From contig CAVYGN010000001.1 of assembly GCA_963768055.1 (NCBI GenBank), forward strand, positions 1,664,001 to 1,728,000: DNA of 64,000 nucleotides, given 5' to 3'. The position numbers and the translations under genes were made by a program. The notes under the pieces were generated by a model. It searched no databases and was not told the DNA's origin. It was given only the letters and a program-made list of their open reading frames with translations. Below, piece after piece: positions 1 through 64,000 of this stretch. Origin of the DNA: an uncultured Spirochaetota bacterium (GTDB lineage: Bacteria > Spirochaetota > Brevinematia > Brevinematales > JAOACQ01). Each line of letters opens with the position of its first letter. Position 1 is the first letter of the stretch.

Positions 1-1032
1 AATATCAAGCAGATAGCCGATACGATAGCCGCCGACGGATTGAAAAGGGCAGGTTATACTTATGTCAATCTTGACGATAACTGGATGGCATCGAGCCGGG
101 ACGCTAACGGCAATCTGCAGGCCGATCCCACCCGCTTTCCTGACGGCATAACGGCTTTAGCCACTTATGTCCATAATGACGGCCTTAAATTCGGTATTTA
201 CGGAGATCATGGGTTCACCACATGCATGGGTGTCCCTCAAAGCGGAGGATACGGCAATTATCAGCGGGATGCAAATACATACGCATCCTGGGGAGTAGAT
301 TACCTTAAATATGACAATTGTAACCTGCCGGCCGGCGACAACCTATCAAATGATTATACGCAGATGGCGCAAGCCCTTATAAATAGCGGGCGTCCGATTC
401 TCTTCAGCATTTGCGCCTGGGCCTTTTACCCATGGGAGCCTGCTATCGGTAATTCATGGAGGACCACAGGAGATATCAATGACAGCTGGAGTTCGGTTTT
501 AAATAATATTTACGGAAATGCGGAGCTTTCTTCCTATGCAAAACCGGGACATTGGAATGATCCGGATATGTTAGAAGTTGGGAACGGCGGACTGAGCGAT
601 GACGAATCCTGGTCGCATTTCGCAATGTGGTGTATAATGGCCGCTCCCCTGATTATTGGAAATGATGTAAGAAGCATGACAACTAACACCCTCGGGATCC
701 TCACCAACACACTGGCGATCTCTATTGACCAGGATCCGGCCGGTATTCAAGGAACTGTTGTCGATGGAAATTTCCAAATCTGGGTAAAACCGCTCGGAAG
801 TTCAAACGGCAATATGAAGGCTGTCGCATTATTGAATACTGGAAGTGCTCCCGCCGATATTACAGTCTTATGGAATCAGATCGGTTTAAGCTCATCAGGG
901 GCTTTGGTTGTAGATTGCAGGTCGGGCGCTGTTCTTGGAACTTTCAGCACAGGTTATACCGGCAATAACATCCCCTCGCATGGTACCCTGCTTCTTATAG
1001 TGACCGCCACTTCATCGGGCAGCGGTTTTTAA
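1..1032 (+). CDS. Alpha-galactosidase, glycoside hydrolase family 27 (5'-truncated by window edge)
   Basis: Frame is open from base 1 (NIKQIADTIAADGLKRAGY...). Contains GH27 motifs YVNLDDNW, DYLKYDNC, SWRTTGDI and WNDPDMLEVGN. Confidence 0.9.
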   Translation, partial: NIKQIADTIAADGLKRAGYTYVNLDDNWMASSRDANGNLQADPTRFPDGITALATYVHNDGLKFGIYGDHGFTTCMGVPQSGGYGNYQRDANTYASWGVDYLKYDNCNLPAGDNLSNDYTQMAQALINSGRPILFSICAWAFYPWEPAIGNSWRTTGDINDSWSSVLNNIYGNAELSSYAKPGHWNDPDMLEVGNGGLSDDESWSHFAMWCIMAAPLIIGNDVRSMTTNTLGILTNTLAISIDQDPAGIQGTVVDGNFQIWVKPLGSSNGNMKAVALLNTGSAPADITVLWNQIGLSSSGALVVDCRSGAVLGTFSTGYTGNNIPSHGTLLLIVTATSSGSGF

Positions 1033-1530
1033 CTTTCTGATACATTTATCCCATTCCGCAAGGCCCTGCGGCAAGCCTGAAAAATAACGGATGATATTAT
1101 TTTTATCGGCGAATAACAAACCGGGAGAAAGTGAAATGGCGTTTCTGTAATCCTTCGTGTTTTCAATAAATACAAGGCCCCTTTCTTTCGGTAAAAAATC
1201 CCGGTGTTCCAGCGGAATTTTTCCTGAATAGAGAACGTAAATGATAACTTTGTCAGTGAACATGCTCTTCAGCCCATCGATCCGGTTGTATAAAGTCTCG
1301 AGACAATGATGACAGGTTAGATTATCAGCCATTAAGATCAATATTTTTTCCCGTCTATCGCTCTGAAAATTGAGACCTTTATTTACATTGTTAATTGCCG
1401 TTCCGTTTAAATCCGGCAGCAGCCTGCCGATTACCGAAGGCTGCTTGATCAGGTACCTGATTCCAAAAATTCCGCCCGCAAACGCCATCGCTATCAATAC
1501 AATCAAGGAGTAAGCCGTTATCTTTTTCAT
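1012..1530 (-). CDS. Membrane-anchored thioredoxin-fold-like protein
   Basis: N-terminal hydrophobic segment and a CxxC motif (CHHC) after a beta-strand-like stretch. Start placed at MKKIT. Confidence 0.5.
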   Translation of the reverse strand: MKKITAYSLIVLIAMAFAGGIFGIRYLIKQPSVIGRLLPDLNGTAINNVNKGLNFQSDRREKILILMADNLTCHHCLETLYNRIDGLKSMFTDKVIIYVLYSGKIPLEHRDFLPKERGLVFIENTKDYRNAISLSPGLLFADKNNIIRYFSGLPQGLAEWDKCIRKLKTAAR

Positions 1531-1754
1531 ATTTATATCAGTTCCAAAAAACATGTAAACTCAATGATATAATTATAACAATGTTTATTTAATATGTTAA
1601 GCTTTTATACCGGCAAGCATTCAAACGTATTAAATTTAAACATAAATCTGCGTATCTGTATTAAATAAGACGAAAAACACCAGAAAATCTTGACGAAAAT
1701 GAGTTTTCCCATTATATTTTTACATTAAAATTTATGGGATAAAGGAGAGGAAAT

Positions 1755-3383
1755 ATGGCTAAAGAGTTATTATTTTCAAGCGATGCCCACCAGAAGGTAA
1801 TGGCCGGCGTAGAGAAACTGGCCGCAGCTGTGGGCGCCACATTAGGACCGCGCGGACGGAATGTAGTTATCGATAAAAAGTTCGGCGCTCCGACAATAAC
1901 GAGGGATGGCGTAACAGTAGCCAAGGAAATCGAACTTGAAGACAGGTTCGAAAATATGGGGGCCCAGCTTGTAAAGGAAGTGGCGACCAAAACTAACGAT
2001 ATAGCTGGCGACGGAACTACAACGGCGACAGTACTGGCCTACTCCATAATAAAAGAGGGTTTCAAGAACGTTACGGCCGGCAGCAATCCGACTTTGATTA
2101 AAAAAGGAATCGACAAAGCGGTTGCGAAGGTAGTCGACGAGATCAAAAAGAATTCCAAACCTGTAGCGGGAAGAGAGGAAATTCGCGACGTAGCCGCGAT
2201 TTCCGCTAATAACGATCTTGCGATCGGGGATCACATTGCGGACGCAATGGACAAGGTCGGTAAAGACGGGGTTATCACTGTCGAAGAATCGAAAGTAATG
2301 GAAACATTCATTGAAATCGTCGAGGGTATGCAGTTCGACAGGGGATATCTTTCAGCTTATATGGTTACAAACTCCGAGAATATGACAGCAGAACTGGACG
2401 ACCCTTTCATTCTTATTTACGATAAAAAAATCTCGTCACTTAAAGAAATCGTTCCCCTTCTGGAAAAGATCGCACAGAGCGGTAAACCCCTTCTTATCAT
2501 CGCGGAGGATGTGGAGGGCGAAGCCCTTGCCACTCTCATAGTGAATAAGCTCAGGGGGACTTTGAACTGTGTTGCGGTTAAGGCGCCTGCATTCGGCGAC
2601 AGAAGAAAAGCAATGCTTGAAGATATTGCTATACTCACAAAAGCGCAGGTTATATCCGAGGAAAAAGGCATGAAACTTGAGAATACGACCTTGAATGACC
2701 TCGGGCATGCAAAAAAGATAAAAGTCGACAAGGACAATACAATATTGGTTGACGGCGCCGGTTCAAAAGAAGCCATCCAGGCCCGCGTAAAGCAGATCAA
2801 GAAGCAGATGGAGGATACGACCTCCGACTATGACAAGGAAAAGCTCCAGGAAAGGCTTGCAAAGATTTCGGGTGGGGTTGCGGTTATAAAGGTCGGCGCG
2901 GCGACCGAGGTCGAACTTAAAGAAAGGAAAGCCAGAGTCGAAGACGCCCTTTCCGCGACTAAAGCCGCAATAGAAGAAGGCATTGTTCCCGGAGGCGGCC
3001 TGTCTCTATTAAAATGTCAGAAATCCCTCGATGCTATTAAATTCGAAACTCCCGAAGAGAAGGTGGGAATCGATATCATCAGGAAAGCCCTCGAATCTCC
3101 TATGAGATTGATAGCCGATAACGCCGGCATCGACGGATCGGTAATTGTCTATAAAGCCAAGGAAATGAAAGAAGGTTTCGGTTATAACGCGCTGACGGAC
3201 GATTGGGTCGACATGATCAAGGCCGGTATTATAGATCCTGCCAAGGTCGAAAGGTCCGCCCTTCAGAATGCGGCGAGCATCGCCGGCCTTCTGCTGATCA
3301 CCGAAGTGCTTATCACCGACAAGCCTGAAAAAGAAAAGATGCCTCAGATGCCTGCCGGCGGCGGTATGGGCGATATGTATTAA
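1755..3383 (+). CDS. groEL: Chaperonin GroEL
   Basis: [20 protein letters not shown] and GMQFDRGY motifs; C-terminal GGM tail. Confidence 0.99.
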
Positions 3384-3404
3384 ACTAAACCTGGAAATAA
3401 CAGT

Positions 3405-3432
3405 GGCTGCCTGAAAAGGCAGCCCTTTTTTT
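3405..3432 (+). terminator. Intrinsic terminator after groEL
   Basis: GGCTGCCT-GAAA-AGGCAGCC hairpin followed by a T run. Confidence 0.85.
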
Positions 3433-3445
3433 AAGGAGTTTTACA

Positions 3446-4480
3446 ATGAAAGTTCTGATAATAGGCGGGACCGGCTTAATTTCTACCTCGATAGTAAATC
3501 AGCTTGTCTTGCGCGGCGACGATGTGACGGTTTACAACAGGGGAATAACCGAAAGGAGGATACCCGGATCCGTAAAAGTAATTACGGGCGACAGGTGGAA
3601 ATACGGCGAATTCGAAAATCAAATGAAAAATTACACATTCGACGCAGTAATCGACATGGTGGCCTTCGACCCTGAAAACGCCAGGTCTGTCCTGCGGGCT
3701 TTCTCAGGAAGGACGGGGCACATTGTCGTCTGCTCCACGGTCTGTGTATACGGCGGACCAATGACAAAACTGCCCGCCCGGGATGACGAGCCCCATCGAT
3801 TCGTGTCTGATTACGGAAGGAATAAATCTATGATCGAATCCATCCTTCTGGAAGCCGATGGAAAAGCGGGCATGAGAGTTACGGCGTTAAGGCCTTCACA
3901 GACTACGGGCGAAGGCGCCGTGGCAAACGGAATATTATTCGACGACAGCCTCGTCGACCGCATCAGGAAGGGCCTTCAGGTTATCGTTCATGATAACGGC
4001 CGCACCAGATGGGCGATCGCCCATGTATCCGATGTGGCAAACGGATTCGTTAATTCCCTGCAAAATCCCAGGGCTTTCGGGCATGCTTACCACCTTACAA
4101 GTTCGGAACATACTACATGGGACGGAGTTTATAACGAACTCGGCAAAGCGGCGGGCGCGATGCCGGATATCGTTCACATTCCCACCGACTGGCTTTACTC
4201 GGCCGCGCCCCGAAGGAGCGTCGGCGTAAAATATATTTATCAATACGACTCGATCTTTGACAATACAAAGGCTGAAAAAGATCTTAATTTTAAAACTACC
4301 GTTCCCCTGATGGAAACTTTCCGGAGGCAGATACACTGGATGGAGAAAACCGGGAGGGTTTTACCGGCGGAAAGCGACCGCTTCGAGGATATAATGATCG
4401 ATTCTTATAAATCGGGCGTCATGCCTCCCTCCGAGGGATGGACCGATTTTAATACCTGGGGGAATAATACTACAAACTGA
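3446..4480 (+). CDS. NAD-dependent epimerase/dehydratase family protein
   Basis: Rossmann motif VLIIGGTGLIS; YxxxK motif (YGRNK). Confidence 0.85.
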   Translation: MKVLIIGGTGLISTSIVNQLVLRGDDVTVYNRGITERRIPGSVKVITGDRWKYGEFENQMKNYTFDAVIDMVAFDPENARSVLRAFSGRTGHIVVCSTVCVYGGPMTKLPARDDEPHRFVSDYGRNKSMIESILLEADGKAGMRVTALRPSQTTGEGAVANGILFDDSLVDRIRKGLQVIVHDNGRTRWAIAHVSDVANGFVNSLQNPRAFGHAYHLTSSEHTTWDGVYNELGKAAGAMPDIVHIPTDWLYSAAPRRSVGVKYIYQYDSIFDNTKAEKDLNFKTTVPLMETFRRQIHWMEKTGRVLPAESDRFEDIMIDSYKSGVMPPSEGWTDFNTWGNNTTN

Positions 4481-4679
4481 GGGGGCCGAATCGATCAATA
4501 TGCATATTTGTTTATGAAGTAAAATACTCAATCCGCTGGTTCTATTGACTAAAAAATTAAAATTGCTTGTCAGAGTTTTCGTGCCGTCGCAAGATTTCTC
4601 GTCTCCCTCAATTTGATTTGTACTAATTATCATTATGTATTATAATATGACAGGTTTATAATTTAAGAGGGCCAAGCAA

Positions 4680-6353
4680 ATGATGAATTTCAAGAAATAC
4701 AAGCATTTCCAGCCTCTCGCCATGCCCGACAGGCAGTGGCCGTCGAAAACAATCGAAAGAGCCCCGGTCTGGTGCAGCGTCGATCTGCGCGACGGCAATC
4801 AGTCCCTGCCGATACCGATGAGCGTAGCTGAAAAGATGGAATTCTTCAAACTTCTGCTCGATATCGGGTTCAAGGAAATCGAAGTCGGTTTTCCTTCCGC
4901 TTCAGAAACGGAATACCGCTTCCTGCGGGAACTCGTCGACAACCGCCTTATACCCGATGATGTTACTATCCAGGTATTGACGCAGTCAAGAAAGCACCTG
5001 ATCGAAAAAACATTCGAATCACTTGCAGGTATAAATAAAGCTATCGTACACCTTTACAATTCGACATCCGAGCTCCAGAGAAGGGTTGTTTTCAACAAGG
5101 ATAAACCCGCTATCAAGGAAATAGCCCTCGAAGGGGCTAACATAATCGAGGAACTGGCCCATGTTTCGGGGATAAAAAATCTTGTACATGAATACTCACC
5201 GGAAAGCTTTACAGGGACGGAGCCCGATTACGCGATCGAGGTATGCGAAGCTGTAATGGAAGTCTGGCATGCAACCCCCTCGAAAAAGATAATCCTCAAT
5301 CTGCCCGCCACGGTGGAAATGGCGATGCCTAATATCTACGCGGACCAGATCGAATATTTCAATACTCATATAAGGAACAGGAACTCATGCATGATAAGCC
5401 TGCACACCCATAACGACAGGGGCACCAGCGTCGCCGCGACTGAAATGGGCCTGCTTGCCGGCGCGGAAAGGGTCGAGGGAACGCTTTTCGGCAACGGGGA
5501 AAGGACCGGCAACTCGGATATTCTGACCATAGCCCTCAATCTTTTCTCGCAGGGGATAGATCCCGAACTGGATTTCAGCAATATCAATAACGTTATTAAT
5601 TCTTATGAAAAATGCACCCGCATGACCGTCCATCCGAGGCACCCTTATGCAGGCGAGCTTGTTTATACGGCATTTTCAGGTTCTCACCAGGACGCCATCA
5701 GGAAGGGCCTCAGCATTTATGAGCTTAATAAGCCGGAATTCTGGGAAGTTCCCTATCTTCCAATAGACCCTTCGGATGTGGGGCGCGAATACGAGGCGAT
5801 CATCAGAATAAACAGCCAATCCGGGAAGGGAGGAGTGGCTTTTATAATGGAGCATAATTTCGGTTATAAACTCCCGAAGGACATGCATCCCGAATTAGCG
5901 GGAGCTGTACAGAAGGAAACCGACCTTACCGGCAAAGAGCTTGCCCCCGAACGTATTCTCGAAATTTTCAAGAAAGAGTACCTCGAAAACGATAAGCCTT
6001 TAAAGCTGCTTAAGTATAAAATAGAAGAAAACCAGTACCTTACACAGAAGGAGAACCTTGTTCACCTCCAGGCGGCAGTTCTATTGAATGGAGCCGAGAA
6101 AGAGATCGTCGGAGAGGGGAACGGGCCGATCGACGCATTTTTTCATGCAATGAAAGGCATAGATGTCCCTGATTACAAATTTGTCTCATATGATGAACAC
6201 GCGCTGAGCGAGGGATCGGATTCGAAGGCAGTCTCTTATATCTGCCTTGAGAATAGGGCGGGCGACAGGATGTACGGCGTAGGAATTGCCCAGAATATCA
6301 CTACCGCTTCGCTTAATGCTATCGTCAGCGCTATAAACAGGCTCGGGATTTAA
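4680..6353 (+). CDS. leuA: 2-isopropylmalate synthase
   Basis: WCSVDLRDGNQ, SLHTHNDRG, GNGERTGN, AFSGSHQDAI and the C-terminal regulatory GNGPIDAF motif. Confidence 0.97.
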   Translation: MMNFKKYKHFQPLAMPDRQWPSKTIERAPVWCSVDLRDGNQSLPIPMSVAEKMEFFKLLLDIGFKEIEVGFPSASETEYRFLRELVDNRLIPDDVTIQVLTQSRKHLIEKTFESLAGINKAIVHLYNSTSELQRRVVFNKDKPAIKEIALEGANIIEELAHVSGIKNLVHEYSPESFTGTEPDYAIEVCEAVMEVWHATPSKKIILNLPATVEMAMPNIYADQIEYFNTHIRNRNSCMISLHTHNDRGTSVAATEMGLLAGAERVEGTLFGNGERTGNSDILTIALNLFSQGIDPELDFSNINNVINSYEKCTRMTVHPRHPYAGELVYTAFSGSHQDAIRKGLSIYELNKPEFWEVPYLPIDPSDVGREYEAIIRINSQSGKGGVAFIMEHNFGYKLPKDMHPELAGAVQKETDLTGKELAPERILEIFKKEYLENDKPLKLLKYKIEENQYLTQKENLVHLQAAVLLNGAEKEIVGEGNGPIDAFFHAMKGIDVPDYKFVSYDEHALSEGSDSKAVSYICLENRAGDRMYGVGIAQNITTASLNAIVSAINRLGI

Positions 6354-7114
6354 GAAAATAATCCGCGGATGAATTCCCCTACAGCCCCTATTCCCTTTTC
6401 ATCGGCGATCCTTATTGTCTGTGTTCCAATTATAGCTATATCGACTTTACCTTTTAAGAAATCTATATCGTTTCTATCCTTTATACCGAACCCGATCGCG
6501 ATCGGAAGGGTTGTGGCCTTCCTGCACCTTTCAAGGTATTGATCTATCTCCGAATTGAAATCAGTCGATCGACCTGTCACACCCTTTCTCGAAACACAGT
6601 ATATGAATCCCGAGGCAAAGCCTGAAATGTACTTCATCCTTTCAAGCCCTGAAACCGGCGAATAGATAAAAATCGGGGAAAGCCCCTTCTCTTTCATGGC
6701 TTCGAGATAGAGCGACCCTTCCTCAGGCGGCAGATCCGGCACTATCGAACCCTTAATACCCCTTTGGGCCATTTCATTGACAAATTTTTCAACCCCGAAG
6801 CGGAAAAGAATATTATAATAGCTCATAAAGAGAAAAGAAATTGGAAAATCCGCCGCGACCTTTTCCGCGAAATCAAGGCATTTTGCCACTGTGATCCCGC
6901 CCTCCAGTGCGGCATGGTTTGCCTTCAGTATGACCGGTCCGTCGGCAATAGGTTCGGAAAAGGGAATCTGTAGTTCAATAAGTTCCGCTCCCGCCTCGAC
7001 CATCGATTCAACCATTTTATAAGAAGCATCGAGTGTCGGGTAACCGATGACTATATGAGTCATCAGAAGTATATTCCTGGAATTTCTTTTATCTTTTATA
7101 TATTCCTCAAGCAT
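6350..7114 (-). CDS. trpA: Tryptophan synthase alpha chain
   Basis: ELQIPFSEPIADGPVI, SRKGVTG and GFGI motifs. Start set at MLEEY, overlapping the end of trpB. Confidence 0.95.
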   Translation of the reverse strand: MLEEYIKDKRNSRNILLMTHIVIGYPTLDASYKMVESMVEAGAELIELQIPFSEPIADGPVILKANHAALEGGITVAKCLDFAEKVAADFPISFLFMSYYNILFRFGVEKFVNEMAQRGIKGSIVPDLPPEEGSLYLEAMKEKGLSPIFIYSPVSGLERMKYISGFASGFIYCVSRKGVTGRSTDFNSEIDQYLERCRKATTLPIAIGFGIKDRNDIDFLKGKVDIAIIGTQTIRIADEKGIGAVGEFIRGLFS

Positions 7115-8345
7115 TGCCGCCTCCCCTGTAGTTATCCGCTTTTTTAATAATAAAATCCTTCCATTTAGGATCATTCAGCGCATCAGCCACTGTAAATATG
7201 TCTTTATCCCCCCTGCCGGACTGATTTATGATTATACAGTCTTTTTTAGAAAACGCCGGGGCTTCCTTGAAAGCCTGGGCGAAGGCATGGGAACTTTCGA
7301 GAGCCGGGATTATGCCCTCTTTTTTCACGGTCAGAGACAAAGCATCCAGTGTTTCCCTGTCGGTCGCGGCTTCAAACCTTACCCTGCCGCTCTCTTTGAA
7401 ATCGGAAAGTATGGGGGAAACCCCGACATAATCGAGGCCGGCTGCCACGCTGTGGGTTTCAAGCATCTGCCCGTCGCTGTCCTCTAAAAAATATGTCTTA
7501 TAACCCTGGGCGACCCCTATGCTCGAGTCTTTGGAAGCAAGCCGCGCGGCATGCCTTTTAGTGTCTAGGCCCTCCCCGCCCGCCTCCACTCCGACCAGCT
7601 CGACATTATCGTTTAAAAAAGCGGAAAATATCCCGAGGGCGTTCGAACCGCCGCCGACGCATGCGTATATCCTCGCCGGAAGCCGGTTTTCCCTTTTCAG
7701 GACCTGAATCCTGGCCTCTTTGCCTATGATCGACTGGAAATATGAAACCATCGCAGGAAATGGGTGGGGGCCGCAAGCGGTTCCCAGAACGTAATGAGTA
7801 GAATCCATATTCGTAACCCAGTCCCTTAGCGCCTCGTTTATAGCGTCCTTTAAAGTCCTCGAACCGACCGTGACGGGGACTACCTCGGCTCCGAGCCTCT
7901 CCATCCAGAACACATTTGGCCTCTGGCGCATGACATCGATCTCTCCCATATAAATTGTGCAGTCGAAGCCGAATTTTGCGGCCATCGTAGCAGTCGCGAC
8001 CCCATGCTGCCCCGCGCCGGTTTCGGCTATTACACGTTTTTTTCCCATCTTTTTTACGAGAAGGCCCTGTCCCATGACATTGTTTGCCTTATGCGCACCG
8101 GTGTGGTTCAGGTCTTCCCTTTTTATATATATCCTCGCGCCGCCGAAATATTCTGTCAGGTTTCCGGCATAAGTAAGGGGCGTCGGCCTGCAGGAATATT
8201 CAGACATAATATCCTCGTATTCCTTCCAGAATGAGCTGTCAGCTCTGGCTTTTTCAAAAATATCCGTCAGGTCCCTGATTGTCGGGATAAGGATTTCCGG
8301 CATGAAGGCCCCGCCGAACTGTCCGTAATAGCCATTTTTATTCAT
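7107..8345 (-). CDS. trpB: Tryptophan synthase beta chain
   Basis: KREDLNHTGAHKANN (PLP lysine), AETGAGQHG, CVGGGSN and SGRGDKD motifs. Confidence 0.98.
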   Translation of the reverse strand: MNKNGYYGQFGGAFMPEILIPTIRDLTDIFEKARADSSFWKEYEDIMSEYSCRPTPLTYAGNLTEYFGGARIYIKREDLNHTGAHKANNVMGQGLLVKKMGKKRVIAETGAGQHGVATATMAAKFGFDCTIYMGEIDVMRQRPNVFWMERLGAEVVPVTVGSRTLKDAINEALRDWVTNMDSTHYVLGTACGPHPFPAMVSYFQSIIGKEARIQVLKRENRLPARIYACVGGGSNALGIFSAFLNDNVELVGVEAGGEGLDTKRHAARLASKDSSIGVAQGYKTYFLEDSDGQMLETHSVAAGLDYVGVSPILSDFKESGRVRFEAATDRETLDALSLTVKKEGIIPALESSHAFAQAFKEAPAFSKKDCIIINQSGRGDKDIFTVADALNDPKWKDFIIKKADNYRGGGNA

Positions 8346-9066
8346 AGATTTTTCCTCCCAGGTCCTGGTAAAAAACAAACCTGTCGGTCCTGCATAAAAG
8401 TTCGGAATAAAAAGCTTTTTTATTCTGTTTAAAATAGAGTTCTCTTTTTACTGATAGGGCAGGTTCATTGGTTCCAAGGCCGAGAAGCTTTGCCTCCCCT
8501 GCCCTGCAGAATTTTATGCCGAAACTCTGCCTGCCGCCCGCCGGAGTCAAAAAAAATTCATTCTCGATAACTCCTGAAAGGGGTTGTTTTATTAGATCGA
8601 ACTTCTCGATACCCTTGAAAAGGCCGGCATCCATAAATATATCTTCCAGGAGGACGGGAAAACCTTCGGCAATGTTCAGTCTCGACATGTGGTAAACCCG
8701 GATCCCATGAAGAGGATTCGTTTTATCTCCAGGTATTATCAATTCAAGCTTCCTTACCGTTGTCCTTCTGACCTTTATTCCCTCTTTCATGAAGGCGGCG
8801 CTGGTCCCGGCAAGAGAAAAAAGATTAACAGCCTTCGGCGCTTCGCTGACAAAAGTCCCCGAACCTTTGCGTTTCATTATAAGGCCTTTCCGGTGCAGAA
8901 GGTCAAGGGCTTGCCTGACAGTCGGGCGTCCTATCCCGTAACTGCTCGACAAAGCAGTTTCAGAAGGTACCCGGCCGCCCTTTTTCAATTCTCCCGAATC
9001 GATCATTTCCTGAAGGTCCCTGGCAAGTTGAAAATAAAGGGGAAGAGGGGAATCGGGATTGATCAT
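8338..9066 (-). CDS. GntR-family regulator, HutC/UTRA type
   Basis: PLYFQL...PSETALSSSYGIGRPTVRQAL...KGSGTFV wHTH followed by a UTRA-like C-terminal domain. Overlaps the trpB start. Confidence 0.9.
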   Translation of the reverse strand: MINPDSPLPLYFQLARDLQEMIDSGELKKGGRVPSETALSSSYGIGRPTVRQALDLLHRKGLIMKRKGSGTFVSEAPKAVNLFSLAGTSAAFMKEGIKVRRTTVRKLELIIPGDKTNPLHGIRVYHMSRLNIAEGFPVLLEDIFMDAGLFKGIEKFDLIKQPLSGVIENEFFLTPAGGRQSFGIKFCRAGEAKLLGLGTNEPALSVKRELYFKQNKKAFYSELLCRTDRFVFYQDLGGKIYE

Positions 9067-9094
9067 CGTTTTCCTCCGTAACAGTTTCAATAAG

Positions 9095-9123
9095 ATTATA
9101 AAATATATTTGTAAAGTTGTCAA
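9095..9123 (-). promoter_or_regulatory. Consensus sigma70 promoter of the gntR-trpB-trpA operon
   Basis: Minus strand reads TTGACA (9123-9118), 17 bp, TATAAT (9100-9095). Confidence 0.8.
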
Positions 9124-9325
9124 TACAGCTTTTAAGAATATTACTAAATATTTTTATACTAATATTAGAATTTAATTATAAAATACATTAAAATTTCTTA
9201 AGGGCGGTTATAATACCTCAAGAATATTATCATTTAATATAACATTTTTCTGCTTAACTCCATATGTACTTGCGCCCCTTAAAGAAGCGTTTTAAAGAAT
9301 CGTTAAAAACTAAAAAGGATCTTTT

Positions 9326-11059
9326 ATGCACCCGCTGGAAAAACATCCTATACCGGAAAAAATTAAAAATAGAATGATCTCGATTCTTATGCCCTTCCTT
9401 AACGAAGAAAAGATAATCGTTAAAAACACCCATGAAGTCATCAATGCCCTGGAGGAAATGGGGCTTAAATTTGAGATCATCCTGATCGACGACGGTTCAA
9501 AAGACCGTTCTTATGAATTACTGGCCGAAGAATTCGCTTTTAACAGCAAAGTCAGGATTGTAAGGAACATGAGGAATTTCGGCAAGGGCTGGGCTCTTAA
9601 AACCGGCTACGAATATTCAAGCGGTTATTACGTGTTGTTCCTGGATTCCGATCTCGAGCTTTCGCCCGGACATATTCCGAATTTTTTCAGGGAAATGGTA
9701 AAAGAAGATGCCGACGCGGTCATAGGGAGTAAACTCCATCCGCAGTCCGTTATCGATTACCCTTTGACGAGAAGGATCATCAGCTTATCCTATTATTTTA
9801 TTATCAGGATATTATTCGGCCTGCCGGTAATGGACTCTCAAACCGGAATAAAGCTTTTTAAGAGGGAGGCCCTGGAGTTGTCCCTTCCCAAAGTACTCGT
9901 AAAAAAATTCGCTTTTGACATCGAACTTCTCATAATTCTTGTTAAAAGAAAGAAAAAAATCGTCCCGGCCCCGATAGAACTCCGATACAGCCGGAAAAAT
10001 TTCGGAAATATAAGGTTTGAAACAGCCATGAACACCCTGATAGACACGGTTGCGATCTTTTTCAGGGACAAGGTTCTCCATTTTTATGACAGGCCTATGG
10101 GGGAAAATAAAAAATATTCTTACACATTTGTACTTTTTCCGGCAAGATACGACGAATATGAAAAAAAGAGCCTTGGGCATTTCCTGAAAATAATGTACGA
10201 CGATTACTGTGCGGTATTGATTGGGAAAAACGACATGGGTGTCAGGGACCAACGCTTGAAATTCTGTAAGTCGGAAGCAGATGATTTCAATACCCGGCTA
10301 ATGGCCGCCTGGAAAAAGGGGTTGATTACGGGTGAAATAATAATATTTTCCACACTTGAGTGTTATCCGGACGAGAGATTTTTATTTTCGGCCGGAAGGA
10401 TATTAAGCATTCCGGAGATCGGCAGTACAGGAGGGTATGTAACCCCCCGGCCGGAACATGCCCCTTTCGAAAACTTCTCATTTTCAGTACTTTCCAGCTT
10501 TTTTCTTAATCTCAACCTCGCATACCGTTATAAGCCCTTGAATTACATGGAAGTCGGCGAACTCCAGCTTAATGGCCTTTTCATTAAAAGAGATTGCCTG
10601 AAAATGGAAAATATGTCAGGAGTACAAAATACAAAGCTCGAATACAGCCTGGGAAGCTGGGTAAGGGTTTGCGGAAGAAAGATCGCTTACAGTCCGGACA
10701 TCATTCTTTACAAAAAGTTCCCGGACAGTCCGAAAGAACTGATCGATTATGTCAGGACAAGTTCTTCCCAGCGTGCCCGACAGTTCAGAAAAAACCGGAT
10801 AAATAAACGCACAAGGATCAGAGACAATTTTTATATACTATCTGTTTTATTACTTATATTTATCCTGGCGGATATCATAGCCCCGTTTTATTTTCATAAT
10901 ATCCTTTTCGCCGCGCCTTTAATCCTGTATTATTCGTTTATGCTCTTTTGCAGGGTATTGTTTTACGGTTTGAAAGACGGGCTGAAGAGCTTCATATACC
11001 TCGCCTATCTTCAGATCGTATATGGCGTCAGGTTCCTGGCGGGCCTGATCGGAAAATAG
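9326..11059 (+). CDS. Glycosyltransferase family 2 with a second degenerate GT-like domain and C-terminal TM helices
   Basis: IDDGSKD, NFGKG, FLDSD and DSQTGIK motifs; hydrophobic C-terminus. Confidence 0.85.
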   Translation: MHPLEKHPIPEKIKNRMISILMPFLNEEKIIVKNTHEVINALEEMGLKFEIILIDDGSKDRSYELLAEEFAFNSKVRIVRNMRNFGKGWALKTGYEYSSGYYVLFLDSDLELSPGHIPNFFREMVKEDADAVIGSKLHPQSVIDYPLTRRIISLSYYFIIRILFGLPVMDSQTGIKLFKREALELSLPKVLVKKFAFDIELLIILVKRKKKIVPAPIELRYSRKNFGNIRFETAMNTLIDTVAIFFRDKVLHFYDRPMGENKKYSYTFVLFPARYDEYEKKSLGHFLKIMYDDYCAVLIGKNDMGVRDQRLKFCKSEADDFNTRLMAAWKKGLITGEIIIFSTLECYPDERFLFSAGRILSIPEIGSTGGYVTPRPEHAPFENFSFSVLSSFFLNLNLAYRYKPLNYMEVGELQLNGLFIKRDCLKMENMSGVQNTKLEYSLGSWVRVCGRKIAYSPDIILYKKFPDSPKELIDYVRTSSSQRARQFRKNRINKRTRIRDNFYILSVLLLIFILADIIAPFYFHNILFAAPLILYYSFMLFCRVLFYGLKDGLKSFIYLAYLQIVYGVRFLAGLIGK

Positions 11060-11073
11060 AAAATGTTTTACGC

Positions 11074-11104
11074 AAAAAACCCCGTCCATTTGTAAAGGAC
11101 GGGG
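11074..11104 (-). terminator. Intrinsic terminator after groES
   Basis: CCCCGTCC...GGACGGGG stem with a T6 tail on the minus strand. Confidence 0.75.
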
Positions 11105-11130
11105 ATGCGTTAAATTGTTATTATCGATTA

Positions 11131-11427
11131 TTAATCCTTATCCTTTACTATGGCAAGGATATCATCGGCTGAAACGATAAGAAAATCAGCTCCGTCGATC
11201 TTGATCTGAGTTCCGGCGTACTTATCGAAAATTATTTCATCCTTGGGCTTAACAGTAATGGGTATCAAATCGCCCTTATCATTGGTCTTGCCTGGTCCGA
11301 CAGCCTCAACTATTCCGGCCTGGGTCTTTTCCTGGGCTGTCTGGGGAATAAAAATTCCGCCTTTTGTTTTTTCTTCGCTTTCCTTTACCTTGATCAAGAC
11401 TCTGTTACCCAAAGGTTTTACTTTCAT
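11131..11427 (-). CDS. groES: Co-chaperonin GroES
   Basis: KPLGNRVL, KTKGGIFIP, AVGPG and FDKYAG motifs; GGAGG RBS. Confidence 0.98.
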   Translation of the reverse strand: MKVKPLGNRVLIKVKESEEKTKGGIFIPQTAQEKTQAGIVEAVGPGKTNDKGDLIPITVKPKDEIIFDKYAGTQIKIDGADFLIVSADDILAIVKDKD

Positions 11428-11502
11428 TATTTCCTCCAATATTATTTTATTTTAGATAATAATTTAACTAAAAATTCAAAAAAGGTCAAGTCCTATAGGG
11501 CT

Positions 11503-12900
11503 TTAGATTTTCTCTTCGTCGCATAAAATCAGCAGGGCCTTTAAAAAATCTCTCCTGCTTTCCGCTATCCGGTAATCTTCGAATTTTTTTATTTTAATCT
11601 TGCCTCCGAGCACGTCTTCGTAGATATTTAAGAGAGGGCCCGATAGTATTGAATAAACCCAATCTCTGGCCATGTTTTTAAGCGCGAATACAACCTTTGC
11701 GAAACCTATTTCATCAACTATGAGATCAACCGAGTCTCCGCCGGAAATTTTTCTCATTACCTCTTTGTTGAAATCCATTTTTCCTACCAGGGGAGCATAT
11801 GTTAAATCTTTAACTTTCCTGTAGAATTGAGCTAGAGAGAGAAACCGCTTTTCCTCGGTAAGCGACCGCGAGAATTCCACATCCTGTCTTATGAGTTCAA
11901 CTCCATCCTTCGATACATATTTTTCAAAGAAGCCTGCTGCATCGTTCCATTCAGCAAATGAAAGGGCTTCTACAAGGACCTTTCTCCTGATTTCCGAAAG
12001 AATGGCTTGAAAATTCGAATCCCTGTCGAAGGCTGCCAGCCATTCCGCAACACTTCTTGCCTGCAGCATATGTTTTGCCGCATTCCGCTCGTAACTCCTC
12101 GATATAAAATCAAGCGCTTCCATCCCTTTGATGATTATATCAAGTTCCCTGGCTGCGGCATACAGGTTTCGATGAATAATGTATTTGACCTCTTCGGACC
12201 AGCGGTATGTGGATTTTAAACGGGCGAGTTTCACTTTTTCAATGACCTGTGCTCTTACCGATTTCGAGAGGTTGTCTGTTATCCTTAATCCGTCGTCTCC
12301 AAGGCCATAGATATATGAAGCAAGCATATCGGCTGATGCTATATTTTTATGGAGAATATGGTTTAACAGCAGTTGAAGGTCCCTGTCCGATACAGATAGG
12401 ATAGAATCGGAAAAATTCGGGGGAGGACCCGATAGTTTCCTGTAAAGAATCTTTTCCAGGGCGCGTATGTGGCCTTCATCGATGAAATCATCCAGGTCGC
12501 TGATAGAATGCCCCAGGATTTTAAATATATTCTTGATATTGCTTTCGAATAGGGACAAAGACCCGGCGAAAACACCAGGACTGCCGTAATTGTAAGGAAC
12601 AGCCAGGTATTTATTAAACAAGTTACCCGAAAACAACGGCGGCCTGACCTGTAAAAAAACTTTTTTGCCGCTTATGAGGGATATTATTTTATAGTTTTCA
12701 ATTTCCTTTGTTACAGTGCTTCGAAGCAATTCAGCTGTCAAATTACCGGCCGCAGCCACGCTTAAAGCTGCACAGTCGTCTACCGAATCCTGTTTACTGA
12801 AGATCCTCACAGCCAGAAGGATGCTTCCGGACGGCCGGCCGGATGAAACTTTATGATATCCCGGATTGAAATTCCGGTTTAATAAAAGATTTCCTATCAT
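11503..12900 (-). CDS. Hypothetical protein with FliG C-terminal-like helical repeats
   Basis: SILSVSDRDLQLLL...NLSKSVRAQVIE and LSEIRRKVLVEAL...YVSKDGVELIRQDV resemble FliG-C segments. Confidence 0.5.
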   Translation of the reverse strand: MIGNLLLNRNFNPGYHKVSSGRPSGSILLAVRIFSKQDSVDDCAALSVAAAGNLTAELLRSTVTKEIENYKIISLISGKKVFLQVRPPLFSGNLFNKYLAVPYNYGSPGVFAGSLSLFESNIKNIFKILGHSISDLDDFIDEGHIRALEKILYRKLSGPPPNFSDSILSVSDRDLQLLLNHILHKNIASADMLASYIYGLGDDGLRITDNLSKSVRAQVIEKVKLARLKSTYRWSEEVKYIIHRNLYAAARELDIIIKGMEALDFISRSYERNAAKHMLQARSVAEWLAAFDRDSNFQAILSEIRRKVLVEALSFAEWNDAAGFFEKYVSKDGVELIRQDVEFSRSLTEEKRFLSLAQFYRKVKDLTYAPLVGKMDFNKEVMRKISGGDSVDLIVDEIGFAKVVFALKNMARDWVYSILSGPLLNIYEDVLGGKIKIKKFEDYRIAESRRDFLKALLILCDEEKI

Positions 12901-12920
12901 GAATTAATATTAATTAAGAC

Positions 12921-14150
12921 TTACATGTTTTTCAATATCTCCCCGGCGAATTCGCTTGTCTTAACTTCTTTTGAACCTTCTATCTGCCTCGCGAGGTCGA
13001 AAGTCACCGTCTTGCTCATTATAGTCTTTTCAAGGGCTTTTTTTATAAGATCGCCTGCTTCATTCCAGCATATATATTCAAGCATCATAACCCCTGATAG
13101 TATGACTGAGCCGGGATTGATCCTGTCCTGGTTTGCGTACTTGGGAGCCGTTCCATGGGTGGCTTCAAAAACGGCGTGATGCTCGCCGATATTCGACCCC
13201 GGGGCCATGCCGAGGCCCCCGATCTGGGCTGCTATAGCGTCGGACAGGTAATCGCCGTTCAGGTTAGTTGTAACTATAACATCGTAATCTGAAGGTCTTA
13301 AAAGGACCTGCTGGAACATGCTGTCTGCGATCCTGTCTTTGACAATAACCTTGCCGGATATTTCAGGTCCGGTTATTTCCGACTCGAGAATCACTTTATC
13401 CCTGAATTCCCCCGTGGCTACTTCATAAGCCCAATTCTTGAAAGCGCCCTCCGTATACTTCATGATATTGCCCTTGTGTACGATCGTAACGCTTTTCCTT
13501 TTATTCTTCACCGCATAATCAAGAGCCTTCCTCGCTATACGCTTGCTTCCGAATTCGCTTACAGGTTTTATTCCTATCCCCGAATCTTTTCTTATATCTT
13601 TTTTCATGGTATTTCTTAAAAAGTCAATGACGAGCCCTGCTTCTTTCGACCCTTCCTGCCACTCGATTCCGCTGTATACGTCCTCCGTATTTTCCCTGAA
13701 AATGATCATATCGACATCATCCGGATTTTTAACGGGAGAGGGTGTTCCCTTATAAAACTTAACCGGCCTTATACAGGCGTATAGATCGAGAAGCTGGCGC
13801 AGAGTCACGTTAAGGCTTCTGAAGCCTCCTCCGACAGGAGTTGTCAGGGGCCCTTTTATAGCGACAATATACTCCTTAATAGCCTCAAGCGTCTCGTCGG
13901 GGAGATGGCTTTTGTAAAGGGATTCGGCTTTTTCACCGGCGAAAATCTCCATCCACAAAATCTCCCTTTTCCCGTTATAGGCTTTTTTGACTGCTCCGTC
14001 GAAAACCATTCGGGACGCTCTCCATATATCGGGCCCTGTCCCGTCGCCCTCTATAAACGGGATAATAGGGTTGTCCGGTATGGATAATTTGCCGTTTTCT
14101 ATCGCTATCTTTTTTCCGGCCGCAGGGACTTTGATATGCTGATAATTCAT
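12921..14150 (-). CDS. icd: NADP-dependent isocitrate dehydrogenase
   Basis: [36 protein letters not shown] and [12 protein letters not shown] motifs. Confidence 0.98.
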
Positions 14151-14188
14151 AAATACCTCTGCCGATAAATAATATTAAAATTATTTAA

Positions 14189-14317
14189 GGGCGGTTCTAA
14201 AAACTAACATTGTTATTAAAAAAAGATGGTCTTACAGTAATAAAACCGCCCAATGGGCCCTACCTTGCTGCCCAAAAGGGCTTGTCCCCGTAAGGGGGGC
14301 AGTTATTAGAAGGGCCC
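14189..14317. mobile_element. Putative MITE (129 bp)
   Basis: Imperfect 17-bp terminal inverted repeats (GGGCGGTTCTAAAAACT / AGTTATTAGAAGGGCCC) with TTAA on both flanks; no transposase. Confidence 0.5.
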
Positions 14318-14370
14318 TTAATATTAATAATAAAGCGGTAAAAAGGCAATTTTGAATATCGAAACACCTG

Positions 14371-14535
14371 CTAACTTCTTTGCGTTCTTTGAGCCTCTGC
14401 TCTGATTAAATTATAAACCATTTTAAACCTCTCCAGAATGATCCTGTCAAGGGCCAAGGGCTCGCAATATTTAAGAACCTCTTTTCTAAGGGCTTGGTAC
14501 TCCTGTTCAAGCATCATCTCCTCTTTATCAGGCAT
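14371..14535 (-). CDS. Small hypothetical protein, 54 aa (MPDKEEMMLEQEYQALRKEVLKYCEPLALDRIILERFKMVYNLIRAEAQRTQRS)
   Basis: Perfect AAGGAGG RBS before the ATG; below the ORF-track cutoff. Confidence 0.5.
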   Translation of the reverse strand: MPDKEEMMLEQEYQALRKEVLKYCEPLALDRIILERFKMVYNLIRAEAQRTQRS

Positions 14536-14734
14536 ATGACCTCCTTGATTATTGATAGTCTAGAACATTTCGAGGCCCCCTTAACTCCTCCCCCGTTCTA
14601 TTATTAGTATCCGTTGTTAAAATATAATAAAGATGGAACCTTGAAAAATTAGTTGGAAACCGGATAATTTAAATGGAACTTGTTTTGCTTATTTATGTCA
14701 TACCATCAATGAAGTGTGTTTTAATATGTTTATA

Positions 14735-16786
14735 TTATTTACACATTGATATCAATTCTTTTAACTTTGATTCTATAAGTTTCCAGTCCTCATTATTGCT
14801 TTTATATGAAAACTCCATTATCTTTTTTTTAAAATCAAGTAATGAAATTCTTAATTTATATTCCTTATGAATATCAATTAATACTTGTTTTCCATCACAT
14901 TTAATTATCCATTTAGATTCCCAATCATCTTTAATAGAAGTTATACGTTTTTGGATTTCAGATAATACAACATCTTTTCTAAAATCTGTTTTTATTCTAA
15001 TAGAAGATGCTGCGATTTTATCTAGTATAGAAAATAAATTGTTTACAGTTTCTTCCGGATTATCAGTTAATATTTCTGTTATTTTTATATAAATTTCATC
15101 AGTTAAATATTTAAGTACAACATCTTTTGCTCCAATTTTGTTTATTTGCATAAATGCTATATTTTTTATTATTCCCAACATTGACCCTCTTGTCAATCCA
15201 TCCTGATTTGCTCCGTTTTCTTTGATAACATCAAATATTGTATCAGAATTAAGTAAATAATTTTCAAGGCAATATCTATCCCATTGAAGTAAGATAACAT
15301 TTTTAGTTGATTTCAAACTAGTTGGAAGATTATCAAGATCAAACAAGAATAACTGATATGAGTCAAGTGTACCTTTTTTATCTTCATCTTGAAGAGTTTT
15401 AATATTTTTTTCAATTTCTTTTCTTCCACCTAAATACTTTGCCGCATAACCAGGCATAATGGTAGTAATAGCAAAATCTAAAAGTTCTGTGTCATGAGGA
15501 CCTTCTAAGTAAATAATGCCTTTAGTCGATAATAAATCTGTACTACTTGAGCCTAATTTTTGTAGAACACTAAATACTTCAGCTTTATCCTTTTTATAAA
15601 TTACCGAAATATCATTTCCGGATATTAAATGATAGATTTTGCAATCATTTCTCTCAAAAGCAGTTGCAAACATTTCTGGGCTATGAGTACTAAGAATAAT
15701 TTGTCTATTTTTTACATTACAAACAGTATCAATGAGATAATTTATAATCTTCTTTTGGACTGCTGGATTTAAATGTAGTTCGGGTTCATCAAAAAGAATT
15801 ATTCCATTTTCATTAGTAGTAAGATCCATAAATAGTATAGTTAATAATAAATTTTTTTCGCCAGAACTCATACTATCTATATCGTAATGGCTTCCTTTTA
15901 TAGTATCATTTATCCATATTGAAATATTTCCATTTGGATTTATTCCAACTCCACCAAGATTTTTTCCAGGAAGTAATGAGTCAAATATTAATTCAAATGT
16001 TTCTTCTATCATTTTCTTAGATTCATTACTTGAAAAATACATGTTAATAATAAATTGTTTTATTAATAGGTATTTTGATTGTGGGTTTGCAATATACGAT
16101 TGAAGCTGCTGATTCGCATTTTGAAAACCGATTTGTAACGGTTGATCACCCAAAGGCAAAGATCTATCTGCTGGAAAATAATTAAAATAAGAATATGAAT
16201 ACCCACTTGTCTCACAAAGTATTGCAAGAAACTCTTGATCTAATAAAGAAGAACCAGATATAAGTAGATTATCTATAGTTAAACTTGCAATAGCCTTCTT
16301 TGTAGTCAATAGAGTTTTCAAATAAGAATCGATTTCCAAACGACCTAATTCCATCATCTGTTTTCCAGGTTCACTACTGAGATATTGAGCTTCAGAAAAT
16401 GATTCACGAAAAACAGGAAATCTATTTGTATTTTGCAAATGCTTAATAATCAGATTATTAAAGAAAGATTTTTTTACAGTTTCTATTTCTGATTCCTCAA
16501 TAGAATATTCAATTGATATCTCAAGCTTTTTGGTTCGATCATTTAACAAAGTGTTTGTAATAACACCTTGTTGATTTGGACTAATAGCTTTAATACTAGT
16601 TAAAACCATATTTGTTTCACCTTGTATGTTTGGAAATAAAAAAGCCTTATTTAAACGAATAGCCTCGAAAATGGTTGATTTACCAACAGCATTTGGACCT
16701 ACGATTAAAATTCCTTGAGCATCCGTGTTAAATTCAATATCTTTTATACCTTTAAGATTAATTATTCTAATTTTGGTAATTTTCAT
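14735..16786 (-). CDS. ABC-type ATPase plus TOPRIM-like domain (OLD-family-like ATP-dependent nuclease; candidate defence protein)
   Basis: Walker A GPNAVGKS, signature MSSGE, Walker B ILFDEPELHL, H-loop STHS, then TOPRIM-like YLEGPHD and FDLD. Confidence 0.75.
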   Translation of the reverse strand: MKITKIRIINLKGIKDIEFNTDAQGILIVGPNAVGKSTIFEAIRLNKAFLFPNIQGETNMVLTSIKAISPNQQGVITNTLLNDRTKKLEISIEYSIEESEIETVKKSFFNNLIIKHLQNTNRFPVFRESFSEAQYLSSEPGKQMMELGRLEIDSYLKTLLTTKKAIASLTIDNLLISGSSLLDQEFLAILCETSGYSYSYFNYFPADRSLPLGDQPLQIGFQNANQQLQSYIANPQSKYLLIKQFIINMYFSSNESKKMIEETFELIFDSLLPGKNLGGVGINPNGNISIWINDTIKGSHYDIDSMSSGEKNLLLTILFMDLTTNENGIILFDEPELHLNPAVQKKIINYLIDTVCNVKNRQIILSTHSPEMFATAFERNDCKIYHLISGNDISVIYKKDKAEVFSVLQKLGSSSTDLLSTKGIIYLEGPHDTELLDFAITTIMPGYAAKYLGGRKEIEKNIKTLQDEDKKGTLDSYQLFLFDLDNLPTSLKSTKNVILLQWDRYCLENYLLNSDTIFDVIKENGANQDGLTRGSMLGIIKNIAFMQINKIGAKDVVLKYLTDEIYIKITEILTDNPEETVNNLFSILDKIAASSIRIKTDFRKDVVLSEIQKRITSIKDDWESKWIIKCDGKQVLIDIHKEYKLRISLLDFKKKIMEFSYKSNNEDWKLIESKLKELISMCK

Positions 16787-16964
16787 TTTTTACCTCTCTT
16801 GAAATTCTTTATATTATATTTATTGAATTGTCTTAATTTTTTCAACATTATCTTCAGATCGATTTTAATAAATAACTCCAAAGTTTCTTCAGTTATTAAA
16901 GAATATAAATATTTGTTTTATATTTTCTTATTTTTACAAGCCAAACTTAGTTTAATTTTTCTAT

Positions 16965-17666
16965 TTATTGCAATAATATTTCAGATTGGCTATCATCTTT
17001 TATAATATATTTATTAACTAATTCAATAATGGATTTGCATTCTAAAAAAGGATATATTTTACGAATAGCTTCATCTAAAACTGTTAAATTATAATCTCCA
17101 CTCCAGCGTTCTGATTCAGAGATTGTAATATTATTCCCATGCTTTAAATATTTTTCAAGTAAATCCAGACCTAATTCTTTTTGTCCTTTTTCATCTCTAG
17201 CATGCCTTGCTTTTGCTACTGTAGACCATGGATCTCTGCCAGCTTTTTCACCTTTTCCATGTATTAATGATAAGATTCTAGCAACTTTATGAGCCTCATT
17301 TATTGAGTATATTGTACAAGGAACTTTTAAATTATCCCTTTTCCATTCATCTGAAATGGTTTTAATCTTTATTGAGATTTCTCTTGGGATTTCGATTTCA
17401 GTTAAAAATCCATGTAAGATTTTTAATGATGCTACTCTACGATTTCCCTCTTTTACAAGATGAATTCCTTTGTCAAACATAATAATGATATTTTCTGTAG
17501 GGAAATAACCATTATCTAATAGGCTTTCTAGCAATCCCCAAAAATAATCAGGACTTATAGCAATCATAGTATTAACAGCATCTATATCACTTTTTTTATG
17601 GATTGTTCTGAAATTATCAAGATCTAATGATAATTTATCAACAGAGATTTCCCCTAATGTTGGCAT
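16965..17666 (-). pseudogene. ParB/Srx-like N-terminal domain protein, probably 3'-truncated
   Basis: LSLDLDNFR...ENIII...VKEGNRRVASLK is a ParB-like motif set. The ORF ends in low-complexity AT-rich sequence. Confidence 0.5.
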
Positions 17667-17868
17667 GAATATATCCTAAAACAATGATCTTAAAAAGTTA
17701 TATTCTATTATATATCGCCAATAACCTATATGAATATAAATATATAACAACAATTTATTATTATTTTGTTGAATTGGAAGGTTGCAGTTCGGCAGGTTTA
17801 GTGACCCAAGGTCAGCATTTTTGAGGATACTTAAATTCTATAATTAATTATATTTTTCTCTTAAGAAT

Positions 17869-18352
17869 TCAGATTGTCTTTCAAGTTCTGGGAAAAATGC
17901 TCGTTCATTTATTCCTATTCTATTTAACTCATCAAGAATTTTTGCTTTTTAATAAATAAGAAACTTATTTTTATCTTCTTTTAACAAAATCCAATCTTGA
18001 TTAAGGATAGCCGGGTTATTTTTTTATAATTTATACCAAATAAAAAGAAGGCGCCTTCTTGTCTTAAAATTCGTTGATTATTCATTTTAAGACGTACACA
18101 TATAACTGAATTAATAGTTTTAGGATCTATTAAAGGTAAAAAGTATGGTTTTTCACTTTTAATTTCATGTAGAAGAGTTTGCATTTCAGGGGTTTCATTA
18201 TTGAAATTTTCAATTTCATCATTATTTAAAATTAGGGAATCCTTTAGTATATTAAAACTAAAAGGTCTTTTTGATATATTGGAAATAATTGAAACACTAT
18301 CACTTTCATAAAGTCGAATTTCCTTCTTAGGTATTCTAAAAAACTATTACTT
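17869..18352 (-). pseudogene. FRG-domain protein remnant (5'-truncated, frameshifted)
   Basis: Fragments EVIVFRIP..YESDSVS, LLHEIKSEKPYF and NQRILRQEGAFFLFG, plus KILDELNRIGINERAFFPELE in another frame. Confidence 0.7.
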
Positions 18353-18374
18353 CCACACATTAAGGATTATATTG

Positions 18375-18506
18375 ATGCCTAAAAAAGAGAAAAAGAAAAG
18401 AAAATCAAAATATGACAAACCCTTCTCACTTTATCCGTTGAATCCAGATCAGGCACTGGAAATATTTATGAGCATCCCGCTGGAAAAGGTCAAGGAAATT
18501 AAGTAG
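18375..18506 (+). CDS. 43-aa basic peptide (MPKKEKKKRKSKYDKPFSLYPLNPDQALEIFMSIPLEKVKEIK)
   Basis: Open frame with an SLxPL..AL motif that I recall from small ORFs downstream of IS1595-family transposases. Confidence 0.4.
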   Translation: MPKKEKKKRKSKYDKPFSLYPLNPDQALEIFMSIPLEKVKEIK

Positions 18507-18581
18507 AAATAGAAAATTGCTATTGACAATATTTTCCTCCACATTATACTTTTACCAAAATTCTTAAAGGAGGAATTGAAA

Positions 18582-18809
18582 ATGGCAGACTTTAAAGTCG
18601 GTGATGTTGTTAGATTAAAAAGTGGTGGACCTGATATGACCATCATTGAAATTTATGGAGATTCAAAAAACACCCCAAATGCTTATGTAGCCAGATTAAA
18701 ACATAGGATAGAAGGAGATTTGGTTTGTCGTTGGTTTGATTCAGGAAAGCAAACTGTTGATTTCTTTGGGCCAAACGAAGTGGTACTTATTCCTTCGGGG
18801 CAACAGTAA
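18582..18809 (+). CDS. YodC/DUF2158-family small protein
   Basis: FKVGDVVRLKSGGPDMTI...CRWF; AAGGAGG RBS. Confidence 0.8.
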   Translation: MADFKVGDVVRLKSGGPDMTIIEIYGDSKNTPNAYVARLKHRIEGDLVCRWFDSGKQTVDFFGPNEVVLIPSGQQ

Positions 18810-18969
18810 GAGGGCTAAATTCCATCATCGTAGCATAAATGATCTTCTGATTGTTGTATATTGCCCCACCAAGAACAGATGAGGGTTCCTCATCTTTTAC
18901 TTTTTCAACAATCAAATCAGGACTTCCTGATTTAAGTTTTACCTTATCCCCTTTTTTGTAGTTTTTCAT
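18787..18969 (-). CDS. Second YodC/DUF2158-like small protein, possibly degenerate
   Basis: YKKGDKVKLKSGSPDLIV; lacks the C-terminal CxWF. Confidence 0.5.
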   Translation of the reverse strand: MKNYKKGDKVKLKSGSPDLIVEKVKDEEPSSVLGGAIYNNQKIIYATMMEFSPLTVAPKE

Positions 18970-19227
18970 TGTAATTTTACCTTGCTTTCCTTTATACTAA
19001 ATATAAACGGGCAGACAAAATTTCAGAAGGAAAATTGTATGATACAACGTGAACTTAGGAGACTAATTAGAGAATCACGTCTTTCTCAAGAAAGAAAGGC
19101 TGTTTGGAGAAATATATTAAACCCACATTTCCCAGATGAAATTTTGTTTTCTTAGAGAAAACATGGCATAATCATATATCAGGATAGGAATTAGATTACT
19201 AAAAAACCTTCATAACTGGAGGATTCA

Positions 19228-20565
19228 ATGGGTGAAAGCCAAAATCAGGCATTACGAGTCGATTTTGATAAGAGTCTAAGGCTTGAATTTCATGGTTCAA
19301 CCATTACTTCTGATGCCGGACTACTTGCTTATCGTGAACTTGATGACGCATTGGGATTGACAGACATTGCGGCAAAGTGCCTGAAAGATATCAGATTTGG
19401 AAAGAACAAACAGCATAGTATTGCAGCACAATTGCGGCAATCCGTATTCAGCAGGCTTGCGGGATATGAAGACACAAATGATGCGGAACGTCTTTCCGTT
19501 GATCCTGCCATGAGGCAGGTTGTCGGGGGAAGAGCTCTTATTCATACGGCTGCGTCAACGAGCCAGATGGGAAGGTTTGAAACTGAAGTTCTAACTCTTC
19601 CGGATAACATCAAAGCCCTTATGAATCTTTCCGGGCAATGGATTGACAGGTTAAGGGATCAGGTTCCCATGAGAAATCTTGTTCTCGATATGGACAGCTC
19701 TGTGAGTGAAACATATGGAAGACAGGATGGGACTGCATATAATGGACACTTTGGATGTACTTGTTACCACCCCCTTTTTTGCTTCAACCAGTTTGGCGAT
19801 GTCGAGTTTGCCCTTCTTCGGGAAGGTAATGTACACAGCGCTGATAACTGGAAAAAAGTATTAGATCCAATTGTTGCCCGTTACCGTAATAGAAAATTTC
19901 CTCATTACTTCAGAGGGGATGCCGGCTTTGCCAAACCCGAGATTTACGAGTACCTGGAATCAGAACATTTCAAGTATGCCATTCGCTTACCAGCCAATGA
20001 TATTTTATACAGTGAAATCGGACATCTCCTTACAAGGCCGGTAGGACGGCCGTCATATACACCTGTTGTCTGGTACCATGAATTCCTGTATAAAGCGGCA
20101 TCCTGGGCTCGTGATCGCAGGATAATAGCAAAGGTGGAATGGCACCAGGGAGAACTCTTTCCCAGGGTCGGTTTTATCGTTACAAATCTAAGGGCTAAAA
20201 AGAAGAAAGTAGTCCATTTTTACAATATGAGGGGAACAGCGGAACAATGCATTAAAGAGGGTAAGAATGCTGTAAAGTGGACAAGGCTCTCCTGTCATGA
20301 TTTTATCGATAATCATGTCCGGCTCCAGTTATTTGTCCTTGCCTACAATCTTGGAAACTTCTTCCGGCATTCAGCTTTACCCAGAGTAATGAAACACTGG
20401 ACCATGACGACACTCAGGGAAAAGCTAATAAAAATCGGTGCAAAGGTTGTCAGCCATGCTCGCTATGTGGTTTTCCAGATGGCGGAAGTCGCCGTCCCGA
20501 AAGGGCTGTTTGCCGTTATCCTTGATAGATTACATAGATTAAGGCTACTGTTTGGCGTTGGTTAA
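19228..20565 (+). CDS. IS1380-family DDE transposase
   Basis: ITSDAGL, GYEDTND, LDMDSS, RGDAGF and [15 protein letters not shown] motifs. Confidence 0.95.
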
Positions 20566-20700
20566 TACTATTTATTTGATATCGGATTTTTCAAGGGGTT
20601 ACTGTCGCCTTTTTGTTTAAAGGTTAGCAGAACATCGCCTGAAATCTGATTTTATGTTATTATCGAATGAATTTTATATAAAGAAACCTGGATTTTAATG

Positions 20701-20729
20701 TTGACAAAGTTATTTTACGGAATCATAAT
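20701..20729 (+). promoter_or_regulatory. Outward-facing promoter in the IS1380 right end
   Basis: TTGACA, 17 bp, CATAAT, pointing out of the IS. Confidence 0.65.
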
Positions 20730-21171
20730 AAATCAATCCATTAAATGGGAGAGTTTGGGGTGTCATTTGGGAAATATCGGTTAAACAGTGGCAGAGATGA
20801 TCAAGATATCGATTTAAATGTATTAAGAGAAGCTTGCTTAAACAATAATCAATCAGAAACAACAAGAAGGGCTACCGATCAAGCTTTAAGTGATTATCAA
20901 ATAGAAAACATAATTCTATACAATTATCATATAGAAGAAAATACCAATTTAATCAGAGATATAGATTCTTTATTATCAATACCCCATGTATAGTATTTTT
21001 TTATATAAAAGCTTTTTTTTGCTTCGTCAAGTGCATAGTTCCGAATTTATATTGTCAAAATTCATTATTACTTTTTATTGGAGAATTTGTTAAGGAAGTA
21101 AACATTTTTATTGATTTTATAAATTTGCGTAATCCGGGGCACCAGACGAAACCTTCCATGTAATCCGTTTC

Positions 21172-21372
21172 AAATCTGCCACCTAATCCTGTTGAACCCT
21201 GCCGGGTATTCCGGGTGAAATTTCCCCTGGATGATTTGATTAGATATGATGGTTGGGGATTTTAGCTTGTAATTTAAGGGGATTCTATTTTGGAAACACC
21301 CAGGGGAATTCGCCATTCATTTAATTTTCTTTAATACGTTTTTCAAATTCTATCATAAATTTGACTATTGAA
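21172..21372. repeat. Diverged direct repeat, copy 1 (includes the 3' end of an XRE gene)
   Basis: Aligns by eye with 25281-25474. Minus strand encodes SIVKFMIEFEKRIKEN*. Confidence 0.8.
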
Positions 21373-21397
21373 TGACAGAATTTATTAATTAATTAAA

Positions 21398-22123
21398 TTA
21401 TTCACAAATAATATGTTGAGTTGGAATAGTCTGATATTCAATATCATAAATCCAAAAGTTTCCAACATTATTAAAGGGAAACCAACAATCACTCTTATTT
21501 GGTACCCTAAATTTTTCTAACCTGTATGTATCTTTATTCTGATTTGAGTATTCAACCTGACAAAATACTATCCCTATTCCTTTAGCTAATACTACTAATC
21601 TTTTTGTGTAACAGTAACCAGTATAATTTAAAGGAAACTCGAAGGAAGATTCAACGGCAATACAGTTAGATATTTTCCTCTTAATCTTATTTGGAATTTT
21701 ATCATACGGAACACTATTAAGCCTTTTGGTTTTTATTTTTGTCTTAAATCCATCACTTTCTTGATTTTCAATCCATTCAGAACTTTCATGAAGGATGTAT
21801 TTACCTGGTGAGATTATGACATGGGTAAATGAATTTATAAACGCGTACCTATTAACATAAATAATTTCAGAGTTGTTAGTTAGTAATAGATCCATAAAAC
21901 CCACTGCATTATCAAGACTGCTTTTGGTTAGAATTAAACGCATTGAATGAATAAATCCAGTCGACTCCTGATGAGATACTTTTTCTATTACCTGATAACA
22001 TTCTTTATGATGTCCACCTCCTTTTATACGATACTTTGAAGAAAAGTAAATGTTAAGATAATATCCGATAAACGCTAGAACAAGAGCTATTATTATTGAA
22101 ATTAAAGTCATTGATTGATCCAT
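21398..22123 (-). CDS. Membrane-anchored hypothetical protein, last gene of the rSAM cluster
   Basis: N-terminal TM helix; LAKGIGIV and WFPFNNVGNFWIY motifs; starts 35 bp after the rSAM stop. Confidence 0.65.
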   Translation of the reverse strand: MDQSMTLISIIIALVLAFIGYYLNIYFSSKYRIKGGGHHKECYQVIEKVSHQESTGFIHSMRLILTKSSLDNAVGFMDLLLTNNSEIIYVNRYAFINSFTHVIISPGKYILHESSEWIENQESDGFKTKIKTKRLNSVPYDKIPNKIKRKISNCIAVESSFEFPLNYTGYCYTKRLVVLAKGIGIVFCQVEYSNQNKDTYRLEKFRVPNKSDCWFPFNNVGNFWIYDIEYQTIPTQHIICE

Positions 22124-22158
22124 ATTTGAAATCCTTAAGTAAACGGAATCTTATTTTA

Positions 22159-23481
22159 TTAATTTATTTGTTTGCTCCAGCACATAACATCCTTTCTACG
22201 AATTCCATCATTGGTAAGATTGTAATTGCATCCACCACCACATTTATTTATAAACTTACATCCAATACAATCAAGTGGTGATTTTGATATTATTTCCTTA
22301 CCAAATTCTGCTGCTTTTTGCCATATTTTTTCAAGAGAGTCTTTTGGATATTTGCCAAGATGATAATTTCTCATATGTGGACATGGTGTAACAGTCCCAT
22401 CCGCACAAATATTAAGCACATCATTTCCAGCATTACAAGGACCAAGAACAGAATAGCTTTCATTAACTAAGTGCGGGTAAAAACATAAAGGTTCAAACCC
22501 GATAACAGTTTCACTATGTTTTTTTTCAAGCAAAACTAATTTTCTGGAAACTTTTTTTAACTCATTTATACTCAAGGAAAGCTTTTCTCCATTTGGTCCG
22601 GAAGGCATATAACGAAAAACCACAAATCTATCAGCTCCATTTTTAAATGCTAAATTCGCAGTTTTTTCTATCAGGTTCCAGTTTATAGATGATACTGTCA
22701 TTGCGACTCTAGTTTCGATACCAATTTTGGAAAATATTTTAAGCGCATTAATAGCCTTATTATAAACTCCATTACCACGAATATAATCATGAACAGTAGG
22801 CGGACCATCTAAACTTATCTGTGCAATACCCAAACCTGCATTTTTTAGTTTTATCGCATTTTTATTGGTTATAAAAACACCACTAGTACTAATAGCAGTT
22901 TTTATTTTTGTTGAAGCACAACGACTCAAATATTCCGGAAGATTTTTGTCAAGGGTCGGTTCGCCTCCTCCAAAACCAACAGTCATAACTCCAAGTTTTG
23001 TTAGTCCATCTATAAGTTGAAATACCCACTGACTCCTATCTTCAAAATTTTTCTCTTTCTTAATCTTTGCCCTTGTATAGCAGTGAATACATTGCAAGAT
23101 ACATTTATCTGTAATTTCAATAAAAGCGCTAAGTGGCGCTGAAAGCTTTGGGGTAAATTTTAAATTTACTTTTGTGAAATTATATCTATCGAATCTGGGG
23201 AAGGAATTATTATCAACAACCTTTAGTATTCCTATTTGAGATAATTCATTAATAAAGCTTTCGATCATATTTTTATCGATTCTCGGGTATTTTATTAGCA
23301 CCTTTTCGGTAAGATTTCTAACAGATATTGGAATTTTGCAATTCTCAAGAATTGTTGTTCCAACTCTATTAAGTTTAAAAAATTGGGGAACATCAGGTCG
23401 CTCAAGTTCAAAAGGTACTAAAATAATTGAGCCGAAAGTTTCATTCCTTAAATTAATTCCTTTATGTAAAAATACCTTCAT
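22159..23481 (-). CDS. PqqD/RRE-fused radical SAM/SPASM peptide maturase (MftB-MftC/PqqE-like architecture)
   Basis: N-terminal RRE-like segment (LRNETFGSII...FKLNRVGTTIL...FINELSQIGIL), CILQCIHC, GGGEP, and SPASM cysteines CNAG..TPCP..CIGCKFINKCGGGC..C. Confidence 0.9.
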   Translation of the reverse strand: MKVFLHKGINLRNETFGSIILVPFELERPDVPQFFKLNRVGTTILENCKIPISVRNLTEKVLIKYPRIDKNMIESFINELSQIGILKVVDNNSFPRFDRYNFTKVNLKFTPKLSAPLSAFIEITDKCILQCIHCYTRAKIKKEKNFEDRSQWVFQLIDGLTKLGVMTVGFGGGEPTLDKNLPEYLSRCASTKIKTAISTSGVFITNKNAIKLKNAGLGIAQISLDGPPTVHDYIRGNGVYNKAINALKIFSKIGIETRVAMTVSSINWNLIEKTANLAFKNGADRFVVFRYMPSGPNGEKLSLSINELKKVSRKLVLLEKKHSETVIGFEPLCFYPHLVNESYSVLGPCNAGNDVLNICADGTVTPCPHMRNYHLGKYPKDSLEKIWQKAAEFGKEIISKSPLDCIGCKFINKCGGGCNYNLTNDGIRRKDVMCWSKQIN

Positions 23482-23567
23482 GGGTTTCTTCTCAGTAAAA
23501 ACTTAACAATAGCATCGATGAAAGCTCCTGACTCACAATGGCTTGGATTAACCTCCGCAACAATCAT
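23478..23567 (-). CDS. Unannotated 29-aa ORF (MIVAEVNPSHCESGAFIDAIVKFLLRRNP)
   Basis: ATGA overlap with the precursor stop and again with the rSAM start; GGGAG RBS upstream. Confidence 0.5.
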   Translation of the reverse strand: MIVAEVNPSHCESGAFIDAIVKFLLRRNP

Positions 23568-23782
23568 AATAGCTCCCAAGGTTTCTTTACACCATAAGCT
23601 TTACATGGTCCACAAGACCAATCAGGGCGCTGTGAACACGAAATATGAAGTGGAACTATTTCAGGTATTTCCTCCAATAATAAATCACTTCTAACGAGAT
23701 GCTCATCCGCATCTTTTTGCAATTTGCTCTCATTTACAATGTCTTTAGGTAATTCACCTTGATATAAGTCTGTTTTTTCCAT
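23564..23782 (-). CDS. Putative RiPP precursor peptide (72 aa)
   Basis: GGAGG RBS; acidic leader containing DLLLEEI; C-terminal core SCSQRPDWSCGPCKAYGVKKPWELL; lies between two rSAM/SPASM genes. Confidence 0.8.
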   Translation of the reverse strand: MEKTDLYQGELPKDIVNESKLQKDADEHLVRSDLLLEEIPEIVPLHISCSQRPDWSCGPCKAYGVKKPWELL

Positions 23783-23796
23783 AAGTACCTCCAAAT

Positions 23797-25038
23797 TTAA
23801 TTTGCCATTTTATTATTTTTAGCCCATTTGCCACTATAGGGGTCATACAAGCATCTATTGTTTTTTTTATAAATGTTATTTATATTTTCTTCATAAGCCA
23901 ATGGTCTGCAATCTGTACAAATATACTTAAATTCACATTCTTTACATATTTGCACATCATCCAATGTCAGTGTCCAAGGCTGCGAAATTGCAACATCAAT
24001 AATATCTTCAAAATTATCAGTAATTATATCTCCCAATATCAAGTCTCGAGCATGAGGGCATGGGACAACTTTACCATCGAAACGTAAAAACAGCATGTTT
24101 CCCCAACATGAATTATATCGTTTAGAATATAGGAATGATTGTGGTGTCGATTCAAAAAAAGGAGCATTTCTTATATTATAATATTTTTTGCACTTTAAAT
24201 ATTTATTCCTTCCTCTACCAAAAGGCCTTACTGGGTCTGGCTCACCGAAATGTAAATTCATTTTTTTACAAAAGCTAATAATATCTTCATATTGATTTTC
24301 AGTTTCAGACATCAATATAATTGAGGCATTAACAGAAACACCAGCATCTTGAAGAAACTTTATATTCGAAATCATTCGCTTAAATGAACCTTGTGAATTT
24401 GTTAATCGATCATGTGTTTTGGCATCAGCTGCAAGTATTGTAGTGCTTACAATAATATCATATTGGGCTATTCTCTTTAAAAGGTTTCTATTATCCGTAG
24501 AAAGATTAGAAAATATCTCAATTTCTTTTACTTTATTCTTTATTGAAAAATCAATAAAATGAAGAAGGTCTTTCCTTAAAAGAGGTTCCCCTCCAGTAAA
24601 TTGTATTGATTCACATCCAAGTATAAAAACATTTTGAAGAAAATTTTGGATTTTGTCTGTCTCTAAACCTTTTGACGCCTTGGGTGATGCTGTAGCGTAG
24701 CAATGGACACATCTTTGGTTACACTTATTTGTCAATTCAACCCATATTTTTTTAAATGGTTTTTTAGGTAGAGGACCCATAGAAATTGTTTCATTATTTA
24801 ATGAACCATCATCTTTTAAAAATTGATATTTAATGAGTTCATTAAAAATGCTGCGAGGAAGAATCTTACTTAAATTTTCAACCGGCTTTTTGATTATATT
24901 TTTTATAATTTGAGTAGCAGCTTCGTTTACATGATAAGCTTTAGCAAGTTTAAGATCATAAATTAATGAGCATTTTGCCCCAAAAACTGTTTGGAAACGA
25001 TCATGTGAAGAGAACGGTGTTTGAAGTTGGAATTTCAT
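23797..25038 (-). CDS. Radical SAM/SPASM protein
   Basis: CNQRCVHC, FTGGEPLL and SPASM NSCW..VPCP..CKECEFKYICTDC..RCLYDPYSGKW; short RRE-like N-terminus (GAKCSLIYDL). Confidence 0.92.
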   Translation of the reverse strand: MKFQLQTPFSSHDRFQTVFGAKCSLIYDLKLAKAYHVNEAATQIIKNIIKKPVENLSKILPRSIFNELIKYQFLKDDGSLNNETISMGPLPKKPFKKIWVELTNKCNQRCVHCYATASPKASKGLETDKIQNFLQNVFILGCESIQFTGGEPLLRKDLLHFIDFSIKNKVKEIEIFSNLSTDNRNLLKRIAQYDIIVSTTILAADAKTHDRLTNSQGSFKRMISNIKFLQDAGVSVNASIILMSETENQYEDIISFCKKMNLHFGEPDPVRPFGRGRNKYLKCKKYYNIRNAPFFESTPQSFLYSKRYNSCWGNMLFLRFDGKVVPCPHARDLILGDIITDNFEDIIDVAISQPWTLTLDDVQICKECEFKYICTDCRPLAYEENINNIYKKNNRCLYDPYSGKWAKNNKMAN

Positions 25039-25280
25039 AACCTTCCCTTTTGAGCAAACAATAAATTATACGAAACTAAATATTTAGAAACATACTATTG
25101 TTATTGTATTACAAATCCATTCAATATTTAGTTTTGCTCATTGAATAATTGATAATTCGAGCATATTTTTTAATGTATTTTGTTAACCTCTAAATAATTA
25201 TTTTTGATAATTAATCATATCTCTTAAAATAGTCAAAGTCAAGCATTATCATTGGATATTATCATTGGAAAATCCGGGTG

Positions 25281-25474
25281 AAATATGCCACCCAATCCGG
25301 CGGAAACCTGCCGGTAAGTTTAACCTTCCCCTGGATGATTATATCGGTGATGGTAGGGGGATTTTAGCTTGTAATTCATGGAAATTCTATTTTGGAAACA
25401 CCAAGGGGAATTTTTTATTCATTCAATTTTCATTAATTCGCTTCTCAAATTCTATCATAAATTCGACAGTTGAA
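25281..25474. repeat. Diverged direct repeat, copy 2
   Basis: Shares TTCCCCTGGATGATT, GGGATTTTAGCTTGTAATT, ATTCTATTTTGGAAACACC and TCAAATTCTATCATAAATT with copy 1. Confidence 0.8.
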
Positions 25475-25671
25475 ATTTTAAGGGCCTCACACATATTAAT
25501 AAATTCAAGAAAGTCTACCCTGCGCTCACATTTTTCAAATTTGCTTATAACCGCCTGTTTTGTGCCTATCATTTCAGCAAGGCCGGCTTGTGTTACATCC
25601 TGCTTTCGTCTATATTCCCTGAGCAGGGATATAAATATTTTGTATTTCTTATTGAAAAGACTCTTTTCCAT
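25423..25671 (-). CDS. XRE-family HTH regulator
   Basis: LREYRRKQDVTQAGLAEMIGTKQAVISKFEKCERRVD. Confidence 0.85.
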   Translation of the reverse strand: MEKSLFNKKYKIFISLLREYRRKQDVTQAGLAEMIGTKQAVISKFEKCERRVDFLEFINMCEALKISTVEFMIEFEKRINEN

Positions 25672-25805
25672 TAACTCTTATCCAAATAAAATCAGTATAA
25701 TATTTGTTGTAATATAATCCTAATAGGATTATAATATTACTATTATGAATAAAATATATTGATTTAAGTAATCAATTGATTTCAATATCTAGGAGGATTT
25801 ATTAT

Positions 25806-26717
25806 ATGAAAAAACTGTTGATTTTGATTATGCTTACAATCCCTGTATTTGTTTTTGCCGACCGCTTGGGTGATGCTGCTGTAGATGACGACTTGAAATT
25901 TATTACGAATTATCAAGGTGATGTTAACAAGTTAGATTGGCATGGTATGACAGCTTTAATGTGGGCGGCGCATTATGGTCATCCTGATGCGATGGAATCT
26001 TTGATAGAGAAAGGGGCAACTGTCACCAATATTGATAATTCCGGCTGGACAGCAATGATGTATGCACTTGATTTTGGCAACATGGAATCTGTAAAGGTAT
26101 TAGAAAAAGCAAAGATCGATATAGATACAAAAGATAAAGATCACGGCAAGACCATATTAATGTATGCTGCTGAACACGGGAATGTAGAATTAGTGGACCT
26201 TTTAATTAAAAATAATGCTGATATTAATGCCGTTGATAATGTGGGTGATACAGTATTAATGTACGCGGCCCGAGGAGGGAGTGCAGTTAAGCTCATAATT
26301 AAGGCGGGTGCTGATGATGTAAATTTTTTTAACAAAAAAACTGGTAAGACAGCATTGATTTATGCTGCTCAATATGGGCAAGCGGAAGCTATTAAGAATT
26401 TAATTGAAGCAAAGGCCGATGTTGATATGGGATATGGTGGCTGGACACCTTTATTTTTTGCAGTTTTTAGTTCAAAAATAGATGCAGTGAAAGCTTTAAT
26501 TGCATTAAAGGCTGATGTAAATCTTGTAGATAATCATGGAAGGACACCTTTAATGTTAGCAGTCGAAGAAAACCAAACTGAAATTACTAAAGCGTTAATT
26601 CAAGCAAAGGCTGATGTAAATGCGACTGATAGTGAAGGCAAGACGGCCTTGTCTATTGCTTATAAGTCAGAAAATGCTGAAATAATCAACCTTTTAAAGA
26701 AAGCTGGGGCGAAATAG
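25806..26717 (+). CDS. Secreted ankyrin-repeat protein
   Basis: Signal peptide followed by about 8 G-x-T-A/P-L-M ankyrin repeats. Confidence 0.92.
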   Translation: MKKLLILIMLTIPVFVFADRLGDAAVDDDLKFITNYQGDVNKLDWHGMTALMWAAHYGHPDAMESLIEKGATVTNIDNSGWTAMMYALDFGNMESVKVLEKAKIDIDTKDKDHGKTILMYAAEHGNVELVDLLIKNNADINAVDNVGDTVLMYAARGGSAVKLIIKAGADDVNFFNKKTGKTALIYAAQYGQAEAIKNLIEAKADVDMGYGGWTPLFFAVFSSKIDAVKALIALKADVNLVDNHGRTPLMLAVEENQTEITKALIQAKADVNATDSEGKTALSIAYKSENAEIINLLKKAGAK

Positions 26718-26793
26718 AGACTGAATCAAAAAGGAGTATCAAACTCTTATATTGAAAATAATGACATTGGGAAGTTTGTTCGATGGAGGTATT

Positions 26794-27208
26794 TATGATA
26801 AAAAAGTTATTTACCCCATCCGATATAGAACGCATAACAGGTGCATATCGCCATGAACCTGTAAAATTACCATTTTATTATGCGCCCCCATTTTTAGATC
26901 AACTCAGGGCATTGATTCAAAAGAGACTTTCATCTCTTGGTAGAAAGACTTCTAAATAGGCTGATCCCAGAATGAAAAGAAGATGAAAAGGATTTTATAA
27001 ATACGAAATTTTTCATCCTTTAAACCGTCTTTTAAAATTAATAAAAATTGCAAAATTAACACTCGACGAAAATGTTGTCAAAGAATGGCTTCAGACAACA
27101 AATCAATACCTTAACAATGTGGCTCCGATTTCTTCCCTGCGTTCAGATGAGGAAATGGAAAAAGTAATTTCTTTATTAGGTACTATAGGGCATGGGTTGC
27201 CCTCTTGA
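26794..27208 (+). pseudogene. Xre/MbcA/ParS-type antitoxin remnant
   Basis: Start-less frame 26987-27208 encodes VKEWLQTTNQYLNNVAPISSL...VISLLGTIGHGLPS. The upstream part is in another frame. No RES toxin follows. Confidence 0.55.
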
Positions 27209-27519
27209 ATTAGAGTTACTGATTATACAGAAGGGGATATGGTTTTTATTTTACTTCTACCAGAATTAATTGTTTATATCATGACTGTAATATTATTGGC
27301 AATGTTTATTTATATATATTATGCATTTTATATAAAGGCAAGATTTAGAAGAAAAAAATGATCCTATCGATTCTTGCATGAGGCGATGGACCCAGCCCAG
27401 CTAGTCCTATCTCATATGTAATGTAAAAAAATGAATATTTCAAAAAGCTATTGACACATTCACAAACCGTGATAAAATTAACTCAGAATAGGGAAAAAGT
27501 TTTTCTTGGGAGGCTTTCT

Positions 27520-27687
27520 ATGGCAACAGCAGAAGTAAAAAAGTTGCAACCCGCTGATTATCTTGAAGTTGTTGAAAGAAGAGCTAACGAACTTTTTCTG
27601 GAACGACTTGATAAAGCAGCCGAAGGAAACTACTCATCCGACTGGTCTCAGGCGGAAAAAGAAATCAAATCAAAATACCATCTGTAA
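27520..27687 (+). CDS. DUF2934-like small protein
   Basis: RRANELFLER...G...DWSQAEKEI pattern; GGGAGG RBS; TTGACA..TAAAAT promoter at 27451-27478. Confidence 0.65.
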   Translation: MATAEVKKLQPADYLEVVERRANELFLERLDKAAEGNYSSDWSQAEKEIKSKYHL

Positions 27688-27792
27688 AAATCCCATAATT
27701 TATGCACTCTTTGATTTTTAAAAAGAAACCTAATATTAATTTTCCCTGATATCGTCTGTAAAGATAAAAATAATAATGCTAATAATAAATTA

Positions 27793-28812
27793 TTAGGGTC
27801 GGACAACCCGGAATCCTCCTGTGATACCTTGTAACGGATCGCAAAAACGATAGTTAATCGAAATGTTTGTCGTACTCCAATCACCACCCCTAAGTATGTG
27901 TCTCGCTTTTGGAAAATGCTTATCCCCGTAATCTTCTCTAAAGTTTGTTATAGCACCCACTTGATCCTGCTGATAGCCCCAGCACCATTGCCATTCATTT
28001 CCGCTCATGTCAAACAATCCTATTTCATTGGGTAATTTTGTCCCGGCAGGATGTGTAGTACCGCCGCTATTTATAGCGTTCCATTCATAGTCTTCAATAT
28101 TATTTGTTCCTGCGCTTCCCGCAAACACCTTTAAGTATCCGTTGGTATTTACCCTTCCCGGATTTGACGAATCGGCTCCCATAGCTGCCCACATCCATTC
28201 CATTTCTGTTGGCAGCCGATAGCCGTTAGCGGACCAGTTGGCTGTTACAGCATCCCAGGCACCGATTTTTTCCCGTACTTCTTCCGGTACTATAGAATCT
28301 CCAATCTGGTATATCGCCGAGTCATACTCAGGCGGTGTTCCCCAAGCAGAACAATCTGTATTACTTTTAATGGAATATACCGGAATCAGTCCCTCAAGCA
28401 AACTCAGCTTATTGCAAAACAAAATTGCCTGATACCAGTTTACATACTGTACTGGATCAGAGATCCCTGAAGAATGATTTGAAACCGACGGATTTAAGAA
28501 AATTGGATCAAACCCTGTTACATTAGAAAATTGAGCCCTGGTAATGTCATTTTCACTGATATGGAAAGGTGAAGTAATGGTAGCAGTGTCAGTATTTGTA
28601 CCGTCAGACTGAAATGTTCCGGCAGGAACATACTTTAAAATGCCGATGTTTTTTGAAATATAATTGGTATTTCCAATAGTTATAACCTCACTTGAAGAAG
28701 TACTGGAACTGGTTGAAGAATTGAGTTTCCCTGATGATTTTGAACAATTATTAATGATTAGGACAATAATTGCCGTAATAGCAAAAATAAATAGGGATTT
28801 CTCATTTAGCAT
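27793..28812 (-). CDS. FGE-sulfatase (SUMF1)-domain putative lipoprotein
   Basis: Hydrophobic signal ending in NNC, Ser-rich linker, then YRLPTEMEW, NEIGLFDMSGN, RGGDW and GFRVVR. Confidence 0.88.
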   Translation of the reverse strand: MLNEKSLFIFAITAIIVLIINNCSKSSGKLNSSTSSSTSSSEVITIGNTNYISKNIGILKYVPAGTFQSDGTNTDTATITSPFHISENDITRAQFSNVTGFDPIFLNPSVSNHSSGISDPVQYVNWYQAILFCNKLSLLEGLIPVYSIKSNTDCSAWGTPPEYDSAIYQIGDSIVPEEVREKIGAWDAVTANWSANGYRLPTEMEWMWAAMGADSSNPGRVNTNGYLKVFAGSAGTNNIEDYEWNAINSGGTTHPAGTKLPNEIGLFDMSGNEWQWCWGYQQDQVGAITNFREDYGDKHFPKARHILRGGDWSTTNISINYRFCDPLQGITGGFRVVRP

Positions 28813-28968
28813 ATTGAAACTCCAAAAATCCGAATCCCAATGCATTCTACTAAATTTTCAGATCCTTTGCCCTCATTAGCGTTTATCTGCGTTCATCGGT
28901 AGTGTCAAAAATCTTTCATACTTTCCTCAATCTGACCCTGGATCCTGATACCAAATCTATGACCCGCT

Positions 28969-30327
28969 TTAAGTCCTGAACTTACGTCTTATAGCAAAAC
29001 CAGCTAATACAAAAAGAGTTGCAAGGACTATATTTTCCAGTCTGGCAAGTATCAATGTGAATATTCCCCAAAAAGCGGCAGCGTTTATTTCGACTGTTTT
29101 TTGCTGTATGAATAATACATTGTATAAAAAATAAGGGGTAAGCAACTGGTTATTTTTATCATTTGAACCATTCTGTATTACAATTCCAGGCATCCATATG
29201 CATGCCATTATTACATATATTTCCATAATAATCATTATAAGGAATACCCAACCTAGTGGCTTTATCCAGCTCATTCCGAAATCAGAGGCCAACTTATACA
29301 ATCTTTCCCAGCTTATTATTTTAGATATTCCTTTCTTTTGCTGAAGTTTCATTCGGAATTCACCATATAGAAAGTCATCGGATAGAGAATAATTCATGTT
29401 ATTTAAAAACTTACATTTAAGCTGTCGGTAAAGTATTTCAATATGCTTTATCTTATTATCTTTATCTTTTTCATCCTTTATATTAAATTCATCAAATACA
29501 GCATTCCTTCCTTTAAAATCAACCCATTTTACGTTTTGGAAATCAAAACAGTCTATATTCGAATACAAAAAAGAACAATTACCAACAAATGTATCCTGGA
29601 ATATTATTTTTGCGTTAAAAGAGGGCTTCTGAATATAAATAAAGTCAGTTCCACCCGAAAATTTGGTGAAGTAAAAATAAGTTTCGCTGGAAAATTCTGC
29701 TCTGGTAAAGTCAACTCCACTGGAAAACTCGGTTCTGCTAAAGTCAGCTCCATCAGAGAATTTGGCTCTAGTAAAGTCAATTCCACCCAAGAATTTGGCT
29801 TCGTGAAAATCAGCCTCATTGGAGAATTTGGCTTCGTGAAAATCAACCCAACCAGAGAATTTGGCTCTGGTAAAGATAATCTTACTCGAAAATTTGGCTT
29901 CATGAAAGTCAGCTTCACAAGAAAATTGGGCGCTTGTAAAGTCAGTCTCACCGGAAAATTGGGCTTTGTCAAAGTCAGCATTACCGAGAAATTGGGACCC
30001 GATAAAGTAAGCCTCACTTAAAAACCTACATTTATAATAAATATTTTCTTTAATTTGATAGAAATATAGATCTCCTCTGAAAACACAGTTTTTAAAAGAT
30101 ATTTTATTTTTTATTATTATATTAATATCTTTATCGTTTACAATTTCAATCAATTTATCACAAACTGTTATATCAAGATCTCCAATTATTTCCACATTTT
30201 CATATGCAACATCAATTCCTTCATTAATTTTGTTAATTATTTTCTGTACATCAATTTTTTTCTTTTCTTTTCTTGGAATATCTGGTTTTTCATCCATTCT
30301 TTTCTCCAAAGGGATGTCGTTTGACAT
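28969..30327 (-). CDS. Pentapeptide-repeat protein with C-terminal TM helices
   Basis: 11-aa AxFSxxxDFxx repeats; DFGMSWIKP followed by hydrophobic segments. Confidence 0.85.
   Translation of the reverse strand: MSNDIPLEKRMDEKPDIPRKEKKKIDVQKIINKINEGIDVAYENVEIIGDLDITVCDKLIEIVNDKDINIIIKNKISFKNCVFRGDLYFYQIKENIYYKCRFLSEAYFIGSQFLGNADFDKAQFSGETDFTSAQFSCEADFHEAKFSSKIIFTRAKFSGWVDFHEAKFSNEADFHEAKFLGGIDFTRAKFSDGADFSRTEFSSGVDFTRAEFSSETYFYFTKFSGGTDFIYIQKPSFNAKIIFQDTFVGNCSFLYSNIDCFDFQNVKWVDFKGRNAVFDEFNIKDEKDKDNKIKHIEILYRQLKCKFLNNMNYSLSDDFLYGEFRMKLQQKKGISKIISWERLYKLASDFGMSWIKPLGWVFLIMIIMEIYVIMACIWMPGIVIQNGSNDKNNQLLTPYFLYNVLFIQQKTVEINAAAFWGIFTLILARLENIVLATLFVLAGFAIRRKFRT
29639..30012. repeat. Coding tandem repeat with 33-bp period
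   Basis: Recurring AATTTGGCT...AAAGTCA units encoding the 11-aa repeat. Confidence 0.8.
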
Positions 30328-30462
30328 TCTCCAGCAATCGATTTCTTCACTAATTTAATTTTAATTTATTGTAGGATGAAATACAAGAATTATATCATTT
30401 ACATTTTGTTATAAATAAAGTAAAATCATGAGAAATTATTAATTAATCAAAAAGGAGCCCTT

Positions 30463-31044
30463 ATGCCTATCAACCTGCCAAACTATGCGGATGATGAAGA
30501 AGAAAGAAACCTTGAGGCAAAATATAAAGCTTTAAAAAAGATTCTACTTAAAAACTATGACCCCTCTTCGCTTGAAAAGTTGATTATGAAAAAAGTAATA
30601 CCTGTTTTTAAGGCTGTTGTCAAGGAAAATGCTTCGAAAATGGGTAAACCTGTTTTAGCTATTGCAAAGTTTAATTTCAGCACTTTTACTGTTTCAAAGG
30701 CTGTTTATGACAGGTACTACGAGATTAATGATAAATATTCTGAAAAATATTTTGCTGGTAAAGCACGTTATTTCAATGAATTTATCATTAAGAGCGGCTG
30801 TGAAAACCTGTTTAAATTAAAGGGAAAAGTCATCGGAAAGCCAATCAAAAACAAGATTCATCTCAAGCTGTGGTTTTATGATTTCATAAGCGACAGGCTA
30901 AAAGAGGTGCGTGATAAGGTTGTTTCAGGAAATATTTTTCAGACGGCCAGGATAAACGAGAAAAAAATAATGTGTAATGATTTATTAATAAATACCGGTC
31001 TTGATTGTGTTCTTGGATTAGGGAAAAAAAGAAAATTTGAGTAA
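30463..31044 (+). CDS. Hypothetical basic protein
   Basis: 193-aa ORF with an AAGGAG RBS; no motif recognised. Confidence 0.6.
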   Translation: MPINLPNYADDEEERNLEAKYKALKKILLKNYDPSSLEKLIMKKVIPVFKAVVKENASKMGKPVLAIAKFNFSTFTVSKAVYDRYYEINDKYSEKYFAGKARYFNEFIIKSGCENLFKLKGKVIGKPIKNKIHLKLWFYDFISDRLKEVRDKVVSGNIFQTARINEKKIMCNDLLINTGLDCVLGLGKKRKFE

Positions 31045-31246
31045 GAGACAATAAAAAATTTGGTTTGACACGATGTTTTGGTCATTGTATAATTGTTATT
31101 GGAATGAAGGAGTTTCAAAAGTGGCAAAATTTATGGGCCATTGGGGAAATCTCGATTAAGAAGTGAAAAAGAAATGAGTTAGAAAGACCCATGCAAATAT
31201 TTTATTCACCTTATATAATTTTGTTAATTGTTGCATAGAGGTTTAT

Positions 31247-32533
31247 ATGGATAAAAGTACGCTTATTGCTGCAATTATTGGCGCAGTTTCAACAATTATA
31301 GCCGCTTTACTACCAATTATTTTTAGTAAAAATAAAGAAAATTCCAAGCCTAAACATAATAATGTATTAAATATTAAATTTAATAAATATAAAATATTAA
31401 TTTATATATCATTTTCATTTACAGGTTTATGTGTTTTAATCATAATAATTATGGTAGTTAATTTGATGCTTCACCCTTCAAACATTATTCAAAATCATAC
31501 AAGTAGTTCAAATAGTTCAAAAACAATAAGTAGCGTATCGAAAATTTCAAATTATTTTCATATTTCCAGTAGTTCAAGCCATTCGTCGAAAGTTACAACT
31601 GGCATTCATACTTTCAGTAGTAATATTAGTTCCTTTAATGCTAATGAAACATTGTCCAATTATTCATCAAACATTACCCCTGGTTCAATCTGGACGGTAC
31701 GAACCATGCCAGTCTCTACCAACTGGCAATCGGTCATTTATGGTAATGGGATTTTTGTAGCAATTGCAGCGCGTAGTGAAGTGGTGGAAACTTCACCTGA
31801 CGGCATAATCTGGACCTCAAGAACTCTACCGGTTTCTGCTTGGTGGTCTTCAGTCACCTTTGGAAATGGGACATTTGTTGCAGTGGCTTTTAATACAAAT
31901 TTGGCAATAACATCAACTGATGGGATACACTGGAAAGCTGCAACTCTCCTAAAATCTTTACCTTATTCTGCAGTCACTTATTGGTATTCAGTCACCTATG
32001 GGAAAGGCGTTTTTGTCACTGTTGCCTATCCTGGTACAGCGGCGATATCACCCGACGGTATAAACTGGACTACAAGTGCTCTACCAGGTGGTTCCTGGCT
32101 TTCAGTTACCTATGGGAATGGCTTTTTTGTTGCTGTTGCCTATCCTGGTACAGCGGCGACATCACCCGACGGCACAACATGGACCACAAGAACTCTGCCA
32201 GTCACCGCTCAGTGGTCTTCAGTTACATATGGGAACGGTGTTTTTCTCATGGTTGCCGATAGCACAGTGTTAGCGACTTCATCCGACAACGGTATAACTT
32301 GGATAGAACGAACATTGGGAGATAGAGGCTGGAAGTCAGTGACTTACGGGAAAGGCGTTTTTGTCGCTGTTGCCTACAATGGTTTAATAGCAACATCACC
32401 CGATGGGATAAACTGGATGCCCCGGAATATTCCATCTCATGGCGGTATATGGGGAACTTGGTGGTCAGTGACTTATGGGAATGGTATTTTTGTCGCTGTT
32501 GCCTACAATGGTTTAGTAGCAACATCACCTTAA
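31247..32533 (+). CDS. Membrane-anchored beta-propeller (BNR/WD40-like repeat) protein
   Basis: Two TM segments, a Ser-rich linker and seven W-x-SV-(T/I)-(Y/F)-G-(N/K)-G-x-F repeats. Confidence 0.8.
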   Translation: MDKSTLIAAIIGAVSTIIAALLPIIFSKNKENSKPKHNNVLNIKFNKYKILIYISFSFTGLCVLIIIIMVVNLMLHPSNIIQNHTSSSNSSKTISSVSKISNYFHISSSSSHSSKVTTGIHTFSSNISSFNANETLSNYSSNITPGSIWTVRTMPVSTNWQSVIYGNGIFVAIAARSEVVETSPDGIIWTSRTLPVSAWWSSVTFGNGTFVAVAFNTNLAITSTDGIHWKAATLLKSLPYSAVTYWYSVTYGKGVFVTVAYPGTAAISPDGINWTTSALPGGSWLSVTYGNGFFVAVAYPGTAATSPDGTTWTTRTLPVTAQWSSVTYGNGVFLMVADSTVLATSSDNGITWIERTLGDRGWKSVTYGKGVFVAVAYNGLIATSPDGINWMPRNIPSHGGIWGTWWSVTYGNGIFVAVAYNGLVATSP

Positions 32534-33034
32534 ATCTAGAAAAATTAAAAGATATCAATCTGCACTATTTATCATGGCGTATTTCATTTGTTACTAGAGT
32601 TCTAATAAGACCCTTATTATTGAACCCCTATAAACCCCTTATTTTTTCATTACATCACGCATTAGTAATTCCCAATAATGTCTAATCAAGTTATTAAATA
32701 AAGATCTTTGGCTATTACTGGGAAATATGGTCGAAACATGCTGGTAATCTGGATGAATGAAACGTTATCAACTGTCTATGGATAATAAAATTGGTGAATT
32801 AACCACAAAGAGAGGCAAAAGCAGGTTCGTGATAATATAGAAGGTGATACATTCCTAACTACCATGCAGTGAAGATTGGAAAAGGTCGGAGTGCCTTTTC
32901 AATTTCTTGATTCCAACATTTTTATTCTTATTTAAATGTAATTTTATCTAAAAGTTGTTGTCAGTTTCCATCTTTACATCAACATTCAGATAATATAATC
33001 CCTTTTATTTATATGAAAATTGTTTCCATATTTT

Positions 33035-33874
33035 TTATTTATTGACATCCGGGCCCGGTCCTCCGGATTCCGTTTCATAATGCCCTGACGGCATTATAAT
33101 AATATTAGTACCGTTAATCTTATCATTGAACAGGACCCTGCCTTTCAAAACATCAATTCGAAAGATTCCTTTTATATAGCTTACTCTGAAATCGGTTCCT
33201 AATACTTCAGCTATTCCGGCGTTGTTCCCAATTCTGAAATATTCCCCTGAGACAAGTTTTCTTACTCTGCATTCAAGGCTTCCGGCCTCAAGCTTTATAT
33301 TCGCTGTCATTTTTCCGTTAGACTGGACTGAAACAGCCTCGATCACCGCGTCTTTGCCAAGATAAAGGCAGGTATCATGGTCCAGGTGTATAATCGGGTT
33401 ATTTTCCCCGCTATATATCGAGTTTATCCTTACCGTATTCCGGCCTTTATCCGGTAAAAAGAGACCGGCTCTCAATACAACCGCCATTATTACAATAATG
33501 ACGGAGACCGCTCCGGCCGAGTATGCGGCCCTGTAAAACCCGGGGTTCTGCCTCCATCTCGGGAGGGCTATTTTTTTCCTGGCATATGAAGCAAGAAATA
33601 CCCGCAGAGGCACCCCTTTTTTATAGTCCAGGAGAATTTTTTCCAGGTCTTCGAAAACTTCGCGGGCGACCTTCTCATCCTCAGGGCTGGGCATGCAGAA
33701 GATGTGGACAGCTTTTCTGATCTCTTCGAAATATCTCCTGAAAATCTCATTCTTCGCCGAATGGAATTCGGCGCTTTTCATTGAATAAGACTTTACCATG
33801 CTGACAAGATCCATATCATCGAATGACCTGTAATCAGTCATACCGGCCTCATCTGAACGGGCATAGGGTTTCAT
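33035..33874 (-). CDS. ECF sigma region-2-like domain, TM helix and FecR-domain fusion protein
   Basis: N-terminus DDMDLV...EIFRRY...EDEKVAREVF...LRVFLASYARK; TM helix; FecR motifs LEAGSL, AEVLGTDFRV and VLKGRV. Confidence 0.65.
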   Translation of the reverse strand: MKPYARSDEAGMTDYRSFDDMDLVSMVKSYSMKSAEFHSAKNEIFRRYFEEIRKAVHIFCMPSPEDEKVAREVFEDLEKILLDYKKGVPLRVFLASYARKKIALPRWRQNPGFYRAAYSAGAVSVIIVIMAVVLRAGLFLPDKGRNTVRINSIYSGENNPIIHLDHDTCLYLGKDAVIEAVSVQSNGKMTANIKLEAGSLECRVRKLVSGEYFRIGNNAGIAEVLGTDFRVSYIKGIFRIDVLKGRVLFNDKINGTNIIIMPSGHYETESGGPGPDVNK

Positions 33875-33977
33875 TATAATCTACAAAACGGATGTTGTCA
33901 ACATCTGATTGGTATATTATTGTCATTTTATTGCATTTTGCATACAATTATGAGAAGATTGCCATTTCGAGGAACGA

Positions 33978-35264
33978 TTATCTCTCCAGCCTCGCGCTGA
34001 CCGACTTCGCATGGGCGTCCAGTTCCTCGAACCGCGCCATTGCGGCGATTTCAGGACCATTCTTCATAATATATTCGCGGGAAAGGGATAAAAAACTCGT
34101 CCTTTTGACAAAGTCGTATACGCCCAGGGGGGATGAGAAAACCGCGGTCCCGTTGGTAGGGATCACATGGTTCGGGCCGGCGTAATAATCCCCGGAAACT
34201 ACCGGGGTCCAGCCGCCGATGAATATCGCACCGGCGTTTCGGATATTTGAAATGATTTCGTTTTCGCTCATATTTATTACGACTTCCACATGTTCGGGCG
34301 CTATGCGGTTTATGATATCGAAGCCTTCTTCAAAATTTTTTACAATCACGGCAAAGGCGTTTTCACCGAGCGATTTTTCTATCAAACTTTTTCTCTTCAT
34401 CGACGGCAAAATTCCCGCCAGGGCCTTTTCAGTTTCTTCGATCACTTTTTCCGAATCCGAAATGAGGACCACCGTGTTGTCTCCTGTATGCTCGGCTTGA
34501 GCGCACAGGTCTGCGGCTATCCACTCAGGGTCGGCCGTTTCGTCCGCAAAGACTACTACTTCGCTCGGCCCTGCTATTGAATCGATGCCTACATGGCCCA
34601 TGACAAGGAGCTTGGCGGCAGCTACATAGATATTTCCCGGCCCCATGATCTTCGACACGGCCGGAACGGTTTGGGTTCCATATGCAAAGGCCGCTATAGC
34701 CTGCGCACCCCCTACCTTAAAAATACCGGTAACCCCCAGTTCGGCCGCAAGGGCGACGGCAAGGGGGTTTTTTATGCGTCCGTCTCTTCCCGGAGGCGTT
34801 GAAATATAGATCTCAGGGACGCCGGCAATCCTGGCCGGAATCACGTTCATAAGCACCGTCGAGGGGTAGAAAGCGCTTCCGCCGGGGACATAAAGGCCGG
34901 CCCTATCAAGGGGATTGATCTTCTGGCCGTAAAGGGAACCGTTTTTTCTGTAGGAATATCCCGTTTCCCTCTGCCTTTCATGGTATTCCCGGATATTAGC
35001 GGCGGCATTCATAAAATAGCCGAAAACATCGTTATACTTCTCCCTTGTTTCTTTCTTTGCAAGTTCAACTTCTTCGCCGGTTACGGCTATGGAATACCCT
35101 CTCCTTTCCACCCCGTCGAATTTAACCGCATATTCGACGAGGGCCCTGTCGCCGGATTCCCTGACTTTCTCGATTATCCCGGATGCCGTATCGAAATATT
35201 TCTGCTCGATTTCGTTCATGCTTCTTTTATAATTTTTTAAATCGTTGTAAGAAAGCCTTTTCAT
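33978..35264 (-). CDS. hisD: Histidinol dehydrogenase
   Basis: GLYVPGG, GGAQAIAA, GPGNIYV, IDSIAGPSE, QAEH, APEH and GPNHVIPT motifs. Confidence 0.98.
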   Translation of the reverse strand: MKRLSYNDLKNYKRSMNEIEQKYFDTASGIIEKVRESGDRALVEYAVKFDGVERRGYSIAVTGEEVELAKKETREKYNDVFGYFMNAAANIREYHERQRETGYSYRKNGSLYGQKINPLDRAGLYVPGGSAFYPSTVLMNVIPARIAGVPEIYISTPPGRDGRIKNPLAVALAAELGVTGIFKVGGAQAIAAFAYGTQTVPAVSKIMGPGNIYVAAAKLLVMGHVGIDSIAGPSEVVVFADETADPEWIAADLCAQAEHTGDNTVVLISDSEKVIEETEKALAGILPSMKRKSLIEKSLGENAFAVIVKNFEEGFDIINRIAPEHVEVVINMSENEIISNIRNAGAIFIGGWTPVVSGDYYAGPNHVIPTNGTAVFSSPLGVYDFVKRTSFLSLSREYIMKNGPEIAAMARFEELDAHAKSVSARLER

Positions 35265-35353
35265 ATCATTCCCCTGAATACAGCGTCATACCTGTTTATT
35301 TTAAGGCAATATCGGTCATTAGTCAAAGCACACTCACAATAGGACACATATTA

Positions 35354-35382
35354 TTGACAACTTACATGCCAATATATATAAT
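35354..35382 (+). promoter_or_regulatory. Consensus sigma70 promoter of the CBM cluster
   Basis: TTGACA, 17 bp, TATAAT. Confidence 0.75.
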
Positions 35383-35409
35383 TTTTCATATTCATAGAGG
35401 GGGATGCAT

Positions 35410-36465
35410 ATGAAAAATCTTCGCATTTCTTTTATCGCTTTTTTTCTGATTATCATTTCAGGCAATGGTTTCTGTGAAGACAAACCCCGGATTGTAGTTT
35501 TCGATATGGATTCAAAATCAAAAGAGATATCCCGCGATGAAGTTTTAACGTTAAGCGATTATATACGGTCATCTTTTATCAATACAGGAGTGTTCGAGGT
35601 TATTTCAAGGGAGCAGCTGAACAAGATAATGGAAGAGTATAAGTTCCAGACCGCCGGGCTGACCGAAGAATCGAATGTCGTCCGCCTGGGAAAAATCCTC
35701 AATGTCAATAACGCGGTTATGGGCACTATAGGCAAATTCGGGGATACTTATATTATAAACATCAAGATGCTTAATATGGAATCGGGAAAATACCTTTCCG
35801 CCGTATCGATCAAGGCTGAAAATAAAAACGAGTGCCTGACAAGCATAGAAGAAAAGGTAAACATGATAGCTCAGAACATGCAGAATAATAACGGCGACAC
35901 CACCGGTCAGGAAAATAACAGTAAAAAACCCTTTGAAGAAAAATTAAAATCGAAGCAAAACAGGCTTTTAACTCTTTGTCCGGACGGTAATTTTGAATCA
36001 GGAAAAATTCTTGTAATCGACGGGTATTCTTCGTATAGATCCGACCTTGAAAGAAAATGGCATCTGAATATGTTCACGTTATCCAGCCGTCATGCCGTGG
36101 ATGGCCATGCGGCTGTTGAAAACGGCGAATGCCATGTAAAATTAAATACAAAAGGTGAAGAAAACTGGTATGCTCAGTTATGTATGCTCCCGATTAAAAT
36201 TGAAAATGGTAAGAATTACCGGGTAACATTCGCCGCCAGGTCGTCATCAGTACACAACATTGGCACCAGTATAAGTAAAGTCGGGAGTAATTGGACTGCG
36301 TACGGCGGTAATAATTATAATATTGGCACTGATATGAAAACTTATTCATATAAATTCAAGATGACATATCCGACCGATGAAAGAGCAAGACTTAACTTCG
36401 ATCTGGCCAATTCCGCCGGGGATATCTGGATTTCCAATGTAAGAGTAGAAGAGGTTTCTGATTAA
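35410..36465 (+). CDS. Secreted CsgG/TolB-N-like plus CBM4/9-like domain protein
   Basis: Signal peptide; FEVISREQLNKIMEE...LGKILNV; C-terminal DGNFE...YRVTFAARS...IWISNV. Confidence 0.75.
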   Translation: MKNLRISFIAFFLIIISGNGFCEDKPRIVVFDMDSKSKEISRDEVLTLSDYIRSSFINTGVFEVISREQLNKIMEEYKFQTAGLTEESNVVRLGKILNVNNAVMGTIGKFGDTYIINIKMLNMESGKYLSAVSIKAENKNECLTSIEEKVNMIAQNMQNNNGDTTGQENNSKKPFEEKLKSKQNRLLTLCPDGNFESGKILVIDGYSSYRSDLERKWHLNMFTLSSRHAVDGHAAVENGECHVKLNTKGEENWYAQLCMLPIKIENGKNYRVTFAARSSSVHNIGTSISKVGSNWTAYGGNNYNIGTDMKTYSYKFKMTYPTDERARLNFDLANSAGDIWISNVRVEEVSD

Positions 36466-36522
36466 TCCTGTTTCTTTAGAAAAAGTTTATGCAGTTAATT
36501 TCACAGTTTCGGGTGGTTGATT

Positions 36523-37101
36523 ATGGCTGTAAAAAGGATACCGGCTGTCGTATTTATCTTATTCTTTTTTTTCTTACCGGGCATGGCTGCCCAGTCGGAA
36601 GCGACGGTTCAAAACTTACCGTTAAATCTCTGTCCAGACGGCGATTTCGAATCGGGGATAATAAGGATTATCGACGTTAGCGAGGGGGCGTTTGCCATCC
36701 CAAAAGGAAAATGGCATTTGAGCAGGCAGCACAGAGGCAGCGGGTGGGCGGTGGTTGAAAACAGGCAAGCTCATATCAAAACGTTTATTAAAGGTGTAGA
36801 GAATTGGGATGTCGAATTATGCATTTACCCGATTGAAATTGAATACGGGAAGAGTTACAGGCTTACATTTAACGCCAGGTCGTCTTCGGAGAAAATTATC
36901 TATGCCGATTTTGTAAAAATCGTTACATGGAACGTATATAGCGGTTATAGTTTTAATATCGATACCGATATGAAAACGTATTCATATGAATTCATGATGA
37001 AAAATCAAACCGATACCCTAACGAGATTAAGTTTCGAACTGTCCAGTTCCACCGATGACGTTTGGATTTCAAATGTAAGAGTAGAAAAGATTTCCGATTA
37101 A
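36523..37101 (+). CDS. Secreted CBM4/9-like domain protein
   Basis: Signal peptide; CPDGDFE...YRLTFNARS...VWISNV; paralogous to both neighbours. Confidence 0.75.
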   Translation: MAVKRIPAVVFILFFFFLPGMAAQSEATVQNLPLNLCPDGDFESGIIRIIDVSEGAFAIPKGKWHLSRQHRGSGWAVVENRQAHIKTFIKGVENWDVELCIYPIEIEYGKSYRLTFNARSSSEKIIYADFVKIVTWNVYSGYSFNIDTDMKTYSYEFMMKNQTDTLTRLSFELSSSTDDVWISNVRVEKISD

Positions 37102-37153
37102 GGCCTTTTTCTAAGTTTTCCGGCAGTAAATTTCTTAATTTCGGGAGGTTGTT

Positions 37154-38653
37154 ATGGCTGTAAAAAGGACACTTGCTTCTCTATTTATTTTATTCGTTTT
37201 TTCCTTGCCGGGCATGACCGCCCAGCTTGAAATGAAATCGGCTACTGTCGCCGGGTTCATTAATAAGGGGAAATCGAACCAGGATAATATTAACATCCTT
37301 ATGACAAAATCCCTTTCAACCTTTCTTTCAAAAATATCGAAAAATATCACTCCGTATAAAGACGTCGAAGAGATAGCGCAGGGGACTAATTTCTGGAGCC
37401 TCAAGGTGCTTGACAGCGACAAGGCGATAAATATAGCGCAGCATTTTTCGATGGAGCAGGTGATTACAGGCGATTATGCCGTCAACGATAAAACCGGCAC
37501 GATAGTAATAAATGTATTTGTTTATAATGTCGTCAACGGGCAATTGCTTTTTCAGAGGAATTACAAAGGCAACGCCGGGCCCGAGATTTTCGATACTATC
37601 GATAAAATGATACTTGACGTATCCGGGCTTTTAGTCGGGAAGCCGATTGAACTGGGATATGTCAATATCACCGTCAGGACGGGTAAAACAAATTATAAAT
37701 TGTTCGTAAACGACGCCTTTGTCAAAGTTATCGGCAGTAATAACGGATATTTCGATAACTTCATATCGGGACAATCTATCGACATAGTATTAAAAAGCGG
37801 GAAAGCCGACAGCGAGGTGCTCAGGAGAAGGCTGGATATTCAAAGCGGCAAAACCAACGAAGTGGAGTACAACCCCGCCGGAGTTCTGATTCTTGAAACC
37901 CTTGAAAGCGGCGTAGAGGTCAGCATTAACGGGACCTTTATCGGCAAGACCGACGAATCGGGTGAATTGAAGGTTCCTGATGTTGAATCCGGTAAGAAGA
38001 ACATAATATCGGTGAAGTACGGAAACGGTACGGCATCCACCACCAATGTAGTTATCAATGAGGCTGAATTGAAAGTGGTTGTATTTAAGAACATGGGTCA
38101 GAATAAACCGTCCGGAACGGTTGATAATAATGAAAATAAAACCTCTTCTCAAATCGTTCTTTCTAATATCTGCCCCGACGGAAATTTCGAATCGAAGGAA
38201 ATAATTACAACCGAGGGTTATCCTTCTTACATTTCCAGTCTTGCAGGCAAATGGCAATTGATCAGGAATGAACCCACCACCGCGGACGGCCAGGCGGCGA
38301 TCGAGAACGGGGAATGCCACGTCAAAATAAATGCTAAAGGCATATATAATTGGAATATTCAGCTATGCATGATGCCGTTTAAATTAGAAAACGGAAATAA
38401 TTACGAGGTTACTTTCGACGCCAGATCGTCATCTCCGAAGAATATTAATGTTAATTTTCAGAAAATCGGGGGCGATTGGCCTATTTACAGCAGGGCTAGT
38501 TTCGATATTGAAACTGAAATGAAAACTTATTCCTTTAAGTTCTATAAGAGAAGACCGACAGATAGTTATACCAGATTGCAATTCAATTTATCAGGCTCCA
38601 CCGGCGACGTCTGGATTTCCAATGTCCGCGTTACGGAAGAGGAGGGGGATTAA
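37154..38653 (+). CDS. Secreted multidomain protein (TolB-N-like, PEGA-like, CBM4/9-like)
   Basis: Signal peptide; VEVSINGTFIGKT PEGA-like segment; C-terminal CBM paralogue. Confidence 0.7.
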   Translation: MAVKRTLASLFILFVFSLPGMTAQLEMKSATVAGFINKGKSNQDNINILMTKSLSTFLSKISKNITPYKDVEEIAQGTNFWSLKVLDSDKAINIAQHFSMEQVITGDYAVNDKTGTIVINVFVYNVVNGQLLFQRNYKGNAGPEIFDTIDKMILDVSGLLVGKPIELGYVNITVRTGKTNYKLFVNDAFVKVIGSNNGYFDNFISGQSIDIVLKSGKADSEVLRRRLDIQSGKTNEVEYNPAGVLILETLESGVEVSINGTFIGKTDESGELKVPDVESGKKNIISVKYGNGTASTTNVVINEAELKVVVFKNMGQNKPSGTVDNNENKTSSQIVLSNICPDGNFESKEIITTEGYPSYISSLAGKWQLIRNEPTTADGQAAIENGECHVKINAKGIYNWNIQLCMMPFKLENGNNYEVTFDARSSSPKNINVNFQKIGGDWPIYSRASFDIETEMKTYSFKFYKRRPTDSYTRLQFNLSGSTGDVWISNVRVTEEEGD

Positions 38654-38678
38654 CCCCTTACAGGATAAATCCTTATTA

Positions 38679-38707
38679 TTGACAACCTTGACGCAGATAT
38701 ATATAAT
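38679..38707 (+). promoter_or_regulatory. Consensus sigma70 promoter
   Basis: TTGACA, 17 bp, TATAAT, with flanks nearly identical to 35354-35382. Confidence 0.75.
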
Positions 38708-38761
38708 TTTTCATTCGATCCGGCCGGACCTGGAAGTTAAAAAATCATATAAAGAGGCTCT

Positions 38762-39271
38762 ATGAAAATTTACTCTTTGCCTGTTTTTTCGGTTCTCATT
38801 TTAACCCTTTTCCTGGGCTGCGGCCAGGACCAGAATAAAAATTTTACCGGCGGAACAATAAAAGCCCCCATGATCGAAGGAAAAGACATAAACGGTAAGG
38901 GGGATATTTCCCTCAAGCAATTTGCTGGCAAAGCGGTCCTTGTAAATTTCTGGGCTACATGGTGTCCTCCCTGCCGTCAGGAGATCCCCGATCTGATAAA
39001 ACTGCAGGATGCTTACAAGGGAAAATTGATTGTGATCGGAATGTCGGTAGATCGGAACGGCCCTGATGAAGTCCGTGAATATTCCCAAAAAAACAAAATC
39101 AATTATCCTGTTATAATGACCGACAACGCTATTATACATAATTATGGCGGAATTGCCGCGATACCTACTACTTTTCTGATAGACGCCGGCGGCAATATTG
39201 CAAAGAAATTCATCGGTTCTTTGTCTTATGACCAGTATGAGGCCGAGATCAAGCCTTTTCTGTCTAAATGA
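38762..39271 (+). CDS. TlpA/ResA-family thiol-disulfide oxidoreductase lipoprotein
   Basis: FLGC lipobox; NFWATWCPPC; AIPTTFLID. Confidence 0.93.
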   Translation: MKIYSLPVFSVLILTLFLGCGQDQNKNFTGGTIKAPMIEGKDINGKGDISLKQFAGKAVLVNFWATWCPPCRQEIPDLIKLQDAYKGKLIVIGMSVDRNGPDEVREYSQKNKINYPVIMTDNAIIHNYGGIAAIPTTFLIDAGGNIAKKFIGSLSYDQYEAEIKPFLSK

Positions 39272-39284
39272 ACCCGGAGGCTAT

Positions 39285-40040
39285 ATGCCTGACAATTCTT
39301 CGCGTTTCTCTAACAGGGCTTTAGATTACGCCTCGGCAAGGCCGGGCTATCCTCCCGTTCTTCTCGATCTCCTGAAAAGTGAAACATCTTTCTCAAAGGG
39401 ATCAATGATAGCCGACATCGGGTCGGGTACGGGGATTTCAGCTCAATTATTTTTAAAGAACGGAAATATTGTTTTCTGCGTGGAACCGAATAAGGATATG
39501 AGGGCCGCCGCCGAATCCACGCTGAAAAATTTCCCCAATTTCAGAAGTTCCGGGGGAAGTGCGGAGAATACCGGCCTTGACGGCGGTTCCATCGATTTAA
39601 TAATAGCGGCCCAGGCTTTTCACTGGTTCGATAGGGATAAGGCGAAAGCCGAATTCAAGAGAATATTGAAACCAGGCGGATTTACAGCCCTGGTCTGGAA
39701 TGAAAGGAAAAGGACCGGCCGCCCATTTTTCAAGGAGTATGAAAACCTTATTTTGAAATACGCCCGCGATTACAAAGGGGTAAGGCATTGGGACATCGAA
39801 GACAGCGTTTTTGATGATTTCTTCGGGGAAGGTTACCATTTCATTTGTCTTAAAAACAGTCAGTTCCTGGACCTGGAAGGCTTAAAAAAAAGGGCCATGT
39901 CTACATCCTACCTGCCCGCTGCAGGGGAAAAGGGAAATCCTGAAATGATCATGGAAATAGAATCATTATTCAGGCGTTACCAGGAGGAAGGACGGGTGTA
40001 CTTCGAATACGATACTAAGGTCTATTTAGGCAGAATTTAG
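39285..40040 (+). CDS. Class I SAM-dependent methyltransferase
   Basis: ARPGYP, ADIGSGTG and AAQAFHWFD motifs. Confidence 0.9.
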   Translation: MPDNSSRFSNRALDYASARPGYPPVLLDLLKSETSFSKGSMIADIGSGTGISAQLFLKNGNIVFCVEPNKDMRAAAESTLKNFPNFRSSGGSAENTGLDGGSIDLIIAAQAFHWFDRDKAKAEFKRILKPGGFTALVWNERKRTGRPFFKEYENLILKYARDYKGVRHWDIEDSVFDDFFGEGYHFICLKNSQFLDLEGLKKRAMSTSYLPAAGEKGNPEMIMEIESLFRRYQEEGRVYFEYDTKVYLGRI

Positions 40041-40727
40041 ATGGGTATGAGAAAATTCAAAGGGGCCGTTTTCGATTTCAACGGGACCCTCATTGACGAC
40101 TCCGAATTCCATAACAGCGCCTGGAACTCTATTTCGATGGAACTTCGCGGGAGGCCATTTACTGAAGAAGAACTGCGGTTCAAAATTTACGGATTGAATA
40201 ATTCCTCGATTGTAGAATACCTGGCAGGGGGTTTGTCAGGCGATAAAACAATGGCGGATCTGGCGGTAAAAAAAGAGAAAATCTACAGGGATATGTGCCT
40301 GGCAAATCCGGATAAATTCAAGCTTGTCCCTGGAGCGGAGGACTTTCTGGATTACATGAAATTTCATGAAATTCCAAGGGCCATTGCGACCGCCTCAGGT
40401 CTTGACAACGTTGAGTTTTATATCGAACGACTGGATTTATACAGGTGGTTTACATTCGATAAGATCGTATACGACAACTCTTCCTTCCCGGGTAAACCGG
40501 CCCCTGCTTTCTACCTTATAGCGGCTGAAAGGCTCGGATTAGCCCCTGAGGACTGCATTGTTTTTGAAGATTCCGCTGCAGGCCTCAAGTCGGCAAATAA
40601 CGCAGGAATAGGTAAGATCATCGCGTTAAATAATGACAATGGAACCGGCTTTAAAAATTATTCCTTTAGAATAGACATGACTATCAGGGATTTTACGGAG
40701 ATAGATGCCGAAAGTCTGTTTAACTGA
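40041..40727 (+). CDS. HAD-family hydrolase (beta-PGM-like)
   Basis: FDFNGTLID, ATAS, GKPAP and VFEDS motifs. Confidence 0.9.
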   Translation: MGMRKFKGAVFDFNGTLIDDSEFHNSAWNSISMELRGRPFTEEELRFKIYGLNNSSIVEYLAGGLSGDKTMADLAVKKEKIYRDMCLANPDKFKLVPGAEDFLDYMKFHEIPRAIATASGLDNVEFYIERLDLYRWFTFDKIVYDNSSFPGKPAPAFYLIAAERLGLAPEDCIVFEDSAAGLKSANNAGIGKIIALNNDNGTGFKNYSFRIDMTIRDFTEIDAESLFN

Positions 40728-40767
40728 TCGTAACCCCTAATTGCGCAGATCATAAGTTTGGTAATAC

Positions 40768-40796
40768 TTGACAATATCTGGCAATTTTTTTAAGAT
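40768..40796 (+). promoter_or_regulatory. Sigma70 promoter of the asd leader
   Basis: TTGACA, 17 bp, TAAGAT. Confidence 0.65.
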
Positions 40797-40826
40797 AAAT
40801 AATAAGTGCTTTTTGGAGATTTTTAA

Positions 40827-40934
40827 ATGACTTTCTCAACCAGGTTTAATACCAAGACAACAATGAAGAAGACGCACTCTTGTATATTCCGGCGCAGCCT
40901 GTTTGCAGGAAATTATATTTTTATGTTGAAATGA
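40827..40934 (+). CDS. Putative asd leader peptide, 35 aa (MTFSTRFNTKTTMKKTHSCIFRRSLFAGNYIFMLK)
   Basis: GGAG RBS; TKTTMKKT cluster of aspartate-family codons; followed by a terminator. Confidence 0.7.
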   Translation: MTFSTRFNTKTTMKKTHSCIFRRSLFAGNYIFMLK

Positions 40935-40948
40935 TAAAATATAAAACC

Positions 40949-40986
40949 AAAAACCCGCAGGTCCGAAGGCGCCTGCGGGTTTTTTT
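40949..40986 (+). terminator. Attenuator terminator upstream of asd
   Basis: AAAAACCCGCAGG...CCTGCGGGTTTTTTT, 40 bp before the asd ATG. Confidence 0.85.
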
Positions 40987-41026
40987 ATGCCTGGTTGGTT
41001 GTGTATGATAAAGGCGAGGAGGATTT

Positions 41027-42100
41027 ATGGGATTGAAAGTAGGCTTGGTTGGAGTAGGACCTGTTGGCGACAGGATCGTCAGGGTCTTGAGAGAACGGAG
41101 TTTCCCGGTTGACGGGGAGCTGATAGTTATGGCGACCAGCGGGAGAGAGGAAACACTGGCGGATGAGACTTTTAAAGTACGGAAGATTGAGGCCAGCCTT
41201 TTTAAAGGACTTGATCTTGTCTTCTTTGCAGGAAAGGAAGGCGCTCGAGGAGCCAGCGTTCAGTGGGGAAAGACGGCGGTGGATGAGGGTTGCATTGTGA
41301 TCGACAACGGCGGGGATTTCAGGATGGTTCCGGGTTATCCGCTAGTGATACCTGAGGTGAATATGAACGATGTAACATCCGAGACCCGGCATATCTGCAA
41401 TCCGAATTGTTCTACAATTCAGATGGCGGTTGCACTCGCTCCGCTTCACCGTGTCTCGAGACTGCATAGGGCTGTGGTTTCAACCTATCAGTCCGTAAGC
41501 GGCTGGGGAGCCGACGCGATGGAAGAGCTTTTAAAACAAACGGGGGAGATTTTGTCCGGAAAAGAGCCGGATTATAATCCTTCTATTTTTACCCATCCGG
41601 TTGCTTTTGATTGCATACCGCAAGTGGATAAATTTTTGGCAAACGGTTACAGTAAAGAGGAAATGAAGATGGTTAATGAAAACAGAAAGATATTCAATGA
41701 ACCCAATTTGCTTATCAACGCCACGACTGTCAGGGTACCGGTTCTGGTCGGACATGGTGAATCGATCAACGCGGAATTTTTTAATGATATGACCTCTGAA
41801 AAGGCGATGAAAATACTGGGAGATAAATCAAAATCTCCCGGAGTCGCATTAATTGACGGCATCTCAAACGATCCGGACGCTGTTGGAATAAGGCAAGATA
41901 AGCTGGAACGCATGTATCCGGTGACCAGGGATCTCCTTTCAGACGCGTACAAGGATGCCGTATTGGTCGGCCGAATCAGGGATGACACCACCAGGAACAA
42001 CACCATTAATCTATGGTGCGTGTCCGATAATTTAAGAAAGGGCGCGGCCACAAACGCGGTGCAGATCGCCGAAGAGATGCTGAAAAGAGGCTTACTGTAA
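41027..42100 (+). CDS. asd: Aspartate-semialdehyde dehydrogenase
   Basis: PLVIPEVN, NPNCSTIQ, STYQSVSG, VRVPVLVGH and DNLRKGAATNAVQIAE motifs. Confidence 0.96.
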   Translation: MGLKVGLVGVGPVGDRIVRVLRERSFPVDGELIVMATSGREETLADETFKVRKIEASLFKGLDLVFFAGKEGARGASVQWGKTAVDEGCIVIDNGGDFRMVPGYPLVIPEVNMNDVTSETRHICNPNCSTIQMAVALAPLHRVSRLHRAVVSTYQSVSGWGADAMEELLKQTGEILSGKEPDYNPSIFTHPVAFDCIPQVDKFLANGYSKEEMKMVNENRKIFNEPNLLINATTVRVPVLVGHGESINAEFFNDMTSEKAMKILGDKSKSPGVALIDGISNDPDAVGIRQDKLERMYPVTRDLLSDAYKDAVLVGRIRDDTTRNNTINLWCVSDNLRKGAATNAVQIAEEMLKRGLL

Positions 42101-42211
42101 ACGAATCTGTAAAAGCTTCCGCTCGAGACGATTATCCGCGGCATTTCCCCTACCGGCAAGCCTTGACACTTCTCTTGTGTTGATATATTATTATAGAAAA
42201 TGGGGGCTTTT

Positions 42212-42562
42212 ATGGATGAAAGAAGATTGGAAGTCCGGATGGTCCTCGAAACTGTTCCGGAAAATCTTAAAAATGTCGTTATAAAATATCCCGGCTTAAA
42301 ACCGATAAGTGCCACGACGGTCGACGTCAACAGCATGGGGATGGCGTTCATTTCAAAAGAAAAAGTCGATATGAACGTAGAGATAGGACAGCAGGTGATT
42401 ATCAGCTTCGAATGCATGAATTCGGACGTAAAAGGAAATACCGTTTATTCATACCCTATCCCCGACGCGAGGTTCAGGATCGGCGTCCTCTTTAAAAATG
42501 ATAAGTCGATAAAGCAGTATTATAAAATACTTAAAGACGCCGCCCCAATCCTAAGTAAATGA
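42212..42562 (+). CDS. PilZ-domain-like protein
   Basis: RRLEVR (RxxxR), DVNSMG (D/NxSxxG-like) and RIGVLF. Confidence 0.6.
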   Translation: MDERRLEVRMVLETVPENLKNVVIKYPGLKPISATTVDVNSMGMAFISKEKVDMNVEIGQQVIISFECMNSDVKGNTVYSYPIPDARFRIGVLFKNDKSIKQYYKILKDAAPILSK

Positions 42563-42647
42563 TGTTGAAACCACCTATTTCAGGGAATTACACGGAGACA
42601 CAGAGAAAATCCAGCGAACAGCCCGTAAGTTTGAAATGGGTAGTAAA

Positions 42648-44426
42648 ATGAAATTTTTTACCACCGTAATATTATATCTTGTGTTTTTCCTTTATTTGTC
42701 AGGTCAAGCTTCTGATTGGCCGACATATAAGGGCAATCTTTACTTCACCGGCAATAACGATGAGATAATCGTAAAAAACAACAGCCTTAAATGGCTCTAC
42801 ATGGCGTCCAATTATATTTTCAATCCGGTAGTATCGGATGGAAAAGCATATTTTTCAGATCTGGATAAAATTTTATATTGTGTTACGGAAGGGGACGGTA
42901 AATTGGTCTGGAAGTCTGATCTGAAATCCATATCGGCACATTTTGCTTCCGCGGCGCTTGTCCCCGGAAAAGTCAAATACCCTATCATAAGGGGGAATTA
43001 TCTTTTCCTATCCGATGCAACCGCTATTTACTGCATAGATAAAAATACAGGCAAAGCGGTTTGGGCCAGGGCAGGCCTCCAGGAAAGCGATCTTAAAAAG
43101 GCAGTTATCGACGGGATTTATGCCGATCCGATACTCTCCGGCGACACTATTTATTATGGTACAAGAAAAAATTTCATTGCCAGGGAAGCGGATAACGGCC
43201 ATGTAGTCTGGACAAATAACAATATTGAAAGTTACAGCGGCTTCCCGACATATTATGACGATAAAATATTCGTTTCATCGAGGGATTATCTCAAGAACAC
43301 CTTCCAGGTGAATTGCCTCGACCAGTACTCGGGTAAAATCATCTGGAGCGCCTTTATCGATATCCCCCTGATAATTTTTCCGCCGGTTGTATACCAGGCC
43401 AAAGTATTTATCCCTTCCGGCAAAAAGCTTTTCTGCCTTTCCCTGACGAACGGCTCAAAGATATGGGACAGGGAATATGAGGATTATATAACCTCAAGCC
43501 CCAGCTTCACCGACAGGGAAATCTTACTGTCGATCGGGAACAGGAAAATTGTGGTTTTATCGCCGGATTCGGGCCAGATTGATTATTCGCTTGATTTCGG
43601 AGAAAAGTCGGACCCGTCTTTCGTTACAGTGAACGATCAGATTTATACCGCCTTTAACTATATAAAAATAGTAGGAGGCAGGAATATAACATTTACAGAG
43701 GTCAGGGCTTTCCGCTTCGGTGAAAACACGCCAATCTGGGAATTCCTGCCGCCTTTCCCCGGTTCGGCCTCCCAGCCGGTTGCAGACGGCGGCACTCTAT
43801 ATCTTCCGGCAGGCAACTATCTTTACGCCATTGGGACATATTATGAAAAGCCTTTAGTATTCGGCAACGATGCAAGCGCAGGAAGTCTGAAAAGTGAAAA
43901 CCTGTCTTCAAGCAGTATGTCCTTGAGCTCAGCAAACAGCGGCATGTCTTCGAGCAGTATGATTTCGAGCAGCATGTCCTCGAGCGCCGCGAACAGCGGC
44001 ATGTCTATGAGCAGTATATCTTCGAGCAGCGTACCCGCCAAACAGCCTGAAAAACCGGTCAACCTTGCAGAGGAAAAAGTCGGCGAGACTGTGACCGTAC
44101 CCGACATTTATTTCGAGTTCGACAGGGCCTACCTGAAACTTGAATCGATAAGGACTCTCGATAATATAGTAAAACAACTAAAAAATAATCCGAAGATCAG
44201 GCTTGAGATAAGAGGCCATACCGACAATATTGGGACAGCCGGCTATAACAGGATCCTTTCGGAAAAACGCGCGGACGCCGTCATGGAATATTTTATCAAG
44301 AACGGCATCAGCCCTGAAAGGCTCCGATCAATAGGCTACGGAGCGACCAAACCTGTCGCCGACAACGGTACTGAAGAAGGCAGAAGCAAAAACCGGAGGA
44401 CGGAATTCCTTATACTGGAAAAATAG
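42648..44426 (+). CDS. PQQ-like beta-propeller plus OmpA C-terminal domain protein
   Basis: Signal peptide, G(K)xxW propeller repeats, Ser/Met linker, then IYFEFD...GHTDNIG...LSEKRA...NRRTE. Confidence 0.88.
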   Translation: MKFFTTVILYLVFFLYLSGQASDWPTYKGNLYFTGNNDEIIVKNNSLKWLYMASNYIFNPVVSDGKAYFSDLDKILYCVTEGDGKLVWKSDLKSISAHFASAALVPGKVKYPIIRGNYLFLSDATAIYCIDKNTGKAVWARAGLQESDLKKAVIDGIYADPILSGDTIYYGTRKNFIAREADNGHVVWTNNNIESYSGFPTYYDDKIFVSSRDYLKNTFQVNCLDQYSGKIIWSAFIDIPLIIFPPVVYQAKVFIPSGKKLFCLSLTNGSKIWDREYEDYITSSPSFTDREILLSIGNRKIVVLSPDSGQIDYSLDFGEKSDPSFVTVNDQIYTAFNYIKIVGGRNITFTEVRAFRFGENTPIWEFLPPFPGSASQPVADGGTLYLPAGNYLYAIGTYYEKPLVFGNDASAGSLKSENLSSSSMSLSSANSGMSSSSMISSSMSSSAANSGMSMSSISSSSVPAKQPEKPVNLAEEKVGETVTVPDIYFEFDRAYLKLESIRTLDNIVKQLKNNPKIRLEIRGHTDNIGTAGYNRILSEKRADAVMEYFIKNGISPERLRSIGYGATKPVADNGTEEGRSKNRRTEFLILEK

Positions 44427-46679
44427 ATGAAAACAACAGGCTTTATAGCCCTTGCGATAGCGCTTTTTATGGCTATATATTTTATTATTCCATATCCTCG
44501 GAATTTTTTAAAGGAATACCCGCGTTCAATCAAAATACTCGACCGTTCCGGTTCTTTACTTTTCGAATTTCAAGGAACGGGATCACGGCCCCAGGCGGGT
44601 TTTTCAGAAAATCTTGAATTCAGTGAAATCCCTGATAATTTCCTTCAATTGCTCATTTTCGCAGAGGATAAAAATTTCTATTCTCATATAGGGGTAGACC
44701 CGCGGGCAGTTTTGAGAGCCGCCGCAAACGATATCGGCAGGCTGGCTATAACCTCCGGCGGCTCAACGATTTCTCAACAGCTAGTAAAAATTAAATACGG
44801 GGTTCTCAAAAATAATTTATTAACCAAATTCCTGGAGTTATTCAGGGCTGTGAAGCTGGAATTACATTTCAGTAAAAAGGAAATTCTGCTGGCTTATATA
44901 AATAATATTTATCTTGGGAATAAAATTTACGGGCTGAAGAAAGCGGCCGAGGTTTATTTTCATAAAAAACCACCGGATCTGTCCCTCATAGAGACTGCTT
45001 CGCTTTGTGTAATGCTCCAGTCGCCGTCCAGGCTTAATATCCTGACTAAGACTTCGGTTGTGGAATCCAAAGCCAGGGTCCTTCTTAAAAAAGCCTTCAA
45101 TATGGGCGCGATAAACGGATTTGAATACTCTTTGTCTATTGAAAAGAAGCTCCGGGTTTATCCCTTCGAGATGGACTTTTATGCGCCCCATTTCTGCTTC
45201 TGGGTCCTTGACGAAGCTGAAAAGCTGGTGAAAACCCGCGGCGATATAAGCGAAATAAGGACCACACTCGATCTTGATTTGTATAAAAAATGCCTGGAAA
45301 TACTTAAAAACAGGATAGGTTTCCTGAAGGATAATAATGTCCATGACGCCAGTATGATCATACTCGACAATACCAGGATGGAAATCCTGGTGATGATAGG
45401 CGGCATATCATTTTTCGGAGAAACAGGCAATGTAAACGGCGTGATGGTGCCCAGGCAGGCTGCGTCGACTATGAAGGCTTTTACCTACGCCCTGGCCTTC
45501 GATAAAAAAATCATTACACCAGCTTCGATACTTCCCGATATTTATACTGAATTTCCATCGAGTATAGGTAAATATATCCCGAGAAATTATAACGGCCTTT
45601 TTCATGGGCCTGTACGGGCTGCAGTGGCACTGGGCAGTTCTTACAACGTCCCGGCTGTTTACCTGCTGACAAAAATCGGCCTCACGCCCTACTATGAATT
45701 TCTGAAAAAAGCGGGTTTTTCCTCAATTGACCGGCCCCCTTCATTTTACGGCCTTGGACTCACTCTTGGAAATGCCGACATCACTCTGTTAGAACTAACC
45801 AGGGCATACGCCGTTTTTCCTAACGGCGGTATCTTCAGGCAGCTCCGGGGAATAATATCTGTAAAAACTACCGGCGGAGATGTTTATTATCCACCCGTGC
45901 AGAAAGAGGCCAGGATCCTGTCTGCCGAATCTTCTTTTTTAATCGGGAGGATTTTGTCGGATTTCGATTATAAAGTTCCGGGTTTCGGCGTGAATTCTCC
46001 CATACATTTCCCGTTCCCGCTGGCGGTAAAAACAGGAACCTCAAAAGACTTCAGGGATAATTTTATAGAGGCTTTCGATACGGATATCACTGTCGGAATC
46101 TGGACAGGCAATATCAACGGCGAACCAATGCGCAATATGCCTTCCGCAAACGGCAGCGGCATACTTCTCCGCGATATTGCAGGTTATCTGTATCAGACAG
46201 GCCATAATTTCAGGCAGGTTTCTCCGTCCGGACTGAATATTACTATGGCCAGGATCTGCCCCCTTTCAGGCAAACTCGCCAATGATCAGAGCGATAGCCT
46301 TAACGAGTATTTTATCAAGGGCACGGAACCGACCGAGCCATGCGACTGGCATAAAAACGGAGAAGTGATACTTCCTGAAATTTACAAACCATGGGCTAAA
46401 AATAACCTGAATTCTTCATTGACCCTGAACATGGATCCTGTTAAAATAATCAATCCTCTTGACGGCGATATATTCAAGATAGACGATCTTATAACCCGGG
46501 GCAGGCAGAAGATCGTATTCAAGGCCCGGAGCGTTCAAAGCAGCGTCGAATGGAGCGTTAACGGAAAGCCGGCCGGTTCAGGCAGGGAAGTGACTTGGGA
46601 ACTCAAGCCCGGCATTTATAATATCACTGCGGAGTCGGGTTCTTCAAGCGACAGTATTAAAATAATTGTCATCGAATAA
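44427..46679 (+). CDS. pbpC: Penicillin-binding protein 1C
   Basis: Transglycosylase EDKNFYSH and GGSTISQQ; transpeptidase STMK, SYN and KTGTS; adjacent to alpha-2-macroglobulin. Confidence 0.85.
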   Translation: MKTTGFIALAIALFMAIYFIIPYPRNFLKEYPRSIKILDRSGSLLFEFQGTGSRPQAGFSENLEFSEIPDNFLQLLIFAEDKNFYSHIGVDPRAVLRAAANDIGRLAITSGGSTISQQLVKIKYGVLKNNLLTKFLELFRAVKLELHFSKKEILLAYINNIYLGNKIYGLKKAAEVYFHKKPPDLSLIETASLCVMLQSPSRLNILTKTSVVESKARVLLKKAFNMGAINGFEYSLSIEKKLRVYPFEMDFYAPHFCFWVLDEAEKLVKTRGDISEIRTTLDLDLYKKCLEILKNRIGFLKDNNVHDASMIILDNTRMEILVMIGGISFFGETGNVNGVMVPRQAASTMKAFTYALAFDKKIITPASILPDIYTEFPSSIGKYIPRNYNGLFHGPVRAAVALGSSYNVPAVYLLTKIGLTPYYEFLKKAGFSSIDRPPSFYGLGLTLGNADITLLELTRAYAVFPNGGIFRQLRGIISVKTTGGDVYYPPVQKEARILSAESSFLIGRILSDFDYKVPGFGVNSPIHFPFPLAVKTGTSKDFRDNFIEAFDTDITVGIWTGNINGEPMRNMPSANGSGILLRDIAGYLYQTGHNFRQVSPSGLNITMARICPLSGKLANDQSDSLNEYFIKGTEPTEPCDWHKNGEVILPEIYKPWAKNNLNSSLTLNMDPVKIINPLDGDIFKIDDLITRGRQKIVFKARSVQSSVEWSVNGKPAGSGREVTWELKPGIYNITAESGSSSDSIKIIVIE

Positions 46680-46704
46680 TCCCGGAAATCTTAAGGAGGA
46701 AACT

Positions 46705-49700
46705 ATGAAAAATCGGCTGATATTATTCCTTTCGATCATATCGATATTATCCTTTTTTTCATGCTCTAACAACGGAAAAAAGATAGTTACCGTGATCGAC
46801 GCAAACAGGGGCCCCGGGGCCGGAGAGGAATCGGACTATAATAGCGATTACGGACAGCTTAACTTTTCCTTTTCAACTAATATTTTCGAATTATCCGATT
46901 TCGATACGATGACAAACGAAATAATGAATAAATTATCGGTCTCGATCGACCCTCCGGTTAAAGGTATATGGCAGCCGGTCGGGCCCAATGAAGCCGCATT
47001 CATATTTCTTGAAAAACTTAAACCCTCCACGCTTTATACAGTCTCTATAGATGAAAAAAAACTTACAACAAACGGGAAACCCGGTATAATTGCATATGTT
47101 AACGGGGAGAGAACGGATAACGGAAAATATGTATTTATGACCAGGAGGATCGAAGTATCCAGTTATTTTATCAGCGGCATGAAGACCGATCTTTACATCT
47201 CCCTATCCTTCAATGCGCCGGTCGGCCTTCCCGATCTGACGAATAAGCTTAAAATAGAGAACATTTACGGAGGAAAGCCCCTCAATTACAGGGCGTCCTA
47301 CGATGTTTTAACCAATACTATCGAATCCAACGATGTTTTGATGAATATTGTCACGACAAGCGACAGGTCTTTTATTATCAAGCCTGAAGGGCTGGTTAAA
47401 GCACAGGATTACAGGCTGAAAGTGGGCAGCGGCCTTAATGCCGCCGAAGGTAACCTCGGAATGCTCGCCGATTACTATCAGGATTTCAGCACCTATAAAA
47501 GACTGCAATTTAAAAATATGAGCAGCTCTTCATATGAAGGAAGCGGGCCTGTCATGTATTACCCTGACGACACTATTCTCTTCGAATTCAACAACCCCCT
47601 CGACAAGAGCCTCGACCCAAGGAAGCTCATATCGTCAACGCCGACGATCGAGAACGAATCGGTTTCAATAGGAGACAATTTTATTTACCTAAGCGGAAAT
47701 TTCATAGGAGAGTCGAAATACAGATTCAGAGTCAATCCGGCAGTCTCGGACATATATTCCCAGAAATTGGATTACACTGTGGAGAGGGAAATATCATTTT
47801 CACACGGGATATCGATATTCGGAGTCCCTGAGGGTTATATGGTCATGGAGAATTATCTGCCCCCGATCCTTCCCATGAAAATGAGGAATGTTAGTTCTTT
47901 TAAGGTTTCCTATGTTTTTCTGCAGGATAAGGATAAAATTACCGGGTATTTGAATCTTAAAAACAATGAAAGAAAAACCTTTTTTGAAAAGAACAAAATC
48001 TCAAAAGATCATAGAGTCAAATGGGTATGGGACAGGTTCTTCAATTACCGACTCGACTTTTCCTCAATGTTGAAAAACAATTCCGGTTTATTAATATACA
48101 GAATATCTCCCAGGGCTGAAAATCAAAGGGAAAACAGCGACCTTGACCGGGCCGGCACCATTTTATTCACAGACCTGGGAATAAGTGTTAAAAGCGGTCC
48201 CGATTCGACCCTCGTATTCGTCAGGAGCCTTAAAGACAACAGCCCGGTCGAAGGGGCTGCCGTCTATGAACTGGAAAATGAAAATAAAAGCCTGGGACTT
48301 TTAACCCTCAGGGGAAAAACAGATTCTAACGGCATTTTGTCATTTGCCGGCGATTACCCGAGCCCGATGGTCTTCGCGGAAAAAGACGGAATCATTACGC
48401 TGAATTACGGCGAAAGAATGAATTATTATTACGGCGATGAAGAAGGGTACGGCTCGGGCAACAAGAACTGGGCTAATATCGTCCACAGGGGAACCGATTA
48501 TTATTTGAATGAAACCAATTTACTTTTATTTTCCGACAGGTTTTTATATAAACCCGGAGAAAAAGTCGATGTTAAGGGGATAGCGCGTTTCAGGCATAGC
48601 GATGACTGGAGCGATCTTCCGGCCGACGGTAAAAGGAACGAATTCAAATTTACCGTCAACAACAGCCGGGGCGAAGAAGTGACAAACCTTGTCGCTACCG
48701 CGGACGATTGGGGTTCCCTGCATTTCTCTTTGAAAATACCTGAAAAGTCGCCTACAGGCTACTACAGGATCTCCTGGGGGGAATACTCGGGGATCGATAT
48801 AAGTGTGGAGGATTTCAAACCTGCCAAGGCCGAAATGAGGATCGTCTCTTCAAAAGAAATATTCAAATGGGGGGATACTTTTGAGTCTGATATCATAGGC
48901 TGGTATCTTTTCGGAGCGCCTGTCATAAAGCCTATACACTATTCGGTAAGCGCCTCGCCGGTTACATATGCGAGCCTCAAATATCCCGAGTACAATTTCG
49001 GCCAGCTATGGTGGGAAGGCGGCGAAAGGCGTGACAATTCGTTTTCTCTTGTGTCGGGGATAGGGTTCCCGGATAAAAGCGGTAAGATACATGTCGAAAA
49101 AATAATCCGCAGGGATGATTTCAAGGGAGACGCCCAATTGATGATCTCCGCCGAAACCAGGCTTGATGACAACAGCACTGTTTACGGGACAAAAAGCGGG
49201 ATCAACCTTTATAATCCGGTACATATCGGGATCCTCCTCAAGGACTATTTCGTGGAGACAGGCCATAGCTTCAATATAAGCCTTGTGGCCCTGAACGAAA
49301 ATGAAGAAATCGAACCCGATCAGCCTGTAACAGTGCAGGTTGAGAAGCGGGATTGGTATTCATACCAGAAAGCGGGTGTTAACGGGCGTCTTGAATGGGA
49401 ATGGGAGATGATCAAAACAAATGTATTCGAACAAACCCTCAGATTGGGAAAAGCCGAAATACCCCTGACCCTCAGTGAACCCGGTTATTATGTAGCCAGG
49501 GCGAAGACTTTTATACGGGGACATGAAGGGATCAGCGAAACAGACTTCTATGTTTTCGGGAAGGGGGAAGTGGGCTGGATGGTTCCCAACAACAATGAGA
49601 TCGACCTCTCTTCCGATAAAAAAGAGTATCATACCGGAGATACGGCTCTGGTCCTGGTCAAAAATCCTTTTCAGAAAGCGACCGCCCTCATAACTGTCGA

Positions 49701-52383
49701 GAGGGAAAAAATACATAATGTTGAACAGATGATTATAACCGACAGCGCAGCCGTAATACCGGTAAAAATAACAAAAGAACTTGTCCCTAACGCTTATATA
49801 TCTGTAATGCTCTTTACCGGTAGAAGCGGGACCAATCAGGTAAAAAATGATGAAGATCTGGCCAGGCCGAATTACAGGATAGGCTATATAAACCTGAAGG
49901 TTGTTCCGGACGGAAAAAAACTGAAAGTGAATATCGTGACGGATTCAACTAATTACCGCCCCGGCGATACTGCAAGGGTAACGATCGAGGCAAGGGATCC
50001 GGCCGGAGGGATGGTCGATAATGCGGAGATCACGGTATCCGTGGCTGATAAAGGGATTTTAAATCTCGTCAATTATGAACTCCCCGACCCCTTATATAAC
50101 TTTTACGGCCCCAGGGAATTGGCGATATACACCAGCGAAATGAGGGAGTATATATTCGGACAGCGTTATCTATCCGAAAAGGGTGAAATTGTAGGTGGCG
50201 ACGGGTCTGCTCTGTTCAAATCCCTTGGGCTGGGCATGAACCCAAGGCTGGATTTTAAATCTTCCGCTTATTATAACGATAAGATTATTATTTCAAACGG
50301 CATGCCTGCCGAATTCACTTTTAAGATACCGGACAACCTGACAACCTGGAAAATAATGGCGATAGCGCAGACAAAAGACTCGTCATTCGGGAACGGCAGT
50401 GCCGTTATAACAGCCAGTAAGCCCCTGATGGTGCTTTCAACACTGCCCCGCTTCCTGAGAATCAATGATTCGGTCGAGGCCGGGGCAATGATCTATAATT
50501 ATACGGGAAGAGACGGAAACATGACCGCGGCGATAGAGGCGGGCGGATCGGTCAATTTCTCAGGCGGCCAGAGTACAAATATATTCATTCCTGTCAACTC
50601 TTCCAGGGAGGTGTTATTCCGTTTTTCGGTCCCTCCCCAGGAAATACACGATATTAAATTCACCCTTATGGTGAAATCCGGCACGGAAGGCGACGGATTT
50701 GTCGAAACCCTTCCCCTTAAAAACAATCAGAATTTTGAAACAATGTCATTTTATGAAATGATCGGGGACGCCGCCGCAAAACATCAGAAGCTCCTTGTTT
50801 CAGAAAATATTCTTCCCGGGTCCGGCAAGGCTCTCCTGATGCTTTCTCCATCCGCCTTCACCGAACTGAAGGGCAGTGTGGATTATCTTGTGGAATACCC
50901 TTACGGCTGTCTCGAGCAGAAATCCTCATCTATCCTGCCCCTTATACTCGGAGAAGATATCATACTGAAAACAGGGCTTCTGAAATTTAAAACCAGGGAT
51001 GACCTGAGGAATTTAGTGTCGAAAGTCCTTTCCGAAATTCCAGGGTATGCCGGTAAAAAAGGCTTTAAATACTGGACCGATTCGGATTACGAGCCGAATT
51101 CCTATCTGACCGTATATACCGCTTTTGTACTGACAATGGCTAAAGAAAAGGGTTATCAGATTCCGGGTGATCTTTACGGCAGGGCTGTGGACTGGGTAAA
51201 GGAGTACGCAGCCGGGCGGGGAGCCCTGGAAAGTCCCGGCTGGAATTATTACAACGCCCTGGTCCGAAGCTTCGCCTTATATGTCTCAGCGCTTAACGGG
51301 TTTATCGAGCCCGCTGATATAAAAGAAACGTACCTGGAGTTTACGGAAAAAGTAAAAGACGACATGCCTGCAGCCGGTTTTCTGTTAAAAACGCTTTCAA
51401 TGGCCCCCGATTTTACCGGCAGGGGCGATATGATTGCCGCTATAACAAAAAGTTTTCTTGAAAAGGCCAAAATTTCAGCATCGACAGCTTATTTTCAAAC
51501 CTATAACGATTGGGACTGGTTTTATTACGATAACATAGTCTCTACCGCAGTGATCCTGCAGGCATTGATCGAGGCTAAAGTGCAATTTAACGACTCGTAC
51601 AAGGTTATAAACTGGCTTATCCAGGAAAGGAAGGGGGAAAACTGGCTCTCTACTCATGAGAATGCGATGGTTTTCTGGGCTTTCAACACTTACCTGGAAA
51701 AGTTTGAAAAAGATAACCCGAATTTCAGGGCTATTGTGTCCGAGGCAAACAAGGAAATAATAAACGCTGTTTTCAAAAGCAGGACTGACAGGACCATGAC
51801 CGGAGAGTACGATATTAACAGCGGCCTAAAGGGCAGCCTTGATTTTACATTTAATAAACAGGGCGCCGGGACCCTTTACTATTTTCTTAGATTCAACTAC
51901 CTTCTTAAAAAATACCCCCAGGTCAGGAATTCGGGATTATCAATTTTAAAAAATTACTATGATTACGGTACAGGCAAACCCGTGGAAAACGGTAAATTTA
52001 TCCGCGGGAACCGCTATATTGTAAAAATAGAATTAACCACCCCGGCGGACAGAAATTTCGTTATCCTTGACGATCAGCTCCCGGCCGGTTTTGAGCCTGT
52101 GAATCTCGATTTCGCCACGGAGAAAAACGAGAAAAAAATCAGCGAGGGAGAAACTCAAAATGAATACTGGTGGTGGGGATCTTTCGAACACAGGGAACAA
52201 TACAGGGACCGCGTGCTCTTCAGCGCAATGCATCTTAAGTCCGGAAAGCATATTATCCAGTATATTGTAAGGGCTGTCGCAGTTGGGAATTACAGGGTTC
52301 CTCAGATAAAGGCCGAAGAAATGTACGATCCGGAGGTATTCGGATATACATATCAACCCGACATTGAAGTTATAAAAGAATGA
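46705..52383 (+). CDS. Bacterial alpha-2-macroglobulin lipoprotein
   Basis: FFSC lipobox, DRFLYKPGE, PDNLTTW, thioester YPYGCLEQ, STHEN and EEMYDPE. Confidence 0.95.
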   Translation: MKNRLILFLSIISILSFFSCSNNGKKIVTVIDANRGPGAGEESDYNSDYGQLNFSFSTNIFELSDFDTMTNEIMNKLSVSIDPPVKGIWQPVGPNEAAFIFLEKLKPSTLYTVSIDEKKLTTNGKPGIIAYVNGERTDNGKYVFMTRRIEVSSYFISGMKTDLYISLSFNAPVGLPDLTNKLKIENIYGGKPLNYRASYDVLTNTIESNDVLMNIVTTSDRSFIIKPEGLVKAQDYRLKVGSGLNAAEGNLGMLADYYQDFSTYKRLQFKNMSSSSYEGSGPVMYYPDDTILFEFNNPLDKSLDPRKLISSTPTIENESVSIGDNFIYLSGNFIGESKYRFRVNPAVSDIYSQKLDYTVEREISFSHGISIFGVPEGYMVMENYLPPILPMKMRNVSSFKVSYVFLQDKDKITGYLNLKNNERKTFFEKNKISKDHRVKWVWDRFFNYRLDFSSMLKNNSGLLIYRISPRAENQRENSDLDRAGTILFTDLGISVKSGPDSTLVFVRSLKDNSPVEGAAVYELENENKSLGLLTLRGKTDSNGILSFAGDYPSPMVFAEKDGIITLNYGERMNYYYGDEEGYGSGNKNWANIVHRGTDYYLNETNLLLFSDRFLYKPGEKVDVKGIARFRHSDDWSDLPADGKRNEFKFTVNNSRGEEVTNLVATADDWGSLHFSLKIPEKSPTGYYRISWGEYSGIDISVEDFKPAKAEMRIVSSKEIFKWGDTFESDIIGWYLFGAPVIKPIHYSVSASPVTYASLKYPEYNFGQLWWEGGERRDNSFSLVSGIGFPDKSGKIHVEKIIRRDDFKGDAQLMISAETRLDDNSTVYGTKSGINLYNPVHIGILLKDYFVETGHSFNISLVALNENEEIEPDQPVTVQVEKRDWYSYQKAGVNGRLEWEWEMIKTNVFEQTLRLGKAEIPLTLSEPGYYVARAKTFIRGHEGISETDFYVFGKGEVGWMVPNNNEIDLSSDKKEYHTGDTALVLVKNPFQKATALITVEREKIHNVEQMIITDSAAVIPVKITKELVPNAYISVMLFTGRSGTNQVKNDEDLARPNYRIGYINLKVVPDGKKLKVNIVTDSTNYRPGDTARVTIEARDPAGGMVDNAEITVSVADKGILNLVNYELPDPLYNFYGPRELAIYTSEMREYIFGQRYLSEKGEIVGGDGSALFKSLGLGMNPRLDFKSSAYYNDKIIISNGMPAEFTFKIPDNLTTWKIMAIAQTKDSSFGNGSAVITASKPLMVLSTLPRFLRINDSVEAGAMIYNYTGRDGNMTAAIEAGGSVNFSGGQSTNIFIPVNSSREVLFRFSVPPQEIHDIKFTLMVKSGTEGDGFVETLPLKNNQNFETMSFYEMIGDAAAKHQKLLVSENILPGSGKALLMLSPSAFTELKGSVDYLVEYPYGCLEQKSSSILPLILGEDIILKTGLLKFKTRDDLRNLVSKVLSEIPGYAGKKGFKYWTDSDYEPNSYLTVYTAFVLTMAKEKGYQIPGDLYGRAVDWVKEYAAGRGALESPGWNYYNALVRSFALYVSALNGFIEPADIKETYLEFTEKVKDDMPAAGFLLKTLSMAPDFTGRGDMIAAITKSFLEKAKISASTAYFQTYNDWDWFYYDNIVSTAVILQALIEAKVQFNDSYKVINWLIQERKGENWLSTHENAMVFWAFNTYLEKFEKDNPNFRAIVSEANKEIINAVFKSRTDRTMTGEYDINSGLKGSLDFTFNKQGAGTLYYFLRFNYLLKKYPQVRNSGLSILKNYYDYGTGKPVENGKFIRGNRYIVKIELTTPADRNFVILDDQLPAGFEPVNLDFATEKNEKKISEGETQNEYWWWGSFEHREQYRDRVLFSAMHLKSGKHIIQYIVRAVAVGNYRVPQIKAEEMYDPEVFGYTYQPDIEVIKE

Positions 52384-52402
52384 TAAGTTAAGGAGATTAT
52401 TT

Positions 52403-54235
52403 ATGAATTCCATCGTGATTTTGATAACGGCCATACTGGTTTTTGTAATAGCTTACCGCTATTATTGCGCGTTTATCACGGCCAAGGTGCTGCCGGTCAA
52501 TCCCGCCAATAAGACTCCGGCTTACAGGTATAAAGACGGGCAGGATTATCACCCAACCAACAAATTCGTTCTTTTCGGGCATCATTTTGCTGCGATCGCC
52601 GGTGCAGGGCCCCTTGTAGGTCCGGTCCTCGCCGCCCAGTTCGGTTTCCTGCCGGGGCTTATCTGGATCCTCATCGGATCGGTCCTCGCAGGTGCTGTTC
52701 ATGATTATGTCATTCTCTTCGCCTCGGTACGCCATAACGGCGAGTCGCTCCATAAAATCGCACGAACCTATGTCGGCAAGCTGACCGGCGGCGCTTCAGC
52801 CGCGGCCATCCTTTTTATAATAATAACGGCCCTGGCCGGTTTATCGATAGTCGTTGTCAACGCGCTTAACAAGAGCGCATGGGGCACTTTCACGATTGCC
52901 GCGACTATCCCTACCGCCCTGTTGGTGGGGCTTTATATGAACGTCATAAGGAAAGACAGGATTTTCGAAGCATCTTTATTAGGGGTTATACTCCTGATAG
53001 CCGGCGTGTTTTTCGGGTACTATATTCAACATTCCGCCCTGGCGGCTTTTTTCATGTTCGATACGAAACAACTGGCTATCATAATAGCAATATACGGTTT
53101 CTGTGCGTCGGTACTGCCGGTATGGCTGCTTCTGACCCCCAGGGATTATATCAGCTCATACTTAAAAATCGGCACGATAGCCCTTTTAGCTGTCGGGATA
53201 TTCTTCGTCATGCCCGAAATAAAAATGCCTGCAGTAACAAAGTTTATTGATGGAAGCGGTCCGATCTTCCCCGGCAAGGTCTGGCCTTATGTCTGCATCA
53301 CTATCGCCTGCGGGGCTATTTCAGGTTTCCATTCATTGATCTCGTCAGGTACAACGCCGAAGATGCTGATGAATGAAAAGGATATGCCGATGATCGGATA
53401 CGGCGCAATGCTCATGGAAGGGTTCGTTTCTGTAATGGCTCTTATCGCGGCTACCTCTCTTTTCCCCCAGGATTATTTTGCCATAAACTGTACGAAGGAT
53501 TCTTTTGCGGCTCTGATGATGACCCCTGTAAACCTTAACGATCTTTCAAAGATGGTTCAGGAGAATATTACAGCCAGGCCCGGCGGAGCCGTATCGCTTG
53601 CTGTAGGGATGGCGCAGATATTCTCGAACATCCCGGGGATGAAGCAGTTGATGGGATTCTTATATCATTTCATAATTATGTTCGAGGCCCTGTTCATCCT
53701 GACGACAGTAGATGCGGGAACAAGAGTCGCAAGGTATATTACTCAGGATATAGCCGGGAAGGTTATAAAACCGATGGGAAACAGAAAGTGGCTTCCCGGA
53801 ATACTGATAACCAGCGCACTGGTAGTCCTTGCATGGGGTTATCTTGTTTATAACGGAGATATCGGGACAATATGGCCGATGTTCGGCGTGGCGAACCAGC
53901 TTCTTGCGACCGCTGCGCTTGCGATAGGGACTTCCGTTATCCTGAGAAACAATAAAAAGCCGGCATATGCTCTGATTACTTTCATACCGATGGTTTTTAT
54001 GTTCGCAACAACCGTGACGGCAGGAGCCATGAATATTTTTATCAATTACCTGCCTAAAAAGAACTTTAACGGTTATCTTAACGCAGGGCTATCCGGTATC
54101 ATGCTTATACTGGTCGTCATAATCGTCGGGGATTGTTTCGTCAAATGGTTCGGATATTATAAGAAGGGTATCCCCCCCGTCAGGATAAGTCCGCTCACTG
54201 GTGTCCTGGAACCTTCGCTTGAAGTTCCCGATTAA
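52403..54235 (+). CDS. cstA: Carbon starvation protein A (peptide/pyruvate transporter)
   Basis: GHHFAAIAGAGPLVGP, ACGAISGFH and WPMFGVANQLL motifs. Confidence 0.95.
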   Translation: MNSIVILITAILVFVIAYRYYCAFITAKVLPVNPANKTPAYRYKDGQDYHPTNKFVLFGHHFAAIAGAGPLVGPVLAAQFGFLPGLIWILIGSVLAGAVHDYVILFASVRHNGESLHKIARTYVGKLTGGASAAAILFIIITALAGLSIVVVNALNKSAWGTFTIAATIPTALLVGLYMNVIRKDRIFEASLLGVILLIAGVFFGYYIQHSALAAFFMFDTKQLAIIIAIYGFCASVLPVWLLLTPRDYISSYLKIGTIALLAVGIFFVMPEIKMPAVTKFIDGSGPIFPGKVWPYVCITIACGAISGFHSLISSGTTPKMLMNEKDMPMIGYGAMLMEGFVSVMALIAATSLFPQDYFAINCTKDSFAALMMTPVNLNDLSKMVQENITARPGGAVSLAVGMAQIFSNIPGMKQLMGFLYHFIIMFEALFILTTVDAGTRVARYITQDIAGKVIKPMGNRKWLPGILITSALVVLAWGYLVYNGDIGTIWPMFGVANQLLATAALAIGTSVILRNNKKPAYALITFIPMVFMFATTVTAGAMNIFINYLPKKNFNGYLNAGLSGIMLILVVIIVGDCFVKWFGYYKKGIPPVRISPLTGVLEPSLEVPD

Positions 54236-54254
54236 GGGCACTTCACGCCCTTAA
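54232..54254. terminator. Hairpin between convergent cstA and protease genes
   Basis: TTAAGGGC-ACTTCAC-GCCCTTAA, which includes both stop codons. Confidence 0.45.
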
Positions 54255-55378
54255 GTATTGAGCTCCATTTTAAGGGAAAGCACCCTTAATATATCTTTCG
54301 ACGTGATGACGCCGGCGAGTTTTCCGTCCTGAACCACTGCCAGCCGGGTTATTCCCGTACGGTTCATCAAGGCCCAGGCTTCGATAACGTTAAGGCCGGG
54401 ATCGATAATATTTGAAGCGGGGTATTTTTTTGTCATTTCCTCCACTCTCCTGGCACCCCATTCGGACCGCGGGATATCCCTGACCTGTTCCGTAGTAACG
54501 CAGCCTACAAGATTTCCATCTTCGACTACGGGAAACATTTTGTGATGGTACTTATAGATATAGTTTTCGACAAGATCGTTCACCGATATGTCGGGAGGAA
54601 CGGATATCGCATTCCTCATCATTATATCGGCCACTTTTTCTCCTGCGAGGACTTCGTTAAACAATACCCTTTTATAGCTCGTACGGGCCGCGTTATCGAG
54701 AAAAAAGCCTATCACAAACCACCATACGCCGTTTATAATATAACCGAAAATAAATTGCACAATCCCAAGGATTATCAGCGTTATGCCGAAAACCGACCCG
54801 ATTATTGTAGCAGCCCTTGTCGCTTTTCTTAAATTTTTCATCCACTTCCAGAGGGCCGCACGGAAGATCCTTCCCCCGTCAAGCGGAAAGGCAGGGATGA
54901 GATTGAACGCAGCAAGCGCCAGATTGATAACAGCAAGATAGCCCAGTACGCCTTTAACCTGATCGGAAAGGTTAGCCAATAATGCGCCTGCCCTGGCAAG
55001 ATAAAATATAATGCCGATAAAGATGCTCGTTACGGGACCTGCAATAGCCATAAGGAACTCGACCTTTGCGCTCCCCGGTTCTTCGGATAAACTGGCTACC
55101 CCGCCGAAGAGAAAAAGGGTTATCGACTTAATAGGCAATCCGTACTTTCCGGCAACGATCGAATGGCTTACCTCATGTAATACTATCGAGGCGAACAGTC
55201 CTATGGCCCCGCAAAAACCCATTATCCAGAAATCCGTTTGGGTCAGGTTGTGATAATAAAATGGAAAAAGGCCCGTTGCAAGCGACCATGTGATCAAAAC
55301 AACTATAATTATCCAGCTCAAATCGATCCTTATATCAAAACCGAAAAGCTTGAATATACTGATGGATCTTCCGAACAT
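54251..55378 (-). CDS. Site-2 protease (M50) with tandem CBS domains
   Basis: HEVSH, AIAGP and NLIPAFPLDGG motifs; two CBS repeats. Confidence 0.93.
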   Translation of the reverse strand: MFGRSISIFKLFGFDIRIDLSWIIIVVLITWSLATGLFPFYYHNLTQTDFWIMGFCGAIGLFASIVLHEVSHSIVAGKYGLPIKSITLFLFGGVASLSEEPGSAKVEFLMAIAGPVTSIFIGIIFYLARAGALLANLSDQVKGVLGYLAVINLALAAFNLIPAFPLDGGRIFRAALWKWMKNLRKATRAATIIGSVFGITLIILGIVQFIFGYIINGVWWFVIGFFLDNAARTSYKRVLFNEVLAGEKVADIMMRNAISVPPDISVNDLVENYIYKYHHKMFPVVEDGNLVGCVTTEQVRDIPRSEWGARRVEEMTKKYPASNIIDPGLNVIEAWALMNRTGITRLAVVQDGKLAGVITSKDILRVLSLKMELNT

Positions 55379-55537
55379 GTAAACCTTCTTTAATTCAAAA
55401 CCCAATAAAATATAACGAGCGGAACTGCTTTACGTCAAATAAGGTTTTCACTGAATTCTTTCAAACTAAAAAATAGCATTTTTTGAAAACAGCCCCTACG
55501 ATAAAAAGGATGAAAACTATAGGAGAGGATTTATAGA

Positions 55538-57259
55538 GTGCCTGAATTATTCATTATCGACTCCTCAAGCCCTTTTTTTACAAAGCTCCCCGGCGAGAAC
55601 ATAAATTGGTCAAAAACCCCCTTCGACAGGCTTGAAAAAGACGGGACATTCGATAAAAAAAGCCATAAAAACATCAGGGGCCTTTTCAGGGATTACATCG
55701 GTAAGGTTTCCAAAATGGGTTATAACGCGCTTGCTATCGACGATATGGCGCATATGGTGATTCAGCCGTTTTACGGGGATTTTTTGAAGGATAAATTAAG
55801 AAAATATTCCAGGGAATTTAAGATCCTCATAAGGGAATCCGTCCTCTCCGGGTTAAGGGTATTTGTCACTACCGATATAATGTTTTTTAACGAATTTATC
55901 AGGGACTATATGAAAATAAACAGGATAGGATTGAAAAGGATCCTCACTTCATATCTTGAACTCCTCTTCGGCGAGTACCCTGAAATAGAAGGGGTTATCT
56001 TCAGGATCGGCGAATCCGACGGGGTGGATGTGGAGGGCGATTTCACAAGTTCCATTGTTGTAAGAACGCCTGAATATGCAAACTCCCTTATCAGGCGTCT
56101 CCTGCCGGTTTTTGAAAACAGGAAAAAGCTCTTCTTACTGCGGACATGGACAACCGGGGGATATTCGATAGGCGACCTGATGTGGAACGGGAAAACACTT
56201 GAGAAATTGACCTCCGGGATCAACAGCCGGTATTTCATATTATCGCTGAAATACGGGACCGCGGATTTTTTCAGGCATTTGAAGCTTAACCCGCTTTTCT
56301 ATAAAGAAGGGCTTAGAAAGATAATCGAACTCCAGGCCAGAAGGGAATACGAAGGTTTCGGCGAATTCCCGTCTTATATAGGGGAAGATTATTCTGCTTA
56401 CCATGATCAGTTAAAAAATAGAGAAGACATTCTTGGTATATTTGTATGGTGCCAGACCGGGGGCTGGTCAGCTTTCAGGAATTTCACATTTATGAAAAAG
56501 AGTTCCATCTGGAATGAAATCAATACATTCGTAACTATTAAAATTTTCAGGGAAGGGTTATCGGCCGAACAATCGGCGAGACTCTATTTTGATGAATATT
56601 TGAGCGGGGAAAAGCGGAAAAACCGATTCCGGGATTTCTATGAATTCCTTCTCCTGTCCGATAAGGCCGTTAAAAACCTCTACTATGATCCGGAGTTCGC
56701 AAAAAAAGAATATTATTTCAATAAGATAAGGATATCCCCTCTTCTGCACATCCTCTGGGACCAGGTCACCCTGACCGGCCTTGTAGTCCTTGCCTACCGC
56801 TCATTCACCACCGATTGGGAAAAATCCCTGGAAAAGGGAAAGCGTGCTCTTATATCGATTAAACGGATGGGCGTCTTAAATTCGGTTCTGGGTCTTCCCT
56901 ATGATTATAAATTTCACTACAGGACGTTCAGGCTCCTTTACCTATGCCGGCAGATCATATACGGAAGAAAAGGGGGGAAGCCTCAAGAAAAGATGAACAG
57001 GCTTTTAAAAAAATACAGGTCGGATTACCCGGCAGGTTATCATTTTTACATTAATTTTAAAAAAAACTATTTTGCCCCGCTTTTTAAATTCTTTTTAGGC
57101 ATTTTTATCAGGAAAAGGGCCCGCTATAGACTTCTTGACAGGCTGTTATATAACTCGCTCACAACCGGCCTGCTTATAACCATATACAGGCTTATCCGCG
57201 GGAACTTCCCCCTGGTCGCCGGGAAGCGGGGTATGCCTGTGACTACTTTTTTCAAATAA
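55538..57259 (+). CDS. Hypothetical protein, possibly glycoside-hydrolase-like
   Basis: FRIGESDG, QARREYEGFG and WCQTGGW segments; no firm family assignment. Confidence 0.5.
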   Translation: MPELFIIDSSSPFFTKLPGENINWSKTPFDRLEKDGTFDKKSHKNIRGLFRDYIGKVSKMGYNALAIDDMAHMVIQPFYGDFLKDKLRKYSREFKILIRESVLSGLRVFVTTDIMFFNEFIRDYMKINRIGLKRILTSYLELLFGEYPEIEGVIFRIGESDGVDVEGDFTSSIVVRTPEYANSLIRRLLPVFENRKKLFLLRTWTTGGYSIGDLMWNGKTLEKLTSGINSRYFILSLKYGTADFFRHLKLNPLFYKEGLRKIIELQARREYEGFGEFPSYIGEDYSAYHDQLKNREDILGIFVWCQTGGWSAFRNFTFMKKSSIWNEINTFVTIKIFREGLSAEQSARLYFDEYLSGEKRKNRFRDFYEFLLLSDKAVKNLYYDPEFAKKEYYFNKIRISPLLHILWDQVTLTGLVVLAYRSFTTDWEKSLEKGKRALISIKRMGVLNSVLGLPYDYKFHYRTFRLLYLCRQIIYGRKGGKPQEKMNRLLKKYRSDYPAGYHFYINFKKNYFAPLFKFFLGIFIRKRARYRLLDRLLYNSLTTGLLITIYRLIRGNFPLVAGKRGMPVTTFFK

Positions 57260-57278
57260 ACGACCGGGGGTTTATATC

Positions 57279-58244
57279 ATGAAATTCCTCCTTATTGTTA
57301 ATCCTACTTCGGGAACCCGAAGGCAAAAAAATTATATCGATTACGTCAAGTCTTATTTTGAAAGACATGGCCTTGAACTCGTAGTAGTTTTTACAAAATA
57401 TTCCGGGCATGCTGAAAAAATTGCAAGGGATGCTTGCGTTTATGACTATGATTGTATAATAGGGGCTGGCGGCGATGGGACAATCAACGAGGTCCTTAAC
57501 GGCATGATCGGCTCGTCAAAAAAAATGGGGATAATCCCCTGGGGTACAGGCAACGTTTTCGCTAAAGAAATGGGTTTTCCCAGAAGCCTGCGAAAGATCT
57601 GTAAAATAATCAGGAAGGGGAGGAGCCTGAAACTTGACGCTGCCAGGAGCAATAACCGGTATTTTCTTTTAATGTGCGGGGCAGGCTTTGACGCTTATAT
57701 GATTAAACAGATCCAGAGCCTTGGATTAAAGAAAAAGCTGGGACAGATCGTGTTTATTCTCGGGGCCCTTAAAGCGATTTTAAAATATAGCTATCCCCCG
57801 ATCGAGGTTGAAATCGACAAAAAATTCAGGGAAAAGGGAAGTTTTGTCCTGGTATCGAATATAAGCCGTTACGGGGTTTATTTTACGATAAGCCCCCGGG
57901 CGAACCCTATCGACGGGCTGCTCGATGTTTTTATTTATAAAAAGAGCGGTTACCTGGCTATGCTGGGGTTGATATTCCGCGTGGCATTCACATTTTTCCA
58001 TTTCAACGCACTTAGCTTTTTCCCGATTTTTATGAGGAGGGCTGCTTATTACCAGGCTAAAAGCGTAAGGATCTCTTCCAACCGTTACGTGTATACGCAG
58101 CTTGACGGCGAATTGTCGGGCAGTCTGCCTGTCGGGATCGAGTCCGTCCCTGCCGCGATCAACTGCATACTCCCGAGGAGGGCGATCAAGAAGTACATTA
58201 AACAAGCGTTAAAGAATCGTGCAAATTATGTTAAAAACATTTAA
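57279..58244 (+). CDS. Diacylglycerol/lipid kinase family protein (YegS/BmrU-like)
   Basis: NPTSG, GGDGTINEV, GTGNVFA and QLDGE motifs. Confidence 0.92.
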   Translation: MKFLLIVNPTSGTRRQKNYIDYVKSYFERHGLELVVVFTKYSGHAEKIARDACVYDYDCIIGAGGDGTINEVLNGMIGSSKKMGIIPWGTGNVFAKEMGFPRSLRKICKIIRKGRSLKLDAARSNNRYFLLMCGAGFDAYMIKQIQSLGLKKKLGQIVFILGALKAILKYSYPPIEVEIDKKFREKGSFVLVSNISRYGVYFTISPRANPIDGLLDVFIYKKSGYLAMLGLIFRVAFTFFHFNALSFFPIFMRRAAYYQAKSVRISSNRYVYTQLDGELSGSLPVGIESVPAAINCILPRRAIKKYIKQALKNRANYVKNI

Positions 58245-58320
58245 TGATTTTTAAATAATTATTCTATTGTAATTAAGCCTCAAGCGTTTTATAATCCAAT
58301 GGTGTAATTTGAGGTTTTAA

Positions 58321-60500
58321 ATGAGAATTTTTATCCGGCTCGCTCTGGTTCTGGCGGCGATGACGGTATTTCTCCCTTCGGAAGGAGCATGTTCTCCTGT
58401 TAAAACAAAGAAGGTCCTTGTGCTTTTTTCTTTCGATTACGGTATACATTTCCAGGAATTGTTTAAAAAAGGCCTGGAGGAAAAGATGCAGTCCTCCTCC
58501 TCCTTCGGAGACTATGAGGTCGATTTTTTTTATGAATACCTCGATCTGGATAAATATTCAGGCCCTGCTTTTTCCAAAAATCTGGTTTCTATTTTGAGAT
58601 CGAAATATCTTTCAAATAAGCCCGATCTGGTAATCGCCTTTTTTAAACCGGCCCTGGATCTGGTCCTTAATTACGGGAATTATATCGGGTTAAACGGACC
58701 CTATATCTACTGTACAAGCAGTTATACCAAAACACGGACCAGCGATGTTCTAACTATACTGGCTGAAGCCGATTTCAAGGGCACGGCGGACCTGGCGCTG
58801 CGGCTCCTTCCCGGAACAAGGCATATAGCTGTAAGCTCGGGAACTACCGTTAGCGAAAAGGAATACTCGGAAAGGATGGCGCATGATTTATCGAACCTGG
58901 ATAAAAATATCGATATCATATGGCTGACAAACGTCACCCGCGACGAGCTTTTAAACCGTGTGGCAAAATTGCCCATGATTCTTTTATCCTGTCTGCGAGT
59001 TTTATGCGGGACAGCGACGGGCTGTCGTACAGCCCGTCAGGCATATTGCGTCTTATCCATTCCAGGAGCCCTGTCCCGTTGTTCACCGCTTCGGACGCCA
59101 CTATGGGGACAGGTACGACTGGCGGGGTGATGATCAGCTATGAACAGATGGGAAATACAGCAGCTTACGCCGGACTGCGCGTCCTGAAAGGGGATAAAAT
59201 ATCAGATATAAATATCGAAGGAATGATAAAACACTCGATCCTGTTCGACTGGAGGGAATTGAAACGATGGGGTATTCCTGAAAATAAACTGGCCCCGGGA
59301 AGCATAGTAATGTTCAGGGAAAACACCTTCCTGGAAAAATACTTTCTTGGAATAGCCGCCGTTACCGCTCTCGTACTCGTCGAAAGCCTGCTGGTAATCC
59401 TTCTTTTGATAAATTTTGTAAAGAGAAAATACGCCCAGCAGACCCTTAAAGAAAGCGAGGATAGGTACCGGAGGATTATCGACGAAGCTTTCGAAGGCAT
59501 CTGTGTCACGGATGAGGCAGGCTGTGTTATAAACTGGAACAATTCGCTTGAAAAAATATCAAGAATAAATACGGCGGATGTTATAGGGCGCATGGTCTGG
59601 GACGTGGTTTTCTCATTATTCGGGTTTGAAAAAAGAACTCCGAAGGCTTTTGAAAACTTTAAAAAAAGCATTATAACAAGGCTTCAAAGTGGAAAATCAG
59701 TCCCCGTAAACAGGACTTTTGCTTATGAATTAATTTTTAAAGATGGTAAAAAACTGGACCTGGAATTCAGGCTATATTATCTTCCTACCGGAAAAGGAAA
59801 TATCCTGACATGCATCGTCGACGATATTACGGAAAGAAAGCTTTCCGAGAAAAAAATACAGGACGCCCTGGAAGAAAAAGAAGCGCTTTTAAGGGAGCTT
59901 TATCACCGAACTAAAAACAATATGCAGGTTATAAGCAGCCTTATGAACCTGGAAGCAAGTTTTTTTAAAGACCCTGACCTCAAAAACGTTTTCAGGGAAA
60001 TGGAAAACCGCATTCATTCCATGTCCCTTGTCCACCAGAAACTATACCAGTCCAAGGACCTGTCCAGGGTCTATTTAAAGGAATACATCGATGAACTTGT
60101 TGCCCGACTCAAATCGGATTTCGGTCCGACAGCGCAAAAAGTCGAACTCCATCTTGACATAGAAAATCTGTCCCTGCCCATTGATTCGGCCATCCCGTTC
60201 GGATTGATACTTAATGAGCTTGTATCAAATTCATACAAGCATGCTTTTCCCAGGAACAGGAGGGGCGATATCAATATCTCGCTGCATAAATCCCCGAACG
60301 GCGCGATTGACCTTACCGTTTCCGATAACGGAATAGGCGTGGATGACGGCTATGATTTCAGGGAAAACAGCAGGATGGGCCTCAGGAGCGTCTTCTGGAT
60401 AGGCGAACAGCAGCTCCGGGGCGCGGTTATTTTTAACTCCGGACCCGGCGTAAAATGCAATGTCTGTTTCAGCGAAATCAAGGTCAACTCAAGGGGTTAG
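58321..60500 (+). pseudogene. Frameshifted sensor histidine kinase (ABC substrate-binding-like sensor, PAS, HisKA_2)
   Basis: Two overlapping ORFs join at VAKLP|HDSFIL if one C is added at 58972-58974. Contains ELYHRTKNNMQ, NELVSNSYKHA and SDNGIG. Confidence 0.8.
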
Positions 60501-60601
60501 GCTGGCGGGATATCCCCGGGACATTTTGCGGTAAGTTGCAATATCTGCTATAATTTTGCCGATCTAACATATTAACCGAAATACATATAAAAGGAACGGC
60601 A

Positions 60602-61660
60602 ATGGAAACAGGTCTTATCGGCTTGCCTCTCTCGGGAAAAACGACTATTTTCAATTCCCTGACAGGTAAAAACGCTTCGCTGTCTGCATATTCCGGAGGG
60701 AAAAAAGAAAAGAACATAGCTGAAATAAACGTGCCGGACAGCAGGGTCGATGTTCTGACTAAAATATTCAAGCCGAGAAAAACAATTTTTGCGACCGTGA
60801 CTTTTGAAGACCTTCAGATCGAGCTTTCCGAAGAAAAGGGGGGAGGGCTATCGCCCTCATCTATGGCCGATATCAGGAACCTCAGTGCTGTCGTCATTGT
60901 GATCAGGTCTTTCCTTAACGAAGCTATCCCTCACCCTTTTGATAAAATTGACCCGGCTGCTGATCTGAAAAAAATCCTGGATTCCCTTATTTACAGCGAC
61001 TATGAAATGATCGAGAAAAGGAAAGAAAGATTGAACAGGGAAGCGAAAAAATCTACACGGGAATACCTGCTTTTAGAAAGGATGTCGGAAACATTGTTAT
61101 CCGGTTCTCTTATCGGCGTTGATTTTTTATCGGAAGAGGACTCCCGGCTCTTTGCCGGCATCAACTTCATCACGACAAAACCTATTATAGTCATAATAAA
61201 TAGTGGCGAATCAAACGCAGACACCGGCGGTCTCGGGGATATGGCTGAAAATTATAAAATAACTGTTTTCCCGCTCAGGGGCGATCTTGAAATGGAAATA
61301 TCCCAGCTTCCAAGGGAGGACCAGAAGGATTTTCTGATAGATATGGGATTTTCCGAACCCGCGATGGACCGTTTTCTTCAATATATATACAAAACATTAA
61401 ACCTTATTTCTTTTCTTACGGTCGGGGAGGATGAGGTAAGGGCATGGAGCATTCCAGGCGGATTTAATGCGCAGAAAGCGGCGGGAAGGATCCATACGGA
61501 TCTTGAAAAGGGTTTCATCCGGGCCGAAGTCGTATCGTTTGAGGATCTTGCCGCCTGCGGAAGCCTTCAGGAAGCGAAAAAAACAGGCAAACTCAGACTC
61601 GAAGGCAAAGAATATGCAGTAAAAGACGGCGACGTGATAAACATTCTATTCAATGTTTGA
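60602..61660 (+). CDS. ychF: YchF/OLA1-family P-loop NTPase
   Basis: GLPLSGKTT, FLTVGEDEVRAW, AAGRIHTDLEKGFIRAEV and EGKEYAVKDGD motifs. Confidence 0.88.
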   Translation: METGLIGLPLSGKTTIFNSLTGKNASLSAYSGGKKEKNIAEINVPDSRVDVLTKIFKPRKTIFATVTFEDLQIELSEEKGGGLSPSSMADIRNLSAVVIVIRSFLNEAIPHPFDKIDPAADLKKILDSLIYSDYEMIEKRKERLNREAKKSTREYLLLERMSETLLSGSLIGVDFLSEEDSRLFAGINFITTKPIIVIINSGESNADTGGLGDMAENYKITVFPLRGDLEMEISQLPREDQKDFLIDMGFSEPAMDRFLQYIYKTLNLISFLTVGEDEVRAWSIPGGFNAQKAAGRIHTDLEKGFIRAEVVSFEDLAACGSLQEAKKTGKLRLEGKEYAVKDGDVINILFNV

Positions 61661-61829
61661 TATCAGAAACAACAAAAATAATTCCAAAACCTTTTGACAA
61701 TAAACAGCATTTTGCATATTTTATAATAAGTGCAATTCTGTTAATTCAAGAATTGCCCTTTGAAATAGAAATTTTTGTTTATTCTTTATATTTGCATAGA
61801 AATCATTATTAGCGATTTACGAGGGCATT

Positions 61830-62783
61830 ATGATTTTATCACTTATACCGCCCAAGATCATACCGCGGGAATTTTTTGACCGGTTCGAAAAATTAATTGG
61901 TGAAAAGATCCTCTCATTGCCGGGTTCGGGAGAAGCGGCCGATAATAAATTGCTTGATCAGGTCGATATTCTGATCATTTTCGGAAGGATGGGCAGAGAG
62001 GCCCTGATTAATTACCCGGCTTTAAAATGGGTTTTCAGCATCAGCGCCGGCGTGGAAAAGATTCCTTTTGAAGAATTGAAAAGTAAAGGCGTGATTGTCT
62101 CAAATACAAGGGGAATACATGGCGAACAGATGGCTGAGCATGTCATCGGTTTCATATTATCATTTTCGCGGCAGCTTGCCGTTGCCAGGGATAACCAGCG
62201 CCTGAGAAAATGGTTCCAGGCGCTCCCGGTCTATGAACTTCCGGAAAAGAAACTCCTCATAATCGGGGCGGGAAGCATAGGCAGGGAGATTGCAAGGAAA
62301 GCCTCGGTCTTCGATATGAATATCACCGGGATTAGAAAGAATCCGGAAAACCTTGATAATTTTAACAGTATAGCGGGTCCGGACCTGCTTTATGAGAAGC
62401 TTGGAGAGGCTGATTTCGTTGTCCTTGTCACACCGCTTACGGATGAAACCTATCATATAATGGGGGCCGCCGAATTCAAGGCCATGAAAAAGGAATCATA
62501 TTTCATAAATATTTCCAGGGGCGATACTGTTGACGAAACTGCGCTGATAGAGGCTCTAAGGGCAGGCACGATAGCGGGGGCCGCTCTTGATGTATTTCAT
62601 ACCGAGCCTCTTCCGGCGAACAGCCCTCTCTGGGGAATGGAAAATGTGATCATCACCCCCCATAACTCCGGGATCAGCCCTCTTTATATGGACAAAACCT
62701 TCGAAATATTCCGGAAGAGCCTTTCCCTTTTCCGCGAGGGTAAACTACCGTTGAACATTATCGATCTGGACAGGAAATATTAA
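61830..62783 (+). CDS. D-2-hydroxyacid dehydrogenase
   Basis: GAGSIG, NISRG, LDVFHTEPLP and ITPH motifs. Confidence 0.93.
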   Translation: MILSLIPPKIIPREFFDRFEKLIGEKILSLPGSGEAADNKLLDQVDILIIFGRMGREALINYPALKWVFSISAGVEKIPFEELKSKGVIVSNTRGIHGEQMAEHVIGFILSFSRQLAVARDNQRLRKWFQALPVYELPEKKLLIIGAGSIGREIARKASVFDMNITGIRKNPENLDNFNSIAGPDLLYEKLGEADFVVLVTPLTDETYHIMGAAEFKAMKKESYFINISRGDTVDETALIEALRAGTIAGAALDVFHTEPLPANSPLWGMENVIITPHNSGISPLYMDKTFEIFRKSLSLFREGKLPLNIIDLDRKY

Positions 62784-62808
62784 GGCGGGTACATTTGGAG
62801 GAGCGGCC

Positions 62809-63372
62809 ATGTACATCGATACTTTGAGCGTAATCAAGAACAGGAGAAGTATAAGGAACTTTAAAACTGACCAGATCGCCGAAAAAGATCTGCAGGCGGT
62901 TCTTGAAGCGGGTTTATACGCCCCAAGCGCAAGGAACGAACAGCCATGGCATTTTACTGTTATCCAGAAGAGGTCCCTTCTCGACCAGTTGACAAAATTG
63001 GCGAAAGAAGCCTTAAATCATACCGATCTGGATTTTTTGCAGAGAATCCTTCAAGACGCCGACTTCGATTTCTTTTATCATGCGCCTACGGTGGTAATAA
63101 TTTCCGGCGATAAAAACGCAATGTCCCCCCATGCCTCATGCGCTGCCGCGGCGGAGAACATCCTTATCGCCGCCGAATCGATCGGCCTGGGGTCATGCTG
63201 GATAAGCATGCCTGTAAGAATGATCAACAGTGAAGCCGGAGAATATTACAAAAAAGACCTGGAAATACCCGAGGATTTCTTACCTCTTTATTCAGTCGCA
63301 TTGGGTTACAAGGGCAATACCATCACCGAAGCCCCTCCCCGCAGGGCCAATACGATAAATTATGTAAGGTAG
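62809..63372 (+). CDS. Nitroreductase family protein
   Basis: RRSIRNF, APSARNEQPW and GLGSCW motifs. Confidence 0.93.
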   Translation: MYIDTLSVIKNRRSIRNFKTDQIAEKDLQAVLEAGLYAPSARNEQPWHFTVIQKRSLLDQLTKLAKEALNHTDLDFLQRILQDADFDFFYHAPTVVIISGDKNAMSPHASCAAAAENILIAAESIGLGSCWISMPVRMINSEAGEYYKKDLEIPEDFLPLYSVALGYKGNTITEAPPRRANTINYVR

Positions 63373-63564
63373 GGCCGTTCAAACAACACTCAGCTTGTAT
63401 GGAGTCAATTTTTATCTCGCTACCCACACCCCGCCGGGTCGGGATAAACCCTTACAGGATAATCACTGCGTTCAAAATGACATCTTGACTTTTTCTGTCC
63501 TATTATTATTTTTTAATTATATATACTTGTTATTTGAGTTAATAATAAAAATTGGAGGTTTTGT

Positions 63565-64000
63565 ATGATAAGCAAAGATGATAAACTTATTTTAGTAACC
63601 GGTGCGACGGGCCGGCAGGGTCATGAGGTCGTATGCAGCCTATTGCAGAACGGGTGGAAGGTGAGCGCATTCACCAGAGGCCATTCCCAAAAGGCGATGG
63701 GTGATTTAAGGGATATGGGCTCAGGAATTGTAATCGGCGATATGGAGGATAAATCATCCCTTGACAGCGCAACGAAGGGAGTTTATGGCGTTTTCCTTGT
63801 GACTGCTTCTATGGAAGGCGGAGTCGCCGGAGAGGTAAAGAGGGGTAAAATGGTCGCTGCCGCAGCGAAAGCGGCCGGGGTAAAACACTTTGTATTCTCC
63901 TCGGTCGGGGCGTCGGAAAGGAATACCGGTATTCCATTTTTTGAAAGCAAAAGGGAGATAGAGATCTATATAAAGACAATCGGGCTTTCATTTACTATCT
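63565..64000 (+). CDS. NmrA-family NAD(P)-binding protein (3'-truncated by window edge)
   Basis: GGAGG RBS; ILVTGATGRQG; GVKHFVFSSV; frame runs off the window. Confidence 0.85.
   Translation, partial: MISKDDKLILVTGATGRQGHEVVCSLLQNGWKVSAFTRGHSQKAMGDLRDMGSGIVIGDMEDKSSLDSATKGVYGVFLVTASMEGGVAGEVKRGKMVAAAAKAAGVKHFVFSSVGASERNTGIPFFESKREIEIYIKTIGLSFTI

Follow-up and report, generated by a model that had tools for sequence, protein, structure and literature searches.

SuiB (streptide), CteB (thermocellin), and SkfB share a domain order in which an N-terminal winged-helix RRE is followed by a radical SAM barrel and a SPASM/twitch region. According to one source, radical SAM (rSAM) enzymes form Cys-S bonds to Asn, Ser, or Gly, Trp-Lys bonds, and, at WPR motifs, bonds linking Trp-C5 with Arg-C-gamma (PMC11851443). 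Dual rSAM/SPASM sactipeptide systems with Cys-containing precursors are described for thuricin CD (TrnC/TrnD; PMC12093266) and ruminococcin C (RumMC1/MC2; PMC8188230). The locus analysed here lies in a 64,000-nucleotide window, meaning the whole stretch of DNA under study, from an uncultured Spirochaetota bacterium. Like the latter two systems as so described, it combines two rSAM/SPASM enzymes, A and B, with a Cys-containing precursor; unlike them, it has a single precursor, two very different enzymes (24% identical), an invariant rather than variable core, and no transporter or immunity gene among 16 neighbouring ORFs. None of the three genes fits a named family, and A-peptide-B is a real, apparently undescribed dual-rSAM RiPP family, as the original prediction had proposed on the basis of two different rSAM/SPASM enzymes around one Cys/Trp peptide.

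The locus was at first read as a five-gene cluster. All five ORFs are present on the minus strand (Table 1), and A, the peptide gene, and B are conserved together, but neither the 29-aa ORF nor the TM protein belongs to the conserved unit. At a related genome locus, L001, the order A-peptide-B is identical and the nucleotide identity to the window is 85.6% over 2931 columns, with homology spanning from 32 nt before the start of A to 10 nt after the stop of B and no further (blastn). On metagenomic contigs, where co-occurrence was read indirectly by pairing matches of equal contig size, the contig sequences themselves being unread, all three genes were found together (8191 and 3821 bp), as were A and the peptide (2184 bp), the peptide and B (5500 bp), and A and B (40088 bp). 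The recurrence of the trio, in the same order in L001 and, by matching contig sizes, on further metagenomic contigs, marks a cluster beyond chance. The cassette is rare, sporadic, and horizontally mobile, with a length of about 2.9 kb, and lies inside a low-GC island between two copies of a 118-nt direct repeat (86% identity, spacing 4102) that are the only copies in the whole genome. It was not found in 42 relatives of the class (1/43 class genomes) or, across the phylum, in 400 further genomes (1/401), and a scan of genome contigs returned one locus carrying it.

Table 1. Positions of the cassette, its peptide elements, and the flanking features in the window
Feature	Position	Strand	Remarks
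Upstream copy of 118-nt direct repeat	25357..25474	.	Overlaps 3' end of XRE gene 25423-25671
Enzyme A	23797..25038	-	ORF, 413 aa
Precursor peptide	23564..23782	-	72 aa from ATG
PEIVPL, proposed RRE recognition element	23648..23665	-	Residues 40-45; from conservation and complex model
Invariant core, SCSQRPDWSCGPC	23603..23641	-	Residues 48-60; 12-13/13 identical in each of 9 relatives
Small ORF	23478..23579	-	33 aa, 29 aa from ATG; between peptide gene and B
Enzyme B	22159..23481	-	ORF, 440 aa
241-aa ORF	21398..22123	-	One N-terminal hydrophobic segment
Downstream copy of 118-nt direct repeat	21255..21372	.	With remnant of XRE 3' end

The peptide gene is preceded by GGAGG at 23788-23792, 5 nt ahead of its ATG; a longer reading from a TTG at 23794 gives 76 aa. 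Nine relatives were recovered, making an alignment of 10 peptides with the window copy, and the peptide had no match in Pfam or, at E 0.01, to any NCBIfam family. The features first noticed in it, namely SDLLLEEI and the core SCSQRPDWSCGPCKAYGVKKPWELL with its C-x7-C-x2-C spacing, are all present. Across the 10 peptides, the nearly invariant part of the core has the consensus SCSQRPDWxCGPC, in which position 56 (S, N, or T) is the sole variable residue and the three Cys, Gln51, Arg52, Asp54, and Trp55 are invariant. Residue 61, Lys in the window, is K, R, or S, and identity to the nine relatives is 1-23/36 in leader residues 1-36 and 0-11/12 in the tail after CGPC. Synonymous changes were observed within the invariant core. 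Tyr63 and Trp69, proposed as likely key sites, are not supported as such, since neither is kept across the wider family of the peptide. The core strings were not found in the literature searched.

Enzyme A is a radical SAM/SPASM protein by Pfam (PF04055, 77 bits against a cut-off of 29.5; PF13186, 25.1 against 21.5) and by TIGR04085 (32.1 against 27). Its CxxxCxxC, anticipated as intact, is present as CNQRCVHC (C106/C110/C113), and this motif and the seven SPASM Cys (C311, C327, C365, C368, C374, C377, and C396) are invariant across a 48-sequence alignment; these seven are the only SPASM Cys that the wider family keeps. In the AF2 model (pLDDT 89), about residues 10-70 form strands and then three helices, a reduced RRE-like N-terminus that has no Pfam PqqD match and aligns with the N-terminus of B at an hhalign probability of 89.5% (E 2e-6). 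The view of B as the only RRE-bearing enzyme is thus not supported. The tail of A, RCLYDPYSGKW, was correctly likened to that of grasp-with-spasm SPASM proteins: residues 280-413 score 77.9 bits against TIGR04193 and 32.1 bits against the generic SPASM model, the match takes in about the last 115 residues of A, C-L-Y-D-P-Y-x-G-x-W among them, and falls on the C-terminal third of the TIGR04193 model, and 44 of the 48 members of the wider family match TIGR04193. A differs from that family in score (74.5 bits for the whole protein, cut-off 175), in matching profile positions 223-338 of 342 only, and in a radical SAM domain that keeps CxxxCxxC. No ATP-grasp domain was found among the 16 neighbouring ORFs.

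Enzyme B shows the same domain order (PF04055, 72.4 bits; PF13186, 29.9 bits; TIGR04085, 44.7 bits; cut-offs of 29.5, 21.5, and 27, respectively; AF2 pLDDT 90.1). Its CxxxCxxC (C127/C131/C134) and seven SPASM Cys (C349, C367, C405, C408, C414, C418, and C434) are invariant across a 50-sequence alignment, and two family-specific Cys, C333 and C359, are present in addition. Residues 2-90 form strands and then helices (AF2), and residues 1-110 give a weak PqqD match of 20.8 bits (E 5e-4), just below the gathering score of 23.4. The closest solved structures of both enzymes are the RRE-bearing peptide maturases SkfB, SuiB, and CteB: Foldseek placed SuiB first for B (TM 0.66-0.69) and ranked SkfB, SuiB, and CteB at the top for A (TM 0.51-0.57), with structural-alignment identities of A and B to these three enzymes of just 12-20%.

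Neither enzyme reached the cut-off of an NCBIfam equivalog among its best 25 families. The highest score of B, 129.9 bits, was obtained with the GeoRSP model TIGR04303 (cut-off 400), aligned over residues 113-423 and profile positions 1-314, nearly the whole catalytic region; the SPASM piece of B scores 38.4 bits with GeoRSP_SPASM, and B's family and the wider set score no stronger than E 2.9e-51 with the GeoRSP model. MftC (TIGR03962) ranks second for B, and its scores of 112.7 bits for B and 62.1 bits for A, against a cut-off of 265, do not support the reading of B as an MftB-MftC fusion. The cassette resembles the mycofactocin system in its small peptide, its invariant core on the C-terminal side, and an rSAM/SPASM enzyme with a putative need for a PqqD-type RRE, and differs from it in its second rSAM enzyme. 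Furthermore, no MftA-type model matched the peptide (NCBIfam, E 0.01), which, as had been noted, lacks the IDGxCGVY end and closes with KKPWELL in a tail that varies among relatives, and the 16 neighbours yielded no other recognisable genes of mycofactocin type; the mycofactocin analogy is not supported. Against the named sacti- and ranthipeptide maturases, A and B scored far below the cut-offs: 83.8 and 72.2 bits for StsB (NF045574, 625), 65.5 and 66.7 for AlbA (NF012164, 850), 64.9 and 81 for SkfB (TIGR04403, 300), and 68.3 for PapB (NF047865, 340), the last for B, PapB not being among the best 25 families of A.

The leader was originally described as mycofactocin-like on account of SDLLLEEI, which is not conserved among the 10 peptides. 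The conserved and modelled element is PEIVPL, which sits directly before the core, with P40, I42, and L45 invariant in 10/10 peptides. In three runs, the model of the peptide with B, run on our own alignments, gave an ipSAE of 0.81, 0.78, and 0.81, the best of three controls giving 0.00; the mark applied is reached by 116/157 solved complexes and 2/215 mismatched pairs. At least 44% of contacts agreed between runs, at a low partner pLDDT of 41-47, and the pass may partly reflect memory, the model resembling solved RRE-leader complexes such as SuiB-SuiA. The modelled interface comprises residues 37-52 of the peptide: the lowest expected errors (0.7-1.0 A) are those of residues 40-45, paired with residues 34-41 of B, placing the leader strand on beta-3 of the RRE, and residues 46-52 reach B residues 102-107, 289, 329-333, 346-350, and 368-369. 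PEIVPL is thus proposed as the recognition element bound by the predicted RRE of B, the enzyme that the complex model covered.

The best explanation, to which we assign a probability of roughly 0.7, is a self-contained, horizontally moving three-gene RiPP cassette in which both enzymes process the peptide in a proposed sequence of steps. The precursor would first be captured through PEIVPL, which would join B's winged-helix RRE as an extra strand along its beta-3 edge and would probably be bound likewise by the reduced RRE-like domain of A. The adjoining core, SCSQRPDWxCGPC, would then thread into the radical SAM/SPASM barrels, where A and B would each use 5'-deoxyadenosyl radical chemistry to form intramolecular cross-links in the 13-residue core. 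That the cassette is a dual-maturase system acting on the 72-aa peptide is likely in its own right, both enzymes most likely taking this peptide as their substrate. Counting against the explanation, the conserved unit has neither a protease nor an exporter, which leaves the release of the mature product unaccounted for; in agreement with the first description of the cluster, neither kind of gene was recognised in the 16 neighbouring ORFs.

Cross-links within the core are the most likely outcome, and their bond types can be graded only coarsely, as thioether and C-C chemistry are not distinguishable by sequence and enzymes of heme, cofactors, and peptides stand intermingled in the NCBIfam rankings. 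The chance is even that the product has one or more thioethers formed from Cys, as in sacti- or ranthipeptides, with the invariant Asp54 an attractive candidate acceptor. A Trp cross-link in the product is a more tentative suggestion; as a second cross-link, it would involve the invariant Trp55, linked, for example, to Arg52 or Gln51. For cross-links joining kinds of residue that the core keeps invariant, the StrB/WgkB/NxxcB/GggB/WprB group provides precedents (PMC11851443). WgkB is a mid-rank match of both enzymes (74.6 and 70.9 bits, cut-off 650), and the core reads R-P-D-W, in reverse order and with other spacing compared with WPR. The KxxxW maturase model of streptide, TIGR04080, gives B 61.8 bits against a cut-off of 500; since the invariant core has no Lys, streptide-type Lys-Trp chemistry cannot carry over directly.

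The alternative that fares best, though an unlikely one, is that processing of the core yields a small conserved redox entity, either a cofactor or a mini-peptide of RiPP origin, that is used inside the cell rather than being a secreted antibiotic. By analogy with PQQ and mycofactocin, it could be a quinone-like group derived from Cys and Trp or a constrained dithiol loop, W-x-CGPC, of thioredoxin type. The core is invariant while the enzymes diverge to 50-60% identity and leader and tail drift, the pattern of PqqA and MftA and not of most antimicrobial RiPPs, but near-invariant cores are also seen in darobactin-like antibiotics. The active site of thioredoxin has the motif CGPC, the conserved unit has no exporter, immunity gene, or protease, and among the best named matches of B are MftC (112.7 bits) and PqqE (90.4 bits), cofactor enzymes that form C-C bonds; every cofactor family cut-off was missed, however. 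The cassette is sporadic and mobile (1/43 class genomes, 1/401 phylum genomes, one genome-contig locus). Cofactors normally co-occur with the enzymes that use them, whereas no conserved partner oxidoreductase accompanies this cassette. It is improbable that A and B convert SCSQRPDWxCGPC into a conserved redox-active entity, be it a cofactor-like group derived from Cys/Trp or a covalently stapled, thioredoxin-like W-x-CGPC dithiol loop; if they did, a mobile three-gene cassette would carry a novel redox molecule of RiPP origin, akin in kind to PQQ and mycofactocin and unrelated to both.

Somewhat less probable still is a two-maturase sacti- or ranthipeptide in which both enzymes are thioether synthases sharing the three invariant Cys of the core, without Trp chemistry. 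Retention of only the seven SPASM Cys in the wider family of A fits this alternative, as such a set can leave an iron site open for the substrate thiol, as in CteB, and so do the matches of A to StsB, AlbA, and SkfB and of B to SkfB, StsB, PapB, and AlbA, but the sactipeptide maturase scores lie far under their cut-offs of 300-850. The paired enzymes of thuricin CD and ruminococcin C are paralogues, whereas A and B share just 24% identity and fall into different sub-families. Precedent for dual rSAM sactipeptides exists in thuricin CD (PMC12093266) and RumC (PMC8188230). The invariance of Trp55, Arg52, Gln51, and Asp54 suggests a constraint beyond the Cys positions. Finally, that the peptide is not a substrate at all but a Cys-rich accessory that binds metal or Fe-S and stays unmodified, or else an ORF without function, while the enzymes act on another molecule, would agree with AhbD, NirJ, and MoaA (heme and cofactor enzymes) among the top NCBIfam matches of A and B, but is made very improbable by the position of the peptide between both enzymes in both readable loci, the strong GGAGG site, the synonymous changes within the invariant core, the peptide-recognition-type N-terminal domains of A and B, the passing peptide-B model with controls at 0.00, and nearest structures that are peptide maturases.

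Outside the conserved unit, the 33-aa ORF (29 aa from ATG) was rejected as a gene: its frame in L001 meets a stop after 9 codons, the spacer that holds it has drifted further apart between the window and L001 than the coding DNA on either side, and it has no Pfam or NCBIfam match. RNA folding in this region is unremarkable (z -0.54). Homology to L001 stops at window position 22149, before the 241-aa ORF, which has no Pfam or NCBIfam match, is absent at L001, and was not found in G043 with the 241-aa query; it is judged to be a local passenger. Its hydrophobic segment covers residues 5-23 (Kyte-Doolittle mean 2.4), and its best Atlas score of 0.80 serves as a lead only.

Judged by profile and fold comparisons, the two radical SAM/SPASM enzymes encoded at this locus, A and B, are members of the radical SAM/SPASM RiPP-maturase superfamily that fall outside all of the named families tested. 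Both matched Pfam Radical_SAM (77 bits for A, 72.4 bits for B) and SPASM (25.1 and 29.9 bits, respectively), and they share 24% identity over 337 columns. Searches against NCBIfam 20.0 at E 0.01 recovered 76 families for A and 75 for B, with a curated cut-off reached by none of the best 25 considered for each enzyme; the top match of A was AhbD (93.7 bits versus a cut-off of 500), and those of B were GeoRSP (129.9 versus 400), followed by MftC (112.7 versus 265). Among the cut-offs missed were those of the mycofactocin, GeoRSP, grasp-with-spasm, AlbA, SkfB, StsB, PapB, and KxxxW families. By fold, the solved structures closest to the two enzymes are those of peptide maturases—SkfB, SuiB, and CteB for A (TM 0.51–0.57), and SuiB (TM 0.66–0.69) and SkfB for B—with SkfB, SuiB, and PqqE being the nearest by sequence (E 1e-12 to 1e-15). 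The original prediction had likened the CxYDPYxGxW tail of A to grasp-with-spasm SPASM proteins, a remark borne out by the last 134 residues, which scored 77.9 bits with the grasp-with-spasm SPASM model TIGR04193 versus 32.1 bits with the generic SPASM model, although the former score lies below the cut-off of 175. A differs from grasp-with-spasm in that its SPASM domain, of a kind typical elsewhere of that system, is joined, unusually, to a radical SAM domain that is intact.

B had been taken as the only RRE-bearing enzyme of the pair, a view that changes when the N-termini are compared. The first 110 residues of B gave a weak PqqD match (20.8 bits, E 5e-4, under the gathering score of 23.4) and the first 95 residues of A matched no PqqD model; A-type N-termini (48-sequence alignment) were aligned by hhalign to the N-terminus of B with a probability of 89.5% (E 2e-6). 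The AF2 models place four strands and three helices within residues 10–70 of A (pLDDT 89.0), and a fuller winged-helix arrangement within residues 2–90 of B (pLDDT 90.1). From the PqqD match, the hhalign alignment, and these models, A as well as B appears to have an RRE-like N-terminus, with that of A probably shortened.

The extent of the cassette was delimited by comparison with L001, the only true B relative among 60 pattern matches in a scan of the whole collection of species-representative genomes. L001, a 4108-bp contig of a metagenome-assembled genome (MAG) labelled Gammaproteobacteria, carries the same gene order: A (413 aa), a 73-aa peptide, and B (437 aa). The blastn homology between the window and L001 (85.6% identity) is confined to window positions 25070–22149—that is, from 32 nt before the start of A to 10 nt beyond the stop of B—so that only the trio of A, peptide, and B is shared.

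All five minus-strand ORFs listed in the original prediction for 21398–25038 are present, as are the features quoted for the peptide, namely SDLLLEEI, C-x7-C-x2-C, two Trp, and one Tyr (see table). For the peptide, the likeliest start is the ATG at 23782; a GGAGG is located 5 nt upstream of it, immediately past the stop codon of A. The small ORF, proposed as a 29-aa cluster member, is rejected as a gene because in L001 a stop interrupts its frame after 9 codons and its DNA has diverged further than the genes on either side; a structured RNA or attenuator in the interval from the peptide gene to B was likewise rejected (z −0.54). The 241-aa protein, proposed as a TM-anchored member, has one strongly hydrophobic N-terminal segment (residues 5–23, Kyte-Doolittle mean 2.4), but its gene lies outside the L001 homology and is missing from the L001 DNA downstream of the trio. 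Nor was it found with this query in the L001 MAG, whose incompleteness makes that absence weak evidence. In an Atlas search, the best score of the 241-aa protein was 0.80, a lead only, and NCBIfam and Pfam gave no match for it, for the peptide, or for the small ORF. Promoter and terminator counts did not exceed those of shuffles (32 versus 28.0 ± 5.1, and 2 versus 2.6 ± 1.7, respectively), and the TTGACT-17-TATGAT site at 25242–25214 is thus only a candidate promoter. No RNA run was among the sequencing runs listed; three DNA rows, all from one study, contained 0.11–0.27 of the query words.

Features of the locus, the surrounding low-GC island, and the peptide (window positions, or peptide residues; identities are to the window peptide among nine relatives)
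Feature	Position	Strand	Description
A	23797-25038	-	ORF, 413 aa
Peptide ORF	23564-23794	-	likeliest start ATG 23782, giving 72 aa
Small ORF	23478-23579	-	29/33 aa, between peptide gene and B
B	22159-23481	-	ORF, 440 aa
241-aa ORF	21398-22123	-	ORF
AAA_15/AAA_21 ATPase	14735-16786	-	683 aa, C-terminal DUF4435; in island
DDE transposase	19228-20565		DDE_Tnp_1_4; in island
XRE regulator			in island
DUF2158 gene			in island
Ankyrin-repeat protein	25776-26717		in island
FGE-sulfatase-domain protein	27793-28845		in island
Pentapeptide-repeat membrane protein	28969-30327		in island
Peptide leader	residues 1-36		1-23 of 36 identical
Peptide recognition region	residues 37-47		4-10 of 11 identical
Peptide core	residues 48-60		12-13 of 13 identical
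Peptide tail	residues 61-72		0-11 of 12 identical

The peptide defines a small family of its own. Three relatives were found by a word-based search. When 1.84 billion representatives were searched with a profile, eight proteins had E ≤ 0.001: the peptide of the window itself, six others, and a spurious match, P0251 (871 aa), which was rejected as a repetitive and unrelated protein. An alignment of 10 peptides contains 16 invariant columns (M1, P40, I42, L45, S48–W55, and C57–C60), of which S48–W55 and C57–C60 spell SCSQRPDWxCGPC. Conservation in this alignment does not extend to SDLLLEEI, the motif that the original prediction compared with MftA leaders. Tyr63 and Trp69 are missing from the more distant peptides and are unlikely to be essential modification sites. 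The W-x-C-G-P-C-K of the peptide resembles the thioredoxin motif WCGPC, a resemblance only. When proteins are paired indirectly, by equal contig size, A, peptide, and B would occur together on contigs of 8191 and 3821 bp, A and peptide on one of 2184 bp, peptide and B on one of 5500 bp, and A and B on one of 40088 bp.

A controlled complex prediction for B and the peptide, based on alignments of 50 and 10 rows, respectively, in three runs with three controls, supports binding of the peptide by B, in the sense that the model shows likeness rather than binding. The ipSAE values were 0.81, 0.78, and 0.81, with the best control at 0.00; the mark applied is one that 116 of 157 solved complexes and 2 of 215 mismatched pairs attain. 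Between runs, at least 44% of contacts agree, with a partner pLDDT of at least 41, and the confident interface comprises peptide residues 37–52. In the model, PEIVPL (residues 40–45) pairs with residues 34–41 of B, where the AF2 model of B alone has a strand at 34–37 and a helix from 39, and also touches the helices at approximately 61–80. Peptide residues 46–52 reach B residues 102–107, 117–118, 289, 329–333, 346–350, 354, and 368–369, near the SPASM cysteines. This mode is the standard one of RRE–leader binding in solved maturase complexes, and the result may for that reason partly reflect memory of such complexes.

We propose that PEIVPL would be the segment by which the fused RRE or RREs capture the precursor, and that two distinct enzymes of the radical SAM/SPASM type would then cross-link the invariant core. 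The core residues available, all of them invariant, are three Cys, Asp54, Trp55, Arg52, and Gln51. Radical SAM chemistry includes thioethers from Cys to Asp or Glu. The bonds are not readable from sequence; for the product we suggest at least one thioether, at about even odds, plus one Trp55 cross-link, at lower odds. Known bonds include Cys-S to Asn, Ser, or Gly, and Trp-C5 to Arg-C-gamma at WPR motifs (PMC11851443). Within the close A and B families, no radical SAM or SPASM cysteine varies; the wider A family conserves just the seven SPASM Cys, and in the close B family C333 and C359 are invariant in addition. Because, in solved enzymes, a set of seven can keep one iron site open for a substrate thiol to bind, this difference is a weak hint that A may be the likelier thioether synthase.

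The cassette is real, rare, and, being minimal (three genes, 2.9 kb), directly testable by co-expression. Much of the new chemistry for cross-linking peptides comes from radical SAM/SPASM RiPPs, as do some new antibiotics and cofactors. Dual radical SAM RiPP clusters are known, thuricin CD (PMC12093266) and RumC (PMC8188230) being examples. Unusual here are the association of a single peptide with two highly dissimilar maturases and a 13-residue core that is invariant across hosts while leader and tail drift. The core motif was not found in the literature searched, which did not extend to the supplementary tables of genome-mining papers and atlases that could list the family; nor did that literature contain a match joining radical SAM RiPPs with CGPC or with Cys-Trp, and its matches to grasp-with-spasm and GeoRSP, judged by title, are unrelated to RiPP chemistry. 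If the two enzymes make different bonds, a new RiPP class and a function for two unnamed enzyme families would follow; until the chemistry is known, the cassette is a good candidate among many uncharacterised radical SAM RiPP families, and no surprise.

The distribution of the trio points to horizontal transfer, since the B profile matched one of 43 class genomes and the peptide profile one of 401 sampled phylum genomes, in both cases the window's own, together with the 85.6% nucleotide match to a Gammaproteobacteria-labelled contig. Upstream of the trio, L001 (1–1084) carries a 132-aa ORF, which is unrelated, and the 3′ part of a further gene. With this DNA upstream and homology beginning only 32 nt before A, the trio occupies a different context in L001, without a shared promoter region. 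In the window, it lies in a low-GC stretch of approximately 14–32 kb (14200–32700; GC 0.28–0.37 versus 0.41–0.49 in the 12 kb on each side), between the isocitrate dehydrogenase gene and hisD (histidinol dehydrogenase). The AAA_15/AAA_21 and DUF4435 architecture of one island protein is common among anti-phage defence ATPase-nuclease proteins. A 118-nt direct repeat (86% identity; 21255–21372 and 25357–25474, spacing 4102) brackets the cluster, and the trio and the 241-aa gene therefore lie within a 4.1-kb repeat-bounded segment here. At 83% identity, the repeat can be followed over approximately 149 nt, and the genome contains no third copy; its upstream copy runs into the 3′ end of the XRE gene, the downstream copy retains a remnant of that reading frame, and no integrase lies between the two. 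In agreement with the original prediction of a cluster without protease or exporter, 16 neighbouring ORFs (five without a Pfam hit) included no recognisable gene for a protease, an exporter, or an ATP-grasp protein, and none more of mycofactocin type. Given the lack of a protease and an exporter and the invariant core, the product may have a cofactor-like or intracellular role.

The close enzyme families are likewise small. The B search gave 127 proteins at E ≤ 0.001 among 5572 candidates, with five close relatives (P0002–P0006, 50–84% identity) and the next at ≤39%; the A search gave 123 among 4089, with P0121 and P0123–P0126 at 55–81%, fragments P0122 and P0127, and the next at ≤36%. A metagenome scan for the A family was set aside, its patterns being too generic; the 80 loci kept were all distant (20–43%, partial stretches), and the tail motif of A occurred in none of them. 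The wider-family A profile matched 12 of the 401 phylum genomes at E 1e-45, the 11 non-self loci scoring ≤176 bits versus 500 for self and all lacking the tail motif. Viral contigs gave 33 pattern matches and no relatives, and plasmids three records, each at ≤28.1% identity. In the wider A family (48 sequences, 27–36% identity), no member reaches a named equivalog by best E-value, and the tail is kept, with C396, Y398, and P400 invariant and G403 and W405 nearly so. The nearest B relatives beyond the close family, P0007, P0008, and P0010 (327–338 aa, 34–39%), have no N-terminal RRE, and may pair with a separate RRE protein and the distant peptides P0249 and P0250, in which IKALDMS replaces IVPLHVS. 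Two full-length B relatives at 29% identity, P0011 and P0012, carry C-x5-C-x2-C (CNIATCIHC) rather than the canonical CxxxCxxC.
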